Shown here piece by piece: positions 1-64,000 of a stretch of 64,000 bases of DNA. Position 1 is the first letter of the stretch; each line of letters starts with the position of its first letter. The notes below the pieces were generated by a model. It ran no database searches. It saw only the letters and a program-made list of their open reading frames with translations, and had not been told where the DNA came from. The stretch spans positions 13,512 through 77,511 of the forward strand of contig CACEMP010000003.1 of assembly GCA_902560675.1 (NCBI GenBank), given 5' to 3'. This DNA comes from an uncultured Alphaproteobacteria bacterium (GTDB lineage Bacteria; Pseudomonadota; Alphaproteobacteria; HIMB59; GCA-002718135). The translations under genes and the position numbers were made by a program.

Positions 1-2372
1 ATAAGGTTTTGACCAAGAAAGAGGTAAGTAACATTATTGATGCTGTTTATAGATTTTGTGGACAAAAAGAAACTGTACTATTTGCAGATCATATAATGGA
101 AACCGGTTTCAAATATGCAGCTTTAGCAGGTATTTCTTTCGGCAAAGATGATTTAATTATCCCAATGGATAAACAAATGCTTTTGGACCAGACTCAATCA
201 AAGGTTCAAGAATACGAAAGTCAGTATCAAGATGGTTTAATTACACAGGGAGAAAAATATAATAAAGTTGTAGATGCTTGGTCGGAATGTACAAATAAAG
301 TAGCTGATAAAATGCTTGAAGTTATTTCTAGTCCATCCGACGATCAACCAATAAATTCAGTTTATATGATGGCCCACTCTGGTGCTAGGGGATCCGCCGC
401 TCAGCTGAAACAACTATCTGGTATGAGAGGTTTGATGGCAAAACCTTCTGGAGAAATTATTGAAAACCCAATAAAATCTAATTTTAAAGAAGGACTTTCT
501 GTTTTGGAATATTTTACTTCAACACACGGAGCAAGAAAAGGACTCGCAGATACAGCACTAAAAACTGCAAGCAGTGGCTATTTAACTAGAAGACTTGTTG
601 ACGTTGCACAAGATGCGGTAATTAGAGAACAAGATTGTAACACTAAAAATGGAGTTATGGTTGAAGAAATTGTAGAAGCTGGAAATGTAACTTCACCACT
701 TTCTGAGAGAATACTAGGCAGAACGCCAGTTGAAAATATATTGGATGAAGAAAATAATATTCTAGTTGAATCGGGGGAAATTATAACAGAACAACACTTA
801 GAAAAAATATCAAATCTTGGTTTGCGATCAATGAAGATAAGATCAGTTCTTACCTGTGAAACAGAAGATGGTATATGTGCAAAGTGCTATGGAAGAGACC
901 TAGCTAGAGGAACATCAGTAAATATTGGTGAAGCAGTTGGTATTATAGCTGCTCAATCAATTGGAGAGCCAGGTACACAATTGACAATGAGAACTTTTCA
1001 TATCGGAGGTGCGGCAAGCTCTTCTGTAGAGCAATCAAATGCAATATCACCTATTGAAGGAACAGTTAAGTATGAAAACGTAAAAATTATCAAAGACAAA
1101 TTTAAAAACCAAATTGTATTGAGTAGAAATGCAAAAATTAAAATTCTAAATAATGAAGACGAAAAATTTTCGTCTTTCATACCTTTTGGCGCAAAACTAT
1201 TAGTTAATGATAATGATAAAATAAAATCTAACCAAACTATAGCTGAATGGGATCCTTATACCTTACCAATAATTTCTGAAAAAAATGGTTATTCAAAATA
1301 TGTCGACTTAAAGCAGGGAGTTTCATTCAGAGAGTCAATTGACGACACTACTGGCATATCAAGCAAAGTTGTTATTGATTGGAGTCAAAACCAAAAAAGT
1401 AAAAATTTTAAACCTGCAATTAATATAGTTGAAAGTTTGGACGAAACTGACTCAGAGAATGTTATTTATTCAAACTATCCAATGTCAATAGATACAATAA
1501 TAAGTGTTGAAGAAGGTCAAGAGGTATTTGCTGGTCAGGTTCTTGCTAGAATACCAAAGGAGTCTTCTAAAACAAAAGATATAACTGGAGGTCTACCAAG
1601 AGTTGCAGAACTATTTGAAGCTAGAAAACCAAAAGATCCTGCAATAATGTGTGAGATAGATGGAAAAATTTCATTTGGAAAAGATTATAAAAATAAAAGA
1701 AGAGTTATAATTACTAGTATAGATGGCTCTGAGCAAATAGAATTACTGATTCCAAGATCTAAATATTTAAATGTTCAAGAAGATGATTTTGTAAAAAAAG
1801 GAGATATATTAGTTGAAGGAACACCTGTTCCCCATGATATACTTAGAATTCTAGGTGTTGAAGAACTAGCTAGATATTTAGTCAAGGAAGTTCAATCAGT
1901 ATATAAGCTTCAAGGAGTTTATATTAATGACAAACACATTGAAACTATTGCAAGACAAATGTTACAAAAGGTTTTAATAAAAGATCCAGGAGACTCTTCA
2001 TTGATGGTTGGAGAGCAAATCCATAGAAGAGATCTTATTAGTTTAAATAAAAAGTTAACTGCAGAGAAAAAAAATCCTATTAAATATGAGCCTGTCTTAC
2101 TAGGTATAACTAAAGCTAGTTTACAGACAAATTCCTTTATTTCTGCAGCATCTTTTCAGGAAACAACTAAAGTTCTTACCGATGCAGCTACTTTAGGAAA
2201 AGTTGATACACTTAATGGACTTAAAGAAAATGTCATTGTTGGCAGACTTATACCAGCTGGTACTGGAAGAATGACATCTGAATATGAAAAAATTGCTGCT
2301 GAAAAAGATAAGGAAATAATGATGCAGAATCAGTCCAAAATTGAAGAAAATACTGAAGAAAATATTGAATAA
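1..2372 (+). CDS. rpoC: RNA polymerase beta' subunit, C-terminal part (5'-truncated by window edge)
   Basis: Motifs [81 protein letters not shown]; frame is open to the window start. Confidence 0.99.
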
Positions 2373-2386
2373 ATTAAGATATTTCC

Positions 2387-2415
2387 TTGACTTTCTCTAC
2401 CTGAGTTTATAAAGA
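2387..2415 (+). promoter_or_regulatory. Putative sigma70 promoter of the str operon
   Basis: TTGACT (2387-2392), 17-nt spacer, TAAAGA (2410-2415), upstream of rpsL. Confidence 0.55.
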
Positions 2416-2474
2416 CCCCTACGATTTGTTAAAGGTCGTGGATATTTTATCCAAACACTTAACTTGAGGAGAAG
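2416..2474 (+). promoter_or_regulatory. Structured rpsL 5' leader (putative r-protein autoregulatory RNA)
   Basis: Stem CTACGATTT(2419-2427)/AGGTCGTGG(2433-2441) with G-U pairs, second hairpin GGATA-TTT-TATCC (2440-2452), then SD GAGGAG. Confidence 0.5.
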
Positions 2475-2846
2475 ATGCCAACTATTAATCAATTGGTTAG
2501 AAAAGGTAGATCTACTATAAAAAAGAGGAACAAAGTTCCTGCTTTGGAAAGCAGTCCACAAAAAAGAGGAGTATGCACAAGAGTGTATACAACTACTCCA
2601 AAAAAACCAAACTCAGCTCTTAGAAAAGTAGCTCGTGTAAAACTTACTAATGGACAAGAGGTATCTGCTTACATTCCAGGTGAAGGACATAATCTGCAAG
2701 AACACTCGGTTGTTTTAATTAGAGGTGGAAGGGTTAAAGATCTTCCAGGAGTTAGGTACCACATTTTAAGAGGCACTCTTGATACCCAAGGAGTTAGTTC
2801 AAGAAAGCAAAGAAGGTCACTTTATGGTGCCAAAAGACCAAAATAA
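2475..2846 (+). CDS. rpsL: 30S ribosomal protein S12
   Basis: [36 protein letters not shown]. Confidence 0.99.
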
Positions 2847-2848
2847 TT

Positions 2849-3319
2849 ATGTCTAGAAGAAGAGCAGCAGAAAAAAGAAATATACTTCCAGACCATAAGT
2901 ATAAAGATTTAGTTTTAGCAAAATTTATGAACAGAATCATGAATGATGGGAAAAAATCTATATCTGAAAAAATAGTATATGGAGCCTTCGATATTGTTGC
3001 AAAAAAAACAGAAAAAAGTCCAATTGAATTTTTTCATGATGCACTCAATAATGTTAAGCCTTCATTAGAGGTTAGATCTAGAAGGGTAGGTGGCGCCACA
3101 TATCAAGTTCCAATGGAAGTAAGACCAAAACGCGCTCAAACTTTAGCAATGAAATGGATAGTTGACGCAGCTGTTAAGAGAAATGAAAAAACAATGAAAG
3201 AAAGAGTAGCTAATGAAATAGTTGATGCTTTTAATAATAAAGGTAATTCAGTTAAAAAGAGAGAAGAAACGCACAAAATGGCTGAAGCCAATAGAGCTTT
3301 TTCTCATTTTAGGTGGTAA
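2849..3319 (+). CDS. rpsG: 30S ribosomal protein S7
   Basis: [27 protein letters not shown]. Confidence 0.99.
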
Positions 3320-3321
3320 AG

Positions 3322-5400
3322 ATGTCTAGATCTCACAATTTATCTAAATATAGAAATATCGGAATTATGGCTCACATAGATGCTGGTAAAACAACAACTA
3401 CAGAGAGAATATTGTATTATACTGGGAAATCACACAAGATAGGTGAAGTGCACGATGGTGCAGCAACTATGGATTGGATGGAGCAGGAACAAGAAAGAGG
3501 AATTACAATAACTTCAGCAGCTACTACATGTTTTTGGAAAGATTATCGAATCAATATAATAGATACACCAGGACACGTAGATTTTACGATAGAAGTAGAA
3601 AGATCATTGAAAGTTCTTGATGGAGCCGTAGCCGTTTTTGATGGAGTTGCTGGAGTAGAGCCACAATCGGAAACAGTTTGGAGGCAAGCTGATAAATATA
3701 ATGTACCAAGAATGTGCTTTATTAATAAATTAGACAGAACAGGTGCAAATTTTTTTATGTGTGTTGATATGATAACTGAAAGGTTAGGCTCATACCCACT
3801 TGTAACACAATTACCAGTGGGTATTGAAAGTGACCTTAAAGGTGTTGTTGATTTAGTTAATAATAATGCAATTATTTGGCAAGACGAAAGCTTAGGTGCA
3901 AAATTTGATGTTGTCGATATTCCTGATGAACTTAAAGATCAGGCTAAAGAGTATAGAGAGAAACTTGTTGAGAAGGCAGTTGAAGAAGATGACAAGATAA
4001 TGGAAAAATACTTAGACGGTAAAGAACCCACTGTAGATGAGTTAAAAAAATGTATTAGAATAGGAACAATTAAAGGTTCGTTTGTGCCTGTTCTGACTGG
4101 TTCTGCATTTAAGAATAAAGGTGTTCAACCTTTATTAGATGCAGTTATTGATTACATGCCATCACCAGAAGATGTTGAGAGTGTTAAAGGTACAGATGTA
4201 AATGATTCCTCTAGTGAACTTTCAAGAAAATGTGATGATAATGAGCCTTTTAGTGCCCTTGCATTCAAAATAATGACTGACCCATTTGTAGGTAGTCTTA
4301 CATTTACAAGGATTTATTCAGGTTCAATTAATACAAAAGACTCCGTTTTAAATTCAAACTCAGGAAAAAAAGAAAATATCGGAAGAATGTTGTTAATGCA
4401 TGCAAACAATAGAGAGGAAATTAAGACCGCTAATGCAGGAGATATAGTTGCTTTAGTTGGTTTAAAGGAAGTAACCACTGGTGAGACATTGTGCGATATT
4501 AATAAGCCAATTGTTCTTGAACGAATGGATTTTCCTGATCCAGTTATAGAAGTTGCTGTTGAACCCAAAACTAAAGTAGATCATGAAAAAATGGGACAAG
4601 CACTTTCAAGATTAGCGCAAGAAGATCCAAGCTTCAGAGTTACTACCGACCATGAAAGTGGACAAACTATTATAAAAGGTATGGGCGAATTACACTTAGA
4701 AATTCTTGTCGATAGAATGAAAAGAGAATTTAAAGTAGAAGCAAATGTTGGAGCACCACAAGTAGCATACAGAGAAACAATTTCAAACTCATTTGATGTA
4801 GATTACACCCATAAAAAACAATCTGGAGGTGCAGGACAATTTGCCAGAGTAAAAATAAAATTTGAACCAGGAGAGCCAGGAAGTGGTTATGAATTTGTTA
4901 ACCAAATTAAAGGTGGAAATATTCCTACTGAACACATCCCTGGAGTTGAAAAAGGACTTATAGCTCAACAACAAACCGGAGTTATAGCAGGTTTCCCATG
5001 TATAGATTTTAAAGCAGTTTTATACGATGGTGCATACCATGATGTTGACTCAAGTGTTCTAGCCTTTGAAATTGCGGCCAGAGCAGCTTTCAGGGAGGGT
5101 ATAGCAAAAGCGAATCCTGTCTTACTTGAGCCAATGATGAAAGTTGAGGTTGTAACACCTGAAGAATATATGGGTGATGTTATTGGTGATCTAAATAGTA
5201 GAAGAGGTCAAGTTCAAGAAATGTCAACAAGAGGTAATGCAAATGTTGTTGATGCTATGGTTCCATTAGCCAACATGTTCGGTTATGTAAATAATCTTAG
5301 ATCTTTATCTCAAGGAAGAGCAAATTATACAATGCAATTTGATCATTACGAGCAAGTTCCTTCTAATGTTGCAGATGAAGTAAAGGCAAAGTTAGCTTAA
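3322..5400 (+). CDS. fusA: Elongation factor G
   Basis: [37 protein letters not shown]; start moved from GTG 3313 to ATG 3322. Confidence 0.99.
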
Positions 5401-5708
5401 TGGAAAATCAAAATATAAGAATAAGACTAAGAGGGTTTGATAATAAATTATTAGACAGCAGCACTAATGATATAATTAATACTGCTAAAAGAACTGGAGC
5501 CAAAGTTAAAGGTCCAATCCCTCTGCCTACAAGATTTGAAAGATTTACTGTCAACAAATCGCCTCACGTTGATAAAAAAAGTAGAGATCAATTAGAAATT
5601 AGAACGCATAATCGCCTACTAGATATAATTGATCCAACCCCTCAAACTGTTGATGCCTTAATGAAACTTGATCTTTCAGCCGGTGTTGAAGTAGATATAA
5701 AGATTTAA
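5400..5708 (+). CDS. rpsJ: 30S ribosomal protein S10
   Basis: [27 protein letters not shown]; overlaps the fusA stop (TAATG). Confidence 0.99.
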
Positions 5709-5709
5709 A

Positions 5710-6354
5710 ATGTTAAGATCTGGTTTAATAGCAAAAAAAATTGGGAATTCGTCTTACTTTAGTGAGAAAGGTGAAGCCACCAATGTAACTATTCTAAAGA
5801 TAGATGAATGTATTGTTTCAGGCATTAAAACTAATGAAAAAAATGGCTACACAGCCGTTCAACTTGCTAGCATTGATACAAAAAAAGATATAAATAAAAT
5901 CAACAAACCTCAAAGAAAATTATTTAGTTCAATTAATCTAAAACCAAAAAAAATTATTAAAGAATTTAGAGTGGATAATGAAAACATATTAGAAGTAGGA
6001 ACTAAACTTGATGTTTCACACTTTACAAAAAATCAATTTATAGATGCAAGTAGCTTTTCAATTGGAAAAGGATTTGCCGGTGTCATGAAACGTCACAATT
6101 TTGCTGGTTTACGTGCTTCACATGGTGTTTCAATCTCACATAGATCTCATGGTTCTACTGGACAAAATCAAGATCCAGGTCGTGTATTTAAAGGAAAGAA
6201 AATGGCTGGTAGAATGGGTTCAAAAAAAGTCACTAAACAAAATTTACAAGTTATTGATATAGACCAAAAAAACAATTTATTAGTTTTAAAAGGCTCAGTG
6301 CCTGGTAGAAAAAATTCAATCGTGTTTTTAAAAGATTCAGTAAAGAAAAAATAA
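5710..6354 (+). CDS. rplC: 50S ribosomal protein L3
   Basis: GKGFAGVMKRHNF, SHGVSISHRSHGSTGQ, PGRVFKGKKMAG. Confidence 0.98.
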   Translation: MLRSGLIAKKIGNSSYFSEKGEATNVTILKIDECIVSGIKTNEKNGYTAVQLASIDTKKDINKINKPQRKLFSSINLKPKKIIKEFRVDNENILEVGTKLDVSHFTKNQFIDASSFSIGKGFAGVMKRHNFAGLRASHGVSISHRSHGSTGQNQDPGRVFKGKKMAGRMGSKKVTKQNLQVIDIDQKNNLLVLKGSVPGRKNSIVFLKDSVKKK

Positions 6355-6355
6355 T

Positions 6356-6979
6356 ATGAAAAAACCAATTGTAAATTTAAATAATAAAGAAGTTGGCAAT
6401 TTAGAAATTGATGAAAAAATTTTTGGATTAAAGACATACCCAGATATTATTCATCACTATATTAGGTATCAAAATGCCAAAAATAGACAGGGATCTCATA
6501 AAACAAAATCAAGATCTGAGGTTAGCGGAAAGAGCAAAAAGCCTTTCTCTCAGAAAGGTACTGGTAATGCTAGGCAAGGAAGTAGTAAGCCACCTAACTT
6601 TAGGGGTGGAGCTGTAGCAATGGGTCCGCAAAACAGGGATTATACTTTTAAGCTAAATAAAAAAGAAAAAATGTTAGCTATTAGATCAGCTCTTTCAACA
6701 AAATTATTGGATAATCAATTATTATTTATAGATACATTTAAGTTAGACAACCATAAGACTAAAGAATTAGATAAATCACTTAAAAATTTTGAATATACTT
6801 CTGCGTTATTTATTTATTCTGAAAATGGAATAGATAAAAATTTTAAACTTGCTTCATCTAATATACCAAGAGTATCGGTTCTAAATCAAAAAGGTTTAAA
6901 TGTTAGAGATTTAATTAATAATGATAAAGTCTTTATCGAGAAAAATACTGTAGAAGAATTATCAAAGAGGCTTGCATGA
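6356..6979 (+). CDS. rplD: 50S ribosomal protein L4
   Basis: RQGSHKTKSRSEVSG, QKGTGNARQGS. Confidence 0.98.
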   Translation: MKKPIVNLNNKEVGNLEIDEKIFGLKTYPDIIHHYIRYQNAKNRQGSHKTKSRSEVSGKSKKPFSQKGTGNARQGSSKPPNFRGGAVAMGPQNRDYTFKLNKKEKMLAIRSALSTKLLDNQLLFIDTFKLDNHKTKELDKSLKNFEYTSALFIYSENGIDKNFKLASSNIPRVSVLNQKGLNVRDLINNDKVFIEKNTVEELSKRLA

Positions 6980-7293
6980 GAAAATTACATAAAGAAATAT
7001 CATCTGAGCGCGCATTGAGTATAATAAAAAGACCTATAACCACTGAAAAATCTACAAATCTTCAACAATTTAATCAGTATACATTTATGGTATCAAAAGA
7101 TTCTAATTCAAATGAAATTAAACAAGCTATTGAAAAAATCTTTAAAGTAAAGGTTACAAAAATTAATACTTCAATTAGTAGAGGAAAATTAAAATCATTT
7201 AAAGGTAATATTGGATTTAGGAATGATTTTAAAAAAGCAGTCATTACTCTAAAAGAAGGTAATACTATTGATCCCTCACTGGAGATTAAATAA
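6976..7293 (+). CDS. rplW: 50S ribosomal protein L23
   Basis: [28 protein letters not shown]; operon position. Confidence 0.96.
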
Positions 7294-8114
7294 TGTTGAA
7301 TAAATTTAAACCAGTTACACCAGGCTTAAGAGGAACAGTATTAGTTTCAAAAAGACATCTATCAAAAGAAAAGCCTGTAAAATATTTAACCAGACCTATC
7401 GTTTCATCAGGAGGTAGGAATAATCAAGGAAGGATAACCTCCAGAAGAATGGGCGGAGGTGTAAAAAGAAAATACAGATTAATTGATTTTAAAAGAAATA
7501 AAATAAATGTTGAAGCAGAAGTAATAAGAAACGAATATGATCCAAATAGATCAGCATTTATTTCTCTCCTAAAATATGATGACGGCCAATTGAGTTACAT
7601 CATTTCTCCTAAAAATTTAAAAATTGGAGATAAGTTAGTATCTGGTGAAGACGTAGAGATAAAAAATGGAAATTGTCTTCCGATCAAAAATATACCTATT
7701 GGTACAAATATACATAACGTTGAGTTAAAACCTGGTGCTGGGGCACAGCTTGTCAGATCTGCCGGATCCTCCGCACAAATTGTCTCTAAAGAAGATCCAT
7801 TTGTTCAAGTTAAATTAGTATCAGGAGAAATAAGACATATTAATAAAAATTCTAGAGCAACTATTGGAGAAGTTTCTAATCCTGACCAAAAAAATATAAA
7901 ATTAGGTAAAGCTGGAAGAAAAAGATATTTAGGTTTCAGACCTAAAGTTAGAGGTGTGGTTATGAATCCAGTTGATCATCCTCACGGAGGTGGTGAAGGT
8001 CGGACATCTGGTGGAAGAAATCCAGTTACTCCTTGGGGTGTGTCTACTAAAGGTAAAAAAACTCGAAATAACAAGAAAACAAATGTTTTCATAATTAAAA
8101 GAAGGAAAAAATAA
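7293..8114 (+). CDS. rplB: 50S ribosomal protein L2
   Basis: [35 protein letters not shown]. Confidence 0.99.
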
Positions 8115-8395
8115 TGACACGTTCTATCTGGAAAGGACCTTTTGTAGATAATCAGCTAATTAAAAAGGCTGAAAAATCTCTTCAGTCTGGACGAAAAGAA
8201 GTAATAAAGACTTGGTCAAGAAGATCAACCATACTTCCACAATTTGTTGGACTTACTTTTGGAGTTTATAATGGACAAAAATTTGTGCCAGTAACAATAA
8301 ATGAGCAAATGGTTGGACACAAACTTGGTGAATTTTCTCCTACTAGAAATTTTAAAGGACACACCGCAGCTGACAAAAAGGCAGAACAAAAATGA
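8114..8395 (+). CDS. rpsS: 30S ribosomal protein S19
   Basis: [30 protein letters not shown]. Confidence 0.99.
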
Positions 8396-8760
8396 GCAAT
8401 AATTTAAAAGCTATAGCAAGAGATAACATGATGAGAATCAGTCCTACAAAATTATCAATATTAGCTAATAGTATTGTTAACAAAAAAGCATCAACTGCAG
8501 TTAATCAACTTAAATTTTCTCAAAAAAGAATTTCAAAAAATGTATTAAAAGTTTTAAACGCAGCAATAGCTAATGCTGAAAACAATAAACAACTTGATAT
8601 TGATAAACTATTTATTAAAGAGGCATATGTTGGAAAAAGTTTAAGAATGAAAAGATGGAGACCAAGAGCTAAAGGTAGAGCTGGATCAATAATCAAACCA
8701 TTCAGTAAAATAACAATAATTGTTGAAGAAAGACAATCAAAAGTAAAGGAAACAAAATAA
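8392..8760 (+). CDS. rplV: 50S ribosomal protein L22
   Basis: [26 protein letters not shown]. Confidence 0.98.
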
Positions 8761-9437
8761 TGGGTCAAAAAGTAAATCCTCATGGTATCAGACTAGGAAT
8801 AAACAAAACTTGGTCTTCAAGATGGTTTTCTAAAAAAGAATATACCAACCTTCTTCATCAAGATTTGAAAATTAAAAACTATGTTGCTGAAAAATTAAAA
8901 AGTGCCAGTATTTCAAAAATCAATATTGAGAGAGCTGCAAAAAAACTAAGGTTATCAATATATAGCTCAAGACCGGGAATAATTATTGGAAAAAAAGGTG
9001 CTGATATTGAGACTTTGAAAAATAAATTATCTAAAATGTCAAATTTAGAAGTATTCTTAGATATAAAAGAGATTAGGAAGCCAGAAGTTGAAGCTAAATT
9101 AGTAGCTGAAAATATAGCCAATCAACTTGAAAAAAGAATATCATTTAGAAGAGCAATGAAAAAAGCAGTTCAATCAGCAATAAGACTCGGAGCTAAAGGT
9201 GTCAAAGTTGTTTGTAGTGGAAGATTAGGTGGAGCAGAAATAGCTAGAACAGAAAAATACCATGAAGGTAGTGTTCCTCTTCATACTCTTAGAGGTGATA
9301 TTGATTATGCTACTGCTGAAGCTGAAACAACATACGGTATTTGTGGTATTAAAGTTTGGATAAATAAAGGTGAAATATTAGCAAAAGACCCCTATGCAAG
9401 TGAAAAGAAACAAATAGATCAAGGGAGTGTTAGATAA
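8760..9437 (+). CDS. rpsC: 30S ribosomal protein S3
   Basis: [36 protein letters not shown]. Confidence 0.99.
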
Positions 9438-9853
9438 TGAACATGTTATCACCAAAAAAAACAAAATATAGAAAACAATTTAAAGGCAGAATACATGGAA
9501 ACTCTAAGGGAAATTTTGCTCTTACATACGGAAGTTTTGGTTTGAAAGCAATGGAGCCAGAAAGAGTAACTTCTAGACAAATTGAGGCCGCAAGAAAAGC
9601 TATTACAAGATATCTTAAAAGAGCTGGAAGAATGTGGATTAGAGTATTTCCAGATGTGCCAGTTTCTAAAAAACCTGCTGAAGTAAGAATGGGAAAAGGA
9701 AAAGGTTCAGTTGAATATTGGGCTTGTAGAATAAAACCCGGAAGAATAATGTTTGAAGTTGATGGTGTTGACGTAAATGACGCAAGAAAGGCTATGACAC
9801 TAGCTGCAGCAAAACTACCAATAAAATGTAAATTTGTTGAGAGAAATATATGA
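9437..9853 (+). CDS. rplP: 50S ribosomal protein L16 (alternative start ATG 9443)
   Basis: [32 protein letters not shown]. Confidence 0.99.
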
Positions 9854-10050
9854 TAGAAAAAGCAACAAAAAAAATGAATTCAAAACAATTAAAAGAAGAA
9901 ATTTATAAAAATAAAAAGGATCTCTTAAATTTTAATTTTCAGAAATCTACTGGACAATTAGAAAAAACACACGAAATAAGAAAAACAAAAAAAACAATAG
10001 CACGTTTAAAAACGGAATTTACAAAAACTATGAGGGAAGAAAATGCCTAA
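9850..10050 (+). CDS. rpmC: 50S ribosomal protein L29
   Basis: [23 protein letters not shown]; operon position. Confidence 0.93.
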
Positions 10051-10285
10051 GAGAACTTTAACTGGGAAAGTAGTTTCTTCAAACGCAAATAAAACTATCG
10101 TTGTTCAAGTTACGAGAAGAGTCAAACATAAACTATACAAAAAAATAATTAGTAGATCAAAAAAATATCATGTTCATGATGAAGAAAACAAATTTAATGT
10201 AGGTGATATCGTATCAATAATTGAACATAAGCCGATATCAAAAACTAAATCATGGATTGTTTTAAACAATGATGGAGCAAAATAA
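10043..10285 (+). CDS. rpsQ: 30S ribosomal protein S17
   Basis: [26 protein letters not shown]. Confidence 0.98.
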
Positions 10286-10653
10286 TGATACAAATGCAAT
10301 CTAACCTTTTTGTTGCTGATAATTCTGGAGCAAGAAAAATACAGTGCATCAAGGTATTGGGAGGCTCTAAAAGGAGATTTGCATCTATAGGAGATATAAT
10401 TGTTGTATCTATAAAAGATGCTATTCCTAAAGCAAAAGTTAAAAAAGGTGATGTATATAAAGCAGTTATAGTTAGAACTTCTAAAGATTTCAAAAGATCA
10501 GATGGAACTTCAATTAGATTTGATAAAAATGCTGCTGTTATCTTGGATAAACAAGAAGAACCAATTGCTACAAGAATTTTTGGTCCTGTAACTAGAGAGC
10601 TTAGGAGTAAAAAATTTATGAAAATAATAAGTCTAGCACCAGAGGTACTATGA
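10285..10653 (+). CDS. rplN: 50S ribosomal protein L14
   Basis: [31 protein letters not shown]. Confidence 0.99.
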
Positions 10654-10970
10654 TGTCACAGAAAATCAAACTGAGGAAAGGTGATGAGGTTCTTGTATTA
10701 GCTGGTAAGGATAAAGGAAAAAAAGGCAAAATAATAAAAATTTTACCTAAAGTTAATAAAGCAATAGTATCAGATATAAATAAAGTTAAGAAAAATCAAA
10801 AGCCCGATAATAATCAGGCTGGGGGCATAGTAGATAAAGAAATGCCTATTCAGTTATCAAATTTAGCTTTTTTTGATTCAGTACTTAATAAAGGTATAAA
10901 AATTGGTTACAAATTTATTAAAGAGAAAAAAGTTAGAATTAATAGAAAATCTGGCAAGGAAATAAAATGA
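10650..10970 (+). CDS. rplX: 50S ribosomal protein L24
   Basis: KOW motif [27 protein letters not shown]. Confidence 0.97.
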
Positions 10971-11518
10971 GTAGACTATTAGAAATGTATAAGACTACTT
11001 TAAGGCCTGAGCTTATGTCTAAATTAAAACTTAGTAATATGTATGAAGTTCCAAAAATTGAAAAAATAATCCTTAATATGGGTATTGGTGAGGGAAAAGA
11101 TGATAGCAAATTAATAGATAAAGCAGTTGAGGATCTTTCATTAATCGCTGGTCAAAAAGCAGTTAAAACAAAAGCAAGAAAAGCAATTGCAGGTTTCAAA
11201 ATTAGAGCTGGAATGCCTCTTGGCGCGATGGTCACCCTTAGAAACAAAATTATGTATGAATTTTTAGATAGATTAATTAATATAGCTATTCCAAGAATTA
11301 GAGATTTTAGAGGACTTAACCCAAACAGTTTTGATGGTAATGGAAATTATTCCTTTGGAATAAAGGAACACATTATCTTTCCAGAAATAAATTTTGATAA
11401 GATCGAGAAAGTAAGAGGATTAGACATAACTATTTGCACCACATCAAAGCAAAACAAAGATGCGTTAGAATTACTAAAAACATTTAATATGCCTTTTACA
11501 AGCAATAAAGAAAATTAG
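10967..11518 (+). CDS. rplE: 50S ribosomal protein L5
   Basis: [29 protein letters not shown]. Confidence 0.99.
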
Positions 11519-11525
11519 GAGAAAT

Positions 11526-11831
11526 ATGGCAAAGTCAAGCTCAGTACAAAAAAATCTTAACAGGTTAAAATTAATAAAAAAACTTAGTGAAAAAAGAAAA
11601 ATTTTAAAATCTAAAATTATGGATAAAAATTTATCTTTAGAAGAAAGATTACAATTTCAAAATAAATTGAATGATCTTCCAAGAAATAGTTCATCGATCA
11701 GACATAGAAATAGATGTGAAATAACTGGAAGACCAAGAGGGAATTATAGAAAATTTGGTTTATCTAGAATCAAAATTAGGGAATTATCAATGACTGGAGA
11801 TTTACCAGGAGTTGTTAAATCAAGTTGGTAG
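11526..11831 (+). CDS. rpsN: 30S ribosomal protein S14 (long, zinc-independent form)
   Basis: 101 aa; [28 protein letters not shown]; only one Cys. Confidence 0.97.
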
Positions 11832-11839
11832 GAGATTTT

Positions 11840-12238
11840 ATGGCTTTTAATGATGCATTATCGGATATGTTAGCAAGGATTAAAAATGCTCACAATGCTA
11901 AAAAATTACAAACATCATGTTTTAATTCAAAACTCAATATGAATGTTCTTTCTGTGCTTAAAGCAGAGGGGTATATAAGAGATTTTAAAAATATAGATGA
12001 TAGAAAAGGTGTAAGTACAATAAAAATAGAACTAAAATATTACAATGGCGACCCTGTTATAAAAAAAATAAAAAGAATTTCAAAACCTGGAATAAGAGTT
12101 TATTCAAAAATTTCTGAACTTGAAAAACCTTATGGTGGACTAGGAATATCAATAATTTCAACACCCAAAGGTGTTATGTCAGATCAGCAAGCTAGAAAAA
12201 ATAATGTTGGTGGTGAAATTCTTTGTGAGGTTTTTTAA
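11840..12238 (+). CDS. rpsH: 30S ribosomal protein S8
   Basis: DALSDMLARIKNA, RISKPGIRVY, GGEILCEVF; ATG 11840 follows SD AGGAG. Confidence 0.98.
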   Translation: MAFNDALSDMLARIKNAHNAKKLQTSCFNSKLNMNVLSVLKAEGYIRDFKNIDDRKGVSTIKIELKYYNGDPVIKKIKRISKPGIRVYSKISELEKPYGGLGISIISTPKGVMSDQQARKNNVGGEILCEVF

Positions 12239-12771
12239 TGTCAAGAATAGCTAAAAATAGTATTAAAATTAATAAAGACATTAATTGTAATTTTGCTCAA
12301 GGAATATTTTTAGCTAAAGGTCGATTAGGTGAAATGCAAATTACTATCAACAGTAATCTTTCAGTAGAAATAAGTGAAGATACAGTTAGTATTATTCCTA
12401 AAGATGAAAAAATTAAAAAAGATCCGATTTGGGGAACCACAAGATCACTTGTGGCCAATATTATACAAGGTGTATCTGAAGGTTTTAGTAAAACACTTGA
12501 GTTAAATGGTACAGGTTATAGAGCCAGTGTATCAGGGTCTACCTTAAAACTCCAACTTGGATACAGTCATGACATTAATTTTCAAATACCAAAAGAAGTT
12601 AAAATAGAGTGCCCTAAACAAAACATTATAAAACTATCAAGTTTTGATAAAGAAAAATTAGGAGAGGCGGCAGCAAAAATTAGATCATTTAGAAAACCTG
12701 AACCATTTAAAGGTAAAGGCATAAAATATAGTAATGAATTTATTTTTAGAAAAGAAGGAAAGAAAAAATAA
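12238..12771 (+). CDS. rplF: 50S ribosomal protein L6
   Basis: MSRIAK, GTGYRA, LGYSH, RKPEPFKGKGI. Confidence 0.98.
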   Translation: MSRIAKNSIKINKDINCNFAQGIFLAKGRLGEMQITINSNLSVEISEDTVSIIPKDEKIKKDPIWGTTRSLVANIIQGVSEGFSKTLELNGTGYRASVSGSTLKLQLGYSHDINFQIPKEVKIECPKQNIIKLSSFDKEKLGEAAAKIRSFRKPEPFKGKGIKYSNEFIFRKEGKKK

Positions 12772-12775
12772 AATT

Positions 12776-13108
12776 ATGAAAACAAGAGCAGAAAAAATTA
12801 GATATAAATTAAAAAAAATCTCTGATAGAATGAGACTTTCGGTATTCAAATCAAATTCACATATATATGCTCAAATTATTGATGATAAAAAGGGTTTTAC
12901 TCTAGCATCTTCATCTTCATTAGATAACAAGATTAAGGAAAAAAAACTTAACAGAAAAGAATTAGCAGAAAAAATAGGCTCAGAAATTGCAAAAAAATCT
13001 ATCTCTAAAGGAATCAAAGAAGTTGCTTTTGACAGAGGTAAATACAGATATCATGGCTTAATTAAAATACTTGCTGAAGCTGCTAGAAAAGAAGGTCTAA
13101 ATTTTTAA
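12776..13108 (+). CDS. rplR: 50S ribosomal protein L18
   Basis: [28 protein letters not shown]; start moved to ATG 12776 to avoid overlapping rplF. Confidence 0.97.
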
Positions 13109-13117
13109 AGGATATTT

Positions 13118-13624
13118 ATGATAGATAATGATAAAAATGAATTCAGTGAACATTTAGTTACTATAAATAGAGTAGCTAAAGTTGTTAAAGGTGGTAGAAG
13201 ATTTGGTTTTGCTGCAATAATGATTGTTGGAGACAACAAGGGCAGAGTTGGAATTGGAACTGGGAAAGCTAAAGAAGTTCCTGAAGCTGTTCGTAAGGCA
13301 ACTGAAAATGCAAAAAATAAAATGATTAGGGTACATTTAAAAGAAAATAGAACTATTCATCATGATATAGTTGGTAGATTTGGGGCAGGCAAAGTAATAT
13401 TAAGATCGGCTGCTCCTGGTACAGGTATAATTGCTGGAGGTCCAATGAGAGCACTTTTTGAGTCTTTAGGTGTTAAAGATGTAGTTGCAAAATCGACTGG
13501 AACTTCTAACCCTCATAATATGCTAAAAGCAACTTTCAATGCTTTTAAATCATCTGAGTCCCCAAAGTCAATCGCATCTAAAAGATCAATTAAAATAAGT
13601 GATTTAACTAATAACAAAACCTAA
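13118..13624 (+). CDS. rpsE: 30S ribosomal protein S5
   Basis: [22 protein letters not shown]. Confidence 0.99.
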
Positions 13625-13631
13625 AACTAGT

Positions 13632-14090
13632 ATGAAAATTAACGAATTAAAATCAACAAAGACATTTAATAAAGATAAAAAAAGAGTTGGTAGAGGCTCT
13701 GGCTCCGGATTAGGCAAAACTTCAGGAAGAGGAGTTAAGGGCCAAAAATCAAGATCTGGAGTTTCTATAAATGGTTTTGAAGGTGGACAAATGCCTTTGT
13801 ACAGAAGATTACCAAAAAGAGGTTTTAAAAACATTTTTAAGAAAAAAATACAGGCAATTAATTTTAAAATTTTGAATAATATTATAAAAAAATATAATTT
13901 AGATACTAATTTGATCAAAGAATCCGATCTTTTTGAAAAAAAAATATTTAAAAAATCTAAAGGAAATTTAAAACTTCTTAATATTGGTAAAATTGATAAA
14001 CCGTTTACTATAGAAATTTCATTTGCTTCTAAGGGAGCAATTGATGTTTTAGAAAAAAATGGTGGAAAAATTAACTTAACTAATAAATAA
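13632..14090 (+). CDS. rplO: 50S ribosomal protein L15
   Basis: RVGRGSGSGLGKTSGRG, FEGGQMPLYRRLPKRGF. Confidence 0.99.
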   Translation: MKINELKSTKTFNKDKKRVGRGSGSGLGKTSGRGVKGQKSRSGVSINGFEGGQMPLYRRLPKRGFKNIFKKKIQAINFKILNNIIKKYNLDTNLIKESDLFEKKIFKKSKGNLKLLNIGKIDKPFTIEISFASKGAIDVLEKNGGKINLTNK

Positions 14091-14091
14091 T

Positions 14092-15432
14092 ATGGCAACA
14101 GCTGCAGACAGATTAGCGAATAATATTAATTTTGGAGCTCTTGGCAAAGCGACTGAATTAAGACAGAGGCTATTATTCACTCTGGGGGCCCTTATAGTTT
14201 TTAGATTAGGGACCTTTCTTCCAATACCAGGAATTAATCCTATTGCTCTCCAACAATTTTTTGAACAGCAATCATCAGGAATTTTAGGAATTTTCGACAC
14301 TTTTTCTGGGGGCGCTCTAGGAAGAATGGGTATATTTGCTTTAGGAGTTATGCCTTACATATCTTCATCAATAATCATGACATTAATGCAAACAGCAATC
14401 CCATATCTTAAAACTTTAAAAGAACAGGGAACAAAAGGAAGAAGGCAGCTTTTACAATATACAAGGTACTTTACTGTTATTATTGCAGCACTTCAAGGTT
14501 ATGGTGTCTCTATCGGACTAGAATCAATGCAGACTGCTTATGGGAATATTGTATTTGAACCAGGAATTTTTTTTAGATTAACTACTGTTATCACATTAGT
14601 GGGAGGAACTATCTTTTTAATGTGGCTTGGTGAACAAATCTCATCTAGAGGTGTTGGAAATGGTATTTCACTTATTATTACAGCTGGTATAATTGCAAAC
14701 CTCCCAAGTGCTTTTGTAAGTACTCTTCAACTAGGTAGAACAGGGGAATTAAGTATTGCATTTATTTTAGGTATTCTGATTTTAATTTTATTATTAATTA
14801 TTTTCATAGTCTTTGTAGAAAAAGGTCAAAGAAGAATTCCAGTTCAATATCCAAAAAGACAAGTTGGAAATAAGATTTACGGAGGTCAAAGCTCACATTT
14901 ACCTCTCAAAATAAATACTGCAGGGGTTATTCCAGTCATATTTGCTTCTTCAATATTATTATTACCTAATACAATGTCTGGATTTGGAGCTGGATCATCA
15001 AGTGATATATTTATTTTTATTTCAAGTTACTTAGGAAGAGGGCAGCCTCTATACTTAGCAATGTATGCAGCAATGATTATTTTCTTTGGGTTTTTTTATA
15101 CTGGAATTGTTTTTAATCCTGACGAACAGGCAGAAAATTTAAGAAAATATGGTGGTTTTATTCCTGGAATAAGACCAGGTGAAAACACAGCAAAATACAT
15201 AGAGTTTGTACTTACAAGACTTACAACCATTGGTACTATTTATTTAACCTTTGTTGCACTTCTTCCAGAATTTTTATTATCGAGAACATCCATTCCTTTT
15301 TACTTAGGGGGTACAGCTTTACTAATTGTTGTTGTGGTAATGATAGATTTTATAAATCAAGTTCAATCTCATTTGTTTCAACATCAATACGAAGGTCTCT
15401 TGAAAAAGACAAAGTTAAAAGGCAGAAGATAA
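14092..15432 (+). CDS. secY: Preprotein translocase subunit SecY
   Basis: IFALGVMPYISSSI, GVGNGISLII, PLKINTAGVIPVIFA, IPGIRPG. Confidence 0.99.
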   Translation: MATAADRLANNINFGALGKATELRQRLLFTLGALIVFRLGTFLPIPGINPIALQQFFEQQSSGILGIFDTFSGGALGRMGIFALGVMPYISSSIIMTLMQTAIPYLKTLKEQGTKGRRQLLQYTRYFTVIIAALQGYGVSIGLESMQTAYGNIVFEPGIFFRLTTVITLVGGTIFLMWLGEQISSRGVGNGISLIITAGIIANLPSAFVSTLQLGRTGELSIAFILGILILILLLIIFIVFVEKGQRRIPVQYPKRQVGNKIYGGQSSHLPLKINTAGVIPVIFASSILLLPNTMSGFGAGSSSDIFIFISSYLGRGQPLYLAMYAAMIIFFGFFYTGIVFNPDEQAENLRKYGGFIPGIRPGENTAKYIEFVLTRLTTIGTIYLTFVALLPEFLLSRTSIPFYLGGTALLIVVVVMIDFINQVQSHLFQHQYEGLLKKTKLKGRR

Positions 15433-15433
15433 T

Positions 15434-16003
15434 TTGTACAATTTAATTTTTTTTGGTCCACCGGGTGCAGGCAAGGGGACACAAGCAAAAATAATATCAA
15501 AGCATCTTAATATACCTCATCTTTCAACTGGAGATATATTAAGATCAAAAATTGAAAAAAAAGATGTACTTGCTACACAATTAAAAGAAATAATTGCGAG
15601 TGGTAAATTAGTTTCTGATGATATTCTAAATACAATAGTCGCTGAAAAAATAATTAACGATTGTAAAGATGGTTTTATTCTTGACGGATATCCAAGAACA
15701 ATGAATCAGTTTTATTTTATTGATAACTTATTAAAAGAAAACGAAATGTATTTGAATTTCATTTTTAATATTAATATTCCTCTTAGTGTTTTAAAGGATA
15801 GAATACTAAAAAGGTCTAAAGAAGAAAACAGAGACGATGATGATATTAGTGTTGTTGAGACCAGATACAAAGAGTATTTAAATTCTACAGAAATTGTATC
15901 ACAACATTATAAGCAAAATTATGGAGAAATCTTTTATGAGATTGACGGTATTGATGAAATTGAAGAAATTACTATAAAAATTCAAAAAATCCTAAAAAAA
16001 TGA
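15434..16003 (+). CDS. adk: Adenylate kinase, short-LID type
   Basis: GPPGAGKGTQ, STGDILR, GFILDGYPR, short LID R...RDDD; TTG start. Confidence 0.96.
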   Translation: MYNLIFFGPPGAGKGTQAKIISKHLNIPHLSTGDILRSKIEKKDVLATQLKEIIASGKLVSDDILNTIVAEKIINDCKDGFILDGYPRTMNQFYFIDNLLKENEMYLNFIFNINIPLSVLKDRILKRSKEENRDDDDISVVETRYKEYLNSTEIVSQHYKQNYGEIFYEIDGIDEIEEITIKIQKILKK

Positions 16004-16035
16004 TTAAAAACTGCCAAATTTTACTATATCTCTAC

Positions 16036-16065
16036 TTGACTAGCCTATGATAAATCATGTATTCA
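16036..16065 (+). promoter_or_regulatory. Putative promoter of the alpha operon
   Basis: TTGACT (16036-16041), 18-nt spacer, TATTCA (16060-16065), in the 90-nt gap before rpsM. Confidence 0.45.
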
Positions 16066-16093
16066 CCCTCATTCATTTTTAGAAGATTTCACT

Positions 16094-16474
16094 ATGGCTA
16101 GAATATCTGGAGTAAACATTCCTACTAACAAAAGAGTGCATATAGCATTGACATATATTTATGGTATTGGATTAAAAACTGCAACGGATATATGCAGCAA
16201 ATCATCAATAGATCTATCTAAAAGAGTTAGTGAACTTAATGACGATGAATTAAATAAAATAAGAGACCATATTGATAACAGCTATTCAGTTGAAGGTGAC
16301 TTAAGAAGAAAGATATCAATGGATATTAAAAGATTAAACGATCTAGGTTGCTATAGAGGTTTGAGACATAGAAAAAAACTTCCAGTTAGAGGTCAAAGAA
16401 CACATACGAATGCTAGAACAAGAAAAGGTAAAGCAGTTGCAATTGCTGGCAAGAAAAAAGTTACTAAGGGATAA
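16094..16474 (+). CDS. rpsM: 30S ribosomal protein S13
   Basis: [33 protein letters not shown]. Confidence 0.99.
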
Positions 16475-16486
16475 AGAGTTAAATTA

Positions 16487-16867
16487 ATGGTTGAGAAAAA
16501 GAAAAACAAAACAAAGAAAAAAGTTTCTTCTGGTGTTGCTCATATTGTATCATCTTTTAATAATACAATAATTACAATATCTGATGAAAAAGGAAATGCG
16601 CTTGCATGGTCTTCGTCTGGTCATAAAGGATTTAAAGGATCAAGAAAATCTACACCATACGCTGCTCAGATAGCAGCAGAAGATGTTGGAAATAAAGCAA
16701 AAGAATTCGGTTTAAAGTCTCTTAAGGTAGAAGTATCTGGACCTGGTTCTGGCAGGGAGTCTGCATTACGATCTCTACAATCCATAGGTTACATTATTAC
16801 ATCTATAAAAGACGTTACACCAATACCGCATAATGGTTGCAGACCACGAAAAAGAAGAAGAGTTTAA
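16487..16867 (+). CDS. rpsK: 30S ribosomal protein S11
   Basis: [30 protein letters not shown]. Confidence 0.99.
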
Positions 16868-16884
16868 TAAATAAGGAGCATTAA

Positions 16885-17907
16885 GTGTTACAAAAAAATT
16901 GGAGTGAATTAATTAAACCAAGTAAAATGGAAGTTAACGTAGATGAAACAAATGGCAAAAAAGGTATTTTAACTGCAGAACCTCTTGAAAGAGGTTTTGG
17001 TCTTACATTGGGAAATGCAATTAGAAGAATACTTCTATCATCCTTACAGGGAGCAGCAATAACTTCAGTAAAGATAAAAGGTGTGGTACATGAATTTTCT
17101 ACAATTCCTGGGGTAAAGGAAGATTTAACTGATATACTATTAAATCTTAAAACTGTTGCAGTTAAAGTTCATTCTACTGGCTTAAAAAAAATGTATTTAA
17201 AATCATCAGGATCTGGAGAACTGCGTGCTGGAAATTTTGAAACTGACTCTGAAACTGAAATAATGAATCCAGATCAATTAATTATGACTCTAGACTCAAA
17301 CGCTGATATTGAAATTGAGGCTAATGTTGAAACAGGAAAAGGATATGTATCTGCTGAAGTAGCTGAAGATGAAAATAAAATAATTGGTGAAATTAAGCTT
17401 GATGCTATGTTCAGTCCTGTAATTAAAACATCGTATAAAATTGAAAATAGTAGAGTTGGACAAGTTACAGACTATGATAAATTAATATTTGAAGTTGAAA
17501 CAAATGGTGTAATATCACCTGATGATGCAATCGCTCTAGCAGCTAGAATACTGCAAGACCAACTTCAACCATTTATTAATTTTGATGAACCAGAGGTGCT
17601 GCCAGATCAGTCTTCTGTTGAAAAACTATCCTTTAATTCAAATTTATTAAAAAAAGTTGAAGAGTTAGAACTTTCCGTAAGATCTGCAAATTGTTTAAAA
17701 AATGATAACATTATTTACATAGGTGATCTAGTTCAAAAATCAGAGTCAGAAATGCTAAGAACACCAAATTTTGGAAGAAAATCCCTTAATGAAATTAAAG
17801 AAGTTCTTCAGCAGATGGAATTAAATCTAGGAATGTCAGTTCCTGATTGGCCCCCTGAAAATATTGATGAGCTAGCAAAAAAATATGAGGATCCATTTAA
17901 TAAATAG
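16885..17907 (+). CDS. rpoA: RNA polymerase alpha subunit
   Basis: [43 protein letters not shown]; GTG start after SD AAGGAG. Confidence 0.99.
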
Positions 17908-18345
17908 ATGAAACACAATATTAAAAATAGAAAACTAAACAGAACTTCGTCACATAGGCTTGCAATGTTAAAGAATCTTTCTAATGCTCTTATTAAACAT
18001 GAACAAATAACAACTACTTTACCAAAAGCTAAAGAATTAAAAAAATTTGTTGAAAAAATTATTACTTTAGGAAAAAAAGGGGATTTGTCTTCTAGAAGAA
18101 GGTGTCAATCAAATACTAATGATCAAAAAATGACAGAAAAGATTTTTAATATCTTTGCTAAAAGATATGAATCAAGAAAAGGTGGATATACAAGAATCAT
18201 AAAATTAGGCAATAGATTTGGAGATAATGCACCAATGGCTGTTATTGAGTTAGTTGATAGAGACGAAGATGCTAAAGGTAAAGATAGCGGACCTGTGGTC
18301 ATGAAAAAATCAACAGAAGAAACAGAAGATCAACCTCAAGTTTAA
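17908..18345 (+). CDS. rplQ: 50S ribosomal protein L17
   Basis: [35 protein letters not shown]. Confidence 0.99.
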
Positions 18346-18351
18346 TATATA

Positions 18352-18720
18352 TTGTTACACATTTTATTAGTCGCTGCTGGAGGTGCAACTGGTGCTTTAT
18401 CCAGATATTCTTTGACAAACATAACTAAATTTTTTTTTTATGAAAGTTTTTATGCTACTTTTTGTATAAATTTAATTGGATCTTTTCTAATTGGTTATTT
18501 TATTTCATTAGGATATGCAAAAAATTATTCAGATTACTTTATAAAATATTTTTTAATTATAGGTTTCTTAGGTTCTTTTACAACTTTTTCAGCTTTTTCT
18601 TATGAAGTATTAGATCTTTTTTTGGAAAAAAAAATATTTTTATCAATCACATATATAGTATCATCAATATTATTTTGTATTTTTGCATCCTTTCTTGGTA
18701 TGCAAATTCATAAGCTTTGA
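18352..18720 (+). CDS. crcB: Fluoride efflux channel Fluc/CrcB
   Basis: GGATGALSRY, INLIGSFLIG, GFLGSFTTFSAF; four hydrophobic helices. Confidence 0.92.
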   Translation: MLHILLVAAGGATGALSRYSLTNITKFFFYESFYATFCINLIGSFLIGYFISLGYAKNYSDYFIKYFLIIGFLGSFTTFSAFSYEVLDLFLEKKIFLSITYIVSSILFCIFASFLGMQIHKL

Positions 18721-19628
18721 AAAAAAAAATAAAAATTAAAAAAACATATGATTTAAGGTTAGATAAATACCTTAAATTAAAATACACTGCATTAACTCAA
18801 GGTTTTATTGAAAAGAATATAAGAAAAAAAAATATTGTTATAAATAACAAAAAAACCATGTCTAGTTATCATGTTCAAAAGGATGATTTATTAGAAATAT
18901 TTAATTTTCATGAAGAAAGATATAAAAACAAAATTATTTTCAAGAAGAATTTAATTATTGACCAAAAACTTATTAATTTATTTCATGAATCAATAATATA
19001 TGAAAATAAAAATTTTTTAGTCCTAAATAAATGGTCCGGAATTGCAACTCAAGGCGGAAGTAAAATAAAAATTTCAATAGACGACATAATAAAACATATA
19101 TCTTCTGAATATAAATTAGTTCATAGGTTAGATAAAGATACTTCTGGCCTCTTAATTATTTCAAAAAACTTAAATTATGCAAATATATTTGGTAATCTAT
19201 TTAAGTTAAGATTAATAGACAAAACGTATTTGGCTATTTGTGATGGTGTTCCACAAAATAAAGAATCAATCGTAAATTTAGATCTTAAAAATAAAAAAAA
19301 TGAAAATGAAAATACAGAAACTTATTATAAAGTATTATGCACTAATAAATATCTATCCTTTGTTATGTTTAAACCTAAAACTGGTAAGACTCATCAATTA
19401 AGAAAAGTTGCTAAAAATCTTAACTCACCAATTATTGGAGATATTAAATACAATAATCATTCTAAACTTAGTAAAGAAAATTTAAAATTAAATGCATATA
19501 ATTTGATATTTAAGATTAAAAATAAAAATTATGAATTTACTTCAAAATTACCATTAGATTTTTTACAATTTTTAAAGAAATATAAGTTTAAAAATTTATC
19601 TAAAATTAAAAACTTAAATCAAAGATAA
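18717..19628 (+). CDS. RluA-family 23S rRNA pseudouridine synthase (RluC-like, N-terminal S4 domain)
   Basis: RLDKYL, NKWSGIATQGG, HRLDKDTSG, TGKTHQLR, PIIGD.KY. Confidence 0.9.
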   Translation: MKKKIKIKKTYDLRLDKYLKLKYTALTQGFIEKNIRKKNIVINNKKTMSSYHVQKDDLLEIFNFHEERYKNKIIFKKNLIIDQKLINLFHESIIYENKNFLVLNKWSGIATQGGSKIKISIDDIIKHISSEYKLVHRLDKDTSGLLIISKNLNYANIFGNLFKLRLIDKTYLAICDGVPQNKESIVNLDLKNKKNENENTETYYKVLCTNKYLSFVMFKPKTGKTHQLRKVAKNLNSPIIGDIKYNNHSKLSKENLKLNAYNLIFKIKNKNYEFTSKLPLDFLQFLKKYKFKNLSKIKNLNQR

Positions 19629-20261
19629 ATTTTTAATAAATTTTTGTTCAAATTTTAAATCAAACTCTTCTTTTGAAATATTTAAATTTAATTCACTTAA
19701 TGAAGTGTTTTCATAATTCTGTAGGCCACAGGAATGAATAAATTTATAGTATCTTAAATCAGGATTTATATTAAAACTTAAGCCATGGTATGTCACCCAT
19801 TTAGAAATTCTTAATCCAATTGCGCCAATTTTTTTCTCTTGTTTGAATTCAATATTATTTGATTTGGTTACCCAAATACCAACCCTATCCTTAAATGATC
19901 TAGCCTCGACATGGTAATCAGCTAAAAAACTAATTAAGGAATTTTCTATTACTGTTATAAATTTTCTTATATCTTTTTTTCTTTCATTTAAATTTATCAT
20001 AAAATATACAATTCTTTGTCCAGGTCCATGATATGTAGTTTTTCCACCCCTATTAGTTTTAATAACATCAACATTATTTTTTTTTATAATTTCATTATCT
20101 TTTGCACTAGTACCTTGAGTATAGATATGATTATGCTCAAGGAACCAAATTAATTCATTTAAATTTTCAGATTGAATTTTTTTAATTCGTAGATCCATAA
20201 ATTTTAAAGCTGATTCGTAGTTCACAAGATTTAATGATTTTTTAATTTCAATTTTATTCAT
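19614..20261 (-). CDS. lipB: Lipoyl(octanoyl) transferase
   Basis: LEH..IYTQG, RGGKTTYHGPGQ, KIGAIG, TYHGLSFN, CG. Confidence 0.96.
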   Translation of the reverse strand: MNKIEIKKSLNLVNYESALKFMDLRIKKIQSENLNELIWFLEHNHIYTQGTSAKDNEIIKKNNVDVIKTNRGGKTTYHGPGQRIVYFMINLNERKKDIRKFITVIENSLISFLADYHVEARSFKDRVGIWVTKSNNIEFKQEKKIGAIGLRISKWVTYHGLSFNINPDLRYYKFIHSCGLQNYENTSLSELNLNISKEEFDLKFEQKFIKNLSLI

Positions 20262-20328
20262 TTTTTTTTAGTTTTTTTTGATATGTTGATACTTAATAGC
20301 CTATCTGTTATTTAATTCTAGTATATAT

Positions 20329-20415
20329 GCGGCTGTGGCGGAATTGGTATACGCGCAGCGTTGAGGTCGCTGTGGGATTTATCCTGTGGAAGTTCAAGTC
20401 TTCTCAGCCGCACCA
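20329..20415 (+). tRNA. tRNA-Leu (anticodon GAG), CCA encoded
   Basis: Acceptor stem GCGGCTG/CAGCCGC plus ACCA; D-loop GGAATTGGTATAC; anticodon arm CAGCG-TTGAGGT-CGCTG; long variable arm; T-loop GTTCAAG. Confidence 0.96.
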
Positions 20416-20421
20416 ATTAGT

Positions 20422-21786
20422 ATGGAAGAAATTATTATTAAAAAAAATCAAGACTCATTAATTAAATCAATTGAATTAGTAACTAAATATTTAGAAAATT
20501 ATAAGTATGATGATGTTTTATCTTACTTAAAAAATATTCATAATGCAGACATTGCAGATATAATTCAAAATCTAGATCCTGTTTTAAGATTAAGCTTATT
20601 AAATATTGTCGATAAAAATTTTGATCCAGAAATTTTAACTTATTTAAATGATAGTCTAAGAGAAGAAATAATAGAAACTTTAGATATTAAACAGTTGGCT
20701 AATAATGCAAAAAGTCTAGATATTGATGATGCAGTAGATCTAGTTGAAGATTTAGAAGAAAAAGATCAAAATATTTTTTTAGAAAATTTAGATAAAGAGG
20801 AAAGAACTTTAGTTCAAGAAGGCTTAAACTATCCAGAAGACTCTGCGGGTAGATTGATGCAAAGAGAATTTGTCGCTGTTGAACAATCGTGGAATGTTGG
20901 TCAAGCAATTGATTACTTAAGAAGTAATAAAGAGAATTTGCCTGACGATTTTTATGATATCTATTTAGTTAATAATAATGAAGTAAAAGGTGTGGTGCCA
21001 TTAGGAAGATTAATGGGCTCTAAAAGACAAATAAAACTTAATTCTATAAAAAATAAAGAGTTAAGATTAATAGATGTTAACACAGATCAAGAAGACGTAG
21101 CTTTGCTATTCAATAAATATGGATTGGTAAGTGCTCCTGTTATTGATAATCAAAAAAAAATTATTGGATCTATTACTGTTGATGATGTTGTTGAAGTTAT
21201 AGAGGAAGAAAGAGAGGAAGACATTTTAAAACTTGGAGGAGTAGATCATACAGATTTATACGAGTCAGTTATCAGTACAACAAAATCAAGAATTTCATGG
21301 TTAATTGTAAATTTAATGACTGCTGTGGTAGCATCTATAGTTATAGGTTTGTTTGAGGCTGCAATAGAACAAGTAGTTGCTTTGGCAATATTAATGCCTA
21401 TTGTAGCCTCCATGGGTGCTAATGCTGGTACTCAAACATTAACAGTAGCTGTAAGAGCGATAGCAGTAAAAGAATTAACAACCAGTAATGCAATAAAAAT
21501 AATAACAAAAGAGACTTTTATAGGAGGTATCAATGGTATGATATTCGCCATTATAATTTCTTTAATATCTATTTACTGGTTTGAAAATTTTATGTTGGGT
21601 TTAATCATCGGTCTGGCAATGATTTTAAACTTAATACTTGCTGGATTCGCTGGAATTGTAATTCCACTTATATTAGAAAAATTAAGAATTGATCCTGCGT
21701 TAGCATCTGCAGTAATTTTGACTACTATAACAGATGTTTTTGGTTTTTTATCTTTTTTAGGATTAGCAACTTTATTTTTAATATAA
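20422..21786 (+). CDS. mgtE: Magnesium transporter MgtE
   Basis: YPEDSAGRLM, CBS pair, GSITVDD, MPIVASMGANAGTQ, DPALAS..LTTITDVFG; start moved to ATG 20422 because the upstream codons lie inside the tRNA. Confidence 0.96.
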   Translation: MEEIIIKKNQDSLIKSIELVTKYLENYKYDDVLSYLKNIHNADIADIIQNLDPVLRLSLLNIVDKNFDPEILTYLNDSLREEIIETLDIKQLANNAKSLDIDDAVDLVEDLEEKDQNIFLENLDKEERTLVQEGLNYPEDSAGRLMQREFVAVEQSWNVGQAIDYLRSNKENLPDDFYDIYLVNNNEVKGVVPLGRLMGSKRQIKLNSIKNKELRLIDVNTDQEDVALLFNKYGLVSAPVIDNQKKIIGSITVDDVVEVIEEEREEDILKLGGVDHTDLYESVISTTKSRISWLIVNLMTAVVASIVIGLFEAAIEQVVALAILMPIVASMGANAGTQTLTVAVRAIAVKELTTSNAIKIITKETFIGGINGMIFAIIISLISIYWFENFMLGLIIGLAMILNLILAGFAGIVIPLILEKLRIDPALASAVILTTITDVFGFLSFLGLATLFLI

Positions 21787-21809
21787 AGATACCTATTTAA
21801 GTAAATGTG

Positions 21810-23150
21810 ATGTTAAAAAAGAATGATTTAATAGATTATTTTTTTAAGGGAATTAAAAAAAAAGATAATTTAAGAATTGGAGTAGAACATGAAAAATTTG
21901 TTCTCAATAAAGAAAATTTTAACCAACTATCTTATGAAGAGCATAAAGGTATAAAAGATATTTTATTAAAATTTGTAAAAAAAGGATGGAAACCAAAGTA
22001 TGACGATAAAGAAACGACTATAGTGGCTTTAGAAAGGTTTGGTGAAAGTATAACTCTAGAACCAGGAGGTCAGATTGAATTATCTGGAGCACAATTAAAG
22101 AATATTCACCAAACTTGTTCAGAAACAAATAGACATTTAAAAGAATTAAAAGAAGTTGGTAATGAGTTTGGTTTTATACTGTTAGGTTTAGGTGTGGAGC
22201 CTAGCTTATCCTTAGATGAATTACCTTGGATGCCAAAACAAAGATACTCAATAATGAAAAAATATATGCCTAAAGTTGGTACATTAGGACATCATATGAT
22301 GAAGCGTACATGCACAAACCAAGTAAATTTAGATTTCCATTCAGAAAAAGACATGATTTCAAAATATCGATTGATGTTAAATCTTGAAGGGGTAGCAACA
22401 GCAATATTTGCAAACTCACCTTTTGATAGAGGAAGAGTTTCTAGATATAAAAGTCTAAGATCTCATTTCTGGCATTACACTGATAAAGATAGAACAGGTT
22501 TACTTCCATTTGTTTTTGACAAAGATTTTAATTTTGAAAAATATGTAGATTATGCTCTTAATGTTCCAATGTATTTTATAATTAGAAACTATGAGTATAT
22601 TGATATGACCAAATATACTTTCAAAGATTTTCTTGAAAATAATATATCAAAAGAATTAGATATTGAGCCTAAAATTGATGACTGGATAAACCATCTATCA
22701 ACTTTATTTCCTCAAGTTAGATTAAAGCAATTCTTAGAAATTCGTTCTATGGATGCATGTTCGTGGGATTTAATATGTTCTCAACCTGCTTTTTGGATTG
22801 GTATTTTATACAATGATGAATCTTTCGATAAAGTAAATGAAATGGTTGAAGGCTGGAGTCAAGATGATAGAAATTATATAAATAGCATTGCTCCTGAGCA
22901 AGGCTTACAAACAAAATTCAATAATCAAACCCTGCTTGAAATTGCTCAAAAGCTATTTGAAATATCAAAATCAGGTTTAGAAAAAAGAAATATTTTAGAC
23001 AAAAATCAAAAATATAATGAAACTTATTATTTAAAAGATTTAGAAAAAAATTTGTCATGTGGAATGTCACCATCAGATCGATTAATAAAAAAATATAATA
23101 CCGAATGGAAAAAAAATATTAAATACCTATACAAAGAAAATATTTTCTAA
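21810..23150 (+). CDS. gshA: Glutamate--cysteine ligase (alphaproteobacterial/plant type)
   Basis: IGVEHEKF, ITLEPGGQIELSG, MPKQRY, QVNLD, HLSTLFPQVRLK.FLEIR. Confidence 0.93.
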   Translation: MLKKNDLIDYFFKGIKKKDNLRIGVEHEKFVLNKENFNQLSYEEHKGIKDILLKFVKKGWKPKYDDKETTIVALERFGESITLEPGGQIELSGAQLKNIHQTCSETNRHLKELKEVGNEFGFILLGLGVEPSLSLDELPWMPKQRYSIMKKYMPKVGTLGHHMMKRTCTNQVNLDFHSEKDMISKYRLMLNLEGVATAIFANSPFDRGRVSRYKSLRSHFWHYTDKDRTGLLPFVFDKDFNFEKYVDYALNVPMYFIIRNYEYIDMTKYTFKDFLENNISKELDIEPKIDDWINHLSTLFPQVRLKQFLEIRSMDACSWDLICSQPAFWIGILYNDESFDKVNEMVEGWSQDDRNYINSIAPEQGLQTKFNNQTLLEIAQKLFEISKSGLEKRNILDKNQKYNETYYLKDLEKNLSCGMSPSDRLIKKYNTEWKKNIKYLYKENIF

Positions 23151-24088
23151 TGAAGAAAAGCATAGCAATACAAATGGATGATATTTCTGAAATTGATTAT
23201 GAATTTGATAGTTCTTTTTTGATAGGTTATGAAGCACAATTAAGAGATTATGATATCTTCTACTATAATCCAAATGATCTATATATAATTGAGAATAATA
23301 TTCAGGCTTCAGGATATTTTATAGAATTAGCTTTAGATAAAAATAATTATTTTAAATTTAAATCAAAGAAAATATTTGTAAAGTTAGAAAAATTTCAATT
23401 TATCTTTTTAAGACAAGATCCTCCATTTGATATGAGCTATATAACATCTACTTATATTTTAGATTTACTTCCAGCTTCAACAATTGTTGTAAATAATCCA
23501 ACAGCAGTTAGAAACTCTACAGAAAAATTATTTACATTTAAATTTAGAGAATTTATGCCACCTACATTAGTAACAAAAGATTTAAAAATTATTGAAGACT
23601 TTTTAATTAAAGAAGAAGATATTATAACTAAGCCACTCTATGGAAATGGAGGAGAAGGTATACATAGATTTAATAAAAATAATTTTAATAATAAAATTAT
23701 ACAGCAATATTTGCACTTGCCTATTATGGTTCAAAAATTTATAAAAGAGATAGACGATGGTGATAGAAGAATAATCTTTTTTGATGGAGAATACCATGGT
23801 TCTGTTGCAAGAATACCGCAACTTGGTAATCTTAAAGCAAATTTCCATGCTGGTGGTAAGGCATATAAAACAGATCTCGTATATAGAGACAGAGAAATTA
23901 TAGAAACTTTGGGCCCTGAATTAAAAAAACATAACCTTTTTTTTGTTGGTATTGATGTGATTGGAAATTATCTCACAGAAATAAATGTAACATCGCCTAC
24001 AGGTTTAAAGCAAATTAATGCATTAAATAATGTAAAATTAGAAAAAGATTTTTGGGATAAGCTTGAAGCAAAATATAAATTAGTTTAA
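23150..24088 (+). CDS. gshB: Glutathione synthetase
   Basis: QMD, RQDPPFDM.YI, KPLYGNGG, GDRRI, TEINVTSPTG. Confidence 0.96.
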   Translation: MKKSIAIQMDDISEIDYEFDSSFLIGYEAQLRDYDIFYYNPNDLYIIENNIQASGYFIELALDKNNYFKFKSKKIFVKLEKFQFIFLRQDPPFDMSYITSTYILDLLPASTIVVNNPTAVRNSTEKLFTFKFREFMPPTLVTKDLKIIEDFLIKEEDIITKPLYGNGGEGIHRFNKNNFNNKIIQQYLHLPIMVQKFIKEIDDGDRRIIFFDGEYHGSVARIPQLGNLKANFHAGGKAYKTDLVYRDREIIETLGPELKKHNLFFVGIDVIGNYLTEINVTSPTGLKQINALNNVKLEKDFWDKLEAKYKLV

Positions 24089-24112
24089 TTATAACTTTTT
24101 AAAGGAAAATAT

Positions 24113-24679
24113 ATGCACAAAGATAGAATTTTAATAAATAAACTAAAAAACTTTGAAAATATAAACTCTAATATATTATCAATAATGTTGATATTAATGG
24201 GCTCAATCTTGTTAGCTATTTCAGCTAAAATTCAGGTACCATTTTGGCCAGTACCAATGACAATGCAAACATTCATTATTTTTTTAATAGGAATGACATA
24301 TAGTATTAGATTATCTTTTGCGACTGTAGTGTTTTATCTTTTTCAAGGAGCTATTGGACTTCCTGTTTTTGCATCTGGAGGAGGGATTGCATATTTGATT
24401 GGTCCAACTGCAGGATATCTTTACGGAATGTTAGTTGCATCAATTATTATAAGTTATTTTGCAAATTTAGGATTTAGCAAAACATATTTTAAAACTGCTT
24501 TATCTTTATTTGTTGGATCTATAGTAATATTTTCATTTGGTATTTTATACCTTGGCTATATTATTGGTTACCAAAAAGCAATTGCTGCTGGTTTATTACC
24601 TTTTCTCCCAAGTGAAATTTTTAAAATAGCACTAGCAGTTGTTTTAATACCAACATTACATAAATTTATTAATAAATAG
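24113..24679 (+). CDS. bioY: Biotin transporter BioY (solitary ECF S-component)
   Basis: PVPMTMQT, GAIGLPVFA, GPTAGYL, PFLP. Confidence 0.92.
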   Translation: MHKDRILINKLKNFENINSNILSIMLILMGSILLAISAKIQVPFWPVPMTMQTFIIFLIGMTYSIRLSFATVVFYLFQGAIGLPVFASGGGIAYLIGPTAGYLYGMLVASIIISYFANLGFSKTYFKTALSLFVGSIVIFSFGILYLGYIIGYQKAIAAGLLPFLPSEIFKIALAVVLIPTLHKFINK

Positions 24680-24685
24680 TAATTA

Positions 24686-25576
24686 ATGAAAATTGGTATT
24701 GATGTAGGTGGTACCAAAACCGAAGGTATTTTGTTAGACACTAATGGAAATGAAATAGATAGAAAAAGAATTAATACTGAAAAATCTTATGATGGAACTA
24801 TAAAAGGCATACTATCAATAATAAATTATTTTGAAGATAAATATGGTAAAGTAAAAACAGTAGGTATGGGCATGCCTGGTGCAATATCAAATGATACAGC
24901 TTTAATTAAAAATGCAAATTCAATATGGTTAAATGGAAAACCATTTAAACAAGACTTAGATAAAATCCTAAAAAGAAATGTTAATTTAGAAAATGATGCA
25001 AACTGTTTTACTCTTTCTGAAGCAGTTGATGGAGCTGGAAAGGGTTTTAAAATTGTTTTTGGAGTAATTATTGGGACAGGTGTTGGCGGTGGTATAAGCA
25101 TTGATCAAAAAATTTTAAGAGGTCGTAATAGTATAAGTGGTGAATGGGGGCATATTACATTACCAAATAGGAGTGAAGATGAAAAAAAGTATGTCAAAGA
25201 ATGTTATTGTGGAAAAGATGGCTGCTTAGAAACTTACATATCAGGCCCAGGTTTTTCATCCAATTACAATTTACGTTTTAATAAAAATTATAATTCGCAT
25301 CAAATATTAGAAGCTTTTAATAATAAAGAAGATGATAGTATTTTTGCTCTAAATCAATATGTCGATCATTTGGCAAGAGGTTTGTCTTTAGTTTGTAATA
25401 TACTTGATCCAGATGTGATAGTGCTTGGAGGTGGTATGTCAAATATTGATTTTATTTATAAAAATATAAATGATGCATTAAAAAAATATGTTTTCACCGA
25501 CACACTTCATACCAAAGTTGTTAAAAATATTCATGGAGACTCCAGTGGAGTAAGAGGTGCAGCTTGGCTTTCTTAA
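24686..25576 (+). CDS. ROK-family sugar kinase (Mak/fructokinase-like)
   Basis: GIDVGGTK, ENDANC, GTGVGGG, GEWGH, CYCG..GCLE zinc motif, GDSSGVRGAA. Confidence 0.9.
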   Translation: MKIGIDVGGTKTEGILLDTNGNEIDRKRINTEKSYDGTIKGILSIINYFEDKYGKVKTVGMGMPGAISNDTALIKNANSIWLNGKPFKQDLDKILKRNVNLENDANCFTLSEAVDGAGKGFKIVFGVIIGTGVGGGISIDQKILRGRNSISGEWGHITLPNRSEDEKKYVKECYCGKDGCLETYISGPGFSSNYNLRFNKNYNSHQILEAFNNKEDDSIFALNQYVDHLARGLSLVCNILDPDVIVLGGGMSNIDFIYKNINDALKKYVFTDTLHTKVVKNIHGDSSGVRGAAWLS

Positions 25577-27024
25577 ATACCACCCATTGATATATATTTT
25601 ATAGTTAAATAATCATCGAGTCCATAACGAGAACCCTCTCTTCCCATTCCTGATTCTTTTACACCTCCAAAAGGAACTTCTGCAATAGTTGGTAATCCAT
25701 TGTTTATTGAAACTATTCCATACTCTAGTGCCTCCGCAACCCTCCAAATTCTTCCAATATCTCTTGAGAAGAAATAAGAAGCTAAACCATAAGGAGTATT
25801 ATTTGCCATTTTAATAACTTCCTCATCATTTGAAAATTTATAGAGTGGCGCAACAGGACCAAAAGTTTCTTCAAAAGTTATTTTTGCTTTAGTAGAAACA
25901 TTAGACAAAACAGTTGGTTGATAAAAATTTCCTCCAAGAGAATGTATATCGCCACCAATTGCAATTTTAGCACCTGTATTTACAGCATCTTGAACATGAT
26001 CAATTACTTTCTCTAATGATGATTTGTCAATTAATGGACCAGAAATAATTCCATCTTCAAGTCCATTACCAACAGTAATTTTTTCTACTTCTTTTGTAAA
26101 TTTGTTTAAAAATTCATCATAAATTTTTTCGTGAACAAATATTCTGTTGGTACAAATACAAGTTTGACCACTATTTCTAAATTTACTTTGCATTGCTCCT
26201 GTAACAGCTTCATCCATATCAGCATCATCAAAAACAATTAGTGGAGCATGACCTCCAAGTTCCATTGAAACTTTTTTTACAGTTGAGGCACTTTGTTCTA
26301 AAAGTATTTTTCCAACTTCTGTTGATCCTGTAAATGAAATTTTTCTAACTGTAGAATTACTTGTTAATTCCCTCCCTATTTCACTTGCTGAACCAGTTAT
26401 AACATTAAATACACCATCAGGAAAACCAGCTTCTTTTGCAAGTTGTGCAACAGCCAAAGCTGAAAAAGGTGTTTGACTTGCTGGTTTTACAACAGTAGTA
26501 CATCCAACAGCCATAGCAGCAGCACATTTTCTTGTAATCATTGAATTAGGAAAATTCCATGGAGTTATTGCGCCTACTACACCAACAGGCTGCTTAATAA
26601 TTACAATTCTTTTACCGGGCCTTGGATCTGGTATTATATCACCATATACTCTTTTTGCTTCCTCCGCGTAGAACTCAATATAGGAAGCACCCATTAATAT
26701 TTCACCCTTTGCTTCGGCCAGAGGTTTACCCTGCTCAATTGTCATTATCTTAGCTAAGTCATCTGAATTTTTTGAGATCAATTCCCCCCATTTTTTTAAA
26801 ATTATTGATCTTTCTTTAGCTGTTGTTTCCTTCCAGCTTTGAAAAGCGTTATTAGCATGATCAATTGCAATTTTTGTTTCTGCAGTTGAGCATTTTGGCA
26901 CATTTCCAATTATTTCTAGAGAAGCTGGATTATTTACTTCAAGAGTTTCTCCTGAAGCACTACCAATCCATTGTCCATTAATAAAACATTTTTGTTTAAA
27001 CAGCGATTTGTTATTTAATTCCAT
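25573..27024 (-). CDS. gabD: NAD(P)-dependent succinate-semialdehyde dehydrogenase family (GabD/DoeC-like)
   Basis: ITPWNFP, FTGSTEVG, ELGGHAP, KFRNSGQTCIC, EETFGP, PFGGVKESG.GREG. Confidence 0.8.
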   Translation of the reverse strand: MELNNKSLFKQKCFINGQWIGSASGETLEVNNPASLEIIGNVPKCSTAETKIAIDHANNAFQSWKETTAKERSIILKKWGELISKNSDDLAKIMTIEQGKPLAEAKGEILMGASYIEFYAEEAKRVYGDIIPDPRPGKRIVIIKQPVGVVGAITPWNFPNSMITRKCAAAMAVGCTTVVKPASQTPFSALAVAQLAKEAGFPDGVFNVITGSASEIGRELTSNSTVRKISFTGSTEVGKILLEQSASTVKKVSMELGGHAPLIVFDDADMDEAVTGAMQSKFRNSGQTCICTNRIFVHEKIYDEFLNKFTKEVEKITVGNGLEDGIISGPLIDKSSLEKVIDHVQDAVNTGAKIAIGGDIHSLGGNFYQPTVLSNVSTKAKITFEETFGPVAPLYKFSNDEEVIKMANNTPYGLASYFFSRDIGRIWRVAEALEYGIVSINNGLPTIAEVPFGGVKESGMGREGSRYGLDDYLTIKYISMGGI

Positions 27025-27066
27025 AAATTTTAATTATAATGAATAATCTAAATTAAGGAAATTATA

Positions 27067-28170
27067 ATGACAATAGTTAATTCTTGGAATGAATGGGATC
27101 CATTAAAACATGTAATAGTTGGGGCCGTTGAAAATGCAAATGTACCTCCTATGGAAACTGCACTTGTACCTAAGATTAGTAAAGATAGTGGAATGATGGG
27201 TTCTCACGGACCTCGTTCAAAAGAGTCAATCGACAAAGCTAATATACAACTAGAAAACTTTGTTAAAATTTTAAATTCTCTAAATATAAAAGTTGATCGA
27301 CCAACACCTATTGACTTTTCTCAAAGTATCGAAACTCCAGATTGGTCAAATGATGGCATGTTTGGCTGTATGCCTCCAAGAGATGTTATTCTCACTGTAG
27401 GAAATGAAATGCTAGAAGCACCCATGTCTTATAGGTGTAGATGGTTTGAGTATCTTGCATATAGACCTTTACTTGAAAAATATTATTCAGAAGATAAAAA
27501 TATGAGATGGGAGTCGGCACCTAAACCAAGATTAACAAATCAATCTTATAAGTTTAATTATCTTCCTGAAGGCATAACTGAAGAAGAACGATACAAAAAA
27601 ATTGAAAATAGAGACATGATTTTGACAGAAAAAGAACCACTTTTTGATGCTGCAGAAATTTTACGCTTTGGAAAAGATCTTTTTTATCATAACAATTTTA
27701 CATCAAATTTAAGTGGCTTAGATTGGTTAAGAAGACATTATAGAAATCATCGTGTTCATCAAATTAATTTGCCAGGTGATTTAATACCAACTCACATTGA
27801 TGCATGTTTTACTCCTATTAAACCAGGAGTAATAATTATTAATCCAAATAGAAAAATTTCATCAGAGCAAAGAAAAATTTTTGATGATAATAAATGGGAA
27901 ATTCATGAAGCAGCTCCTTCTATTCATAATAGCCCACCACCTATGTGTTATTCATCTATTTGGTTATCTATGAATGTTTTGATAATTGATCCTAAAACTA
28001 TATGTGTCGAAGCGACTGAAGAAAAAATGATTAAACAAATGGAAAGTTTTGGATTAGATGTTATTCCAATTCCTTTTAGAGACGTTTATGCTTTTGGTGG
28101 TAGTTTACATTGTGCAACAACTGATGTTTATAGAGAAGGTGAGTGTGAGGATTATTTTCCAAATCAATAA
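27067..28170 (+). CDS. Amidinotransferase (L-arginine:glycine amidinotransferase/StrB1 family)
   Basis: NSWNEWDPL, PRD, FDAA, HIDA, SS.WLSMNVL, GGSLHC (Asp-His-Cys triad intact). Confidence 0.88.
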   Translation: MTIVNSWNEWDPLKHVIVGAVENANVPPMETALVPKISKDSGMMGSHGPRSKESIDKANIQLENFVKILNSLNIKVDRPTPIDFSQSIETPDWSNDGMFGCMPPRDVILTVGNEMLEAPMSYRCRWFEYLAYRPLLEKYYSEDKNMRWESAPKPRLTNQSYKFNYLPEGITEEERYKKIENRDMILTEKEPLFDAAEILRFGKDLFYHNNFTSNLSGLDWLRRHYRNHRVHQINLPGDLIPTHIDACFTPIKPGVIIINPNRKISSEQRKIFDDNKWEIHEAAPSIHNSPPPMCYSSIWLSMNVLIIDPKTICVEATEEKMIKQMESFGLDVIPIPFRDVYAFGGSLHCATTDVYREGECEDYFPNQ

Positions 28171-28925
28171 TGGATAGTTTTAATCAAAATAATGTTAAAG
28201 CCAATTTAAAAGATACAAACTTTTCTAGAATTGGTGTAATTACACTATCAACTGATTTTACCATTGAGCAGGATTTTAGAAAAATTTGCCATAATTTACC
28301 TGTTGATCTATTTTTTAATAGGATACCTTTTTTAAATCCTCTAACTCATGAAAATTACATAAAGATGGCTGATCATATTACAGAAATAACAAATCAAATA
28401 TTACCCAATGAAAAAATACAAGTTGTAGCGTATGGATGTACTTCGGGTACTATTGAAATTGGTGAAAAAAGAATAAGATCTGAAATCTTCAAAGCTAAAC
28501 CTGATGCTTTAATCACTACGCCTATTACAGCAGCTGTAAAAGCACTTAAATTGTTAAACCATAAAAAAATTGCTGTTCTTACCCCTTATCCAAATGATGT
28601 TAATGTAAAAGTTTACAATTATTTAATAGATAGTGGTTTTGAAATTAAATCATTTAGTTCATTTAATTTAAACTATGACTCGGAAATTGCCAAAGTTACC
28701 CATGACAGTTTAATGAGAACAATTTCCTCAATTGATTCAACAGATGTTGATAGTATTTTTGTATCTTGTACCGCATTAAAAGTAATTGATATTATTGAAA
28801 AATTAGAGTCAAAATTAAACACAGATATCATTTCAAGTAATCAAGCTATTATTTGGGATTCACTAAGATTATCTAATATTAATCAAAAAATTGATGGTTT
28901 TGGTAATCTACTTAAATTACATTAA
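28170..28925 (+). CDS. eutA: EutA-like Asp/Glu racemase / maleate isomerase family protein
   Basis: GVITLSTD.TIEQDF, YGCTSG and VSCTAL Cys dyad, SSNQA; lies directly upstream of eutBC. Confidence 0.72.
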   Translation: MDSFNQNNVKANLKDTNFSRIGVITLSTDFTIEQDFRKICHNLPVDLFFNRIPFLNPLTHENYIKMADHITEITNQILPNEKIQVVAYGCTSGTIEIGEKRIRSEIFKAKPDALITTPITAAVKALKLLNHKKIAVLTPYPNDVNVKVYNYLIDSGFEIKSFSSFNLNYDSEIAKVTHDSLMRTISSIDSTDVDSIFVSCTALKVIDIIEKLESKLNTDIISSNQAIIWDSLRLSNINQKIDGFGNLLKLH

Positions 28926-28937
28926 ATAGGGTTTAAA

Positions 28938-29900
28938 TTGATTACACTTCAACAAATACAAGATGCACATAAGAAGATTTTACCTTATGTTAATTATACA
29001 CCATTAGTTAATTCTAATTTCTTATCAAAAAATAATAAAGTAAAACTAAAGTTAGAAAATTTTCAAATTACTGGTTCATTTAAGTTAAGAGGTGCAGTTA
29101 ATAAGCTACTTTCTTTAAGCAAAGATGACAAAAACAAAGGAGTCATCGCAGTTTCTACAGGTAATCATGGCAAAGGAGTTGCTTATGCTTCAAAGGTATT
29201 AGGCATTCAATCAACAATATACATGTCTTCAATGGTTCCAGAATATAGAAAAGAGGCTATTGAAAAATTAGGAGCAAAAGTAGAAATTATTGGAAAAAAT
29301 AGTGATGAAGCTGATTTGCATGCTAAACGAATTGCCAAAGAAAAAAATATTCCATTAATCCATCCATTTGACGATGAAGATATTATTATAGGTCAAGGAA
29401 CAGTGGGTTTAGAAATGCTCGATCAGTTCCCAGATGTTGATACAGTTATTATTCCAACATCTGGCGGCGGCCTTATTTCTGGAATTGCACAAGCAATTAA
29501 ACTTCAAAAACCTGATACAAAAATTATTGCAGTATCCATGGAAAGAGGACCCTCCATGTATGAAAGTCTAAAACAAGGTAAGCCTGTCGATGTTAAGGAA
29601 ACTGAAACTTTAGCTGATTGTTTAGGTGGCAGCATTGGCTTAGATAATAAATTTACTTTTAATATTGTACAAAAATATGTTGATGACTTTGTTTTAGTTA
29701 GTGAAGAAAAAATAGCTGAGGGAATAAGAATGAATTTTTTAGAACATAAAATAGTATCTGAAGGTGCAGCAGCAACAAGTGTTATGGTTGTTAAAGAAAA
29801 ACTAACATCACACTTAGGAAAAAATATAATCTGTTTAATTTGTGGAGGTAATATAGACTCGGAATTATTCAATAAAGTTTTAAGTCATGCTCATACTTAA
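28938..29900 (+). CDS. eutB: Hydroxyectoine-utilization dehydratase EutB (threonine dehydratase family)
   Basis: KLENFQITGSFKLRGA, STGNHG, SGGGL, EutB-typical LADCLGGSIGLDN.FTF; TTG start. Confidence 0.8.
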   Translation: MITLQQIQDAHKKILPYVNYTPLVNSNFLSKNNKVKLKLENFQITGSFKLRGAVNKLLSLSKDDKNKGVIAVSTGNHGKGVAYASKVLGIQSTIYMSSMVPEYRKEAIEKLGAKVEIIGKNSDEADLHAKRIAKEKNIPLIHPFDDEDIIIGQGTVGLEMLDQFPDVDTVIIPTSGGGLISGIAQAIKLQKPDTKIIAVSMERGPSMYESLKQGKPVDVKETETLADCLGGSIGLDNKFTFNIVQKYVDDFVLVSEEKIAEGIRMNFLEHKIVSEGAAATSVMVVKEKLTSHLGKNIICLICGGNIDSELFNKVLSHAHT

Positions 29901-30861
29901 TAAAAATCAGATTATTCAACATGTGCACTTAAATGAAGAACTCATTCCAATAATTGAAGAAGCTTTTGTCAGTTTATCAAAAGGATCAGTTATGATGCCC
30001 CCAATTATGAGAATTGATATTAAGAAATACCATGGCGAATCTGATATTAAAGCTGCTTATATTGAAGGTTTAGATAGCTTTGCAATAAAAATAGCATCAG
30101 GTTTTTTTGATAATCCAAAAATTGGTTTGCCATCAAGTAATGGATTGATGGTTTTATTAGACTCTGAAACAGGAATAGTAAAATCTGTTTTATTAGATGA
30201 AGGTTATCTTACAGATACTAGAACAGCTATTGCAGGAGCTATAGCTACAAAATATTTATCAAATCAAAACGCTAATACGGTGGGGATCATTGGAGCTGGA
30301 ATTCAAGCCAGATTACAACTTCAAGCTATAATGTTAGTGAGAAAAATTAATAAAATTACGGTTTGGGCAAGAGACAAGATTAAAGCTAATCAATTTTTAG
30401 ATAGCTTTAAAGATTTAGAAATAGATTTGCATATGGCTTCTTCTTGTAAAGAATTGGCTTGTTTATCAGAGATAATCGTTACAACAACTCCAAGTAAAAA
30501 ACCTCTTTTAGAGTTTGATTGGATAAAAAAAGGAACACATATAACTGCAATGGGATCAGATGCAGAACATAAAAATGAAATAGATCCTCATATGTTAAAA
30601 TATTGTGATCAATATGTGCCAGATAATCAATCACAGACAAGTGCATTAGGTGAATTACATCATGCATTGAAAAAAAATCTAATTTCATCTCAAGAAAAAT
30701 TTAATGATCTTGGTGATATTATTAATGATCCAAACTTAGGAAGAAAAAATAAAGAAGATATAACGATATGTGATTTGACAGGAACTGGTGTACAAGATAC
30801 TGCGATAGCAAGATTTACTTTTAATCTTTGTAAAAAAAATAATTTAGGCATCAATATTTAA
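29887..30861 (+). CDS. eutC: Cyclodeaminase/ketimine reductase EutC (OCD/mu-crystallin family)
   Basis: FAIKIASGFFDNP.IGLPS.NG, GYLTD.RTA, GAG.QA, AMGSDAEHKNE, DLTGTGVQD. Confidence 0.82.
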   Translation: MLILNKNQIIQHVHLNEELIPIIEEAFVSLSKGSVMMPPIMRIDIKKYHGESDIKAAYIEGLDSFAIKIASGFFDNPKIGLPSSNGLMVLLDSETGIVKSVLLDEGYLTDTRTAIAGAIATKYLSNQNANTVGIIGAGIQARLQLQAIMLVRKINKITVWARDKIKANQFLDSFKDLEIDLHMASSCKELACLSEIIVTTTPSKKPLLEFDWIKKGTHITAMGSDAEHKNEIDPHMLKYCDQYVPDNQSQTSALGELHHALKKNLISSQEKFNDLGDIINDPNLGRKNKEDITICDLTGTGVQDTAIARFTFNLCKKNNLGINI

Positions 30862-30864
30862 AAC

Positions 30865-32307
30865 ATGAGTCAAACAATAATTAAAAAAACATCTGATTAC
30901 TTCAAATCTAAAGGAGTTGTCTTGCCAAGTATAAGTGAACTTCAAAATCCTCAAAGTATTAATGAAAATATTAAAAATTCTCTAAAAAAAATAAATAATA
31001 ATGACATAAACCCACTTAATCTTTTTAGAGTACATTGGTTCAACAAAAGAGATCAATCAGGTTTTGGTAATGAGCCTGAATATGTTGTGCTTCCGTCAGA
31101 ATTTACTGGGGTCAAAGCAAAGATTATTGTAAATATGGGACGTTATTTTCCCTTAATAACAGCTCATAAAGTTTTGGCAGCTTATGGTTGTTTGCTTCCA
31201 AGAATATTGAATGGCACTTTTGATTTTGAAAAACATAAAGCAGTTTGGCCTTCAACAGGAAATTATTGCAGAGGTGGAGTAGCAATATCTCGTATCATGG
31301 GACTTAATAGTATTGCTATACTTCCTGAAGGGATGAGTAATGAGAGATTTGAATGGTTGAATAATTGGGTCGAAGATAAAAAAAATATTATAAAGACAAA
31401 AGGCACAGAAAGCAATGTGAAAGAAATCTATGATGCTTGTAATGAACTAAAAAAAGATAGTCAAAACGATATTATAAATCAATTTGATGAGTATTTTAAT
31501 TACGGTATTCATCGTTCTGTAACTGGTCCATCTTTTGAAAAATCATTTCTTAAAGTTAAAGGTGACAGTAATTTAGTTCCAAGGTTTTATGTTAGCGCTT
31601 CAGGTTCTAGCGGTACTCTAGCAGCAGGAGATTATCTTAAAGATAAATTACAAACAAAAATTGCAGTTGTAGAAGCTTTGGAGTGTCCAACATTGCTTCA
31701 TGGAGGTTATGGTGAACATAATATACAAGGAATTGGCGATAAACATGTTCCACTTATTCATAATGTAATGAATACGGATTTTGTTGTAGATATTTCAGAT
31801 CAAGCTACCAATAATCTAAATATGATTTTTAATACTGAAATTGGAAAAAGGTTTTTAATACAGAGAAAGAATTTAGATCCTAATTTTGTTTCTCGACTTC
31901 CTGAATTTGGTTTTTCAGCAATAGCAAATATATTAGCTTCAATAAAACTAGCTAAATATATGGATTTAAATAGTGATGATGCAATTATCACCGTTGCTAC
32001 TGATGGTGCAGATTTGTACATGTCAGAATTAAATAAAACGATCAATGATTTTAAAGATAATTATAATGAAATAGTTTGTGCTGAATTATTAGGTAAGCAT
32101 TTATCAGGCATATCAACTGATAATATGTTGGAACTTTCTTATATGGATAAAAAAAGAATATTTAATCTAGGTTACTTTACATGGGTAGAACAACAAGGCA
32201 TAAGTCTTGATGATTTTGAGAAACGAAAAGATCAGAAATTTTGGAATTCACATTATGAATACATGCTTTCTCTAGACAATCAGATTAAAGAATTTAATAA
32301 TATGTAG
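30865..32307 (+). CDS. Uncharacterised fold-type-II PLP enzyme (cysteine synthase-like, 480 aa)
   Basis: HK(V) PLP lysine, STGNY loop, SGSSGT phosphate loop, HNIQGIG, TD. Confidence 0.75.
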   Translation: MSQTIIKKTSDYFKSKGVVLPSISELQNPQSINENIKNSLKKINNNDINPLNLFRVHWFNKRDQSGFGNEPEYVVLPSEFTGVKAKIIVNMGRYFPLITAHKVLAAYGCLLPRILNGTFDFEKHKAVWPSTGNYCRGGVAISRIMGLNSIAILPEGMSNERFEWLNNWVEDKKNIIKTKGTESNVKEIYDACNELKKDSQNDIINQFDEYFNYGIHRSVTGPSFEKSFLKVKGDSNLVPRFYVSASGSSGTLAAGDYLKDKLQTKIAVVEALECPTLLHGGYGEHNIQGIGDKHVPLIHNVMNTDFVVDISDQATNNLNMIFNTEIGKRFLIQRKNLDPNFVSRLPEFGFSAIANILASIKLAKYMDLNSDDAIITVATDGADLYMSELNKTINDFKDNYNEIVCAELLGKHLSGISTDNMLELSYMDKKRIFNLGYFTWVEQQGISLDDFEKRKDQKFWNSHYEYMLSLDNQIKEFNNM

Positions 32308-32310
32308 TTT

Positions 32311-33465
32311 ATGAAAACACAAGCTTTACATAACCAATTAGTAGAATGGCGTCATGATCTTCATATGCACCCACAATTAAGTTTTGAAGAAGAGTATGCT
32401 GCAGCAAAAGTGTCCACACTACTTAAAGAGTTTGGCATAGAAGTTCATTCGGGTATAGCCAGAACAGGCGTAGTTGGAATATTAAAAAAAGGGAATAGTT
32501 CAAAATCAATTGGTATTAGAGCTGATATGGATGCTCTTCCTATACATGAAACCAACACTTTTAGTTATAAGTCAAAATTCGATAATCGAATGCATGCATG
32601 TGGACATGACGGCCACACAACTATGTTATTAGGTGCAGCAAAATATTTGGCAGAAAAAGGGAACTTCAATGGTACCGTATATTTTATTTTTCAACCTGAT
32701 GAAGAAAATACATTTGGTGCAAGAACTATGATTGATGAAGGTCTATTTGATAATTTTAGTATTGATGAAGTATATGCTTTGCACAACATTCCTAATATGG
32801 AAATTGGAACATTTGGAACAAGAAAAGGAGCCATTACAGCAAGTGAAAATTTATTTGAAATAGAAATAAAAGCTAAAGGTGGTCATGCGGCATTGCCTCA
32901 TATGGGTGTTGATGCAATAACCGTTGGTTCTCAAATAGCTGTGGCTCTTCAATCGATTGTATCAAGAAAGTTAAATCCAGCAGATAATGGTATAGTTTCT
33001 ATTACTGAATTTATGACAGATGGTAAAAAAAATGTTTTGCCAGGTATGGTAAAAATGACTGGTGACGCGAGAGCTTTATCAAAAGAAACAAATGAAAAAA
33101 TTGCTTCAAAAATGTTACAAATTGTCGAAGGTATTTGCAATGCACATGGTGTTAATGGTAGTGTTAAATATGAAACGACATGCCCAGTAACTTATAATTC
33201 AAAAAACCAAACTGAGTCTGCAACAAAAGCTGCAGTTTCATTACTTGGCAACGATAGATGTAATGCTGATATTGAACCACGTTTATTCTCAGAAGATTTT
33301 TCTGTTATGGCAAATGAAATACCTGGCTGTTTTGTTTTAATGGGTAACGGTACATCAGAGCAGCATTCTAGACCTTTACATGCAGACAATTATGATTTTA
33401 ATGACGAATTATTAGTCATAGGTTCTTCATATTGGACTGAATTGGTAGAACAACAATTAAAATAA
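32311..33465 (+). CDS. M20D amidohydrolase (hippurate hydrolase/aminoacylase-like)
   Basis: HMHP.LSFEE, RADMDAL, MHACGHDGH, FQPDEE, GGHAA.PH, SEDF, LH. Confidence 0.9.
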   Translation: MKTQALHNQLVEWRHDLHMHPQLSFEEEYAAAKVSTLLKEFGIEVHSGIARTGVVGILKKGNSSKSIGIRADMDALPIHETNTFSYKSKFDNRMHACGHDGHTTMLLGAAKYLAEKGNFNGTVYFIFQPDEENTFGARTMIDEGLFDNFSIDEVYALHNIPNMEIGTFGTRKGAITASENLFEIEIKAKGGHAALPHMGVDAITVGSQIAVALQSIVSRKLNPADNGIVSITEFMTDGKKNVLPGMVKMTGDARALSKETNEKIASKMLQIVEGICNAHGVNGSVKYETTCPVTYNSKNQTESATKAAVSLLGNDRCNADIEPRLFSEDFSVMANEIPGCFVLMGNGTSEQHSRPLHADNYDFNDELLVIGSSYWTELVEQQLK

Positions 33466-34623
33466 ATGTTTTCTGAAAATTTAAATAAATTAAAGAAAAA
33501 AATGTCTGAGAATAATATTGATCTCTCAATTATAACTGATGATGACTCTATATATTATTTCACAGGATACCATGACTTCCTTCATATGGATTTTTATCGA
33601 CCAACACTTTTAGTCGTTTCAAATGATCATAAAACTTACTTAATTACACCTCTTCTTGATGTTTTATTAGTACCAGAAACTTGTCCTGTAGATTTGGTTG
33701 AAACATGGAATGATGGTATTGGAAATGAATGGAGAGAATTATTACCTCAAATCATCAATCAGCATAAAAATATTTTTATTGAAAAATTTAAAATAAATCC
33801 AATGGTTAAGAGTTACTTAGATGAATTACTTCAAGACCATCCTGGTGATATAACTAAATTAATAGATAATATAAGAATGATCAAATCTAATCATGAATTG
33901 AATATAGCTCGTCATGCTGGTGAAGTTGGTATGGCTATGATGGAGGCAGCTAAAAAAACAATTGACCATAATGTTCCTGAGTATGAGGTCGCACTTGCGC
34001 AATCACAAGCCGGAACAAGAAAAGCTGCAGAGCTTTTAAAAAAATTTTATCCTGATAATATTAATATGTCTCCAAATATTCACTTTTTACCAGTTATGAC
34101 ATCAGGTCATGATTTACCTAAAACTCACCATCGCGCTTCAACCAAAATTATTAAAAAAGGTGATCCCGTATTTGTATGTTATTGTGGTTCTACAAATTTT
34201 CATAGGTTTAAGTTAGGTTTTGACAGAATATTTTGGGTAGAAGAAATTCAATCTAATGAACAAATAAAAGCTTTTGAGGCTGCAGTTAAATCTCAAAAAG
34301 CTGCTCTTGAAATTCTTGGCCCAGGAGTTACGGCTGAAGAAGTTCATGCTGCTTATGCAGATACTATACAGTCTGAAGGATACCCGTATCCTACTTTTCG
34401 ATGTGGCAGAGGTACGGGCTTTAGTTTTTTAGAGGAGCCACAATTAGTAGTTGGTAATAAAACAGTACTCGAGCCTGGAATGGTATTTGCCGTTGATGGA
34501 GGAGCAAGTGCAAATAAATTTAGATCACAGGTTGGTGATAGTTTTATTATTACAAAAGATGGATACGAACAAATTACACATCATTCTAAAAATATTGATG
34601 ATCTAATAATTCAACATGGATGA
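33466..34623 (+). CDS. M24 pita-bread hydrolase (creatinase/EutD-like, metal ligands degenerate)
   Basis: Creatinase_N-like N-terminus (SIYYFTG), RMIKS..E, GD.V, L.PG.TAEEV, LEPGMVF. Confidence 0.78.
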   Translation: MFSENLNKLKKKMSENNIDLSIITDDDSIYYFTGYHDFLHMDFYRPTLLVVSNDHKTYLITPLLDVLLVPETCPVDLVETWNDGIGNEWRELLPQIINQHKNIFIEKFKINPMVKSYLDELLQDHPGDITKLIDNIRMIKSNHELNIARHAGEVGMAMMEAAKKTIDHNVPEYEVALAQSQAGTRKAAELLKKFYPDNINMSPNIHFLPVMTSGHDLPKTHHRASTKIIKKGDPVFVCYCGSTNFHRFKLGFDRIFWVEEIQSNEQIKAFEAAVKSQKAALEILGPGVTAEEVHAAYADTIQSEGYPYPTFRCGRGTGFSFLEEPQLVVGNKTVLEPGMVFAVDGGASANKFRSQVGDSFIITKDGYEQITHHSKNIDDLIIQHG

Positions 34624-35641
34624 AATAACAGTATTTAATACACATTGTTGTGGTGAAATTGGGGATGTCGTAATTGGATTCAAAGGTTTAAAGTTCAATT
34701 CACCTGAAGAAGCTTCTAAAAAACTTTTTTTAGATAAAAAATGGAGAAATTTTTTTTTAAATGAACCTCGGGGAGGAGTCTTTAAACATTGTAATATTAT
34801 TTTAGAGCCTTCAAATAAAAATGCAGATGCTGGATTTGTCATTATGGAACCAGAAGATAATCCTCCAATGAGTGGATCAAATACAATTTGTGTAACAACA
34901 GTCTTATTAGAAAAAAATATTGTTCAAATGAAATATCCTAAAACAATGCTTACACTTGAAGCTCCCGGTGGTTTAATAAAAGTTGTTGCTGATTGTGAAA
35001 ATAAGAAAGTTAAAAGTGTAACTTTTACTAATCTTGCCTGCTTTGCAGATAAGATAGATGTAGATTTAAAGACTAAAAATTATGGTACAATTAAAGTAAG
35101 TACTGCTTTTGGTGGTGATAGTTTTTTGATTTGTAATGCTAGTGATTTTAATCTTAAAATTGAACCACAAAATGCAATTAAATTTGTAAATGTTGCCAAA
35201 GAATTATTAAAAGAAGCAAATGCATCAATTGGATTTGAACATCCTACAATTAAAGAATTAAACTATCTTTCCTTTTGTCAATTTATTGAACCTTTGCAAA
35301 AAAATAATCGATCATTACTAACAGGGTTAAATACTGTTGTTATACGACCAGGGAAACTTGATCGTTCACCTTGCGGTACAGGCACTTCAGCAAGATTAGC
35401 AGTAATGAAAGAAAAAAATGAAATACAACTAAATGAAGAATTTATATCAAAGTCTATTATAGGATCATCATTTAAAGCTAGTATTGAAAAGGAAATTCAA
35501 ATAAATAACAAAAATTGTATTATTCCAAAAATAACTGGTACTGCATTTATCACTGGAAAACAAAGTTTATATTTCGATAAGGATGATCCTTTTCCGGAAG
35601 GTTATAGATTAAATGACACATGGCCAGATTCATCAACTTAA
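34616..35641 (+). CDS. Proline racemase superfamily enzyme (Ser/Cys dyad)
   Basis: H..GE, L.EPRG, MSGSN, EAPGG, DRSPCGTGTSAR, DPFPEG. Confidence 0.88.
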   Translation: MDEITVFNTHCCGEIGDVVIGFKGLKFNSPEEASKKLFLDKKWRNFFLNEPRGGVFKHCNIILEPSNKNADAGFVIMEPEDNPPMSGSNTICVTTVLLEKNIVQMKYPKTMLTLEAPGGLIKVVADCENKKVKSVTFTNLACFADKIDVDLKTKNYGTIKVSTAFGGDSFLICNASDFNLKIEPQNAIKFVNVAKELLKEANASIGFEHPTIKELNYLSFCQFIEPLQKNNRSLLTGLNTVVIRPGKLDRSPCGTGTSARLAVMKEKNEIQLNEEFISKSIIGSSFKASIEKEIQINNKNCIIPKITGTAFITGKQSLYFDKDDPFPEGYRLNDTWPDSST

Positions 35642-35717
35642 CTGTGATTAAATAACACTAGCTTGGTAAATTAATTTATTTTACTTTAATCAATTATTCT
35701 AATAATTAATAAAACAA

Positions 35718-36983
35718 ATGACAAAATTTGATGCCTGGAATGTAATTAAAAACGGTTTAAATGGTCAGTCTTATTGGACTAGACAATGGCGTGATCCAGA
35801 ACCAAAAAATAGTTATGATGTTGTAATAATCGGGGGAGGTTTACATGGTCTTGCCACAGCATATTATCTAGCAAAGAATCATAATATAAAAAATGTAGCT
35901 GTCTTAGAAAAAGGCTGGATAGGTGGCGGAAACGCTGGACGTAATACAACCATTGTAAGATCAAATTATATGATGCCAGGTAATCACGAATTCTATGAAC
36001 ATTCTTTAAAGTTATGGGAAAATTTAAGTCATGAATTAAATTACAATGTAATGTTTAGCCAACGAGCTCATGTGTCATTATTTCATAGTCCTAGTGCTAA
36101 AGATTCAGTTTCAAGGATTTATAATATTATGAGGCTGCATGGAACTGATGCAGAACTTTGGGATTTAAAAACTTTAAAGAAAAAAATCCCGCATTTAAAT
36201 TATCATAATTCTAGATTCCCAATACTTGGAGCTGCAGTCCAGAAAAGAGCAGGTAATGCAAGACATGATGCAGTTGCATGGGGTTATGCAAGAGCTGCAG
36301 ATACATTAGGTGTAGATATTCTTCAAAATTGTGAAGTTACAGGCTTTACAAGAAAAAATGGAAAAATTGAAAGTATTCAAACTTCAAGAGGAATTTTAAA
36401 AGCAAAGAAAATAGGATTTGCTGTTGCTGGGAATACTTCAGTATTATGGCAAATGACAGAATTAGGCAACTTACCAATTGAGTCCCATAAATTACAAGCT
36501 TTTGTGTCTGAAGCAGTTAAACCGCTTTTAGATCAGGTTGTTGTATACGGTGTGGGCGGTGCACATTTCTATATATCTCAGTCTGATAAAGGAAGCATGG
36601 TGTTTGGCGGTGATCTTGATTGGTATAAATCATATGCACAAAGAGGAAATCTTCCTATGGTTCAAGATGTTGCTGAAGCGGCCATGGCAATATTTCCTTC
36701 ACTTGGCAGAATAAGATTACTTCGTCATTGGGCAGGTGTTATGGATATGACAATGGACGGATCTTTTTTTATTTGTAAAACACCGATATCTAATCTCTAT
36801 TTAAATGCTGGCTGGAATTATGGAGGTTTCAAAGCGAGTCCAGCATCAGGCTGGTATTTTGCTGACTTAATTGCAAATGAGAGTCCACATAACTATGTTC
36901 AAAATCATAATTTAGAAAGATTTGAAAAAGGGATCAACATAGATGAACGTGGTGCAGGACCTGATCCAAAATTGCACGGTTAA
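35718..36983 (+). CDS. soxB: Heterotetrameric sarcosine oxidase family, beta subunit
   Basis: GGGLHGLATAYYLA, GGGNAGRNTT.VRSNY, ARHDAVAWGYARAA, LQAFVSE. Confidence 0.93.
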   Translation: MTKFDAWNVIKNGLNGQSYWTRQWRDPEPKNSYDVVIIGGGLHGLATAYYLAKNHNIKNVAVLEKGWIGGGNAGRNTTIVRSNYMMPGNHEFYEHSLKLWENLSHELNYNVMFSQRAHVSLFHSPSAKDSVSRIYNIMRLHGTDAELWDLKTLKKKIPHLNYHNSRFPILGAAVQKRAGNARHDAVAWGYARAADTLGVDILQNCEVTGFTRKNGKIESIQTSRGILKAKKIGFAVAGNTSVLWQMTELGNLPIESHKLQAFVSEAVKPLLDQVVVYGVGGAHFYISQSDKGSMVFGGDLDWYKSYAQRGNLPMVQDVAEAAMAIFPSLGRIRLLRHWAGVMDMTMDGSFFICKTPISNLYLNAGWNYGGFKASPASGWYFADLIANESPHNYVQNHNLERFEKGINIDERGAGPDPKLHG

Positions 36984-37268
36984 ATGATTAGAATCAATTG
37001 TCCTTATTGTGGTGAAAGAGATCATAGTGAATTTAGTTATGGAGGAGATGCAACAATAAATTATCCTTCGTTAGATGCCTCTGAGAAAGAATGGACTGAG
37101 GCTATATTTTTTAGAAAAAATATAAAAGGTTTTCAATTTGAAACATGGCATCATTCTAATGGATGTAGAATGTGGTTAGTAGTTGAACGTTCTACAGTCA
37201 CACATGAAATAAAAAGTGTGAAACCATGTCATCCAGACTTACAGAAGGTTGTAGAAAATAATAAATGA
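36984..37268 (+). CDS. soxD: Sarcosine oxidase family, delta subunit
   Basis: CPYCGER..EF.YGG, W.H..GCR.W zinc ligands. Confidence 0.92.
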   Translation: MIRINCPYCGERDHSEFSYGGDATINYPSLDASEKEWTEAIFFRKNIKGFQFETWHHSNGCRMWLVVERSTVTHEIKSVKPCHPDLQKVVENNK

Positions 37269-40222
37269 TAACTAGAAGATTAGATAATTATGGCAAAATT
37301 AATAGAGATAAAATTTTATCCTTTAGATGGGATAAAAAGATTTATAAAGGTTTTGAAGGAGATACACTAGCATCAGCATTACTTGCAAATAATATTGGTA
37401 TAGTTGGTAGAAGTTTTAAATATCATAGACCAAGAGGAATATTTTCTAGTGGAGTTGAGGAATCTGGAGGTTTAGTTACTATTGGTTCAAAAGATAGAAG
37501 AGATCCAAATGTAAGAGCAACAACACAAGAATTATATAATGGTTTGGAAGCAAGTGGTCAAAATGCATTTCCAAATGTAAATTTTGATCTAGCTGGAATA
37601 AATAATTTCTTAGGTAGGTTTTTTGCAGCTGGTTTTTATTATAAAACTTTTATGGGAATACCTCCATTTGAATGGGGTAAAGGAACAGCCATATGGATGT
37701 TTTTCGAAAAGTTTATTAGAAAAGCAGCGGGAATGGGAAGTGCTTCTGGATTACCTGATCCAGATTCTTATGAACATGCTCATGATTTTTGTGATTTAAT
37801 GGTTGTAGGATCAGGACCTTCCGGTGTTGCAGCAGCAATTGAGGCAGCAGAAAAAAAATTAGATGTTATTTTAGTTGAGCAAGATAGTCTTATTGGAGGA
37901 GATCAACTTGCAGAAAATAATTTTGATAATTCACAGATTAAAAAACAACTTGAAAATCTAGGAATAAAAATAATGACTAGAACCACTGCGTTCGGACTAT
38001 ATGATAATTGTGTTGTTGGTTTATTAGAGAGAGTAACAGATCATATTGCAGCACCAGATGTAAACATTCCACGTCAAAGATTTTGGACCATTAGAGCAAA
38101 GCATATAATTGTTGGAGCTGGAGCAATTGAAAGACATATTGCTTTTAATAACAATGATATTCCTGGTGTAATGACCGTTAATGCATCAAAGCATTATTTG
38201 AATAGATATGGTGTACTAACAGGAAAAAAAATTGTGATAGCTACAAATAATGATTCCGTTTATGAAACAGCACAACAATTATCAGAAGCTGGAGCAAATG
38301 TAACTGTTATTGATTCACGAACTAATTTTAAAATTGAGACAAATAAAAATTATGAAATTAGAAAAGGTTATGTGCCTTATAATATTAATGGTTCAAAAAA
38401 AATTAATAGTTTAGATATATCAAAAAGTGAAAATATAAATAAATCTGAAACTATAAATTGTGATCAGGTTCTATTGTCAGGTGGCTGGTCGCCTGCTGTA
38501 CATTTGTTATCTCACAGGGGAGTAAGACCTAAATGGGATTATCACAATGCTTGTTTTTTACCGAGTGACACAAAAGAAAATATTACAATGATAGGTTCTT
38601 CTAGAGGTTTATGGAATAAGAATGATTGTATTGCTTCTGGGATAGCAGGAACTACTGACGCATTGAACAGATTAGGTATTTCTAAAACAAATTATTTTTT
38701 TCCAAAACCTGGTGGATGGAAAAATCCCATTCAACCACTTTATGAAGTAAAATATAAAAAATCTAGATCAAAAAGTTTTGTAGATTATCAACATGATGTA
38801 ACTTCAGACGATGTAAGACTTGCACATCGTGAAGGTTTCATTTCGGTAGAGCATCTTAAAAGATACACAACTTTAGGTATGGCTAACGATCAAGGAAAAA
38901 TGGGAAATATCATTGGATTATCTTTAATGGCTGAACTTTTAAATAAAGAAATTCCAGAAGTTGGAACTACGGTTTTCAGACCTCCTTATACTCCTGTATC
39001 TATAGGTGCGTTAAGTGGAAGAAATGTTGGAAAACATTTTAGGCCGTTAAGAGTAACACCAATGCATCAATGGCATATTGATCATGGTGCAAAAATGATT
39101 GAAGTTGGATTATATCAAAGACCTTGGTATTATCCCAAGGAAAATGAAACTTTAAGTGACTCCTATATAAGAGAAGCAACAACAGTAAGAAAAACAGTTG
39201 GTATTTGTGATGTAACCTCATTAGGTAAAATTTCTATTCAAGGACCAGACTCTAACGAATTTTTAAATAGAATTTATTCAAATGGTTTTTCAAAATTACA
39301 AGTTGGAAAAGCCAGATACGGTATTATGTTGCGTGATGATGGTATTGTAATGGATGATGGCACATCTTGGAGATTAGCAGAAAATGAATATTTTATGACT
39401 ACATCTACAGGTGAGGCTGCAAAAGTTATGTCATGGTTAGAAGAATTACTTCAAACTAGATGGACAGATCTTAAAGTTAATGTGACTAGTGTTTCTGAAC
39501 AATGGGCAGGCGTATCAGTTGCAGGGCCTAAATCTAGAGAAGTTCTTAATAATTGTGTCGATGATTCTTTGGTTATAACTAATAATAACTTACCTTTTAT
39601 GGGTATTGCCTCAACTTTTCTTAAAGGTAATATTCCTTGTAGAATTGCAAGAATTAGTTTCTCAGGTGAATTAGCTTTTGAAGTTTATGTTAAATCAGAT
39701 TTTGCCAATACGATGATGGACCTACTTTGGAAAAATACAAAAAAGTATAATGGTTGTCTATATGGATTAGAAGCTTTGGGCGCACTTAGAGTTGAAAAAG
39801 GTCATGTAACAGCCGCAGAGCTTGATGGAAGGGTAACAATTGATGATGCAGGTTTAAGCAAAATGGCTTCTATGAAAAAATCATATATTGGAAGTGCAAT
39901 GAGAAAACGTGGAGTATTGAAAAATAATGATCGAGAAATTCTAGTGGGTTTCTTTCCTACAAACTTAAAGGAAACTTTTAACGCTGGAACTATTGTGTGT
40001 GAAAAAAATAATATTAAAGGACAGGGTATCGGAAGAATTACCTCAGTCACTTATTCTCCAGAACTTCGACATTGGATTGGATTAGGTTTTGTAAAAGGTG
40101 GTTTAGATAAATGGAAAGATACCACTTTAGTTGGGGCAGATCCTGTAAGAAACAAACAAATGAATTTAAGAGTTGTTTCACCACATATGATTGATCCCAA
40201 AGGAGAGCGAATGTATGCATAG
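37265..40222 (+). CDS. soxA: Sarcosine oxidase family, alpha subunit
   Basis: GDTLASALLAN, RSFKYHRPRG, EHLKRYTTLGM..DQGK, RPPY, GcvT-like C-terminus (RISFSGELAFE, LRVEKG). Confidence 0.94.
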   Translation: MITRRLDNYGKINRDKILSFRWDKKIYKGFEGDTLASALLANNIGIVGRSFKYHRPRGIFSSGVEESGGLVTIGSKDRRDPNVRATTQELYNGLEASGQNAFPNVNFDLAGINNFLGRFFAAGFYYKTFMGIPPFEWGKGTAIWMFFEKFIRKAAGMGSASGLPDPDSYEHAHDFCDLMVVGSGPSGVAAAIEAAEKKLDVILVEQDSLIGGDQLAENNFDNSQIKKQLENLGIKIMTRTTAFGLYDNCVVGLLERVTDHIAAPDVNIPRQRFWTIRAKHIIVGAGAIERHIAFNNNDIPGVMTVNASKHYLNRYGVLTGKKIVIATNNDSVYETAQQLSEAGANVTVIDSRTNFKIETNKNYEIRKGYVPYNINGSKKINSLDISKSENINKSETINCDQVLLSGGWSPAVHLLSHRGVRPKWDYHNACFLPSDTKENITMIGSSRGLWNKNDCIASGIAGTTDALNRLGISKTNYFFPKPGGWKNPIQPLYEVKYKKSRSKSFVDYQHDVTSDDVRLAHREGFISVEHLKRYTTLGMANDQGKMGNIIGLSLMAELLNKEIPEVGTTVFRPPYTPVSIGALSGRNVGKHFRPLRVTPMHQWHIDHGAKMIEVGLYQRPWYYPKENETLSDSYIREATTVRKTVGICDVTSLGKISIQGPDSNEFLNRIYSNGFSKLQVGKARYGIMLRDDGIVMDDGTSWRLAENEYFMTTSTGEAAKVMSWLEELLQTRWTDLKVNVTSVSEQWAGVSVAGPKSREVLNNCVDDSLVITNNNLPFMGIASTFLKGNIPCRIARISFSGELAFEVYVKSDFANTMMDLLWKNTKKYNGCLYGLEALGALRVEKGHVTAAELDGRVTIDDAGLSKMASMKKSYIGSAMRKRGVLKNNDREILVGFFPTNLKETFNAGTIVCEKNNIKGQGIGRITSVTYSPELRHWIGLGFVKGGLDKWKDTTLVGADPVRNKQMNLRVVSPHMIDPKGERMYA

Positions 40223-40778
40223 ACATTCTGCGCTAGAAACACTTTATAAAGTTGGAAAATTTTCAACAAACGAGAAACAATTTTTAACATTTAAAGAATT
40301 AAAAAGTTTAGAAATTCTACAAATTGCTTGTTGGCCTGACAAAATTGATGAATTAAATAATTTATTAACAAAAAAATTGTCTATTAAAAATATTCCCTTT
40401 TTTAATAAAGGGATTGTTTTTGAAAATAAATCATTATGGAGAATGGAACCCTTGAAATGGTGGTTATTTAATAAAGAAATCGAAGTAAGTGAGCAAATTG
40501 CAACAATTTTAGATATGTCTCATGCTTTCACAGGTATTGAAATTAAAGGAGATAATTCATCATTATTTTTAAATAGACATCTTCCAGTTGATTTAAGAGC
40601 TAAGAATTTTCCAGATCTATCGTCTGCTAGCACAGCCATTCATCATGTTAGTGTTAAATTATTTAAAATATCCTCCAATAATTACCATCTATATATACCA
40701 AGAGGTTTTGCCTTATCAATTTGGGAGATCCTTCTTGAAACAGCAAATCAGTTTGGATACGAAGTATTAGAGAGATAG
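40215..40778 (+). CDS. soxG: Sarcosine oxidase family, gamma subunit
   Basis: Follows soxA; D.SHA, PVDL...F, PRGFA..W; ATG 40215 after SD GGAG. Confidence 0.8.
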   Translation: MHRHSALETLYKVGKFSTNEKQFLTFKELKSLEILQIACWPDKIDELNNLLTKKLSIKNIPFFNKGIVFENKSLWRMEPLKWWLFNKEIEVSEQIATILDMSHAFTGIEIKGDNSSLFLNRHLPVDLRAKNFPDLSSASTAIHHVSVKLFKISSNNYHLYIPRGFALSIWEILLETANQFGYEVLER

Positions 40779-40852
40779 ATAGATTATCTTAGGGTAATGG
40801 AAACTGGTTATAAACTAATTACTAATATATTTAGCGATTTGCTTATAGTAAA

Positions 40853-41533
40853 TTAATCATTTGCATCACCACCTCCGGCACCTTTTGCTCTAGACTCCTC
40901 TGACTCAGGAACAAAAGTTCTAAAAGCTATTTTAGATATTTGATCCCAAGATTTCTTATCAGGATTAATACCCTTAGAGAGCAAATTATTTATATTTGAT
41001 GATGAAATATTAATATCTAACTTTTGTTCCTTTAAAATATTCTTTGTGAGTAGAAGATCAAAATTTCTTTGATAATTTGTAGAGATAATATCACTATTAA
41101 CTCTAATATTTTTATTTGTTATTTGTCCATAAATTTTTTGATCTAACAAAAACTGTGAATTGATATTTTTTTTGGCATACTTGTAAAGTAAGGGTATTAA
41201 GAATATAGGGTCACTACAATTTTTTAAAGTTAATTTAACATTATCCCTTTTATCTATTTTTGATATTAAATAATCGATTAATCCTGGGCCTATCACCAAA
41301 AAAGATTTATTTTTACAATCAAACTCATCATTTATTTTTGTTGGATCTATACTGGCATTAAAGGTGTTATCTAATTCTTCAATCTTAAATGTTAATAATT
41401 TGATTCCATCAAAACCAAATACTTCGAGCCAAGTTGTAATAAATGCAGCATCTTCATCTGATCCATAGGTGAACCCTAATCCTGAAAAAGCTCGTTGTGT
41501 ATTAGTGAATACTTCATAGTAAGAATAACTCAC
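40853..41533 (-). CDS. DUF3726-like hypothetical protein
   Basis: N-terminal S..E....RA..G.G...G...DAA and C-terminal ESRAKGAGGGDAND pattern (family recalled, not searched); likely GTG start at 41533. Confidence 0.6.
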   Translation of the reverse strand: MSYSYYEVFTNTQRAFSGLGFTYGSDEDAAFITTWLEVFGFDGIKLLTFKIEELDNTFNASIDPTKINDEFDCKNKSFLVIGPGLIDYLISKIDKRDNVKLTLKNCSDPIFLIPLLYKYAKKNINSQFLLDQKIYGQITNKNIRVNSDIISTNYQRNFDLLLTKNILKEQKLDINISSSNINNLLSKGINPDKKSWDQISKIAFRTFVPESEESRAKGAGGGDAND

Positions 41534-41538
41534 AGATA

Positions 41539-43200
41539 TTAATATGAACTCATTGTTGCAAAACCCCATTCATCAACATTTTTATTATTTAGGTCTGATA
41601 AATAAGGTGCGCCAGAAAAAAAACTTACTCTTAACCATCTGTCTGACTTAGGATCATAACGATTGGCACCAAAAAAGGATAATTTAAATCTTAACATATC
41701 AATTGGTATTGTTTTTCTATCAAGAACATTATCTTGAACTTCCGAGTAAGGGTAATTTTTTAAAGATTGAATTCTCTTAACAATTCCTCTGTATTTAGGG
41801 TGCACTAATAAAAATTCACAAATTAATTGATTTTCATCTATATTTTTTATTTGCTTAAATAAGTCACTGACCATTTTTGCAATTCCTAAATTTTGCTCCA
41901 ATTCACTTCCTTGTTCATTATATCTTTCACCAAGTCTAGGTTCTAACTTTGCTGCTGAAACATACCAAAATAAATAATTGCTATCTTTGTTATTAAAATC
42001 AATATCTTTTATCCAAGCATATTTATCATTAATTATTTTTTTTAAATCTCCAATAGATTGATTTCCATCAATTTCCATTATCTCCTCATCTCCCATGTCT
42101 TCTGCTAATTCTTCTGATATATGAGGATACAATTCAATTAGTTGTACTCTCGCAATTTCTTGAGTATCATTATTAAAATTTGAATCACAATAATTTAAAA
42201 TATCTAACCATTTAAATTTTTGAGAAAGATCCAAGTCATTAATGTAAAAAATATATTTTCTTAAATCTTCAATAGTTAATTTATTTTTATTTATTTGGAA
42301 TTGATCATTTGTATTAACTTCTTCAAGATAATTAAGAGCTTTATTCAAAAGTTTTTTATATTTTTCGAAAACTATATTATTTAAATTAATTTCAACAATT
42401 TCTTGTAATGTCTTTGTGTACTGACTCATCCATTTATTAATTAACTTTGGGTGTTTAATTATAAATGGAGCCATCCCTAAACCAGTAGAATTACCGATAC
42501 CTAAATGCTGTTTAATCTTCCTTTCTAATTTAACTGCTCTATTTGGGTTAATTTGCTTCGCAACATGCTCGACTAATTCAACACTAAATTCTCTTATTAA
42601 ATAAACAGATAACATTTCAGCTCTAAATGGTTGATCAAACACTGTTTCATTTTTTGTATTGCTAAAATCTGATAAACCAAATTTACCACTTCCATATACA
42701 GCTGTTGTTCTTAATAAATAACCTACTTTATTTATTTCATTAATATCCGGTTGACTACCTTCCGAAAGACAATCAACAACGTATTGAAATAACCTAACAC
42801 TTTTATTAGCTCTGCTTAATATTAATTCATTTGGTGAATTTCTTCCTGACTCTTGAAGAGGAATTGTATCTTTTAATCTTTTGAGTTCTTTATCAGTTAA
42901 TTTTCCAACATGCAGTGTATATGCTGTGTCCCACTTACTCGCAATTACGCGGTCACTTCTATCTTCATCATCAAGAAAAGCTGAAAAACATACTAGTGAA
43001 TAGGTGTCATCATTGATTATGATTTCATAAACAACAGTACCATAACCGTTCTTATCTAAGTCAAATTTAGATTTTTTTATTTTCCATTTATCATTTAATA
43101 AACGTCTTAGCATGCTTCTAGAAAAACTAAGTCTTGAAGGATAACGAGATCCCATACTAGCTAATCTCATGTAGTTATTTTCTTTAACTTTTTGAAGCAT
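41539..43200 (-). CDS. Conserved-looking hypothetical protein, 553 aa
   Basis: Long intact ORF with motif-like blocks RSDRVIA..WD, LSRANKSVRLF, GYLLRTTAVYGSGKFG, GIGNSTGLGMAPF, FWYVS..KLEPRLGER, KLSFFGA. Confidence 0.75.
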   Translation of the reverse strand: MLQKVKENNYMRLASMGSRYPSRLSFSRSMLRRLLNDKWKIKKSKFDLDKNGYGTVVYEIIINDDTYSLVCFSAFLDDEDRSDRVIASKWDTAYTLHVGKLTDKELKRLKDTIPLQESGRNSPNELILSRANKSVRLFQYVVDCLSEGSQPDINEINKVGYLLRTTAVYGSGKFGLSDFSNTKNETVFDQPFRAEMLSVYLIREFSVELVEHVAKQINPNRAVKLERKIKQHLGIGNSTGLGMAPFIIKHPKLINKWMSQYTKTLQEIVEINLNNIVFEKYKKLLNKALNYLEEVNTNDQFQINKNKLTIEDLRKYIFYINDLDLSQKFKWLDILNYCDSNFNNDTQEIARVQLIELYPHISEELAEDMGDEEIMEIDGNQSIGDLKKIINDKYAWIKDIDFNNKDSNYLFWYVSAAKLEPRLGERYNEQGSELEQNLGIAKMVSDLFKQIKNIDENQLICEFLLVHPKYRGIVKRIQSLKNYPYSEVQDNVLDRKTIPIDMLRFKLSFFGANRYDPKSDRWLRVSFFSGAPYLSDLNNKNVDEWGFATMSSY

Positions 43201-43254
43201 TTATTAAATATCTATAGTTAATTTTATTTTTTTCATTAATAGATGTAATAATCT

Positions 43255-44241
43255 ATGTCAAAAATAAGTGAAGATATTATTTTAATTGATGGGTTAGAAT
43301 ATTGTAACTGGAATAGAAATTTATTCGAAAATGCTCACATAGCTGGAATTACTGCTATTCATGCGACATTAGTGTATTGGGAAAATACAGAGGAGTCATT
43401 TGAAAAGATAAGCTATTGGAATAAACTTTTCAAAGAAAATCAAGACATTATTGTTCATGCAAGAAATACAAAAGATATTAAAGATGCTAAGGAAAATAAT
43501 AAAGTTGCAATTATATTTGGTTTTCAAAATTCTTCACCTATAGCAAATGATATTTTTTTAGTTGAAAAATTTTTTGATGAAGGTCTTCGTTTTATGCAAC
43601 TAACTTATAATAATCAAACTCCATTAGGTGGAGGTTGCTTCGAGCCAAAAGACTCTGGAGTCTCTAGATTTGGACATGCTGTTATTGAAGAAATGAACAG
43701 ATTGGGAATGATTATTGATTTAAGTCATGCAGGAAAACAAACTTGTTTAGATGCTATTAATATTTCGAAAGAACCAGTTGCTATATCTCATGCCAACCCA
43801 TCTTTTTTTCATAAATCAACTAGAAATATTGATGAGGATGTTTTGAAAAAATTGGTAAGCAAAAATGGTTTTATAGGTCTTAGTCTTTACCCTTATCATT
43901 TAAAAAATTTTAGCCAATGTTCTGAAGAAGATTTTTGTACAATGATAAAGCAATTAATAAATATTATCGGAGATAATAATATTGGTATTGGATCTGATTT
44001 ATGTCTCAATTGGCCTGATGAAGTTGTCATGTGGATGAGAAATGGTAAATGGACAAAAAAGATAGATTATGGGGAATCAAAGGATCAAAATCCCAAATGG
44101 CCAGAACTTCCTAGTTGGTACAAACAGCCTTCTGACATTAAGAGATTATACAGCACAATGTGTAGGTATGATATTTCTGAAAAAACAGCTGAAAAAATTA
44201 TTGGTTTAAACTGGTTAAATTTTATGGAAAATCATTTCTAA
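43255..44241 (+). CDS. Membrane dipeptidase (M19)-family amidohydrolase, non-canonical metal site
   Basis: QLTYN, GVSRFG..VIEEMN..G.IIDLSH, SHAN, RNI, GIGSD. Confidence 0.85.
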   Translation: MSKISEDIILIDGLEYCNWNRNLFENAHIAGITAIHATLVYWENTEESFEKISYWNKLFKENQDIIVHARNTKDIKDAKENNKVAIIFGFQNSSPIANDIFLVEKFFDEGLRFMQLTYNNQTPLGGGCFEPKDSGVSRFGHAVIEEMNRLGMIIDLSHAGKQTCLDAINISKEPVAISHANPSFFHKSTRNIDEDVLKKLVSKNGFIGLSLYPYHLKNFSQCSEEDFCTMIKQLINIIGDNNIGIGSDLCLNWPDEVVMWMRNGKWTKKIDYGESKDQNPKWPELPSWYKQPSDIKRLYSTMCRYDISEKTAEKIIGLNWLNFMENHF

Positions 44242-45101
44242 ACTTTTCTACTTAAAAAAGTAGCAATTATCAAACTTAATATTACAATCAATGCACCAAT
44301 AAACTGGTATAACTCTAAAGTTTCGTTTAATAAAATTACAGCTCCTAGAACTCCTACAACTGGTTCAAGGTATAAAAATAATGCAGTGTAAGATTGACCA
44401 ATTTTGGGTATCGCAACTAGTTGTGATAAAAGAGCAAAACTATAACAAATTGAAGGTATCAAAATAAAAATATAAGTACTAAAATCTGAATTAAAATTTA
44501 AATTAAAAAAAATTTTTAAAACAATAAAAAAAATAATTGTATTAAAAAAGTTTATAAAAATATTTATTGGAATGGGTGGGATACCCTTTAATGAAATTTT
44601 TTGGTTTACAATGATCATGCTTGCTGATCCAATCGATGCAATTATAGCTAGAGAAATACCTAGAAAATTGACTGCAATGAAAGAAGGGCCTATTACCAAA
44701 ATAATTCCAATAAAAGTAATAAAAAAAAGCAATTTAATTGAAAGATTAATTTTCTCCCCGTCTATTAATATTGAATAAATAAGCACATAGATTGGATATA
44801 AGCAAAATATTATAATAGTGAGACTTACATCTATAAATATGACTGACGTAAGCAAACCAATTGTTAGAAAAATTGAACCAATTGAAATAAAAATAAATAA
44901 TTTCAAATTTTTTCTGAAATTTGAAAGTAAATTTTTTTGATATGGTACTAATGGTAAAATTATAATTGATGCAATTGCGTATCTCATAAAAATTACTAAA
45001 CCAACAGCAGCATCATAATTATATGCTAATTTAGTAGTTGGGCCTATTAACCCAAACAAAACTCCTGCAATTAATGCAAATATAACACCAAATATGAACA
45101 T
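44238..45101 (-). CDS. DMT/EamA-family transporter
   Basis: About 10 TM helices in two repeats; LEPVVGV..A..LL.E.L...Q.IG. Confidence 0.82.
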   Translation of the reverse strand: MFIFGVIFALIAGVLFGLIGPTTKLAYNYDAAVGLVIFMRYAIASIIILPLVPYQKNLLSNFRKNLKLFIFISIGSIFLTIGLLTSVIFIDVSLTIIIFCLYPIYVLIYSILIDGEKINLSIKLLFFITFIGIILVIGPSFIAVNFLGISLAIIASIGSASMIIVNQKISLKGIPPIPINIFINFFNTIIFFIVLKIFFNLNFNSDFSTYIFILIPSICYSFALLSQLVAIPKIGQSYTALFLYLEPVVGVLGAVILLNETLELYQFIGALIVILSLIIATFLSRKV

Positions 45102-45117
45102 TTTATAAAATTAAGTT

Positions 45118-45146
45118 TTGACTATTCGTTTTCATACAGTTATTCA
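45118..45146 (+). promoter_or_regulatory. Putative sigma70 promoter of the ABC operon
   Basis: TTGACT (45118-45123), 17-nt spacer, TATTCA (45141-45146); same hexamers as the putative rpsM promoter. Confidence 0.5.
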
Positions 45147-45172
45147 AGCATCAAAACAAAACAAAATATATA

Positions 45173-46261
45173 ATGTCTAACTCAACTCCAAGTTTCGTCA
45201 AATTTGAAAAAATAGATAAGAGTTATGACGGAGAGGTCTTGGTAGTTAAGAACTTAAATTTAGATATAGCTAAAGGTGAGTTTGTTACAATGTTAGGCCC
45301 GTCAGGTTCTGGTAAAACAACTACCTTAATGATGCTTGCAGGTTTTGAAACACCAACTAATGGTGAAATTTACCTGGACACAAATCCAATTAGCAAGATA
45401 CCTCCATATGAAAGAGAAATAGGAATGGTATTTCAAAATTATGCACTATTTCCTCATATGACTGTTCAAGAAAACTTAGCCTTTCCACTGGAAGTAAGAA
45501 AAATATCTAAATCTGAAACCCAAAAAAAAGTTCAAAAAGCACTTGATATGGTAGAATTAGGAAATTTTGGAACGAGATTTCCTGCTCAATTATCAGGTGG
45601 TCAACAACAGCGAGTGGCTTTAGCAAGAGCATTAGTATTTGAGCCTAGACTTGTTTTGATGGATGAACCTCTTGGGGCATTAGATAAAAATTTACGAGAG
45701 CAAATGCAATATGAAATTAAACATATTCATGATAGGATTGGAATTACTGTTGTTTATGTGACACATGATCAAAGTGAAGCTCTAACAATGTCAAATAGGA
45801 TAGCAGTTTTTAATGATGGAATTGTACAACAATTATCTACTCCAGATATTTTATATGAGAAACCTGAAAACTCTTTTGTTGCAAAATTTATAGGAGAAAA
45901 CAATACTTTAAATGGTGTTGTTAAAGAGATTAATGGTAGCACTTGTGAAGTTGATCTTGACAATAATTATGGTGTAGTAAAAGCTCTTAAAGTAAATGTA
46001 AGTGAAGTTGGAGAAAAAACTCAATTATCAATAAGACCTGAGAGAGTTTCAATTGACTCAAATAATAATGGCCCAAATACATTTACTGGAAAAATTGAAG
46101 AACTAATTTATCTTGGAGACCATATAAGAGCTAGGCTAGATGTTTGCGGAAATAATGAATTTATTGTCAAAGTTCCAAATGAAGGTAGTTTTAGTCACAA
46201 AGAAGGTGACACTTTAAATTTAAGTTGGAACTCTAATGACGTTAGAGCTTTGGATATCTAA
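45173..46261 (+). CDS. ABC transporter ATPase, PotA family (TOBE domain)
   Basis: GPSGSGKTT, VFQNYALFPH, LSGGQQQRVALARA, MDEP, YVTHDQ. Confidence 0.93.
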   Translation: MSNSTPSFVKFEKIDKSYDGEVLVVKNLNLDIAKGEFVTMLGPSGSGKTTTLMMLAGFETPTNGEIYLDTNPISKIPPYEREIGMVFQNYALFPHMTVQENLAFPLEVRKISKSETQKKVQKALDMVELGNFGTRFPAQLSGGQQQRVALARALVFEPRLVLMDEPLGALDKNLREQMQYEIKHIHDRIGITVVYVTHDQSEALTMSNRIAVFNDGIVQQLSTPDILYEKPENSFVAKFIGENNTLNGVVKEINGSTCEVDLDNNYGVVKALKVNVSEVGEKTQLSIRPERVSIDSNNNGPNTFTGKIEELIYLGDHIRARLDVCGNNEFIVKVPNEGSFSHKEGDTLNLSWNSNDVRALDI

Positions 46262-46390
46262 ATTAATTTCCCAGAATACTGCGACTTTTTTTTATTTTTA
46301 AACCTTTTTTTTCAATAAGCTACATGTTATTAGGTCCCCATTACAGACATAATCTTAAGATTAAACTAATTAAAAAATAGGAGGATATAT

Positions 46391-47494
46391 ATGTCTAAAT
46401 TTACAAAAGCCTTCTTATTCGCATCAATAATTTTTGCGCCATTTGCAGCTAGTGCTGTAACTGTTGCATCATGGGGTGGTGCTTATACAGAAAGTCAAAA
46501 GAAAGCATATGCTGACACATATACTGATCCAGGTGCGATTGTATTTGAAAACTACAATGGTGGTTTAGGTGAAGTAAGAGCTCAGGTTGAGAGTGGAAGT
46601 GTTACTTGGGACGTTGTTGACGTTTTACCTTCAGATGCAATCACAGGTTGTGACGAAGGATTATTCGAAGATATTTCAGCTGAAATAGCTTCAAGTGCTG
46701 CGCCAGGACCTGACGGCGAGTCAATGTTAGAAGATATGGAAAACAATGGTCTTGAATACCATTCTGGTTGGGATTGTTGTGTACCACAAATTTTCTGGAC
46801 TTACGTTGTATTTTATGACCCAGATGCTTTCCCAGGTGACAAACCTTCAAGCATGGCTGACTTTTTTGATGTAGAAAAATTTCCAGGCAAAAGAGGAATT
46901 CACACTTGGGCAACTGGTGTAATTGAAAAAGCTATGGTTGCAGATGGTGTAAAACCAAATGCAGTTCCAACTGTTTTAGCAAACCAAACTGGAGCTATTG
47001 ATAGAGCATTTGAAGTAATGGACAGAATTAAAGATGACGTAGTATTCTGGTCTGCTGGATCAAAACCTCTAGAATTAGTAAAAAGTGGTGAAGTTGTAAT
47101 GGCGATTGCTTATAATGGTCGTGTAGGTGCAGCTAACTTAGCTGAAGGCGAAAACTTTGAGTATATCTGGGAAGGACAAGTTCTTGACCAAGAATATTTA
47201 TGTTTAATGTCTGGTGCTCCAAACAGAGATCAAGCTCTTGATTTCATGTTCCATGCATCAACTCCAGAAGCACAAGCTGAACAAGCTAAATACATTACTT
47301 ATGGTCCAATGAGAGCATCTGGTATTCCAATTATTCAAAATAATGAGCCTTGGGGACCAGGTGGAGTAGATATCATGCCTCATATGCCTAATACACCAGA
47401 ACGTTTAGCAGTTTCAATCGTAAGTGATCCACAATGGTGGTCAGATTACGGTGCCGAAATTAATGAGCGTTATTCTGCTTGGATGGGTAACTAA
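46391..47494 (+). CDS. ABC substrate-binding protein, PotD/PotF-like family
   Basis: Signal peptide, SWGGAY, V.WDVV, DFFDVEKFPGKRG, YNGR; strong SD AGGAGG. Confidence 0.88.
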   Translation: MSKFTKAFLFASIIFAPFAASAVTVASWGGAYTESQKKAYADTYTDPGAIVFENYNGGLGEVRAQVESGSVTWDVVDVLPSDAITGCDEGLFEDISAEIASSAAPGPDGESMLEDMENNGLEYHSGWDCCVPQIFWTYVVFYDPDAFPGDKPSSMADFFDVEKFPGKRGIHTWATGVIEKAMVADGVKPNAVPTVLANQTGAIDRAFEVMDRIKDDVVFWSAGSKPLELVKSGEVVMAIAYNGRVGAANLAEGENFEYIWEGQVLDQEYLCLMSGAPNRDQALDFMFHASTPEAQAEQAKYITYGPMRASGIPIIQNNEPWGPGGVDIMPHMPNTPERLAVSIVSDPQWWSDYGAEINERYSAWMGN

Positions 47495-47525
47495 GCTTGA
47501 TAAATTAAAAATTGTAATTTAATCT

Positions 47526-47555
47526 AAAGGCGAGATTTATCTCGCCTTTTTATTT
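47526..47555 (+). terminator. Intrinsic terminator / stabilising hairpin after the ABC SBP gene
   Basis: AAAGGCGAGAT-TT-ATCTCGCCTTT perfect inverted repeat followed by a T-rich tail. Confidence 0.8.
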
Positions 47556-48831
47556 GGAGGACATTATTTCTACTGCAGAGCTATTAACAACAGACGGAAT
47601 ACCACTTAAACGAAGTCTGAAAAAAGCTGAAAGGCGAAATAAAATTCGAGCCTTTTTTCTAGTATTTCCATTGTTACTTTTTATTGTTGTTACATTTGTA
47701 ATCCCTATTGGTGATATGCTTATGAGAAGTGTTGATGATAGTCAAATCAACACAGTTTTCCCAAATACTTTTGAGGAATACAAAAAATGGAAAAAGGGTG
47801 AAGATGATCTTCCTCCTGAAGAAGTTTATAAAAATCTTTTTCTTGAACTTGCTAATGGAGATAAAAGACAAATAGGTAAAGCATTAACTAGAATGAATTA
47901 TGCTAAATCAGGATGGAAAAGTTTAATAAAAAAAACTTCTAGAGAGATTAAAAAAATAGTTAAAAAAGGTGAAGAGCCTGTGTCTTACAAAGATACAATG
48001 ATTGAAATTAATAAATTATGGGCAGATCCAACTTATTGGTATTCATTTAATCAAATGGTTAATGAACGATCTTCAATTTATTACTGGAATGCACTTGATA
48101 GAACTTATAATGAAGAGGGAGATGTTATTCTTCAAGATGAAAAAAGAAGAATGTACATTAAGACATGGATTAGAACTTTAAAAGTAAGTGTCTATGTAAC
48201 TTTTTTCTGTTTAATTTTAGGTTTTCCTGTTGCGCATCTACTAGCTAACTTACCACTACGCTACAGTAATCTTTTGATGATCTTTGTTTTACTTCCTTTC
48301 TGGACATCATTGCTTGTAAGAACAACCGCATGGATTGTTATGCTTCAACAAAATGGAGTAATTAACGGGGTATTAGTTTGGCTAGGAATACTAAGTGATG
48401 ATGGAAGAATTCAAATGGTTTATAATGAAACGGGTACACTGATTGCCATGACTCAAATATTATTGCCCTTTATGATTTTACCATTGTATAGCGTTATGAG
48501 AGTCATTCCAAAAAGTCATATGAGAGCAGCTCAAAATTTAGGTGCAAAACCCGCTACGGCATTTTGGCGAGTATATTTACCACAAACCATCCCAGGTATG
48601 AGTGCAGGAGGTTTATTAGTATTTGTTTTAGCTATTGGTTATTTCATAACACCAGAACTTGTTGGTGGAAAAGATGGGCAATTAATCGGTCACTGGATTG
48701 CTTATCATTTAAAGACGACATTGAATTGGGGGTTATGCGCTGCGTTGGGATCAATTTTACTTTTTGTTATGTTAATCTTTTATTGGCTGTACAATAAAAT
48801 TGTTGGCATAGATAATATTAAACTAGGATAA
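47554..48831 (+). CDS. ABC permease, PotB family with large periplasmic insertion
   Basis: LLPFWTSLLVRT, LPFMILPLY, AAQNLGA loop; TTG start. Confidence 0.88.
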   Translation: MEDIISTAELLTTDGIPLKRSLKKAERRNKIRAFFLVFPLLLFIVVTFVIPIGDMLMRSVDDSQINTVFPNTFEEYKKWKKGEDDLPPEEVYKNLFLELANGDKRQIGKALTRMNYAKSGWKSLIKKTSREIKKIVKKGEEPVSYKDTMIEINKLWADPTYWYSFNQMVNERSSIYYWNALDRTYNEEGDVILQDEKRRMYIKTWIRTLKVSVYVTFFCLILGFPVAHLLANLPLRYSNLLMIFVLLPFWTSLLVRTTAWIVMLQQNGVINGVLVWLGILSDDGRIQMVYNETGTLIAMTQILLPFMILPLYSVMRVIPKSHMRAAQNLGAKPATAFWRVYLPQTIPGMSAGGLLVFVLAIGYFITPELVGGKDGQLIGHWIAYHLKTTLNWGLCAALGSILLFVMLIFYWLYNKIVGIDNIKLG

Positions 48832-48833
48832 TT

Positions 48834-49730
48834 ATGGCACTTCCAAGTTATGCTTCACCTGTACAAAGAACTTATTATTATGCATATTTATTTTTTTGTG
48901 CTGTTGTGTTTTTCTTTCTAATTGCTCCATTAATAGCAATAGTCCCAATCTCTTTTAGTGTCTCGCCATTTATGGTCTTTACTGAAGGTATGTTAGCTTG
49001 GCCACCTGATCCTGAAGCTTGGTCATTGCGATGGTATAAAAATATGATTGGTGATTGTAGTGCTGATGTTGTTTCTTCCACTGTTCCTTGTTCAAAGAAA
49101 TGGATGGTAGGAACAGTTAATAGTTTGTTTATTGGAATAATAGCTACGGCAATAGCAACTGCTCTTGGTACAATGGCAGCCTTAGGATTGAGTAGACCAC
49201 ACATGCCTTACAAAGCATTAATAATGTCTATATTAATTTCACCAATGATAGTACCTTTGATCATTACTGCCGCTGGTATGTTCTTTTTTTATGCTAGAAT
49301 AAATTTAGTTTATACTTTTACTGGAGTTATACTTGCTCATGTAGCTTTAGCTACACCATTTGTTGTAATAACAGTTACAGCAACATTGGTCGGATTTGAT
49401 ATGAATATGGTTAAAGCTGCACAAAGCTTAGGTGCTAGACCAATTAGGACATTTTTTAAAGTAATCATGCCATTAATTTTGCCAGGAATAATATCAGGTG
49501 CTTTATTTGCATTTATTACTTCATTTGATGAAGTTGTAATAGTTATGTTTATGGCAAGTATAGATCAATTAACAATACCAAAACAAATGTGGGCTGGAAT
49601 AAGACAGGAAATTAGTCCAGTTATATTATGTATGGCAACATGTTTGGTTTTGCTTTCAATAGTTCTATTAACAACTGTTGAACTTCTGAGAAGAAGATCT
49701 GAGAGGTTAAGAGGAATTAAGTCCCGTTAG
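48834..49730 (+). CDS. ABC permease, PotC family
   Basis: SLRWY, PMIVPLII, AAQSLGA, FITSFDEVV. Confidence 0.9.
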   Translation: MALPSYASPVQRTYYYAYLFFCAVVFFFLIAPLIAIVPISFSVSPFMVFTEGMLAWPPDPEAWSLRWYKNMIGDCSADVVSSTVPCSKKWMVGTVNSLFIGIIATAIATALGTMAALGLSRPHMPYKALIMSILISPMIVPLIITAAGMFFFYARINLVYTFTGVILAHVALATPFVVITVTATLVGFDMNMVKAAQSLGARPIRTFFKVIMPLILPGIISGALFAFITSFDEVVIVMFMASIDQLTIPKQMWAGIRQEISPVILCMATCLVLLSIVLLTTVELLRRRSERLRGIKSR

Positions 49731-49734
49731 AATT

Positions 49735-50964
49735 GTGAAGAAAGTAGCAATCGTCGGCGCTGGTATTGTTGGAATATGTAGTGCCTATTTTCTAAAAAAA
49801 TCTGGATTTGATGTTACTGTAATTGATAAAGAGGAACCAGGCAGTATGACGAGTTTTGGACATGCATGTAGTTTTGCAGATTACGCAAATGTTCCAATAA
49901 ATTATCCTGGTTTAATCTGGGATTTACCTTCAATGTTATTAAAAAAAGATGGTCCTTTAACTGTTGATTTTTTTTATATTTTAAAAAATTTACCCTGGGC
50001 AATTAAATTTTTAAGAAATTGTAAAAAAGATAAGGTTGATGAAATTGCTAGCTCATTAACCAATATTCTTAAGCACTCACATTTGTCTTATGATGAGATT
50101 TTTAAAGATATCAATGTATCCCAATTTATTAGTAATGAGGAAAATTTATATCTTTTTGATACTAAAAAGTCTTTTGATGATTATGATTATGCAAATAAGA
50201 TTAGAGAAAAAAATAATGTTAAGGTTCGCAATTTAACTAAAGATGAAGTTAAAGAATTAGAGCCAAATATTGAAGATGTATATTATTCAGGTCAACTATT
50301 TAAAGGTTCTAAACACACAACAAATCCACTTGCTATAAGTCAAAAAATTTTTAAAGTATTTTTAGAGTTAGGGGGTAAATACATAAAAAAAAATGTAAAA
50401 AATATAATTAATAGAAATGAAAATATTGAAATAATTATTGAAAATAATAATATTTACTTTGATAAGTTAATTATTTGTGCGGGTGCATGGTCTAATCAAA
50501 TTGCAAATATGATAGGAGAAAATTTTCCTCTTGATACAGAAAGGGGATATCATATTCTTTTTGAAACTAGTGAAAGATTAATAAAAAGACCAGTGGCATG
50601 GTCTGAGTCAGGTTTTTATTTAATCCAAGTTCATAATGGATTAAGAGCAGCAGGAACAGTAGAAATAGCTGGTCTAAATAAACCTCCTAATATGAAAAGA
50701 ATAAAAATGATTGAAAGACAATCAAGAAAAGTTTTGCCTCAACTTGGAAAAATTAAATCTACTTGGATGGGAAGAAGGCCTACTTTACCTGATTCATTAC
50801 CTATAATAGGGAAGTCACCACGAAACAGTAATGTAATTTATGCTTTTGGTCACCAACATCTAGGATGGACCTTAGGAGCTGTTACTGGAAAAATTGTAAA
50901 TACAATTGTAAATGATCAAAAACCCAATATAGATATCGAGGCTTATTCTCCTAATAGATTTTAA
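49735..50964 (+). CDS. FAD-dependent D-amino acid dehydrogenase (DadA-like)
   Basis: GAGIVG, ERGYH, AGTVE, WMGRRPTLPDSLPIIG, GHQHLGWTL. Confidence 0.85.
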   Translation: MKKVAIVGAGIVGICSAYFLKKSGFDVTVIDKEEPGSMTSFGHACSFADYANVPINYPGLIWDLPSMLLKKDGPLTVDFFYILKNLPWAIKFLRNCKKDKVDEIASSLTNILKHSHLSYDEIFKDINVSQFISNEENLYLFDTKKSFDDYDYANKIREKNNVKVRNLTKDEVKELEPNIEDVYYSGQLFKGSKHTTNPLAISQKIFKVFLELGGKYIKKNVKNIINRNENIEIIIENNNIYFDKLIICAGAWSNQIANMIGENFPLDTERGYHILFETSERLIKRPVAWSESGFYLIQVHNGLRAAGTVEIAGLNKPPNMKRIKMIERQSRKVLPQLGKIKSTWMGRRPTLPDSLPIIGKSPRNSNVIYAFGHQHLGWTLGAVTGKIVNTIVNDQKPNIDIEAYSPNRF

Positions 50965-52394
50965 TTTAAGCTAATACCAACGTTTTTTACTTGAAGATAA
51001 GATTTTAGTGCATCCACACCTTTTTCTCTACTATAACCTGATTGTTTATATCCTCCAAATGGTGTTGCGTGACTTCCCGCAAACCATTTGTTAACATACA
51101 CCTGTCCAGCCTCAAGATGACCAGCTGTCCATGATGCTTTTTTTAAATCTTTTGTAAAGACACCTGCACCTAAACCATAATCAGTATCGTTTGCGATTTT
51201 TATTGCTTCCTCTTGTTCTTCATATTCTAGAATTGAAAGAACTGGCCCAAAAATTTCTTCACGTGCAACTGTCATATCCTGTGAAACATTATTTAAAACT
51301 GTAGGTTCCATGAAATAGCCATCACGTTCAACACGTTTGCCCCCATATGCTGCTTCAGCGCCTTGTTGAATTCCAGATCTTGCGTATCCTTCAACTTTTT
51401 GCAATTGATTTTCTGAAATCACAGGAGTTAGGTCAGTATTTTTATCAATACCCGGTCCTATCTTAAGTGATTTACTTAAATTTACTAATTTATCAACTAA
51501 TTCATCTTTGATAGATTTATGTACAACAAGTCGTGACATAGCCGTACATATTTGACCTGCTACACCAAATATACCATGTCTGGCACTATCTAAAACATCA
51601 TCTAGATTAGCATCGGGATAAACGATACCTGCTGACTTGCCACCCAATTCTACTATAGCTGGTATGGCTTTATCAGCACAAGAGTGGAGTATTTTTTTTC
51701 CAGTTGCAACCGATCCTGTAAAAACAACATGATTGACATCTTGGTGTGAAACCAAATAAGAGCCTGCTTCATTTCCATAACCACAAATAATGTTAATTAA
51801 TCCATTTGGCACTTCTGCATTAATTAGAGCTTTAGCAAATATTGTTGCAGATAAGGGTGTAAGCTCAGCTGTTTTAATAATTGTTGAGTTACCGGTTGCA
51901 AAAGAACAAGCTAAAGATCTGCCAATCATTGCTATTGGATAATTCCACGGTACAACATGTGCAGAAACTCCAAAGGGTTCTAAAACTGTGTAGTCAAATA
52001 TATTCTTTGATACTGGAATTGTTTTTCCTTCAAGTTTATCGGTTAGTCCAGCATAGTAATCAAAAATATCAGCAACATCATTAAATTCTTTAATAGCTCC
52101 TCCAATACTTTTTCCATTTTCATAACACAAAAGTTCACCACCTTCTTTAGCAACTTTTCTTGTTTCTTCTGCAATTTTTCTCATGAGTTTTGCTCTTGCT
52201 AAAATAGGCATATCTACTAATATTCGGCTATTATAAGACTTTTTTGCTGCATTTACGGCTAAGTCAACTTCTGTTTTTTTAGCACAACTAATCTCACCAA
52301 TGATTTTTCCTGTTGAAGGATCATCCACTTTTATTTTTTCTTTTGATTCACTCTCTATCCATTTGCCGTCTATAAAATTTTTATAATGTTGCAT
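50961..52394 (-). CDS. Aldehyde dehydrogenase family protein
   Basis: PWNYP, FTGS..TG, ELGGKS, GQICTA, EEIFGP, PFGGYKQSG. Confidence 0.92.
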   Translation of the reverse strand: MQHYKNFIDGKWIESESKEKIKVDDPSTGKIIGEISCAKKTEVDLAVNAAKKSYNSRILVDMPILARAKLMRKIAEETRKVAKEGGELLCYENGKSIGGAIKEFNDVADIFDYYAGLTDKLEGKTIPVSKNIFDYTVLEPFGVSAHVVPWNYPIAMIGRSLACSFATGNSTIIKTAELTPLSATIFAKALINAEVPNGLINIICGYGNEAGSYLVSHQDVNHVVFTGSVATGKKILHSCADKAIPAIVELGGKSAGIVYPDANLDDVLDSARHGIFGVAGQICTAMSRLVVHKSIKDELVDKLVNLSKSLKIGPGIDKNTDLTPVISENQLQKVEGYARSGIQQGAEAAYGGKRVERDGYFMEPTVLNNVSQDMTVAREEIFGPVLSILEYEEQEEAIKIANDTDYGLGAGVFTKDLKKASWTAGHLEAGQVYVNKWFAGSHATPFGGYKQSGYSREKGVDALKSYLQVKNVGISLN

Positions 52395-52454
52395 AATTCT
52401 CTCTTTGAATTTTTTACTTTATTCTATAATTATTTATATTAACATAATTTGGAA

Positions 52455-52964
52455 ATGCCAACTATAATTAAATATTACGTAAATACAATTGATTATATAA
52501 GTCTCAAGACAGGAAGAGCAACCATGTATTTGGTTTTTGTTATGATGTTTATTTTAATATTATCTTTTGTAACTAGAAATATAATTAATATTCCACTTAT
52601 TTGGATAATTGAAATGGCTCAATTTGTAATGACAGGTTATTACTTACTTGGCGGAGGTTATTCAATGCTAACTGATGATCATGTAAGAATGGATCTTATA
52701 TATAGTAAACTTAAAGATAAAACTAAGGCGCTATTAGATTCTTTAACAAGTGTGTTTTTAATTTTTTATCTTGTTGTTCTTTTAATTGGTTCAATTTCTA
52801 GTTTAACTTATACTTTAGAAACTAATCAAAGATTATTTACAGCATGGGCACCTTATGTTTGGCCCATCAAATCTATAATGACTTTTGGTATTTTATTAAT
52901 GCTTCTTCAATCAATTGCAATTTTTTTCAAGGATATTGCAAAAGTATTAAATAGAGAAATTTGA
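52455..52964 (+). CDS. TRAP transporter small permease (DctQ)
   Basis: Four TM helices, W..EMAQF, HVRMD; ATG 52455. Confidence 0.88.
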   Translation: MPTIIKYYVNTIDYISLKTGRATMYLVFVMMFILILSFVTRNIINIPLIWIIEMAQFVMTGYYLLGGGYSMLTDDHVRMDLIYSKLKDKTKALLDSLTSVFLIFYLVVLLIGSISSLTYTLETNQRLFTAWAPYVWPIKSIMTFGILLMLLQSIAIFFKDIAKVLNREI

Positions 52965-54301
52965 TGATTGCAGACCTAGTAAGTTACGAAACAATTGCAA
53001 TAACTATGTTTGCAACAATGTTGCTAATGTTATTGACTGGCCAAAGAGTATTTGGAGCAATAGGATTTGTTGCAGCAATGGCTGCATTATTATTATGGGG
53101 TGATGGCGCAGTTGAAATGCCTTACACCGCAGCATGGAAACTATTTAAATGGTATCCCATGCTTACATTACCATTATTTATATACATGGGATATATGATC
53201 TCTGAATCTGGTATTGCAGATGATCTTTATAGAATGTTTCATGTTTATTTCGGAGGTATAAAAGGTGGTTTAGCAATTGGTACTATGGGAATGATGGTAG
53301 CTATATCTGCAATGAATGGTTTAAGTGTTGCAGGAATGGCAATTGGAGCCACCATTGCTTTACCAGCAATGTTAAAACTTGGTTATGATAAAAGAATGAT
53401 AACTGGTGTCGTTCAAGCAGGAAGTTCTTTAGGCATTTTAGTTCCGCCTAGCGTTGTTCTTGTTTTGTATGGAATGATTGCAAGGCAACCTGTAAGTAAA
53501 TTATGGCTTGCGGGTATTCTTCCTGGAATAATGATGGCAACATTATTTATTTTATACATTTACATAAGATGTAAGCTCCAACCTGAATTAGGCCCAGCTC
53601 TTCCAAAGGAAGAAAGACAAATTTCAAAAACTGAAAAATTGAAATTACTACAGGCAGGCTTAATACCTTTTGCAATTTTCTTTTCAATGACTGGATTATT
53701 TTTAATGGGTATCGCAAGTTTAGTAGAATGTTCTGCAGTTGGTGCATTTGGTGCAACTCTTGCAGCATTATTTAAAGGTAAATTAAATTGGCCTGTGATT
53801 GAAAATACTTTGAAAAAAACTTTAGGTGTTTCTTGTATGTTTATGTGGATAATCTTAGCTGCTTTAAGTTTTGGAGCCGTATTTGATGGCATAGGTGCTG
53901 TAAGAGCAATTGAAACTCTATTCATAGAAAGATGGAACCTAAGTCCTTGGGGTGTTTTAATAATGATGCAACTATCTTACATTTTAATGGGAATGTTTTT
54001 AGATGATACAGCAATGTTAGTAATTGTCGCGCCTTTATATGTCCCTCTTATAATTGCTTTGGGTTTTAATCCAATTTGGTATGGGGTTTTGTACACAATT
54101 ACATGTCAAATTGCATATATGACTCCACCATTTGGATACAATTTATTTTTAATGCGAGCTATGGCCCCAAAAGAAATTGACTTGATAGACATATATAGAT
54201 CAATTATTCCATTTGTATTAGTTATGTGTTTAGGCTTAGCTATAGTAATGATTTTTCCTGAAATTGCGACTTGGCTTCCTGATTATGTCTCTAGACGATA
54301 G
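52964..54301 (+). CDS. TRAP transporter large permease (DctM)
   Basis: LPLFIYMG, SLGILVPPS, TPPFGYNLF, FPEIATWLP. Confidence 0.92.
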   Translation: MIADLVSYETIAITMFATMLLMLLTGQRVFGAIGFVAAMAALLLWGDGAVEMPYTAAWKLFKWYPMLTLPLFIYMGYMISESGIADDLYRMFHVYFGGIKGGLAIGTMGMMVAISAMNGLSVAGMAIGATIALPAMLKLGYDKRMITGVVQAGSSLGILVPPSVVLVLYGMIARQPVSKLWLAGILPGIMMATLFILYIYIRCKLQPELGPALPKEERQISKTEKLKLLQAGLIPFAIFFSMTGLFLMGIASLVECSAVGAFGATLAALFKGKLNWPVIENTLKKTLGVSCMFMWIILAALSFGAVFDGIGAVRAIETLFIERWNLSPWGVLIMMQLSYILMGMFLDDTAMLVIVAPLYVPLIIALGFNPIWYGVLYTITCQIAYMTPPFGYNLFLMRAMAPKEIDLIDIYRSIIPFVLVMCLGLAIVMIFPEIATWLPDYVSRR

Positions 54302-54398
54302 CTAATTTGTTTATAAAGTATTCCTAATTTTCTTGATTTATTTTTTTTAAAATAGTTAAATCACCTATTATTTCTATTTACTTTTGAAAGGGGGTATT

Positions 54399-55469
54399 AT
54401 GAAAAATAAAAAAAATCTTACTAAAAGACGTGAGTTTTTAAAAAAAGCCGGATTAATATCTGCAGGTGCGATTGGTGCTTCAACGTTAGCAGCTCCTTAT
54501 GGTTATGCAGCAACTAATCCCATTAAATGGAGATTACAAACATATTCAGGCGCGCCATTAGGGGCACATGTTGTACTTCCTCAAATTGAAGCATTTAATA
54601 AAGCAGCGCATGGTGAAATGGAAATTGAACTTTTTTATGCAGATCAATTAGTTCCTACAGATGAGCTATTCAGAGCTATGCAAGCTGGAACCATTGATGC
54701 CGTTCAGAGTGATGATGCAACTATGGGATCACCTGTCGATATATCTGTTTTTGGAGGTTATTTTCCATTTGCAACAAGATATAGTTTGGATGTGCCAGCA
54801 ATGTTTAAATATTATGGCTTAGATGAAATTTGGGCAGAGGCATACGGAGAAGTAAGAGATGTAACATGGCTGAGTACTTCCGCTTGGGATCCATGTCATT
54901 TATTTACTGTAAATAAAAAAATTACTTCACTGGCTGATATGAAAGGTTTGAGAGTTTTTGGTGTTCCAACAGCTGGACGTTTCTTAGCACAATATGGTTT
55001 AATTCCTGTAATTGTCCCTTGGGATGATGTTGAAGTTGCAATGCAAACAGGAGAGCTTGATGGTGTATGTTGGTGTGGATTTACTGAAGCTTATGAAGTT
55101 GGCTGGGCTGATATTTGTAATTATGCGTTAACTAATTCAGTTACAGGCGCTTGGTTTGGCTCATATTTTGCCAATTCTAAAAGTTGGGAAAAACTATCAC
55201 CTAAACTTCAAGAATTATTTAAGATGTCTATCGATCAATCTCATTACTATAGACAAGTATGGTATTGGGGAGGAGAGGCAGACTTAAGAGTAAATGGCAA
55301 AAAAATGGAACTTACTAGTCTACCAGCAAATGAATGGTCAGGTGTTGTAAAAGATGCTGAAAAATTCTGGGATGATGTAGCTAGCTCAAGCCCTAGAAGC
55401 GGTAAAGTTGTTGAAGCATTCAAATTATATGCAGCAACAATGGATAAAGCAGGATATCCTTATAGATAA
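54399..55469 (+). CDS. TRAP substrate-binding protein, Tat-exported, amine(ethanolamine)-binding type
   Basis: KRREFLK Tat motif; WRLQT; GLRVF at the position of the usual carboxylate-binding Arg; ATG 54399 after SD AAAGGGGG. Confidence 0.85.
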   Translation: MKNKKNLTKRREFLKKAGLISAGAIGASTLAAPYGYAATNPIKWRLQTYSGAPLGAHVVLPQIEAFNKAAHGEMEIELFYADQLVPTDELFRAMQAGTIDAVQSDDATMGSPVDISVFGGYFPFATRYSLDVPAMFKYYGLDEIWAEAYGEVRDVTWLSTSAWDPCHLFTVNKKITSLADMKGLRVFGVPTAGRFLAQYGLIPVIVPWDDVEVAMQTGELDGVCWCGFTEAYEVGWADICNYALTNSVTGAWFGSYFANSKSWEKLSPKLQELFKMSIDQSHYYRQVWYWGGEADLRVNGKKMELTSLPANEWSGVVKDAEKFWDDVASSSPRSGKVVEAFKLYAATMDKAGYPYR

Positions 55470-55476
55470 TATTTTT

Positions 55477-55507
55477 AATCCAGCACTCTAATAGTGCTGG
55501 ATTTTTT
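55477..55507 (+). terminator. Intrinsic terminator / stabilising hairpin after the TRAP SBP gene
   Basis: AATCCAGCACT-CTAAT-AGTGCTGGATT followed by TTTT. Confidence 0.8.
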
Positions 55508-55520
55508 AAAGGCTAATTTA

Positions 55521-56879
55521 ATGACAATTACTTTCAACGATCTAAAGAAAGCTATCAAAAATGATGAAATTGATACAGTATTAGTTTGTGTCTCAGATAT
55601 GCAGGGAAGATTAAATGGTAAAAGAGTTACTGGCAAGGCATTCATAGACTACGTTCATAAGGAAACTCATATGTGCGATTATCTTTATACAGTAGATATG
55701 GATATGTTTACTGTTCCTGGGTATAAATCTTCTTCATGGGAAACCGGGTATGGCGACATGACTGTAATCCCTGACTTGAAATCAATAAAAATTGCAACTT
55801 GGTTAGAAAAAACAGCAATTGTGATTTGTGATTGCCTTGACCATCATGGCAAAAAACCGCTTGTTCATTCAACTAGACAAATTTTAAAAGATGTTATTGC
55901 TAAGGCAAATAAAATGGGGTTTGATCCTATGATTGGATCAGAATTAGAATTTTTTTTATTTGATCAAACCTATGATGAAATTCACAATAATAATTACAAA
56001 AATTTAAAAGAGTCATCTTGGTACATACAAGATTATATGATTTTCCAAACAACTAAGGAAGAAGATGTAATGAGAGAGTTAAGAAATTCTCTCCTCAAAT
56101 CTGGAATTTATGTTGAATGTTCAAAGGGTGAGGCAGCTCCAGGACAAGAGGAAATAAATGTTGTCTTCACAGACGCATTAAATATGGCAGATAATCATAT
56201 TTTGATTAAAAATGCTGCTAAAGAAATTGCTTATAAGAAAAATAAAGCAGTAACATTTATGGCAAAATATAAAGAAAATGTAGGCGGCAGTTCCTGTCAT
56301 GTTCATAATTCACTCTTTGATAAGAAAACTAAAAAAAATATTTTTTATAATTCAAAGGATAAATTTGGAATGTCAGATATATTCAAAAGTTATGTTGCTG
56401 GTCAGATAAAATTTTTATCTGATATTTCTATTTTTTTAGCACCAAATATAAATTCTTATAAAAGATTCCAAGAGGGTTCTTTCGCTCCAACAAAGTCAGT
56501 TTGGGGTATAGATAATAGAACTGCTGGTTTTAGATTAGCAGGTCATGGTTCTTCAATAAGAATAGAGTGTAGAGTACCAGGTGCAGATGTTAATCCTTAT
56601 TTAGCTTTTGCTGCACTTGTCGGTGCTGGATTGTATGGAATAAAAAATAAACTTAAACTAGAGGAGCCTTACAGTGGGAATATCTATGAAAAGAAAGTAA
56701 GGGAAGTTCCAAAAACATTAAATGAAGCAATTCAATTAGCTAAAAAATCTAAATTATTACCAGAAATTTTTCAATCTGATGTTTTAGATCATTATATCCA
56801 TGCAGCTGAGTGGGAACAAAAAGATTATGATTTATCAGTTAACGACTGGCAGCTTAGAAGATATTTTGAAAGAGGATAA
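55521..56879 (+). CDS. Glutamine-synthetase-like gamma-glutamylamide ligase (PuuA/ethanolamine glutamylase type)
   Basis: DMQGRL.GKR, ELEFFL, KGEAAPGQEEIN, GSSCHVH, DNRTAGFR, IECRVPGADVNPY; start moved to ATG 55521. Confidence 0.87.
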   Translation: MTITFNDLKKAIKNDEIDTVLVCVSDMQGRLNGKRVTGKAFIDYVHKETHMCDYLYTVDMDMFTVPGYKSSSWETGYGDMTVIPDLKSIKIATWLEKTAIVICDCLDHHGKKPLVHSTRQILKDVIAKANKMGFDPMIGSELEFFLFDQTYDEIHNNNYKNLKESSWYIQDYMIFQTTKEEDVMRELRNSLLKSGIYVECSKGEAAPGQEEINVVFTDALNMADNHILIKNAAKEIAYKKNKAVTFMAKYKENVGGSSCHVHNSLFDKKTKKNIFYNSKDKFGMSDIFKSYVAGQIKFLSDISIFLAPNINSYKRFQEGSFAPTKSVWGIDNRTAGFRLAGHGSSIRIECRVPGADVNPYLAFAALVGAGLYGIKNKLKLEEPYSGNIYEKKVREVPKTLNEAIQLAKKSKLLPEIFQSDVLDHYIHAAEWEQKDYDLSVNDWQLRRYFERG

Positions 56880-56881
56880 AA

Positions 56882-57634
56882 TTAAGGTTTAGCCCTAAGA
56901 CCCCCGTCGACAATTAATTCAGTACCGGTAATAAAACTGCTTTCATCGCTTAGAAGAAACATTGTTGAACTTGCTATATCACTAGGTTTTCCAACTCTTC
57001 TGAGTGGTATAACGTTAGATAGATTTTTTTTTGATTCTGGATTTTTTTTCCATCTTTCCTGCATTGGGGTCTCTATTGGTCCTGGCAATATAGAATTTGA
57101 TCTTATATTTTTGCTTGCAAACTGAATAGATATTGATTTTGAAAGTCGTAATAAAGCCGCCTTTGATGATCCATAAGCATCTTGAGGTTTATTGTCTCCA
57201 GATAAAGCATCAATAGATGAAATATGAACTATAGATCCAAATTTATTTTTTTTCATTTGAGGAAGTATACTTTGCAAAACAATTACAATTGAATTTAGGT
57301 TTATAGAAAAAACTTTATCCCATGTGTTGATTTCAATTTTTTCTAAACTTACATCTTTATCAAACCACAAAACACCTGCTGCATTAATTACATATTCAAT
57401 TTTTTTATATTTTTTCTTTAGTTCTGTTAAACATAATTGTAAATTTTTATAGTCTGATAAATCTATTTTTATAAATTCAACAAATTTATTTAATAGTATT
57501 TTTTTACTTGGAGTATTTATGTCTAAAATTATGACTTTAATTTTATTTTTGATTAGTTTTTTTACTATTGATAATCCAATTCCACCAGAACCACCGGTAA
57601 TAAGAGCTGTTCTTCCTGAGAAATTTAATTTCAT
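56882..57634 (-). CDS. Short-chain dehydrogenase/reductase
   Basis: TGGSGGIG, NAAG, SS, YGSSK, PG.IETPM, VDGG. Confidence 0.9.
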   Translation of the reverse strand: MKLNFSGRTALITGGSGGIGLSIVKKLIKNKIKVIILDINTPSKKILLNKFVEFIKIDLSDYKNLQLCLTELKKKYKKIEYVINAAGVLWFDKDVSLEKIEINTWDKVFSINLNSIVIVLQSILPQMKKNKFGSIVHISSIDALSGDNKPQDAYGSSKAALLRLSKSISIQFASKNIRSNSILPGPIETPMQERWKKNPESKKNLSNVIPLRRVGKPSDIASSTMFLLSDESSFITGTELIVDGGLRAKP

Positions 57635-57704
57635 AAACAAACTATATATATAATTTAAAAAAATTTAATTGATTTAATTAATTAAAATAACTAAACCAAT
57701 TAAT

Positions 57705-59084
57705 ATGCTTAAAACTGTTACTCCAATTGATAATTCTATACTGGTAGAGAGAAATTTTGCGACTGATAGTGAAATAGAAACTGTTCTTCAAAATGCTTAC
57801 AACGCTAGGAAAGAGTGGAGAGAAACTTCTTTACGTGAAAGAAAAGAAATAATTAGTAATTTTGTAAAATCATTCCTTTCGAATGATGAAGAAATCATTG
57901 AAAATTTATGCAAACAAATTGGTAGACCAATTATTCAATGTCCAGGTGAAATGAGAGGTTTTGAAGAAAGAGCAAATTATATGGTTGATAACTCTGATAG
58001 AGCTTTAGAGGATTTGGTATCTAGAAAAGACTCAGAATTTGATAATTATATAAAAAAGGAACCACTTGGTACAATTTTTGTAATTGCACCTTGGAATTAT
58101 CCATTTAATACTTCTGTTAACTCTATTGTTCCAAGTCTGTTATCAGGTAATACTGTTATTTTAAAACATTCATCTCAAACACCATTATGTGCTGAACAAT
58201 TATTTGATGCTGCTACAAATGCATCATTGCCAAAGAATATATTTCAATTTCTACATTTAGATCATTCATCTACATCAAAAGTAATTTCTGACAATCGAAT
58301 AAATCATGTTTTATTTACTGGCTCAGTGAGTGGAGGAAGAGAAATAAAAAAATCTATTGGCACAAGATTTATTGGTGCAGGATTAGAACTTGGAGGAAAA
58401 GATCCGGCTTATGTGAGAAGTGATTGTAATCTTGAGCATGCAATCGAAAATTTAGTAGATGGATCATATTTTAATTCAGGTCAGTCCTGTTGTGGTATAG
58501 AAAGAATATATGTTGATGAAAATATATATGATAAATTTATTGATGGTTTTAAATCAATTACAGAAAAATATATTTTAGGCAATCCCCTAGAAGAAAATAC
58601 TAATTTAGGACCAGTTGTTAGATTGAATGCTGCAAAATATATTAGAGAACAGGTTTCTCGAGCATTTAATATGGGTGCAAAAAATATAATTGACTCAAAT
58701 AAATTTAAAGCTGATGATGGGCTTAATTGCTATGTAAGTCCTTCGGCTTTAATACAAGTAGATCATTCAATGGAATTTATGAAAGAAGAAACTTTTGGCC
58801 CAACTGTTGGAATTATGAAAGTAAAGAATGAAAATGATGCAATTAATTTAATGAATGACAGTGCTTATGGGCTAACTGCAAGTATCTGGACTTCTGATAA
58901 AGAATTTGTACAAATTATGGGATCTAAAATAGAGACAGGTACTTTATTTATGAATAGATGTGATTATTTAGATCCAGGATTGGCTTGGACAGGAGTAAAA
59001 GATACTGGTATTGGTGTAACTCTTTCTGTTTTAGGATTTGATCATCTGACTCGAGCCAAAAGTTATCATATTAGGACTATTTGA
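57705..59084 (+). CDS. Aldehyde dehydrogenase (gamma-glutamyl-aminoaldehyde dehydrogenase candidate)
   Basis: PWNYP, FTGSV.GG, ELGGKDP, FNSGQSCCGIER, RCDYLDPGLAWTGVKDTG. Confidence 0.88.
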   Translation: MLKTVTPIDNSILVERNFATDSEIETVLQNAYNARKEWRETSLRERKEIISNFVKSFLSNDEEIIENLCKQIGRPIIQCPGEMRGFEERANYMVDNSDRALEDLVSRKDSEFDNYIKKEPLGTIFVIAPWNYPFNTSVNSIVPSLLSGNTVILKHSSQTPLCAEQLFDAATNASLPKNIFQFLHLDHSSTSKVISDNRINHVLFTGSVSGGREIKKSIGTRFIGAGLELGGKDPAYVRSDCNLEHAIENLVDGSYFNSGQSCCGIERIYVDENIYDKFIDGFKSITEKYILGNPLEENTNLGPVVRLNAAKYIREQVSRAFNMGAKNIIDSNKFKADDGLNCYVSPSALIQVDHSMEFMKEETFGPTVGIMKVKNENDAINLMNDSAYGLTASIWTSDKEFVQIMGSKIETGTLFMNRCDYLDPGLAWTGVKDTGIGVTLSVLGFDHLTRAKSYHIRTI

Positions 59085-60253
59085 TGGAAATTAAAAATAT
59101 AGATTGGAATTACCCAACATCAATGTGGTTTGGTTTAAATAGAGTAAAGGATGTTCAGAAAGCATGTGATGAGTTGAATATAAAAAACCCTTTGATAGTT
59201 ACTGATCCAGGAATTTTACAAACTGATATAATTAGTAAAATTAATGGAGCTTTAAATAAGAAAGCAGAGATATTTAGTGATGTAAAATCTAATCCAACTG
59301 GACAAAATGTAGAAGAGGGCGTTAAGAAATTTAATCAAAATAGCCATGATGGTGTTATTGCAGTTGGAGGAGGTTCTGGAATGGATACTGGAAAAGGTAT
59401 AGCCTTTATGTCCAAACAAGAAAGACCACTATGGGACTTTGAAGATGTTGAAGATTGGTGGACAAGAGCTAAATCTGAATTAATTTTTCCAATAATTGCT
59501 ATTCCAACTACTGCAGGTACTGGTTCAGAAACTGGTAGAGCATCAGTTTTTACCAATGAATTAACAAAAGAAAAAAAAATAATATTTCATCCAAAAATGT
59601 TACCCTCTGTTGTTATATTAGATCCAGATTTAACAATACCACTGCCCTCAACACTGACTGCATTTACAGGTATGGATGCATTAGCTCATTGTCTTGAGGC
59701 ATATTCATCAGTAAAATTTCATCCTTTATCACAGGGTATTGCTTTAGAGGGTATGAAAATGATTAAAGATAATCTTCTAAAAGCCTTTATTGATGGTTCT
59801 GATATAAATGCTAGAGCAAAAATGTTGGCAACATCTTCTATGGGCTCTATAGCTTTTCAAAAAGGGCTAGGAGCAATACACTCTTTAAGCCATCCCGTTG
59901 GAGCAATCTACAATACGCATCATGGTTTAACTAATGCTGTTTTTATGCCATATGTATTAAATAGAAATAAGGAAATGATTGAAAAAAAAATAATCGATCT
60001 GTCTAAATATTTAGGATTATCTAATCCATCATTTGATAGCTTTCTAAATTGGGTATTAGATTTGAGGAAATCTTTAAATATTCCTAATACATTAAAGGAA
60101 TTAATTAATGATGACTCCAAGTTTGAATTAATGAGTGAAATGGCAATGAAAGATCCTTCAACTGCAACAAATCCAGTATCTCTAAATAAGAATGATTTTT
60201 TTAAATTATATCAAGATTCTTACAGAGGTGATTTAAAAAATAGTGTTAATTAA
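59084..60253 (+). CDS. Iron-containing alcohol dehydrogenase
   Basis: GGGSGMD.GK, PTTAGTGSE, GMDALAHCLE, H.LSH....HHG. Confidence 0.92.
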   Translation: MEIKNIDWNYPTSMWFGLNRVKDVQKACDELNIKNPLIVTDPGILQTDIISKINGALNKKAEIFSDVKSNPTGQNVEEGVKKFNQNSHDGVIAVGGGSGMDTGKGIAFMSKQERPLWDFEDVEDWWTRAKSELIFPIIAIPTTAGTGSETGRASVFTNELTKEKKIIFHPKMLPSVVILDPDLTIPLPSTLTAFTGMDALAHCLEAYSSVKFHPLSQGIALEGMKMIKDNLLKAFIDGSDINARAKMLATSSMGSIAFQKGLGAIHSLSHPVGAIYNTHHGLTNAVFMPYVLNRNKEMIEKKIIDLSKYLGLSNPSFDSFLNWVLDLRKSLNIPNTLKELINDDSKFELMSEMAMKDPSTATNPVSLNKNDFFKLYQDSYRGDLKNSVN

Positions 60254-61307
60254 TAAAAGAAAAATTGGCAAAACTGATATTATGGTATCAGAACTTGCTT
60301 TTGGAACCGCTCCTTTGGGAGGTTGGCCAATTGCTGTTACTGATGAAAGTGCTGAAAATTCACTAAAAGCAGCTTGGGATCAAGGTATCAGATATTTTGA
60401 TACAGCTCCTTTATATGGTTCAGGAATGTCTGAAATAAGACTTGGTAATTTTTTAAAAACTCAAAATCGAGATGAATTTGTCATTTCAACTAAGGTTGGA
60501 AGATTAATTGTTGAAACTTCAAAATCTAATGCGGCAGAAAAATTTATTGGTTCACCAAAAGATAAAGATTCAAAATTTGATTTTTCTTATGATGCTACAA
60601 TGAAATCTTTTGAAGAAAGTTTGTCTCGTTTGGGTTTAGAAAATGTTGATATTTTATATTTGCACGACCCAGATAACCACGTTGATCACTTTAATGATGC
60701 AAAAAAAGGTGCTGTTAAAGCATTAATTAAATTGAAAGACGAAGGAGTAGTTAAAGCAATTGGTTGCGGGATGAATCAAAATGAAATGCTCATAGAGTTT
60801 GCTAAAGAGGGATGTTTTGATTGTTTTTTACTAGCTGGAAGATATACATTAATTGACCAAACAAGTTTGGATCAATTAATTCCCATATGTGAAAAAAATA
60901 ATATTTCACTTATACTAGGTGGTGTCTTTAATAGCGGTATTTTAATTAATCCAACTTCAGAATCATATTTTGATTATTCAAAACTTGATAGTAATTGGAA
61001 AAAAAATTTAATTGATAGCCTAGTCAGAAAACCAAAAGATTTTGAATCTGCAGAATACTGGTTGGGCAAAGCTAAAAAAATCAAAAGTGTATGTGATAAA
61101 TTTTCTTTAGAACTTAAACAAGCTGCAATTCAATTTCCCTATACAAATCCGATAGTATCAAGTTGTCTTCTTGGTATGACATCTCCAACTCAGGTTTTAG
61201 AAAACATTAATTTATTCAACAAAAAAATAAGTTCAGAATTTTGGCAATATTTAATTGAAAATAATTTAATAAGAAAAGAAATTAAACTAAAAAACTTTAA
61301 AGTGTAG
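60243..61307 (+). CDS. Aldo/keto reductase (D-threo-aldose/L-fucose dehydrogenase-like)
   Basis: FDTAPLYG.G.SE, STKVGR, FDFSYD, LHDPD, LAGRYTL, GGVFNSGIL. Confidence 0.85.
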   Translation: MLINKRKIGKTDIMVSELAFGTAPLGGWPIAVTDESAENSLKAAWDQGIRYFDTAPLYGSGMSEIRLGNFLKTQNRDEFVISTKVGRLIVETSKSNAAEKFIGSPKDKDSKFDFSYDATMKSFEESLSRLGLENVDILYLHDPDNHVDHFNDAKKGAVKALIKLKDEGVVKAIGCGMNQNEMLIEFAKEGCFDCFLLAGRYTLIDQTSLDQLIPICEKNNISLILGGVFNSGILINPTSESYFDYSKLDSNWKKNLIDSLVRKPKDFESAEYWLGKAKKIKSVCDKFSLELKQAAIQFPYTNPIVSSCLLGMTSPTQVLENINLFNKKISSEFWQYLIENNLIRKEIKLKNFKV

Positions 61308-62799
61308 GATCAATTACCCAAGGGTTAAATTCATCATCTCCATAATCATTCAATTCACTTTTTGATTTTTCACCAGAAGCAACAGATATTATTTTTTTAA
61401 AAATTTCTTCTCCCACTTCATCAATTGATTTTTCATTATCCATTATTGAACCAGCATTTATGTCCATATCTTCCTTTAGTTTATTAAACATATTCGTATT
61501 GGTTGCTATCTTAATACTTGGTGTTGGTTTAAAACCAAAACATGAACCTCTTCCTGTAGTAAAGCAGATTATGTTTGCACCAGAGGCTACTTGACCAGTA
61601 ACAGAAACAGGATCGTAACCTGGGCCATTCATAAAATTAAAACCTTTAATTGTAATTTTTTCTGCATAATCTAGAACATCTACCATTTGTCTACTTCCAC
61701 TTTTAGCTACTCCACCAAGTGATTTTTCTAAAATAGTTGTAAGACCACCTTTTTTATTTCCTGGAGATGGATTATTATCTAAAGAACTGTCATTCTTTGC
61801 AAGATGATTTTTCCACCAAGAAAGTTGATCTTTAATTTTGTTAATATTCCTATCATTAATTGATCTTTCAAAAAGTAAATGTTCGGCCCCATATATTTCA
61901 GTTGTTTCTGATAGTATAGATGAGCCTCCGTAATCAATTAAAATATCTGATGCAATTCCTAATGCTGGATTTGCTGTAATACCTGAATAAGAATCAGAAC
62001 CTCCACATTGTAATGCTACTACTAATTCTGATATAGGAATTTCACTACGCTTAATATCATTTAGTAATTCAAGTTGGTCAACAATTTTATTATATACTTT
62101 TTTTATGATTTGATTTGTACCACCTTCATCTTGAATATTTAAATATTCTACGTGATTATTTATTTGGTCATCATTATAAAGTGAAATTTGAGCACACTCA
62201 CATCCTAATCCAATTATAAATACTTTCGCAAAATTTGGATGAACTTTGAAACCTTCAATTGTTCTATTAAAAACATTCATTCCATAACTAGAAATATTCA
62301 TCCCACAGCCTGATGAATGTTTTAAACAAACAGCACCATCAATGTTAGAGAAATTTTCTTGTTTTAATTTTAAATTAATTTTATCTGCTATTTTTCTTAC
62401 AACAGTAGCTGAGCAGTTAACTGTGCTTATTAGTCCAATATAATTTCTGGTACCAGAGGATCCATTATTCCTCTTATATCCTTTAAAAAAAAGATCATTT
62501 TTATTTTTAATTTCTTTAATATTTTTTGTATTTTTTTTAAATGTTCTATCAAATTCTGAAAAAATAAGATTGTGTGAATGAACATGTTCTCCAGGTTTAA
62601 TATCTCTAATAGATTTACCTATTTTTTGACCATACTTAAATATATGCTCACCCTTTTTAATAGCTTTTAAAGATACTTTATGACCATAAGGAATATTGTT
62701 TATTGTTTTTATACCTATTTCTAAATCAACATTTATTGGAATATCCATTGGTGCAATACCAACATTATCATTTCGATTTAATTTGATTATATTGAACAT
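61297..62799 (-). CDS. UxaA-family altronate/galactarate dehydratase (SAF domain fused to GD_AH)
   Basis: GHKVSL...KYG, GTRN, TVNCS, H..GC, GLGCE, CGGSD..SG.TANPA.G, NPSPGNK.GG.TTI.EKSLG, FTTGRG. Confidence 0.9.
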   Translation of the reverse strand: MFNIIKLNRNDNVGIAPMDIPINVDLEIGIKTINNIPYGHKVSLKAIKKGEHIFKYGQKIGKSIRDIKPGEHVHSHNLIFSEFDRTFKKNTKNIKEIKNKNDLFFKGYKRNNGSSGTRNYIGLISTVNCSATVVRKIADKINLKLKQENFSNIDGAVCLKHSSGCGMNISSYGMNVFNRTIEGFKVHPNFAKVFIIGLGCECAQISLYNDDQINNHVEYLNIQDEGGTNQIIKKVYNKIVDQLELLNDIKRSEIPISELVVALQCGGSDSYSGITANPALGIASDILIDYGGSSILSETTEIYGAEHLLFERSINDRNINKIKDQLSWWKNHLAKNDSSLDNNPSPGNKKGGLTTILEKSLGGVAKSGSRQMVDVLDYAEKITIKGFNFMNGPGYDPVSVTGQVASGANIICFTTGRGSCFGFKPTPSIKIATNTNMFNKLKEDMDINAGSIMDNEKSIDEVGEEIFKKIISVASGEKSKSELNDYGDDEFNPWVIDPTL

Positions 62800-62854
62800 T
62801 TAATATTATGTATAATATAGATTTATAAATTTTTAAATAATATAGAAAATTTTA

Positions 62855-63856
62855 ATGATTAACTTTGCTTTATTGGGAACAGGAAGAATTGGGAAATTAC
62901 ATGCGTCAATTATAAATGCTCATCCAGAAGCGAACCTTAAATATGTTTATGATATTGATACAAACTCTGCCAAAAAAATTGCAAAAAAATATAAATGTGA
63001 AGTTGCAAGGACTGCAAAGGAAGCAATTTCTTCAGATCAAATTAATGCTATTTTAATTGCATCTGCCACACCGACTCATACAGATTATATTGCTTTAGGA
63101 GCAGAATTTAAGAAAGCTATATTTTGTGAAAAGCCAATTGATTTAGATATAAATAAAGTAAATAAATGTTGGCAAAAAATTAAAAAATATAAACCAACTA
63201 TTCAAATTGGTTTTAATCGAAGATTTGATCCTAATCATAATAAAGTTCAAAGTGATGTTCTATCAGGAAAGATTGGAAGCATTGAAATGATTGTAATCAC
63301 AAGTAGGGACCCTTCTCCACCTGGCATTGATTATTTAAAACAATCGGGGGGAATTTTTAGAGATTGTTCAATTCATGATTTTGATTTGGCACGATTTATT
63401 CTTAATGATGATCCAATTGTAGAAGTTTTTGCACAAGGTTCAGTAAATGTCTCAAATGATTTTAAGGTTACAAATGATTATGATACAACTATGTGTTTTA
63501 TGAAATCTAAAAAAGGGGTTTTAGTTCATATAAATAATTCAAGAAGAGCTGTATATGGTTATGATCAAAGACTCGAAGTATTTGGAAGTAATGGTATGCT
63601 AATTTCTGATAATGTACCTAATAATGATATTAATTATTATAATCAAAATTTATCCTTTGCAAAAAAACCTATTAAAAATTTTTTTATCGAAAGATATAAT
63701 GATGCTTATCAAATACAGTTAGATCAATTTATTAGATCAATGAGAAATAAAAAAAATACATTAGTCACTTTTGAGGACGGAAAGAATGCTTTAATTCTTG
63801 CTAATTCTGCTACTAAATCGGTTAAATCAAATAAAGTTGTAAAACCAAAATTTTAG
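62855..63856 (+). CDS. iolG: Inositol 2-dehydrogenase (Gfo/Idh/MocA family)
   Basis: GTGRIG..H, CEKP, GFNRRFDP, SRDP, SGGIFRDC.IHDFD, YGYDQRLEVFG, FFIERY. Confidence 0.82.
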   Translation: MINFALLGTGRIGKLHASIINAHPEANLKYVYDIDTNSAKKIAKKYKCEVARTAKEAISSDQINAILIASATPTHTDYIALGAEFKKAIFCEKPIDLDINKVNKCWQKIKKYKPTIQIGFNRRFDPNHNKVQSDVLSGKIGSIEMIVITSRDPSPPGIDYLKQSGGIFRDCSIHDFDLARFILNDDPIVEVFAQGSVNVSNDFKVTNDYDTTMCFMKSKKGVLVHINNSRRAVYGYDQRLEVFGSNGMLISDNVPNNDINYYNQNLSFAKKPIKNFFIERYNDAYQIQLDQFIRSMRNKKNTLVTFEDGKNALILANSATKSVKSNKVVKPKF

Positions 63857-63871
63857 TTATAGATAAATTTT

Positions 63872-64000
63872 ATGAATGAACAATTTAAAGATAAGGTCAT
63901 TATAGTTACAGGAAGTACACAGGGTAGTGGTGCTGAAACAGCTAGATTATTAGCTAGTAGAGGTGCTAAAGCAATTACAATTTGTGGTAGACAAGAAAAT
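63872..64000 (+). CDS. SDR oxidoreductase, 5' part (truncated by window end; absent from ORF track)
   Basis: Translates MNEQFKDKVIIVTGSTQGSGAETARLLASRGAKAITICGRQEN with a TGxxxGxG Rossmann motif. Confidence 0.8.
   Translation, partial: MNEQFKDKVIIVTGSTQGSGAETARLLASRGAKAITICGRQEN

Follow-up and report, generated by a model that had tools for sequence, protein, structure and literature searches.

Gene order and spacing

The window, that is, the whole 64,000-nt stretch of DNA that was analysed, contains eight co-oriented genes on the plus strand at positions 27067–35641 (ORF positions re-read from the window). The first, g1 (27067–28170), encodes an AGAT-family amidinotransferase and has 1 nt in common with the EutA-like g2 (28170–28925). 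After a 12-nt gap follow the EutB-like g3 (28938–29900) and the EutC-like g4 (29887–30861), which overlap by 14 nt. A predicted 480-amino-acid fold-type-II PLP enzyme is encoded by g5 (30865–32307) and an M20 amidohydrolase by g6 (32311–33465), each gene starting after a 3-nt gap. The M24/creatinase-fold hydrolase gene g7 (33466–34623) begins immediately after g6 (0-nt gap) and overlaps by 8 nt with g8 (34616–35641), which encodes a proline-racemase-superfamily enzyme. On the minus strand, a gene for a gabD/Ssd(DoeC)-like succinate-semialdehyde-type dehydrogenase (gabD, 25573–27024) diverges from g1 across 42 nt. Downstream, soxB (35718–36983) starts 76 nt past g8 and is followed on the plus strand by soxD (36984–37268), soxA (37265–40222) and soxG (40191–40778). 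The layout is exactly as an earlier note on this DNA had described it, and the family assignments made there for g1–g8 and soxBDAG were confirmed by profile and structure matches.

Tight packing is normal in this genome: at most 12 nt separates 70% of the 954 co-directional neighbour pairs, 13 runs of at least eight genes keep to that spacing, and the unrelated genes just upstream (gshA, gshB and a ROK kinase gene) are packed equally tightly. Therefore, spacing alone is no proof of an operon. Gene order was kept in 39 of the 57 related loci with room on both sides, down to about 60% identity. Most of the order-keeping loci belong to a single clade related by vertical descent, which also supplies most of the synteny evidence. 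In these relatives, the string is modular. Four of the 57 loci lack g8 and are otherwise order-keeping, four lack all genes past g6, two (L058 and L061) lack g1–g2, L077 holds g2–g5 only, and g5 stands alone in six. RNA contigs from four marine libraries (four studies), at least 90% alike, cover 25–28 of 30 bins and span the junctions g1/g2, g2/g3, g4/g5, g5/g6, g6/g7, g7/g8 and g8/soxB; such contigs are no proof of a single transcript, and DNA can occur in RNA libraries.

Packing, modularity and the weight of one clade among the conserved loci would all suit a mosaic of independent nitrogen-scavenging enzymes, together only through SAR11 packing and vertical inheritance. The amidinotransferase would then convert arginine or guanidinoacetate to glycine, g8 and g4 would act on hydroxyproline or proline, the M20 and M24 enzymes on acyl-amino acids and peptides, and the sox products on sarcosine. 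We regard this as improbable. Four pairings, namely g6 with g7, g7 with a EutA-like gene, EutB–EutC with Ehu transporter genes, and g5 with AGAT and Ehu genes, are seen again in high-GC genomes that are not related or in other SAR11 contexts, which vertical synteny cannot account for, and the gene set corresponds one-to-one with the EutABCDE and Ssd roles. The functional linkage is real; it is shown by conservation and by recurrence elsewhere, not by spacing. The results that speak for it are the distant M20–M24 pairs, the Ehu-type transporter genes next to those of the PLP enzyme and amidinotransferase in a SAR11 relative, and the EutD-type gene behind soxG in many SAR11 loci.

Enzyme families of the string

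Genes g2, g3 and g4 score highest with the EutA, EutB and EutC families, respectively, and follow one another in the canonical A-B-C order; their products are 31–51% identical to proteins of loci with an over-cut-off EutA. The g2 product scores 210.7 bits with TIGR02990 (EutA; cut-off 318) and 78.8 with Pfam Amdase, and keeps the two catalytic Cys residues of maleate isomerase 2XEC. It is predicted to be a EutA-like two-cysteine racemase/isomerase of the Asp/Glu-racemase, maleate-isomerase and arylmalonate-decarboxylase superfamily. The best family of g3 is NF005680 (hydroxyectoine utilization dehydratase EutB; 385.6, cut-off 413), followed by ilvA at 321, and the protein, a putative EutB-like PLP-dependent beta-hydroxy-amino-acid dehydratase, is 41–46% identical to EutB from canonical eutABC loci. 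With g4, the scores were 453.1 for NF006141 (cyclodeaminase; cut-off 408) and 414.2 for TIGR02992 (EutC; cut-off 471.7). Its nearest non-SAR11 relatives are 42–51% identical and include proteins of the canonical Eut genomes G042, G357, G247 and G110. By its sequence, g4 belongs to the EutC-like ornithine-cyclodeaminase/mu-crystallin family and probably acts as a cyclodeaminase or imine reductase. No ectoine-specific equivalog cut-off was passed by the window enzymes, g4 passing only that of the generic 'cyclodeaminase' model.

The divergent gabD is an Ssd/DoeC-type partner of ectoine catabolic clusters. Its product, of the NAD(P)-dependent type, scores 711.7 bits with TIGR01780 (SSADH; cut-off 646) and is 44–47% identical to the aldehyde dehydrogenases adjoining eutABC in the canonical loci L117–L120. 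An SSADH-like aldehyde dehydrogenase gene also stands ahead of the M20–M24 pair in L159.

Pfam and NCBIfam profile searches gave no match for g1. Its product matches L-arginine:glycine amidinotransferase (PDB 1jdx/1jdw) with an E value of 7.7e-76 over residues 4–364, and the alignment shows conservation of both the active-site His-x-Asp stretch and the C-terminal His-Cys motif. For g5 there were weak PALP/CysK-like matches only (best NCBIfam model cysK, 70.5 bits vs 351). The AF2 model (pLDDT 87.7) was matched best by Foldseek to cysteine synthases, CBS and beta-cyanoalanine synthase, with TM scores of 0.74–0.80 on the target, and Lys102 is invariant across 15 sequences. The model thus depicts a fold-type-II PLP enzyme whose CysK/CBS-like core is extended at both the N and the C terminus.

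The g8 product scores 329 bits with PF05544 (Pro_racemase) and 414.8 with the T3LHyp dehydratase equivalog (cut-off 550). Its best PDB matches are 4k8l, 1tm0 and 4k7g (351 bits, E 5e-104), a group which holds 4HypE, 3HypE and t3HypD enzymes (PMC4113996). Ser occupies the first catalytic position of g8 and Cys the second, which is Thr in 4k8l and 1tm0. On these residues and scores, g8 is a proline-racemase-superfamily member with a Ser/Cys dyad, in the hydroxyproline-epimerase or 3-Hyp-dehydratase group; its predicted role is accessory. The same matches would suit a cluster for hydroxyproline or proline derivatives, in which g8 would be a 3- or 4-hydroxyproline epimerase/dehydratase and g7 a prolidase, while g4 would reduce pyrroline-2-carboxylate or be an ornithine cyclodeaminase and g6 would be a dipeptidase or carboxypeptidase. 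Such enzymes are known to have OCD-family Pyr2C reductases as neighbours (PMC4113996), and prolidases are the best PDB matches of g7. Yet g4 scores only 153 and 69 on the Pyr2C reductase models, far below its EutC and cyclodeaminase scores, g8 is dispensable in the four otherwise intact loci, g7 lacks most prolidase metal ligands, and g6–g7 outside SAR11 accompany Ehu, EutB, EutC and EutA-like genes, not hydroxyproline genes. This reading is very unlikely.

The M20–M24 pair inside and outside SAR11

The g6 product scores 327 with TIGR01891 (M20 family; cut-off 154) and 319 with DoeB2 NF038260 (cut-off 550), and matches YxeP (PDB 1ysj, E 4e-75). We propose that it is an M20 N-acyl-amino-acid amidohydrolase, a putative deacylase and EutE analogue. 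The g7 product scores 86.8 with Pfam M24 and 62.8 with Creatinase_N. At the five prolidase metal-ligand columns it reads C, G, R, D, D; three of the five ligands are absent and the other two columns have Asp for Glu. These residues are common to 11 of 12 g7-like proteins (37–59% identity), the twelfth (L161) being incomplete and agreeing in its first two ligand columns. Canonical EutD, in contrast, reads E, P, Y, M, E. The g7 protein thus belongs to a distinct, new M24 subfamily without the dinuclear metal site, and we propose it as a putative ring or amidine hydrolase.

The pair also occurs in distant, high-GC Alphaproteobacteria. Outside SAR11, g6 orthologues (49–60% identical) immediately precede those of g7 in L159, L160 and L161, and a EutA-like gene adjoins the g7-like gene in 5 of 14 loci. 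In L160, a co-directional string contains EhuC (240 vs 197), EhuD (262 vs 205), EhuA (375.5 vs 345), EutB (431.6 vs 413) and EutC (476.5 vs 408), then a CN-hydrolase, a DoeA_2-like M24, a class-III aminotransferase, the M20 and, at the end, the g7-like gene. No EutE was found in the L160 genome, so the M20 enzyme is the sole deacetylase candidate there. The suggestion that the M20 and the divergent M24 enzyme replace EutE and EutD gains real support from the tight pairs in unrelated Alphaproteobacteria and from this cluster. It is weakened by G097, which has canonical EutC, EutD (720 vs 613) and EutE (567 vs 403) as well as a separate cluster of ALDH, M20, g7 and EutA-like genes; the substrate of the module is thus perhaps a related but different compound. 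In G110, a EutD-like gene (580 bits) adjoins a cluster holding a g7-like gene. In these two genomes g7 is not simply an ectoine hydrolase.

These observations raise the possibility, which we hold to be real but not the probable one, that the mechanism is the same and the substrate another. The g2–g7–g6 module would degrade a related but distinct amino acid, either cyclic or N-substituted, for which the candidates are a guanidino, cyclic-guanidine or ureido compound or another N-acyl hydroxy-diamino acid. In this case the amidinotransferase would remove or salvage the amidino group, EutB and EutC would process the freed beta-hydroxy amino acid, and ectoine itself would be handled only by strains with a EutD-type gene. 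The two sets of genes in G097, the ligand columns of g7, unlike those of EutD yet uniform among all g7-like proteins that cover them, and the window Eut-family scores below equivalog cut-offs, save that of g4 on the 'cyclodeaminase' model, agree with this. So do a carbamoylase-type CN-hydrolase, which follows the g7-like gene in place of the M20 in 6 of 12 loci, and the AGAT of G389, whose flanking genes encode two M24 proteins, one of them DoeA-like, and a threonine-aldolase-like enzyme. Against it, no specific compound is named, five of the seven AGAT contexts outside the window type have no gene in common with the operon, the linked transporters pass Ehu (ectoine/hydroxyectoine) cut-offs, and the EutD-type gene of relatives ties the same string to ectoines.

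Ectoine-type genes in relatives and the predicted route

In the SAR11 relative L067, g5 and AGAT orthologues adjoin EhuC (222 vs 197) and EhuA (406 vs 345); an EhuB-like protein is also present (158, cut-off 191), and these Ehu proteins share 59–70% identity with the permeases and ATPase of L160. The same transporter cluster lies beside g5 in L066 and L076, while the g5 orthologue of L077 is linked to g2–g4 alone.

A EutD-type hydrolase gene (391 amino acids) lies directly 3′ of soxG in 18 of the 42 assessable SAR11 loci. In G209, of the same genus, it starts 20 nt past soxG. Its product scores 470.5 bits with TIGR02993 and shares 43% identity with canonical EutD; the five metal-ligand columns hold E, A, Y, M, E. 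At this site the window has only a 74-nt spacer (40779–40852) and no EutD-type gene, the closest protein in the genome being just 25% identical; the window strain is a variant without it. In the 82%-complete assembly, no EutD over cut-off (best 66.5 bits vs 613), no EutE and no EhuB or other Ehu-type binding protein (best 40.7 vs 190.9) were found. There is no DABA transaminase within the window; class-III aminotransferases encoded elsewhere in the genome are at best 32–33% identical to the L160 enzyme. The earlier note had stated that the usual ectoine partners are absent. This holds for EutD, EutE and EhuB in the window, but not for gabD, itself such a partner, nor for the relatives with a EutD-type gene. 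It had also reasoned that canonical eutD, eutE and doeD elsewhere in the genome, with no conserved order, would mean chance juxtaposition; neither eutD nor eutE was found in the 82%-complete genome, and the order is conserved in 39 of the 57 related loci.

The soxBDAG genes are of the heterotetrameric sarcosine-oxidase type (soxB, TIGR01373, 606 vs 529; soxA, 1161.3 vs 1164; soxD, 104 vs 116.5; soxG, 53 vs 144), and their membership of the unit is uncertain. They could receive sarcosine from g7 acting as a creatinase-like amidinohydrolase, with AGAT running in reverse from guanidinoacetate to glycine and arginine. Creatinase lacks the M24 metal site, as g7 does, and SAR11 requires glycine. Furthermore, g7 lies directly upstream of soxB where g8 is missing, and g7, g8 and orthologous soxBDAG are jointly missing from L018-type genomes. 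However, this joint loss resembles a single contiguous deletion within one sub-clade, the creatinase similarity of g7 is weak (1chm, 55 bits), non-SAR11 g7-like genes have EutA-like, M20 or CN-hydrolase neighbours but never sox, and creatine is achiral and requires no deacylase. We give this creatine or guanidinoacetate route hardly any credence.

The best reading, which we favour with moderate confidence, is a SAR11 (Pelagibacteraceae) variant of an ectoine/hydroxyectoine-type catabolic cluster, probably acting on a cyclic amidine or on N-acylated hydroxy-diamino acids. The EutABCDE and Ssd roles would be covered by a partly different cast, with g7 and the M20 enzyme g6 in the places of EutD and EutE. 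The interpretation in the earlier note, a rebuilt ectoine pathway or a pathway for another compound, is partly supported. An imported solute would be ring-opened or de-amidinated by the metal-site-less g7, and in relatives perhaps also by the EutD-type enzyme. The N-acyl amino acid product would be deacylated by g6, its stereochemistry adjusted by g2, and the beta-hydroxyl removed by g3 and the NAD(P)-dependent g4. The carbon skeleton would become an aldehyde, to be oxidised by the divergent Ssd/gabD-type dehydrogenase; a transaminase encoded outside the cluster would be needed. Since the window genome is without a EutD-type gene, EutE and an Ehu-type binding protein, entry of ectoine into the route would depend wholly on the predicted g7. 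The products of g1, g5 and g8 would be lineage-specific additions that genome context links to this type of transporter, with possible roles in amidino-group salvage to arginine or guanidinoacetate, beta-replacement or beta-elimination, and cyclic beta-hydroxy imino acid epimerisation. A widely conserved gene string in an abundant ocean bacterium thus most likely degrades ectoine-like nitrogen-rich solutes with partly unfamiliar enzymes, which is relevant to the recycling of dissolved nitrogen in the sea.

The eight-gene string and its flanks

The eight co-oriented plus-strand genes that the earlier note had placed at 27067-35641 (here g1 to g8) were recovered at exactly those coordinates, with junctions of -1, +12, -14, +3, +3, 0 and -8 nt. 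The divergent aldehyde dehydrogenase (ALDH) gene gabD (25573-27024, minus strand) lies 42 nt from g1, and 76 nt separate g8 from soxB, the first gene of soxBDAG (35718-40778, plus strand). Upstream of the string are mgtE, gshA, gshB, a 188-aa ORF and a ROK kinase gene. The window has a G+C content of ~30%, and the genome to which it belongs comprises 1.36 Mb in 38 contigs and is 82% complete. We regard this genome as SAR11-type because window genes match, at up to 98% identity, genes in genomes from single cells and metagenomes labelled Pelagibacteraceae or "uncultured Alphaproteobacteria". The start codon listed first for mgtE (20386) lies within a tRNA gene at 20329-20412 (Rfam, 52.7 bits), so the true mgtE start is probably further downstream.

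g1 is predicted to encode an amidinotransferase of the AGAT/StrB1/SxtG family (AGAT, L-arginine:glycine amidinotransferase). The similarity is full-length (match to the human enzyme with E 7.7e-76 over residues 4-364), and the catalytic Cys, His and Asp are kept, with a conserved His-x-Asp stretch and C-terminal His-Cys motif. EutA, EutB and EutC are the top-scoring families of g2, g3 and g4, which stand in the A-B-C order of canonical loci at 31-51% identity. The EutA-like g2 scored 210.7 bits against a curated cut-off of 318 and retains the two cysteines that serve the two-base mechanism of the maleate-isomerase/racemase type. The EutB-like g3 scored 385.6 against 413 and 357.3 against 413.35, and g4 scored 414.2 against 471.65 on the EutC model and 453.1 against 408 on the cyclodeaminase model NF006141; all Eut scores in the window except one are below the cut-offs. 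The g5 product, 480 aa long, is a PLP enzyme of fold type II, and that of g6 an M20 amidohydrolase of the YxeP/ILR1 type (TIGR01891 subfamily, 327.2 against 153.75; 1ysj, E 4.2e-75). DoeB2, an M20-type deacetylase of N-acetyl-diaminobutyrate, ranks second among the families of g6, with a score no better than that on the generic amidohydrolase model, and g6 fell below the DoeB2 (319 against 550) and CpsA (318 against 500) equivalogs. g7 has M24 and Creatinase_N domains, and g8 belongs to the proline racemase superfamily (PF05544, 329 bits against 27). gabD exceeded the TIGR01780 cut-off (711.7 against 646) and is 44-47% identical to the ALDHs of canonical loci L117-L120; a predicted Ssd/DoeC-type ALDH stands beside the eut genes, as in canonical clusters. 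The order soxB-soxD-soxA-soxG and the assignment to heterotetrameric sarcosine oxidase were both confirmed, with soxB above its cut-off (606 against 529) and soxA (1161.3 against 1164), soxD (104.4 against 116.5) and soxG (53.2 against 144) below theirs.

Close spacing was rejected as operon evidence, because tight packing is the norm throughout the genome: gaps of at most 12 nt occur in 70% of its 954 co-directional neighbour pairs, with 13 runs of at least eight such genes. Between 24500 and 41500, promoter-like sites numbered 64 against 91.9 expected and terminator-like sites 12 against 7.0 expected, and none of either kind was placed sensibly at the operon borders. An Rfam scan of the window gave only the tRNA and no riboswitch near the operon. 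Contigs at least 90% alike from four marine RNA libraries (four studies) cover 25-28 of the 30 bins of 26900-36800 and span seven gene junctions, g8/soxB among them. These contigs are consistent with expression in the sea; they are no proof of one shared transcript, and RNA libraries can hold DNA.

Past soxG, four ORFs of 238, 553, 328 and 287 aa (40853-45101) gave no NCBIfam match at the thresholds used, nor did the 188-aa ORF between gshB and the ROK kinase gene (24113-24679). A PotA/B/C-like ABC transporter (45173-46261 and 47554-49730) encloses an unclassified 367-aa ORF (46391-47494) and is followed by a D-amino-acid-dehydrogenase-like FAD enzyme (49735-50964) and a convergent betaine-aldehyde-dehydrogenase-like ALDH (50961-52394, minus strand). 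The stretch 45173-52394 may be a second amine catabolic unit. The TRAP gene region of 52449-56879 holds a 171-aa ORF, a DctM-like gene (52961-54301) and a gene for a weakly DctP-like binding protein (54384-55469). The gene that follows (55494-56879) is of the glutamine synthetase family (GlnA, 244 bits against 429), and its product could be a gamma-glutamyl-amine ligase.

Conservation and variation among SAR11 relatives

The g5 protein was used to fetch 80 loci, which were mapped with all window proteins; 57 of them have room on both sides. The neighbourhood comparison proposed in the earlier note gave a conserved gene order, g1 to g8 plus soxB being kept in 39 of the 57 loci, including five (L055, L057, L059, L060 and L063) at only 60-80% identity. 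Of the others, four lack g8 only, four end after g6 and one lacks g2. Other layouts were seen in L058, where two extra M24 genes stand instead of g1 and g2, in L077, which has only g2 to g5, and in L067, where g5 and an AGAT orthologue occur in a different setting; g5 is alone in six of the 57. Most of these loci form one vertically related clade, and the pattern shows stability and modularity rather than independent recurrence. That the string is a mosaic of unrelated enzymes we consider improbable.

The two extra M24 genes that replace g1 and g2 were found in two related lineages (L058, 5674-8051, and L061), one of them a MAG labelled MarineAlpha5. One of these extra M24 proteins reads EutD-like E-P-Y at the ligand columns.

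In a sub-clade of five genomes (G401-G405; loci L018, L042, L043, L046 and L047), g7, g8 and orthologous soxBDAG are all absent, and g6 is followed by the pot-like ABC transporter that in the window lies at 45173-49730, ~4.4 kb past soxG. We considered this joint loss as a meaningful link between g7, g8 and the sox genes and rejected it. The most plausible reading of the loss is a single deletion within one sub-clade. Four of the five genomes carry elsewhere a soxB paralogue of only 51-52% identity, which the window's own genome does not have.

In G209, a congeneric genome that is 96% complete, a gene 20 nt 3' of soxG scores 470.5 bits on the EutD model (G209:C1:696013-697179). This 391-aa M24 hydrolase gene, here called EutD-type, is present after soxG in 18 of 42 assessable SAR11 loci (L007, L019-L022, L030, L039-L041, L044, L045, L048, L050, L051, L059, L060, L063 and L078) and absent from 24. 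Both close and diverged branches have it, the latter at 70-74% identity, and among close SAR11 relatives it behaves as a presence/absence polymorphism. Its product is 43% identical to EutD of loci with over-cut-off EutA. At the five M24 ligand columns it has the residues E, A, Y, M, E, against E, P, Y, M, E in canonical EutD. No orthologue was found in the own genome (best match 25% identical; 82% complete), and only a 74-nt spacer (40779-40852) follows soxG in the window. The window strain is therefore an EutD-less variant, and the fullest string runs from the amidinotransferase to the EutD-type hydrolase. Presence and absence of the gene among close relatives amount to a natural experiment for which isolates are available.

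Predicted activities of g7, g5, g1 and g8

The metal-ligand columns of prolidase were mapped onto g7 through an alignment to 1pv9. We take the ligands of the P. furiosus prolidase to be Asp, Asp, His, Glu and Glu at positions 209, 220, 284, 313 and 327. At these columns g7 has Cys, Gly, Arg, Asp and Asp, which is not the pattern of an M24 metallopeptidase; the two other M24 proteins of the own genome read D, D, H, E, D and D, D, H, E, E. The residues C, G, R, D, D are identical in all g7-like proteins covering the columns (n = 12, 37-59% identity; 11 complete, and that of locus L161 for the first two columns). This invariant signature sets g7 apart as a distinct M24 subfamily, and g7 is not a normal peptidase. 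Its similarity to characterised proteins is low (prolidases, 73 bits; creatinases 1chm, 55 bits, E 6e-14, and 7yto, E 1.8e-6; DoeA, 41 bits), as are its scores on the EutD model (TIGR02993, 44-60 bits) and on DoeA_2 (54 bits).

The predicted model of g5 (pLDDT 87.7) has a core, flanked by additional helices at either end, like those of cysteine synthase, cystathionine beta-synthase and beta-cyanoalanine synthase. Foldseek gave TM scores on the target of 0.74-0.80 at 20-27% identity. Lys102, at a helix start, is invariant, and together with the CysK/CBS-like fold this points to beta-replacement or beta-elimination as the probable chemistry. By the curated model g5 is not a cysteine synthase (cysK, 70.5 against 351). 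The family holds at least 8000 clusters at 90% identity in the homologue search, in which no informative names were found among the matches listed, "cysteine synthase" standing on one MAG protein only; an ESM Atlas search gave only unnamed PALP clusters. Outside SAR11, the neighbours of g5 had no common theme (EamA exporters, an Opp-type ABC system, a P450-like protein and short-chain dehydrogenases), and in a myxobacterial MAG a g5 homologue lies near an amidohydrolase and a second PALP enzyme.

In L067, which comes from a single-cell genome of Pelagibacteraceae, the AGAT orthologue (62% identity) follows g5, and upstream, divergent from g5, are genes for PhyH-family and MOSC proteins and an Ehu-type ABC transporter (EhuC, 222 against 197; EhuA, 406 against 345; EhuB, 158 against 191). 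The permeases and ATPase of this transporter are 59-70% identical to those of L160, a locus outside SAR11, and the same transporter cluster adjoins g5 in two further relatives, L066 and L076. The PhyH-family protein was considered as an ectoine hydroxylase and rejected: it gave no match to an EctD-type model, only one to a chlorinating-enzyme subfamily (65.7 bits).

AGAT orthologues (56-63% identity) were found in six non-SAR11 genomes of 401 sampled. In one of them, a small alphaproteobacterial genome (L185, G389:C1:140300-160200; 30% G+C, 1.3 Mb), two M24 genes, one of them DoeA-like, flank the AGAT gene together with genes for a threonine-aldolase/GntG-like PLP enzyme and an EamA transporter. 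L185 is a different cluster centred on an amidinotransferase, and it may process a beta-hydroxy amino acid. The other five contexts have no gene in common with the operon.

g8 groups with 1TM0, 4K8L and 4K7G, a cluster that is functionally mixed in the accessible text of Zhao et al. 2014 (PMC4113996), comprising 4HypE, 3HypE and t3HypD enzymes. It scores 414.8 against 550 on the equivalog NF047722, and its dyad is Ser/Cys, neither Ser/Thr nor Cys/Thr. As Ser/Cys replaces the Ser/Thr of the solved dehydratase, g8 may be an epimerase rather than a dehydratase. The shared sequence cluster and an OCD-family gene in the same string recall the hydroxyproline pathways described in that part of PMC4113996. 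Unlike in those pathways, the OCD-family gene here is of the EutC type, the g8 dyad is Ser/Cys, and some loci do without g8; its neighbours include no D-amino-acid oxidase or DHDPS-type partner, the DadA-like FAD oxidoreductase (49735-50964) being ~14 kb downstream. To a hydroxyproline substrate and to creatine together we leave only the small remainder of probability.

Substrate of the string and its meaning

The earlier note had reported the usual partners of ectoine catabolism missing from the window, and EutD, EutE, the transaminase and an Ehu/Ueh transporter were indeed not found in the window or in its genome (82% complete). On the EutD/DoeA model (TIGR02993, cut-off 613) the best score in this 82%-complete genome was 66.5 bits. 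No own-genome match to EutE/DoeB (TIGR02994, cut-off 402.7) was obtained at E <= 0.001, the M20 protein g6 being present instead. The window holds no diaminobutyrate transaminase (Atf/DoeD), and tblastn of the own genome with the aminotransferase of L160 gave only class-III enzymes, 32-33% identical, on other contigs. The best own-genome score for EhuB was 40.7 against 190.9, and that for EhuA was 298 against 345.4, both in the own genome and in G209. No TRAP transporter dedicated to ectoine was recognised, two TRAP binding proteins matching only generic DctP models. Regulator families had no match among the ORFs scanned between 18717 and 52394.

The reference cluster, enuR-ueh/ehu-eutABCDE-asnC-ssd-atf, is that of Ruegeria pomeroyi and Sinorhizobium meliloti (accessible sections of PMC5924519, PMC8739950 and PMC13188858). 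Like it, the SAR11 string has EutA/B/C-like genes in the same order, an adjoining Ssd/DoeC-type ALDH, an M24-fold hydrolase and a deacylase; relatives with the EutD-type gene, and relatives or other genomes with Ehu-type transporters beside members of the set, come closer to it. Unlike it, the string has a deacylase of the M20 and not the AstE/AspA family, and its hydrolase g7 is of another M24 subfamily with different active-site columns. The string thus follows the logic of the ectoine cluster and has several of its families, lacks recognisable EutD, EutE, transaminase and transporter, and adds three enzymes not known there: the amidinotransferase, the CysK-fold PLP enzyme and the proline-racemase-family enzyme. 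Ectoine degradation genes of the doeBDAC type are described in halotolerant methylotrophs (PMC7192451, accessible part). With DoeA_2 (NF038259) and DoeB2 (NF038260), these are likewise divergent hydrolase/deacetylase pairs, but g6 stays well under the DoeB2 cut-off (319 against 550), g7 reaches only 54 bits on DoeA_2 and no DoeD adjoins. The name DoeB2 was not found in the searchable literature.

A search with g7 at E <= 1e-25 found 15 genomes, the own included, among 401 sampled Alphaproteobacteria; a phylum-wide sample of 401 added two, both Alphaproteobacteria, and 14 non-SAR11 loci were fetched in all. In L159 (genome G097, 63% G+C) an SSADH-like ALDH gene is followed on the same strand by orthologues of g6 (60%) and g7 (59%) and then by an EutA-like gene, and L161 has the order EutA-like, g6 (49%), g7 (50%). 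An EutA-like gene adjoins the g7-like gene in 5 of the 14 loci (L159, L161, L164, L195 and L196), an M20 gene follows it in 3 of the 14, and a CN-hydrolase gene follows it in 6 of 12 clustered loci, two pairs of which share a genus. L160, in a 5.1-Mb genome (G110), is a co-directional string that starts with EhuB-like (partial), EhuC (240 against 197), EhuD (262 against 205) and EhuA (375.5 against 345), continues with EutB (431.6 against 413), EutC (476.5 against 408), a CN-hydrolase and a DoeA_2-like M24 (198 against 575), and ends with a class-III aminotransferase and orthologues of g6 (49%) and g7 (54%). Immediately upstream is an EutD-like gene just under the cut-off (580 bits against 613); EutE was not found in the G110 genome. 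The gene gshB precedes the ALDH-M20-M24 cluster by a few genes in G097 (L159, 16904-17857) and in the window (23150-24088), which may be coincidence.

Matches to the EutA model were also surveyed, with 89 of 401 genomes matching at E <= 1e-30; 15 loci (L121-L135) were taken from the top-scoring places below the cut-off. These EutA-like loci of 200-243 bits were rejected as ectoine loci: they mostly lack Eut neighbours, so an ectoine locus is not marked by an EutA-model match on its own.

An ectoine-type substrate is favoured by the recurrent physical linkage to Ehu, EutB and EutC genes above their cut-offs and to the EutD-type gene, and we lean, not strongly, towards an ectoine/hydroxyectoine-type catabolic cluster. 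g2, g3 and g4 would then take the roles of EutA, EutB and EutC, and gabD that of Ssd/DoeC. The EutD role would fall to the M24-fold g7, and in relatives also to the EutD-type gene, and the EutE role to the M20 deacylase g6 in place of the AstE/AspA family. Each step is one that we infer, because the exact EutABC reactions are still unknown in the literature (as far as the accessible text of PMC8739950 goes). The same module logic may instead serve a different substrate, which we hold to be unlikely but worth weighing. G097 has canonical EutC, EutD (720 against 613) and EutE (567 against 403) besides its separate ALDH-M20-g7-EutA-like cluster, and in G110 the EutD-like gene stands beside the g7-like gene; both argue against simple replacement. 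As both genomes hold EutD-like and g7-like genes, the g2-g7-g6 module may have a related compound as its substrate, or one intermediate or stereoisomer in particular. Of the earlier note's two options, a rebuilt ectoine pathway or one for a different amidine or guanidino compound, the ectoine type is thus favoured.

Hydantoinase-type modules combine a racemase, a ring-opening amidohydrolase and an M20- or nitrilase-type amidohydrolase for N-carbamoyl amino acids. The logic here is the same, with an enzyme of the two-cysteine racemase superfamily, a putative ring-opening hydrolase and, to free the amino acid, an M20 enzyme or, beside other g7-like genes, a CN-hydrolase. Unlike in those modules, the proposed opener has the M24/creatinase fold and is not a dihydropyrimidinase-type or ATP-dependent hydantoinase, and no match to a hydantoin-specific family was found. 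A more specific proposal, rather unlikely in our estimate, is that g7 represents a new metal-free M24 family which, with the EutA-like epimerase and an M20- or nitrilase-type deacylase, would form a general module that opens the rings of cyclic amidine, guanidine or ureide amino acids. Its SAR11 version would be combined with the amidinotransferase and the CysK-fold enzyme against an abundant marine nitrogen osmolyte, for example a guanidino or hydroxylated ectoine analogue. The amidino nitrogen would be salvaged by transfer and not given off as urea, and the products would enter the glycine and aspartate pools.

SAR11 bacteria are among the most abundant heterotrophs in the ocean. In the searchable literature we found no description of the SAR11 string, the g7 subfamily or a role of AGAT in SAR11; a search of that literature for Pelagibacter with amidinotransferase gave no relevant paper, and no catabolic route for ectoine in SAR11 was found there. 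In the same literature SAR11 is credited only with transport of ectoine and hydroxyectoine (PMC6018831, PMC10030771). Ectoine was recently placed among the major phytoplankton exometabolites (accessible part of PMC13012070). If the string degrades ectoine-type solutes, it would be an added sink for nitrogen-rich labile dissolved organic matter. Functions could then also be assigned to the C-G-R-D-D M24 proteins (g7), the 480-aa CysK-fold enzymes (g5) and the bacterial AGAT homologues, families that are very common in marine metagenomes and uncharacterised.
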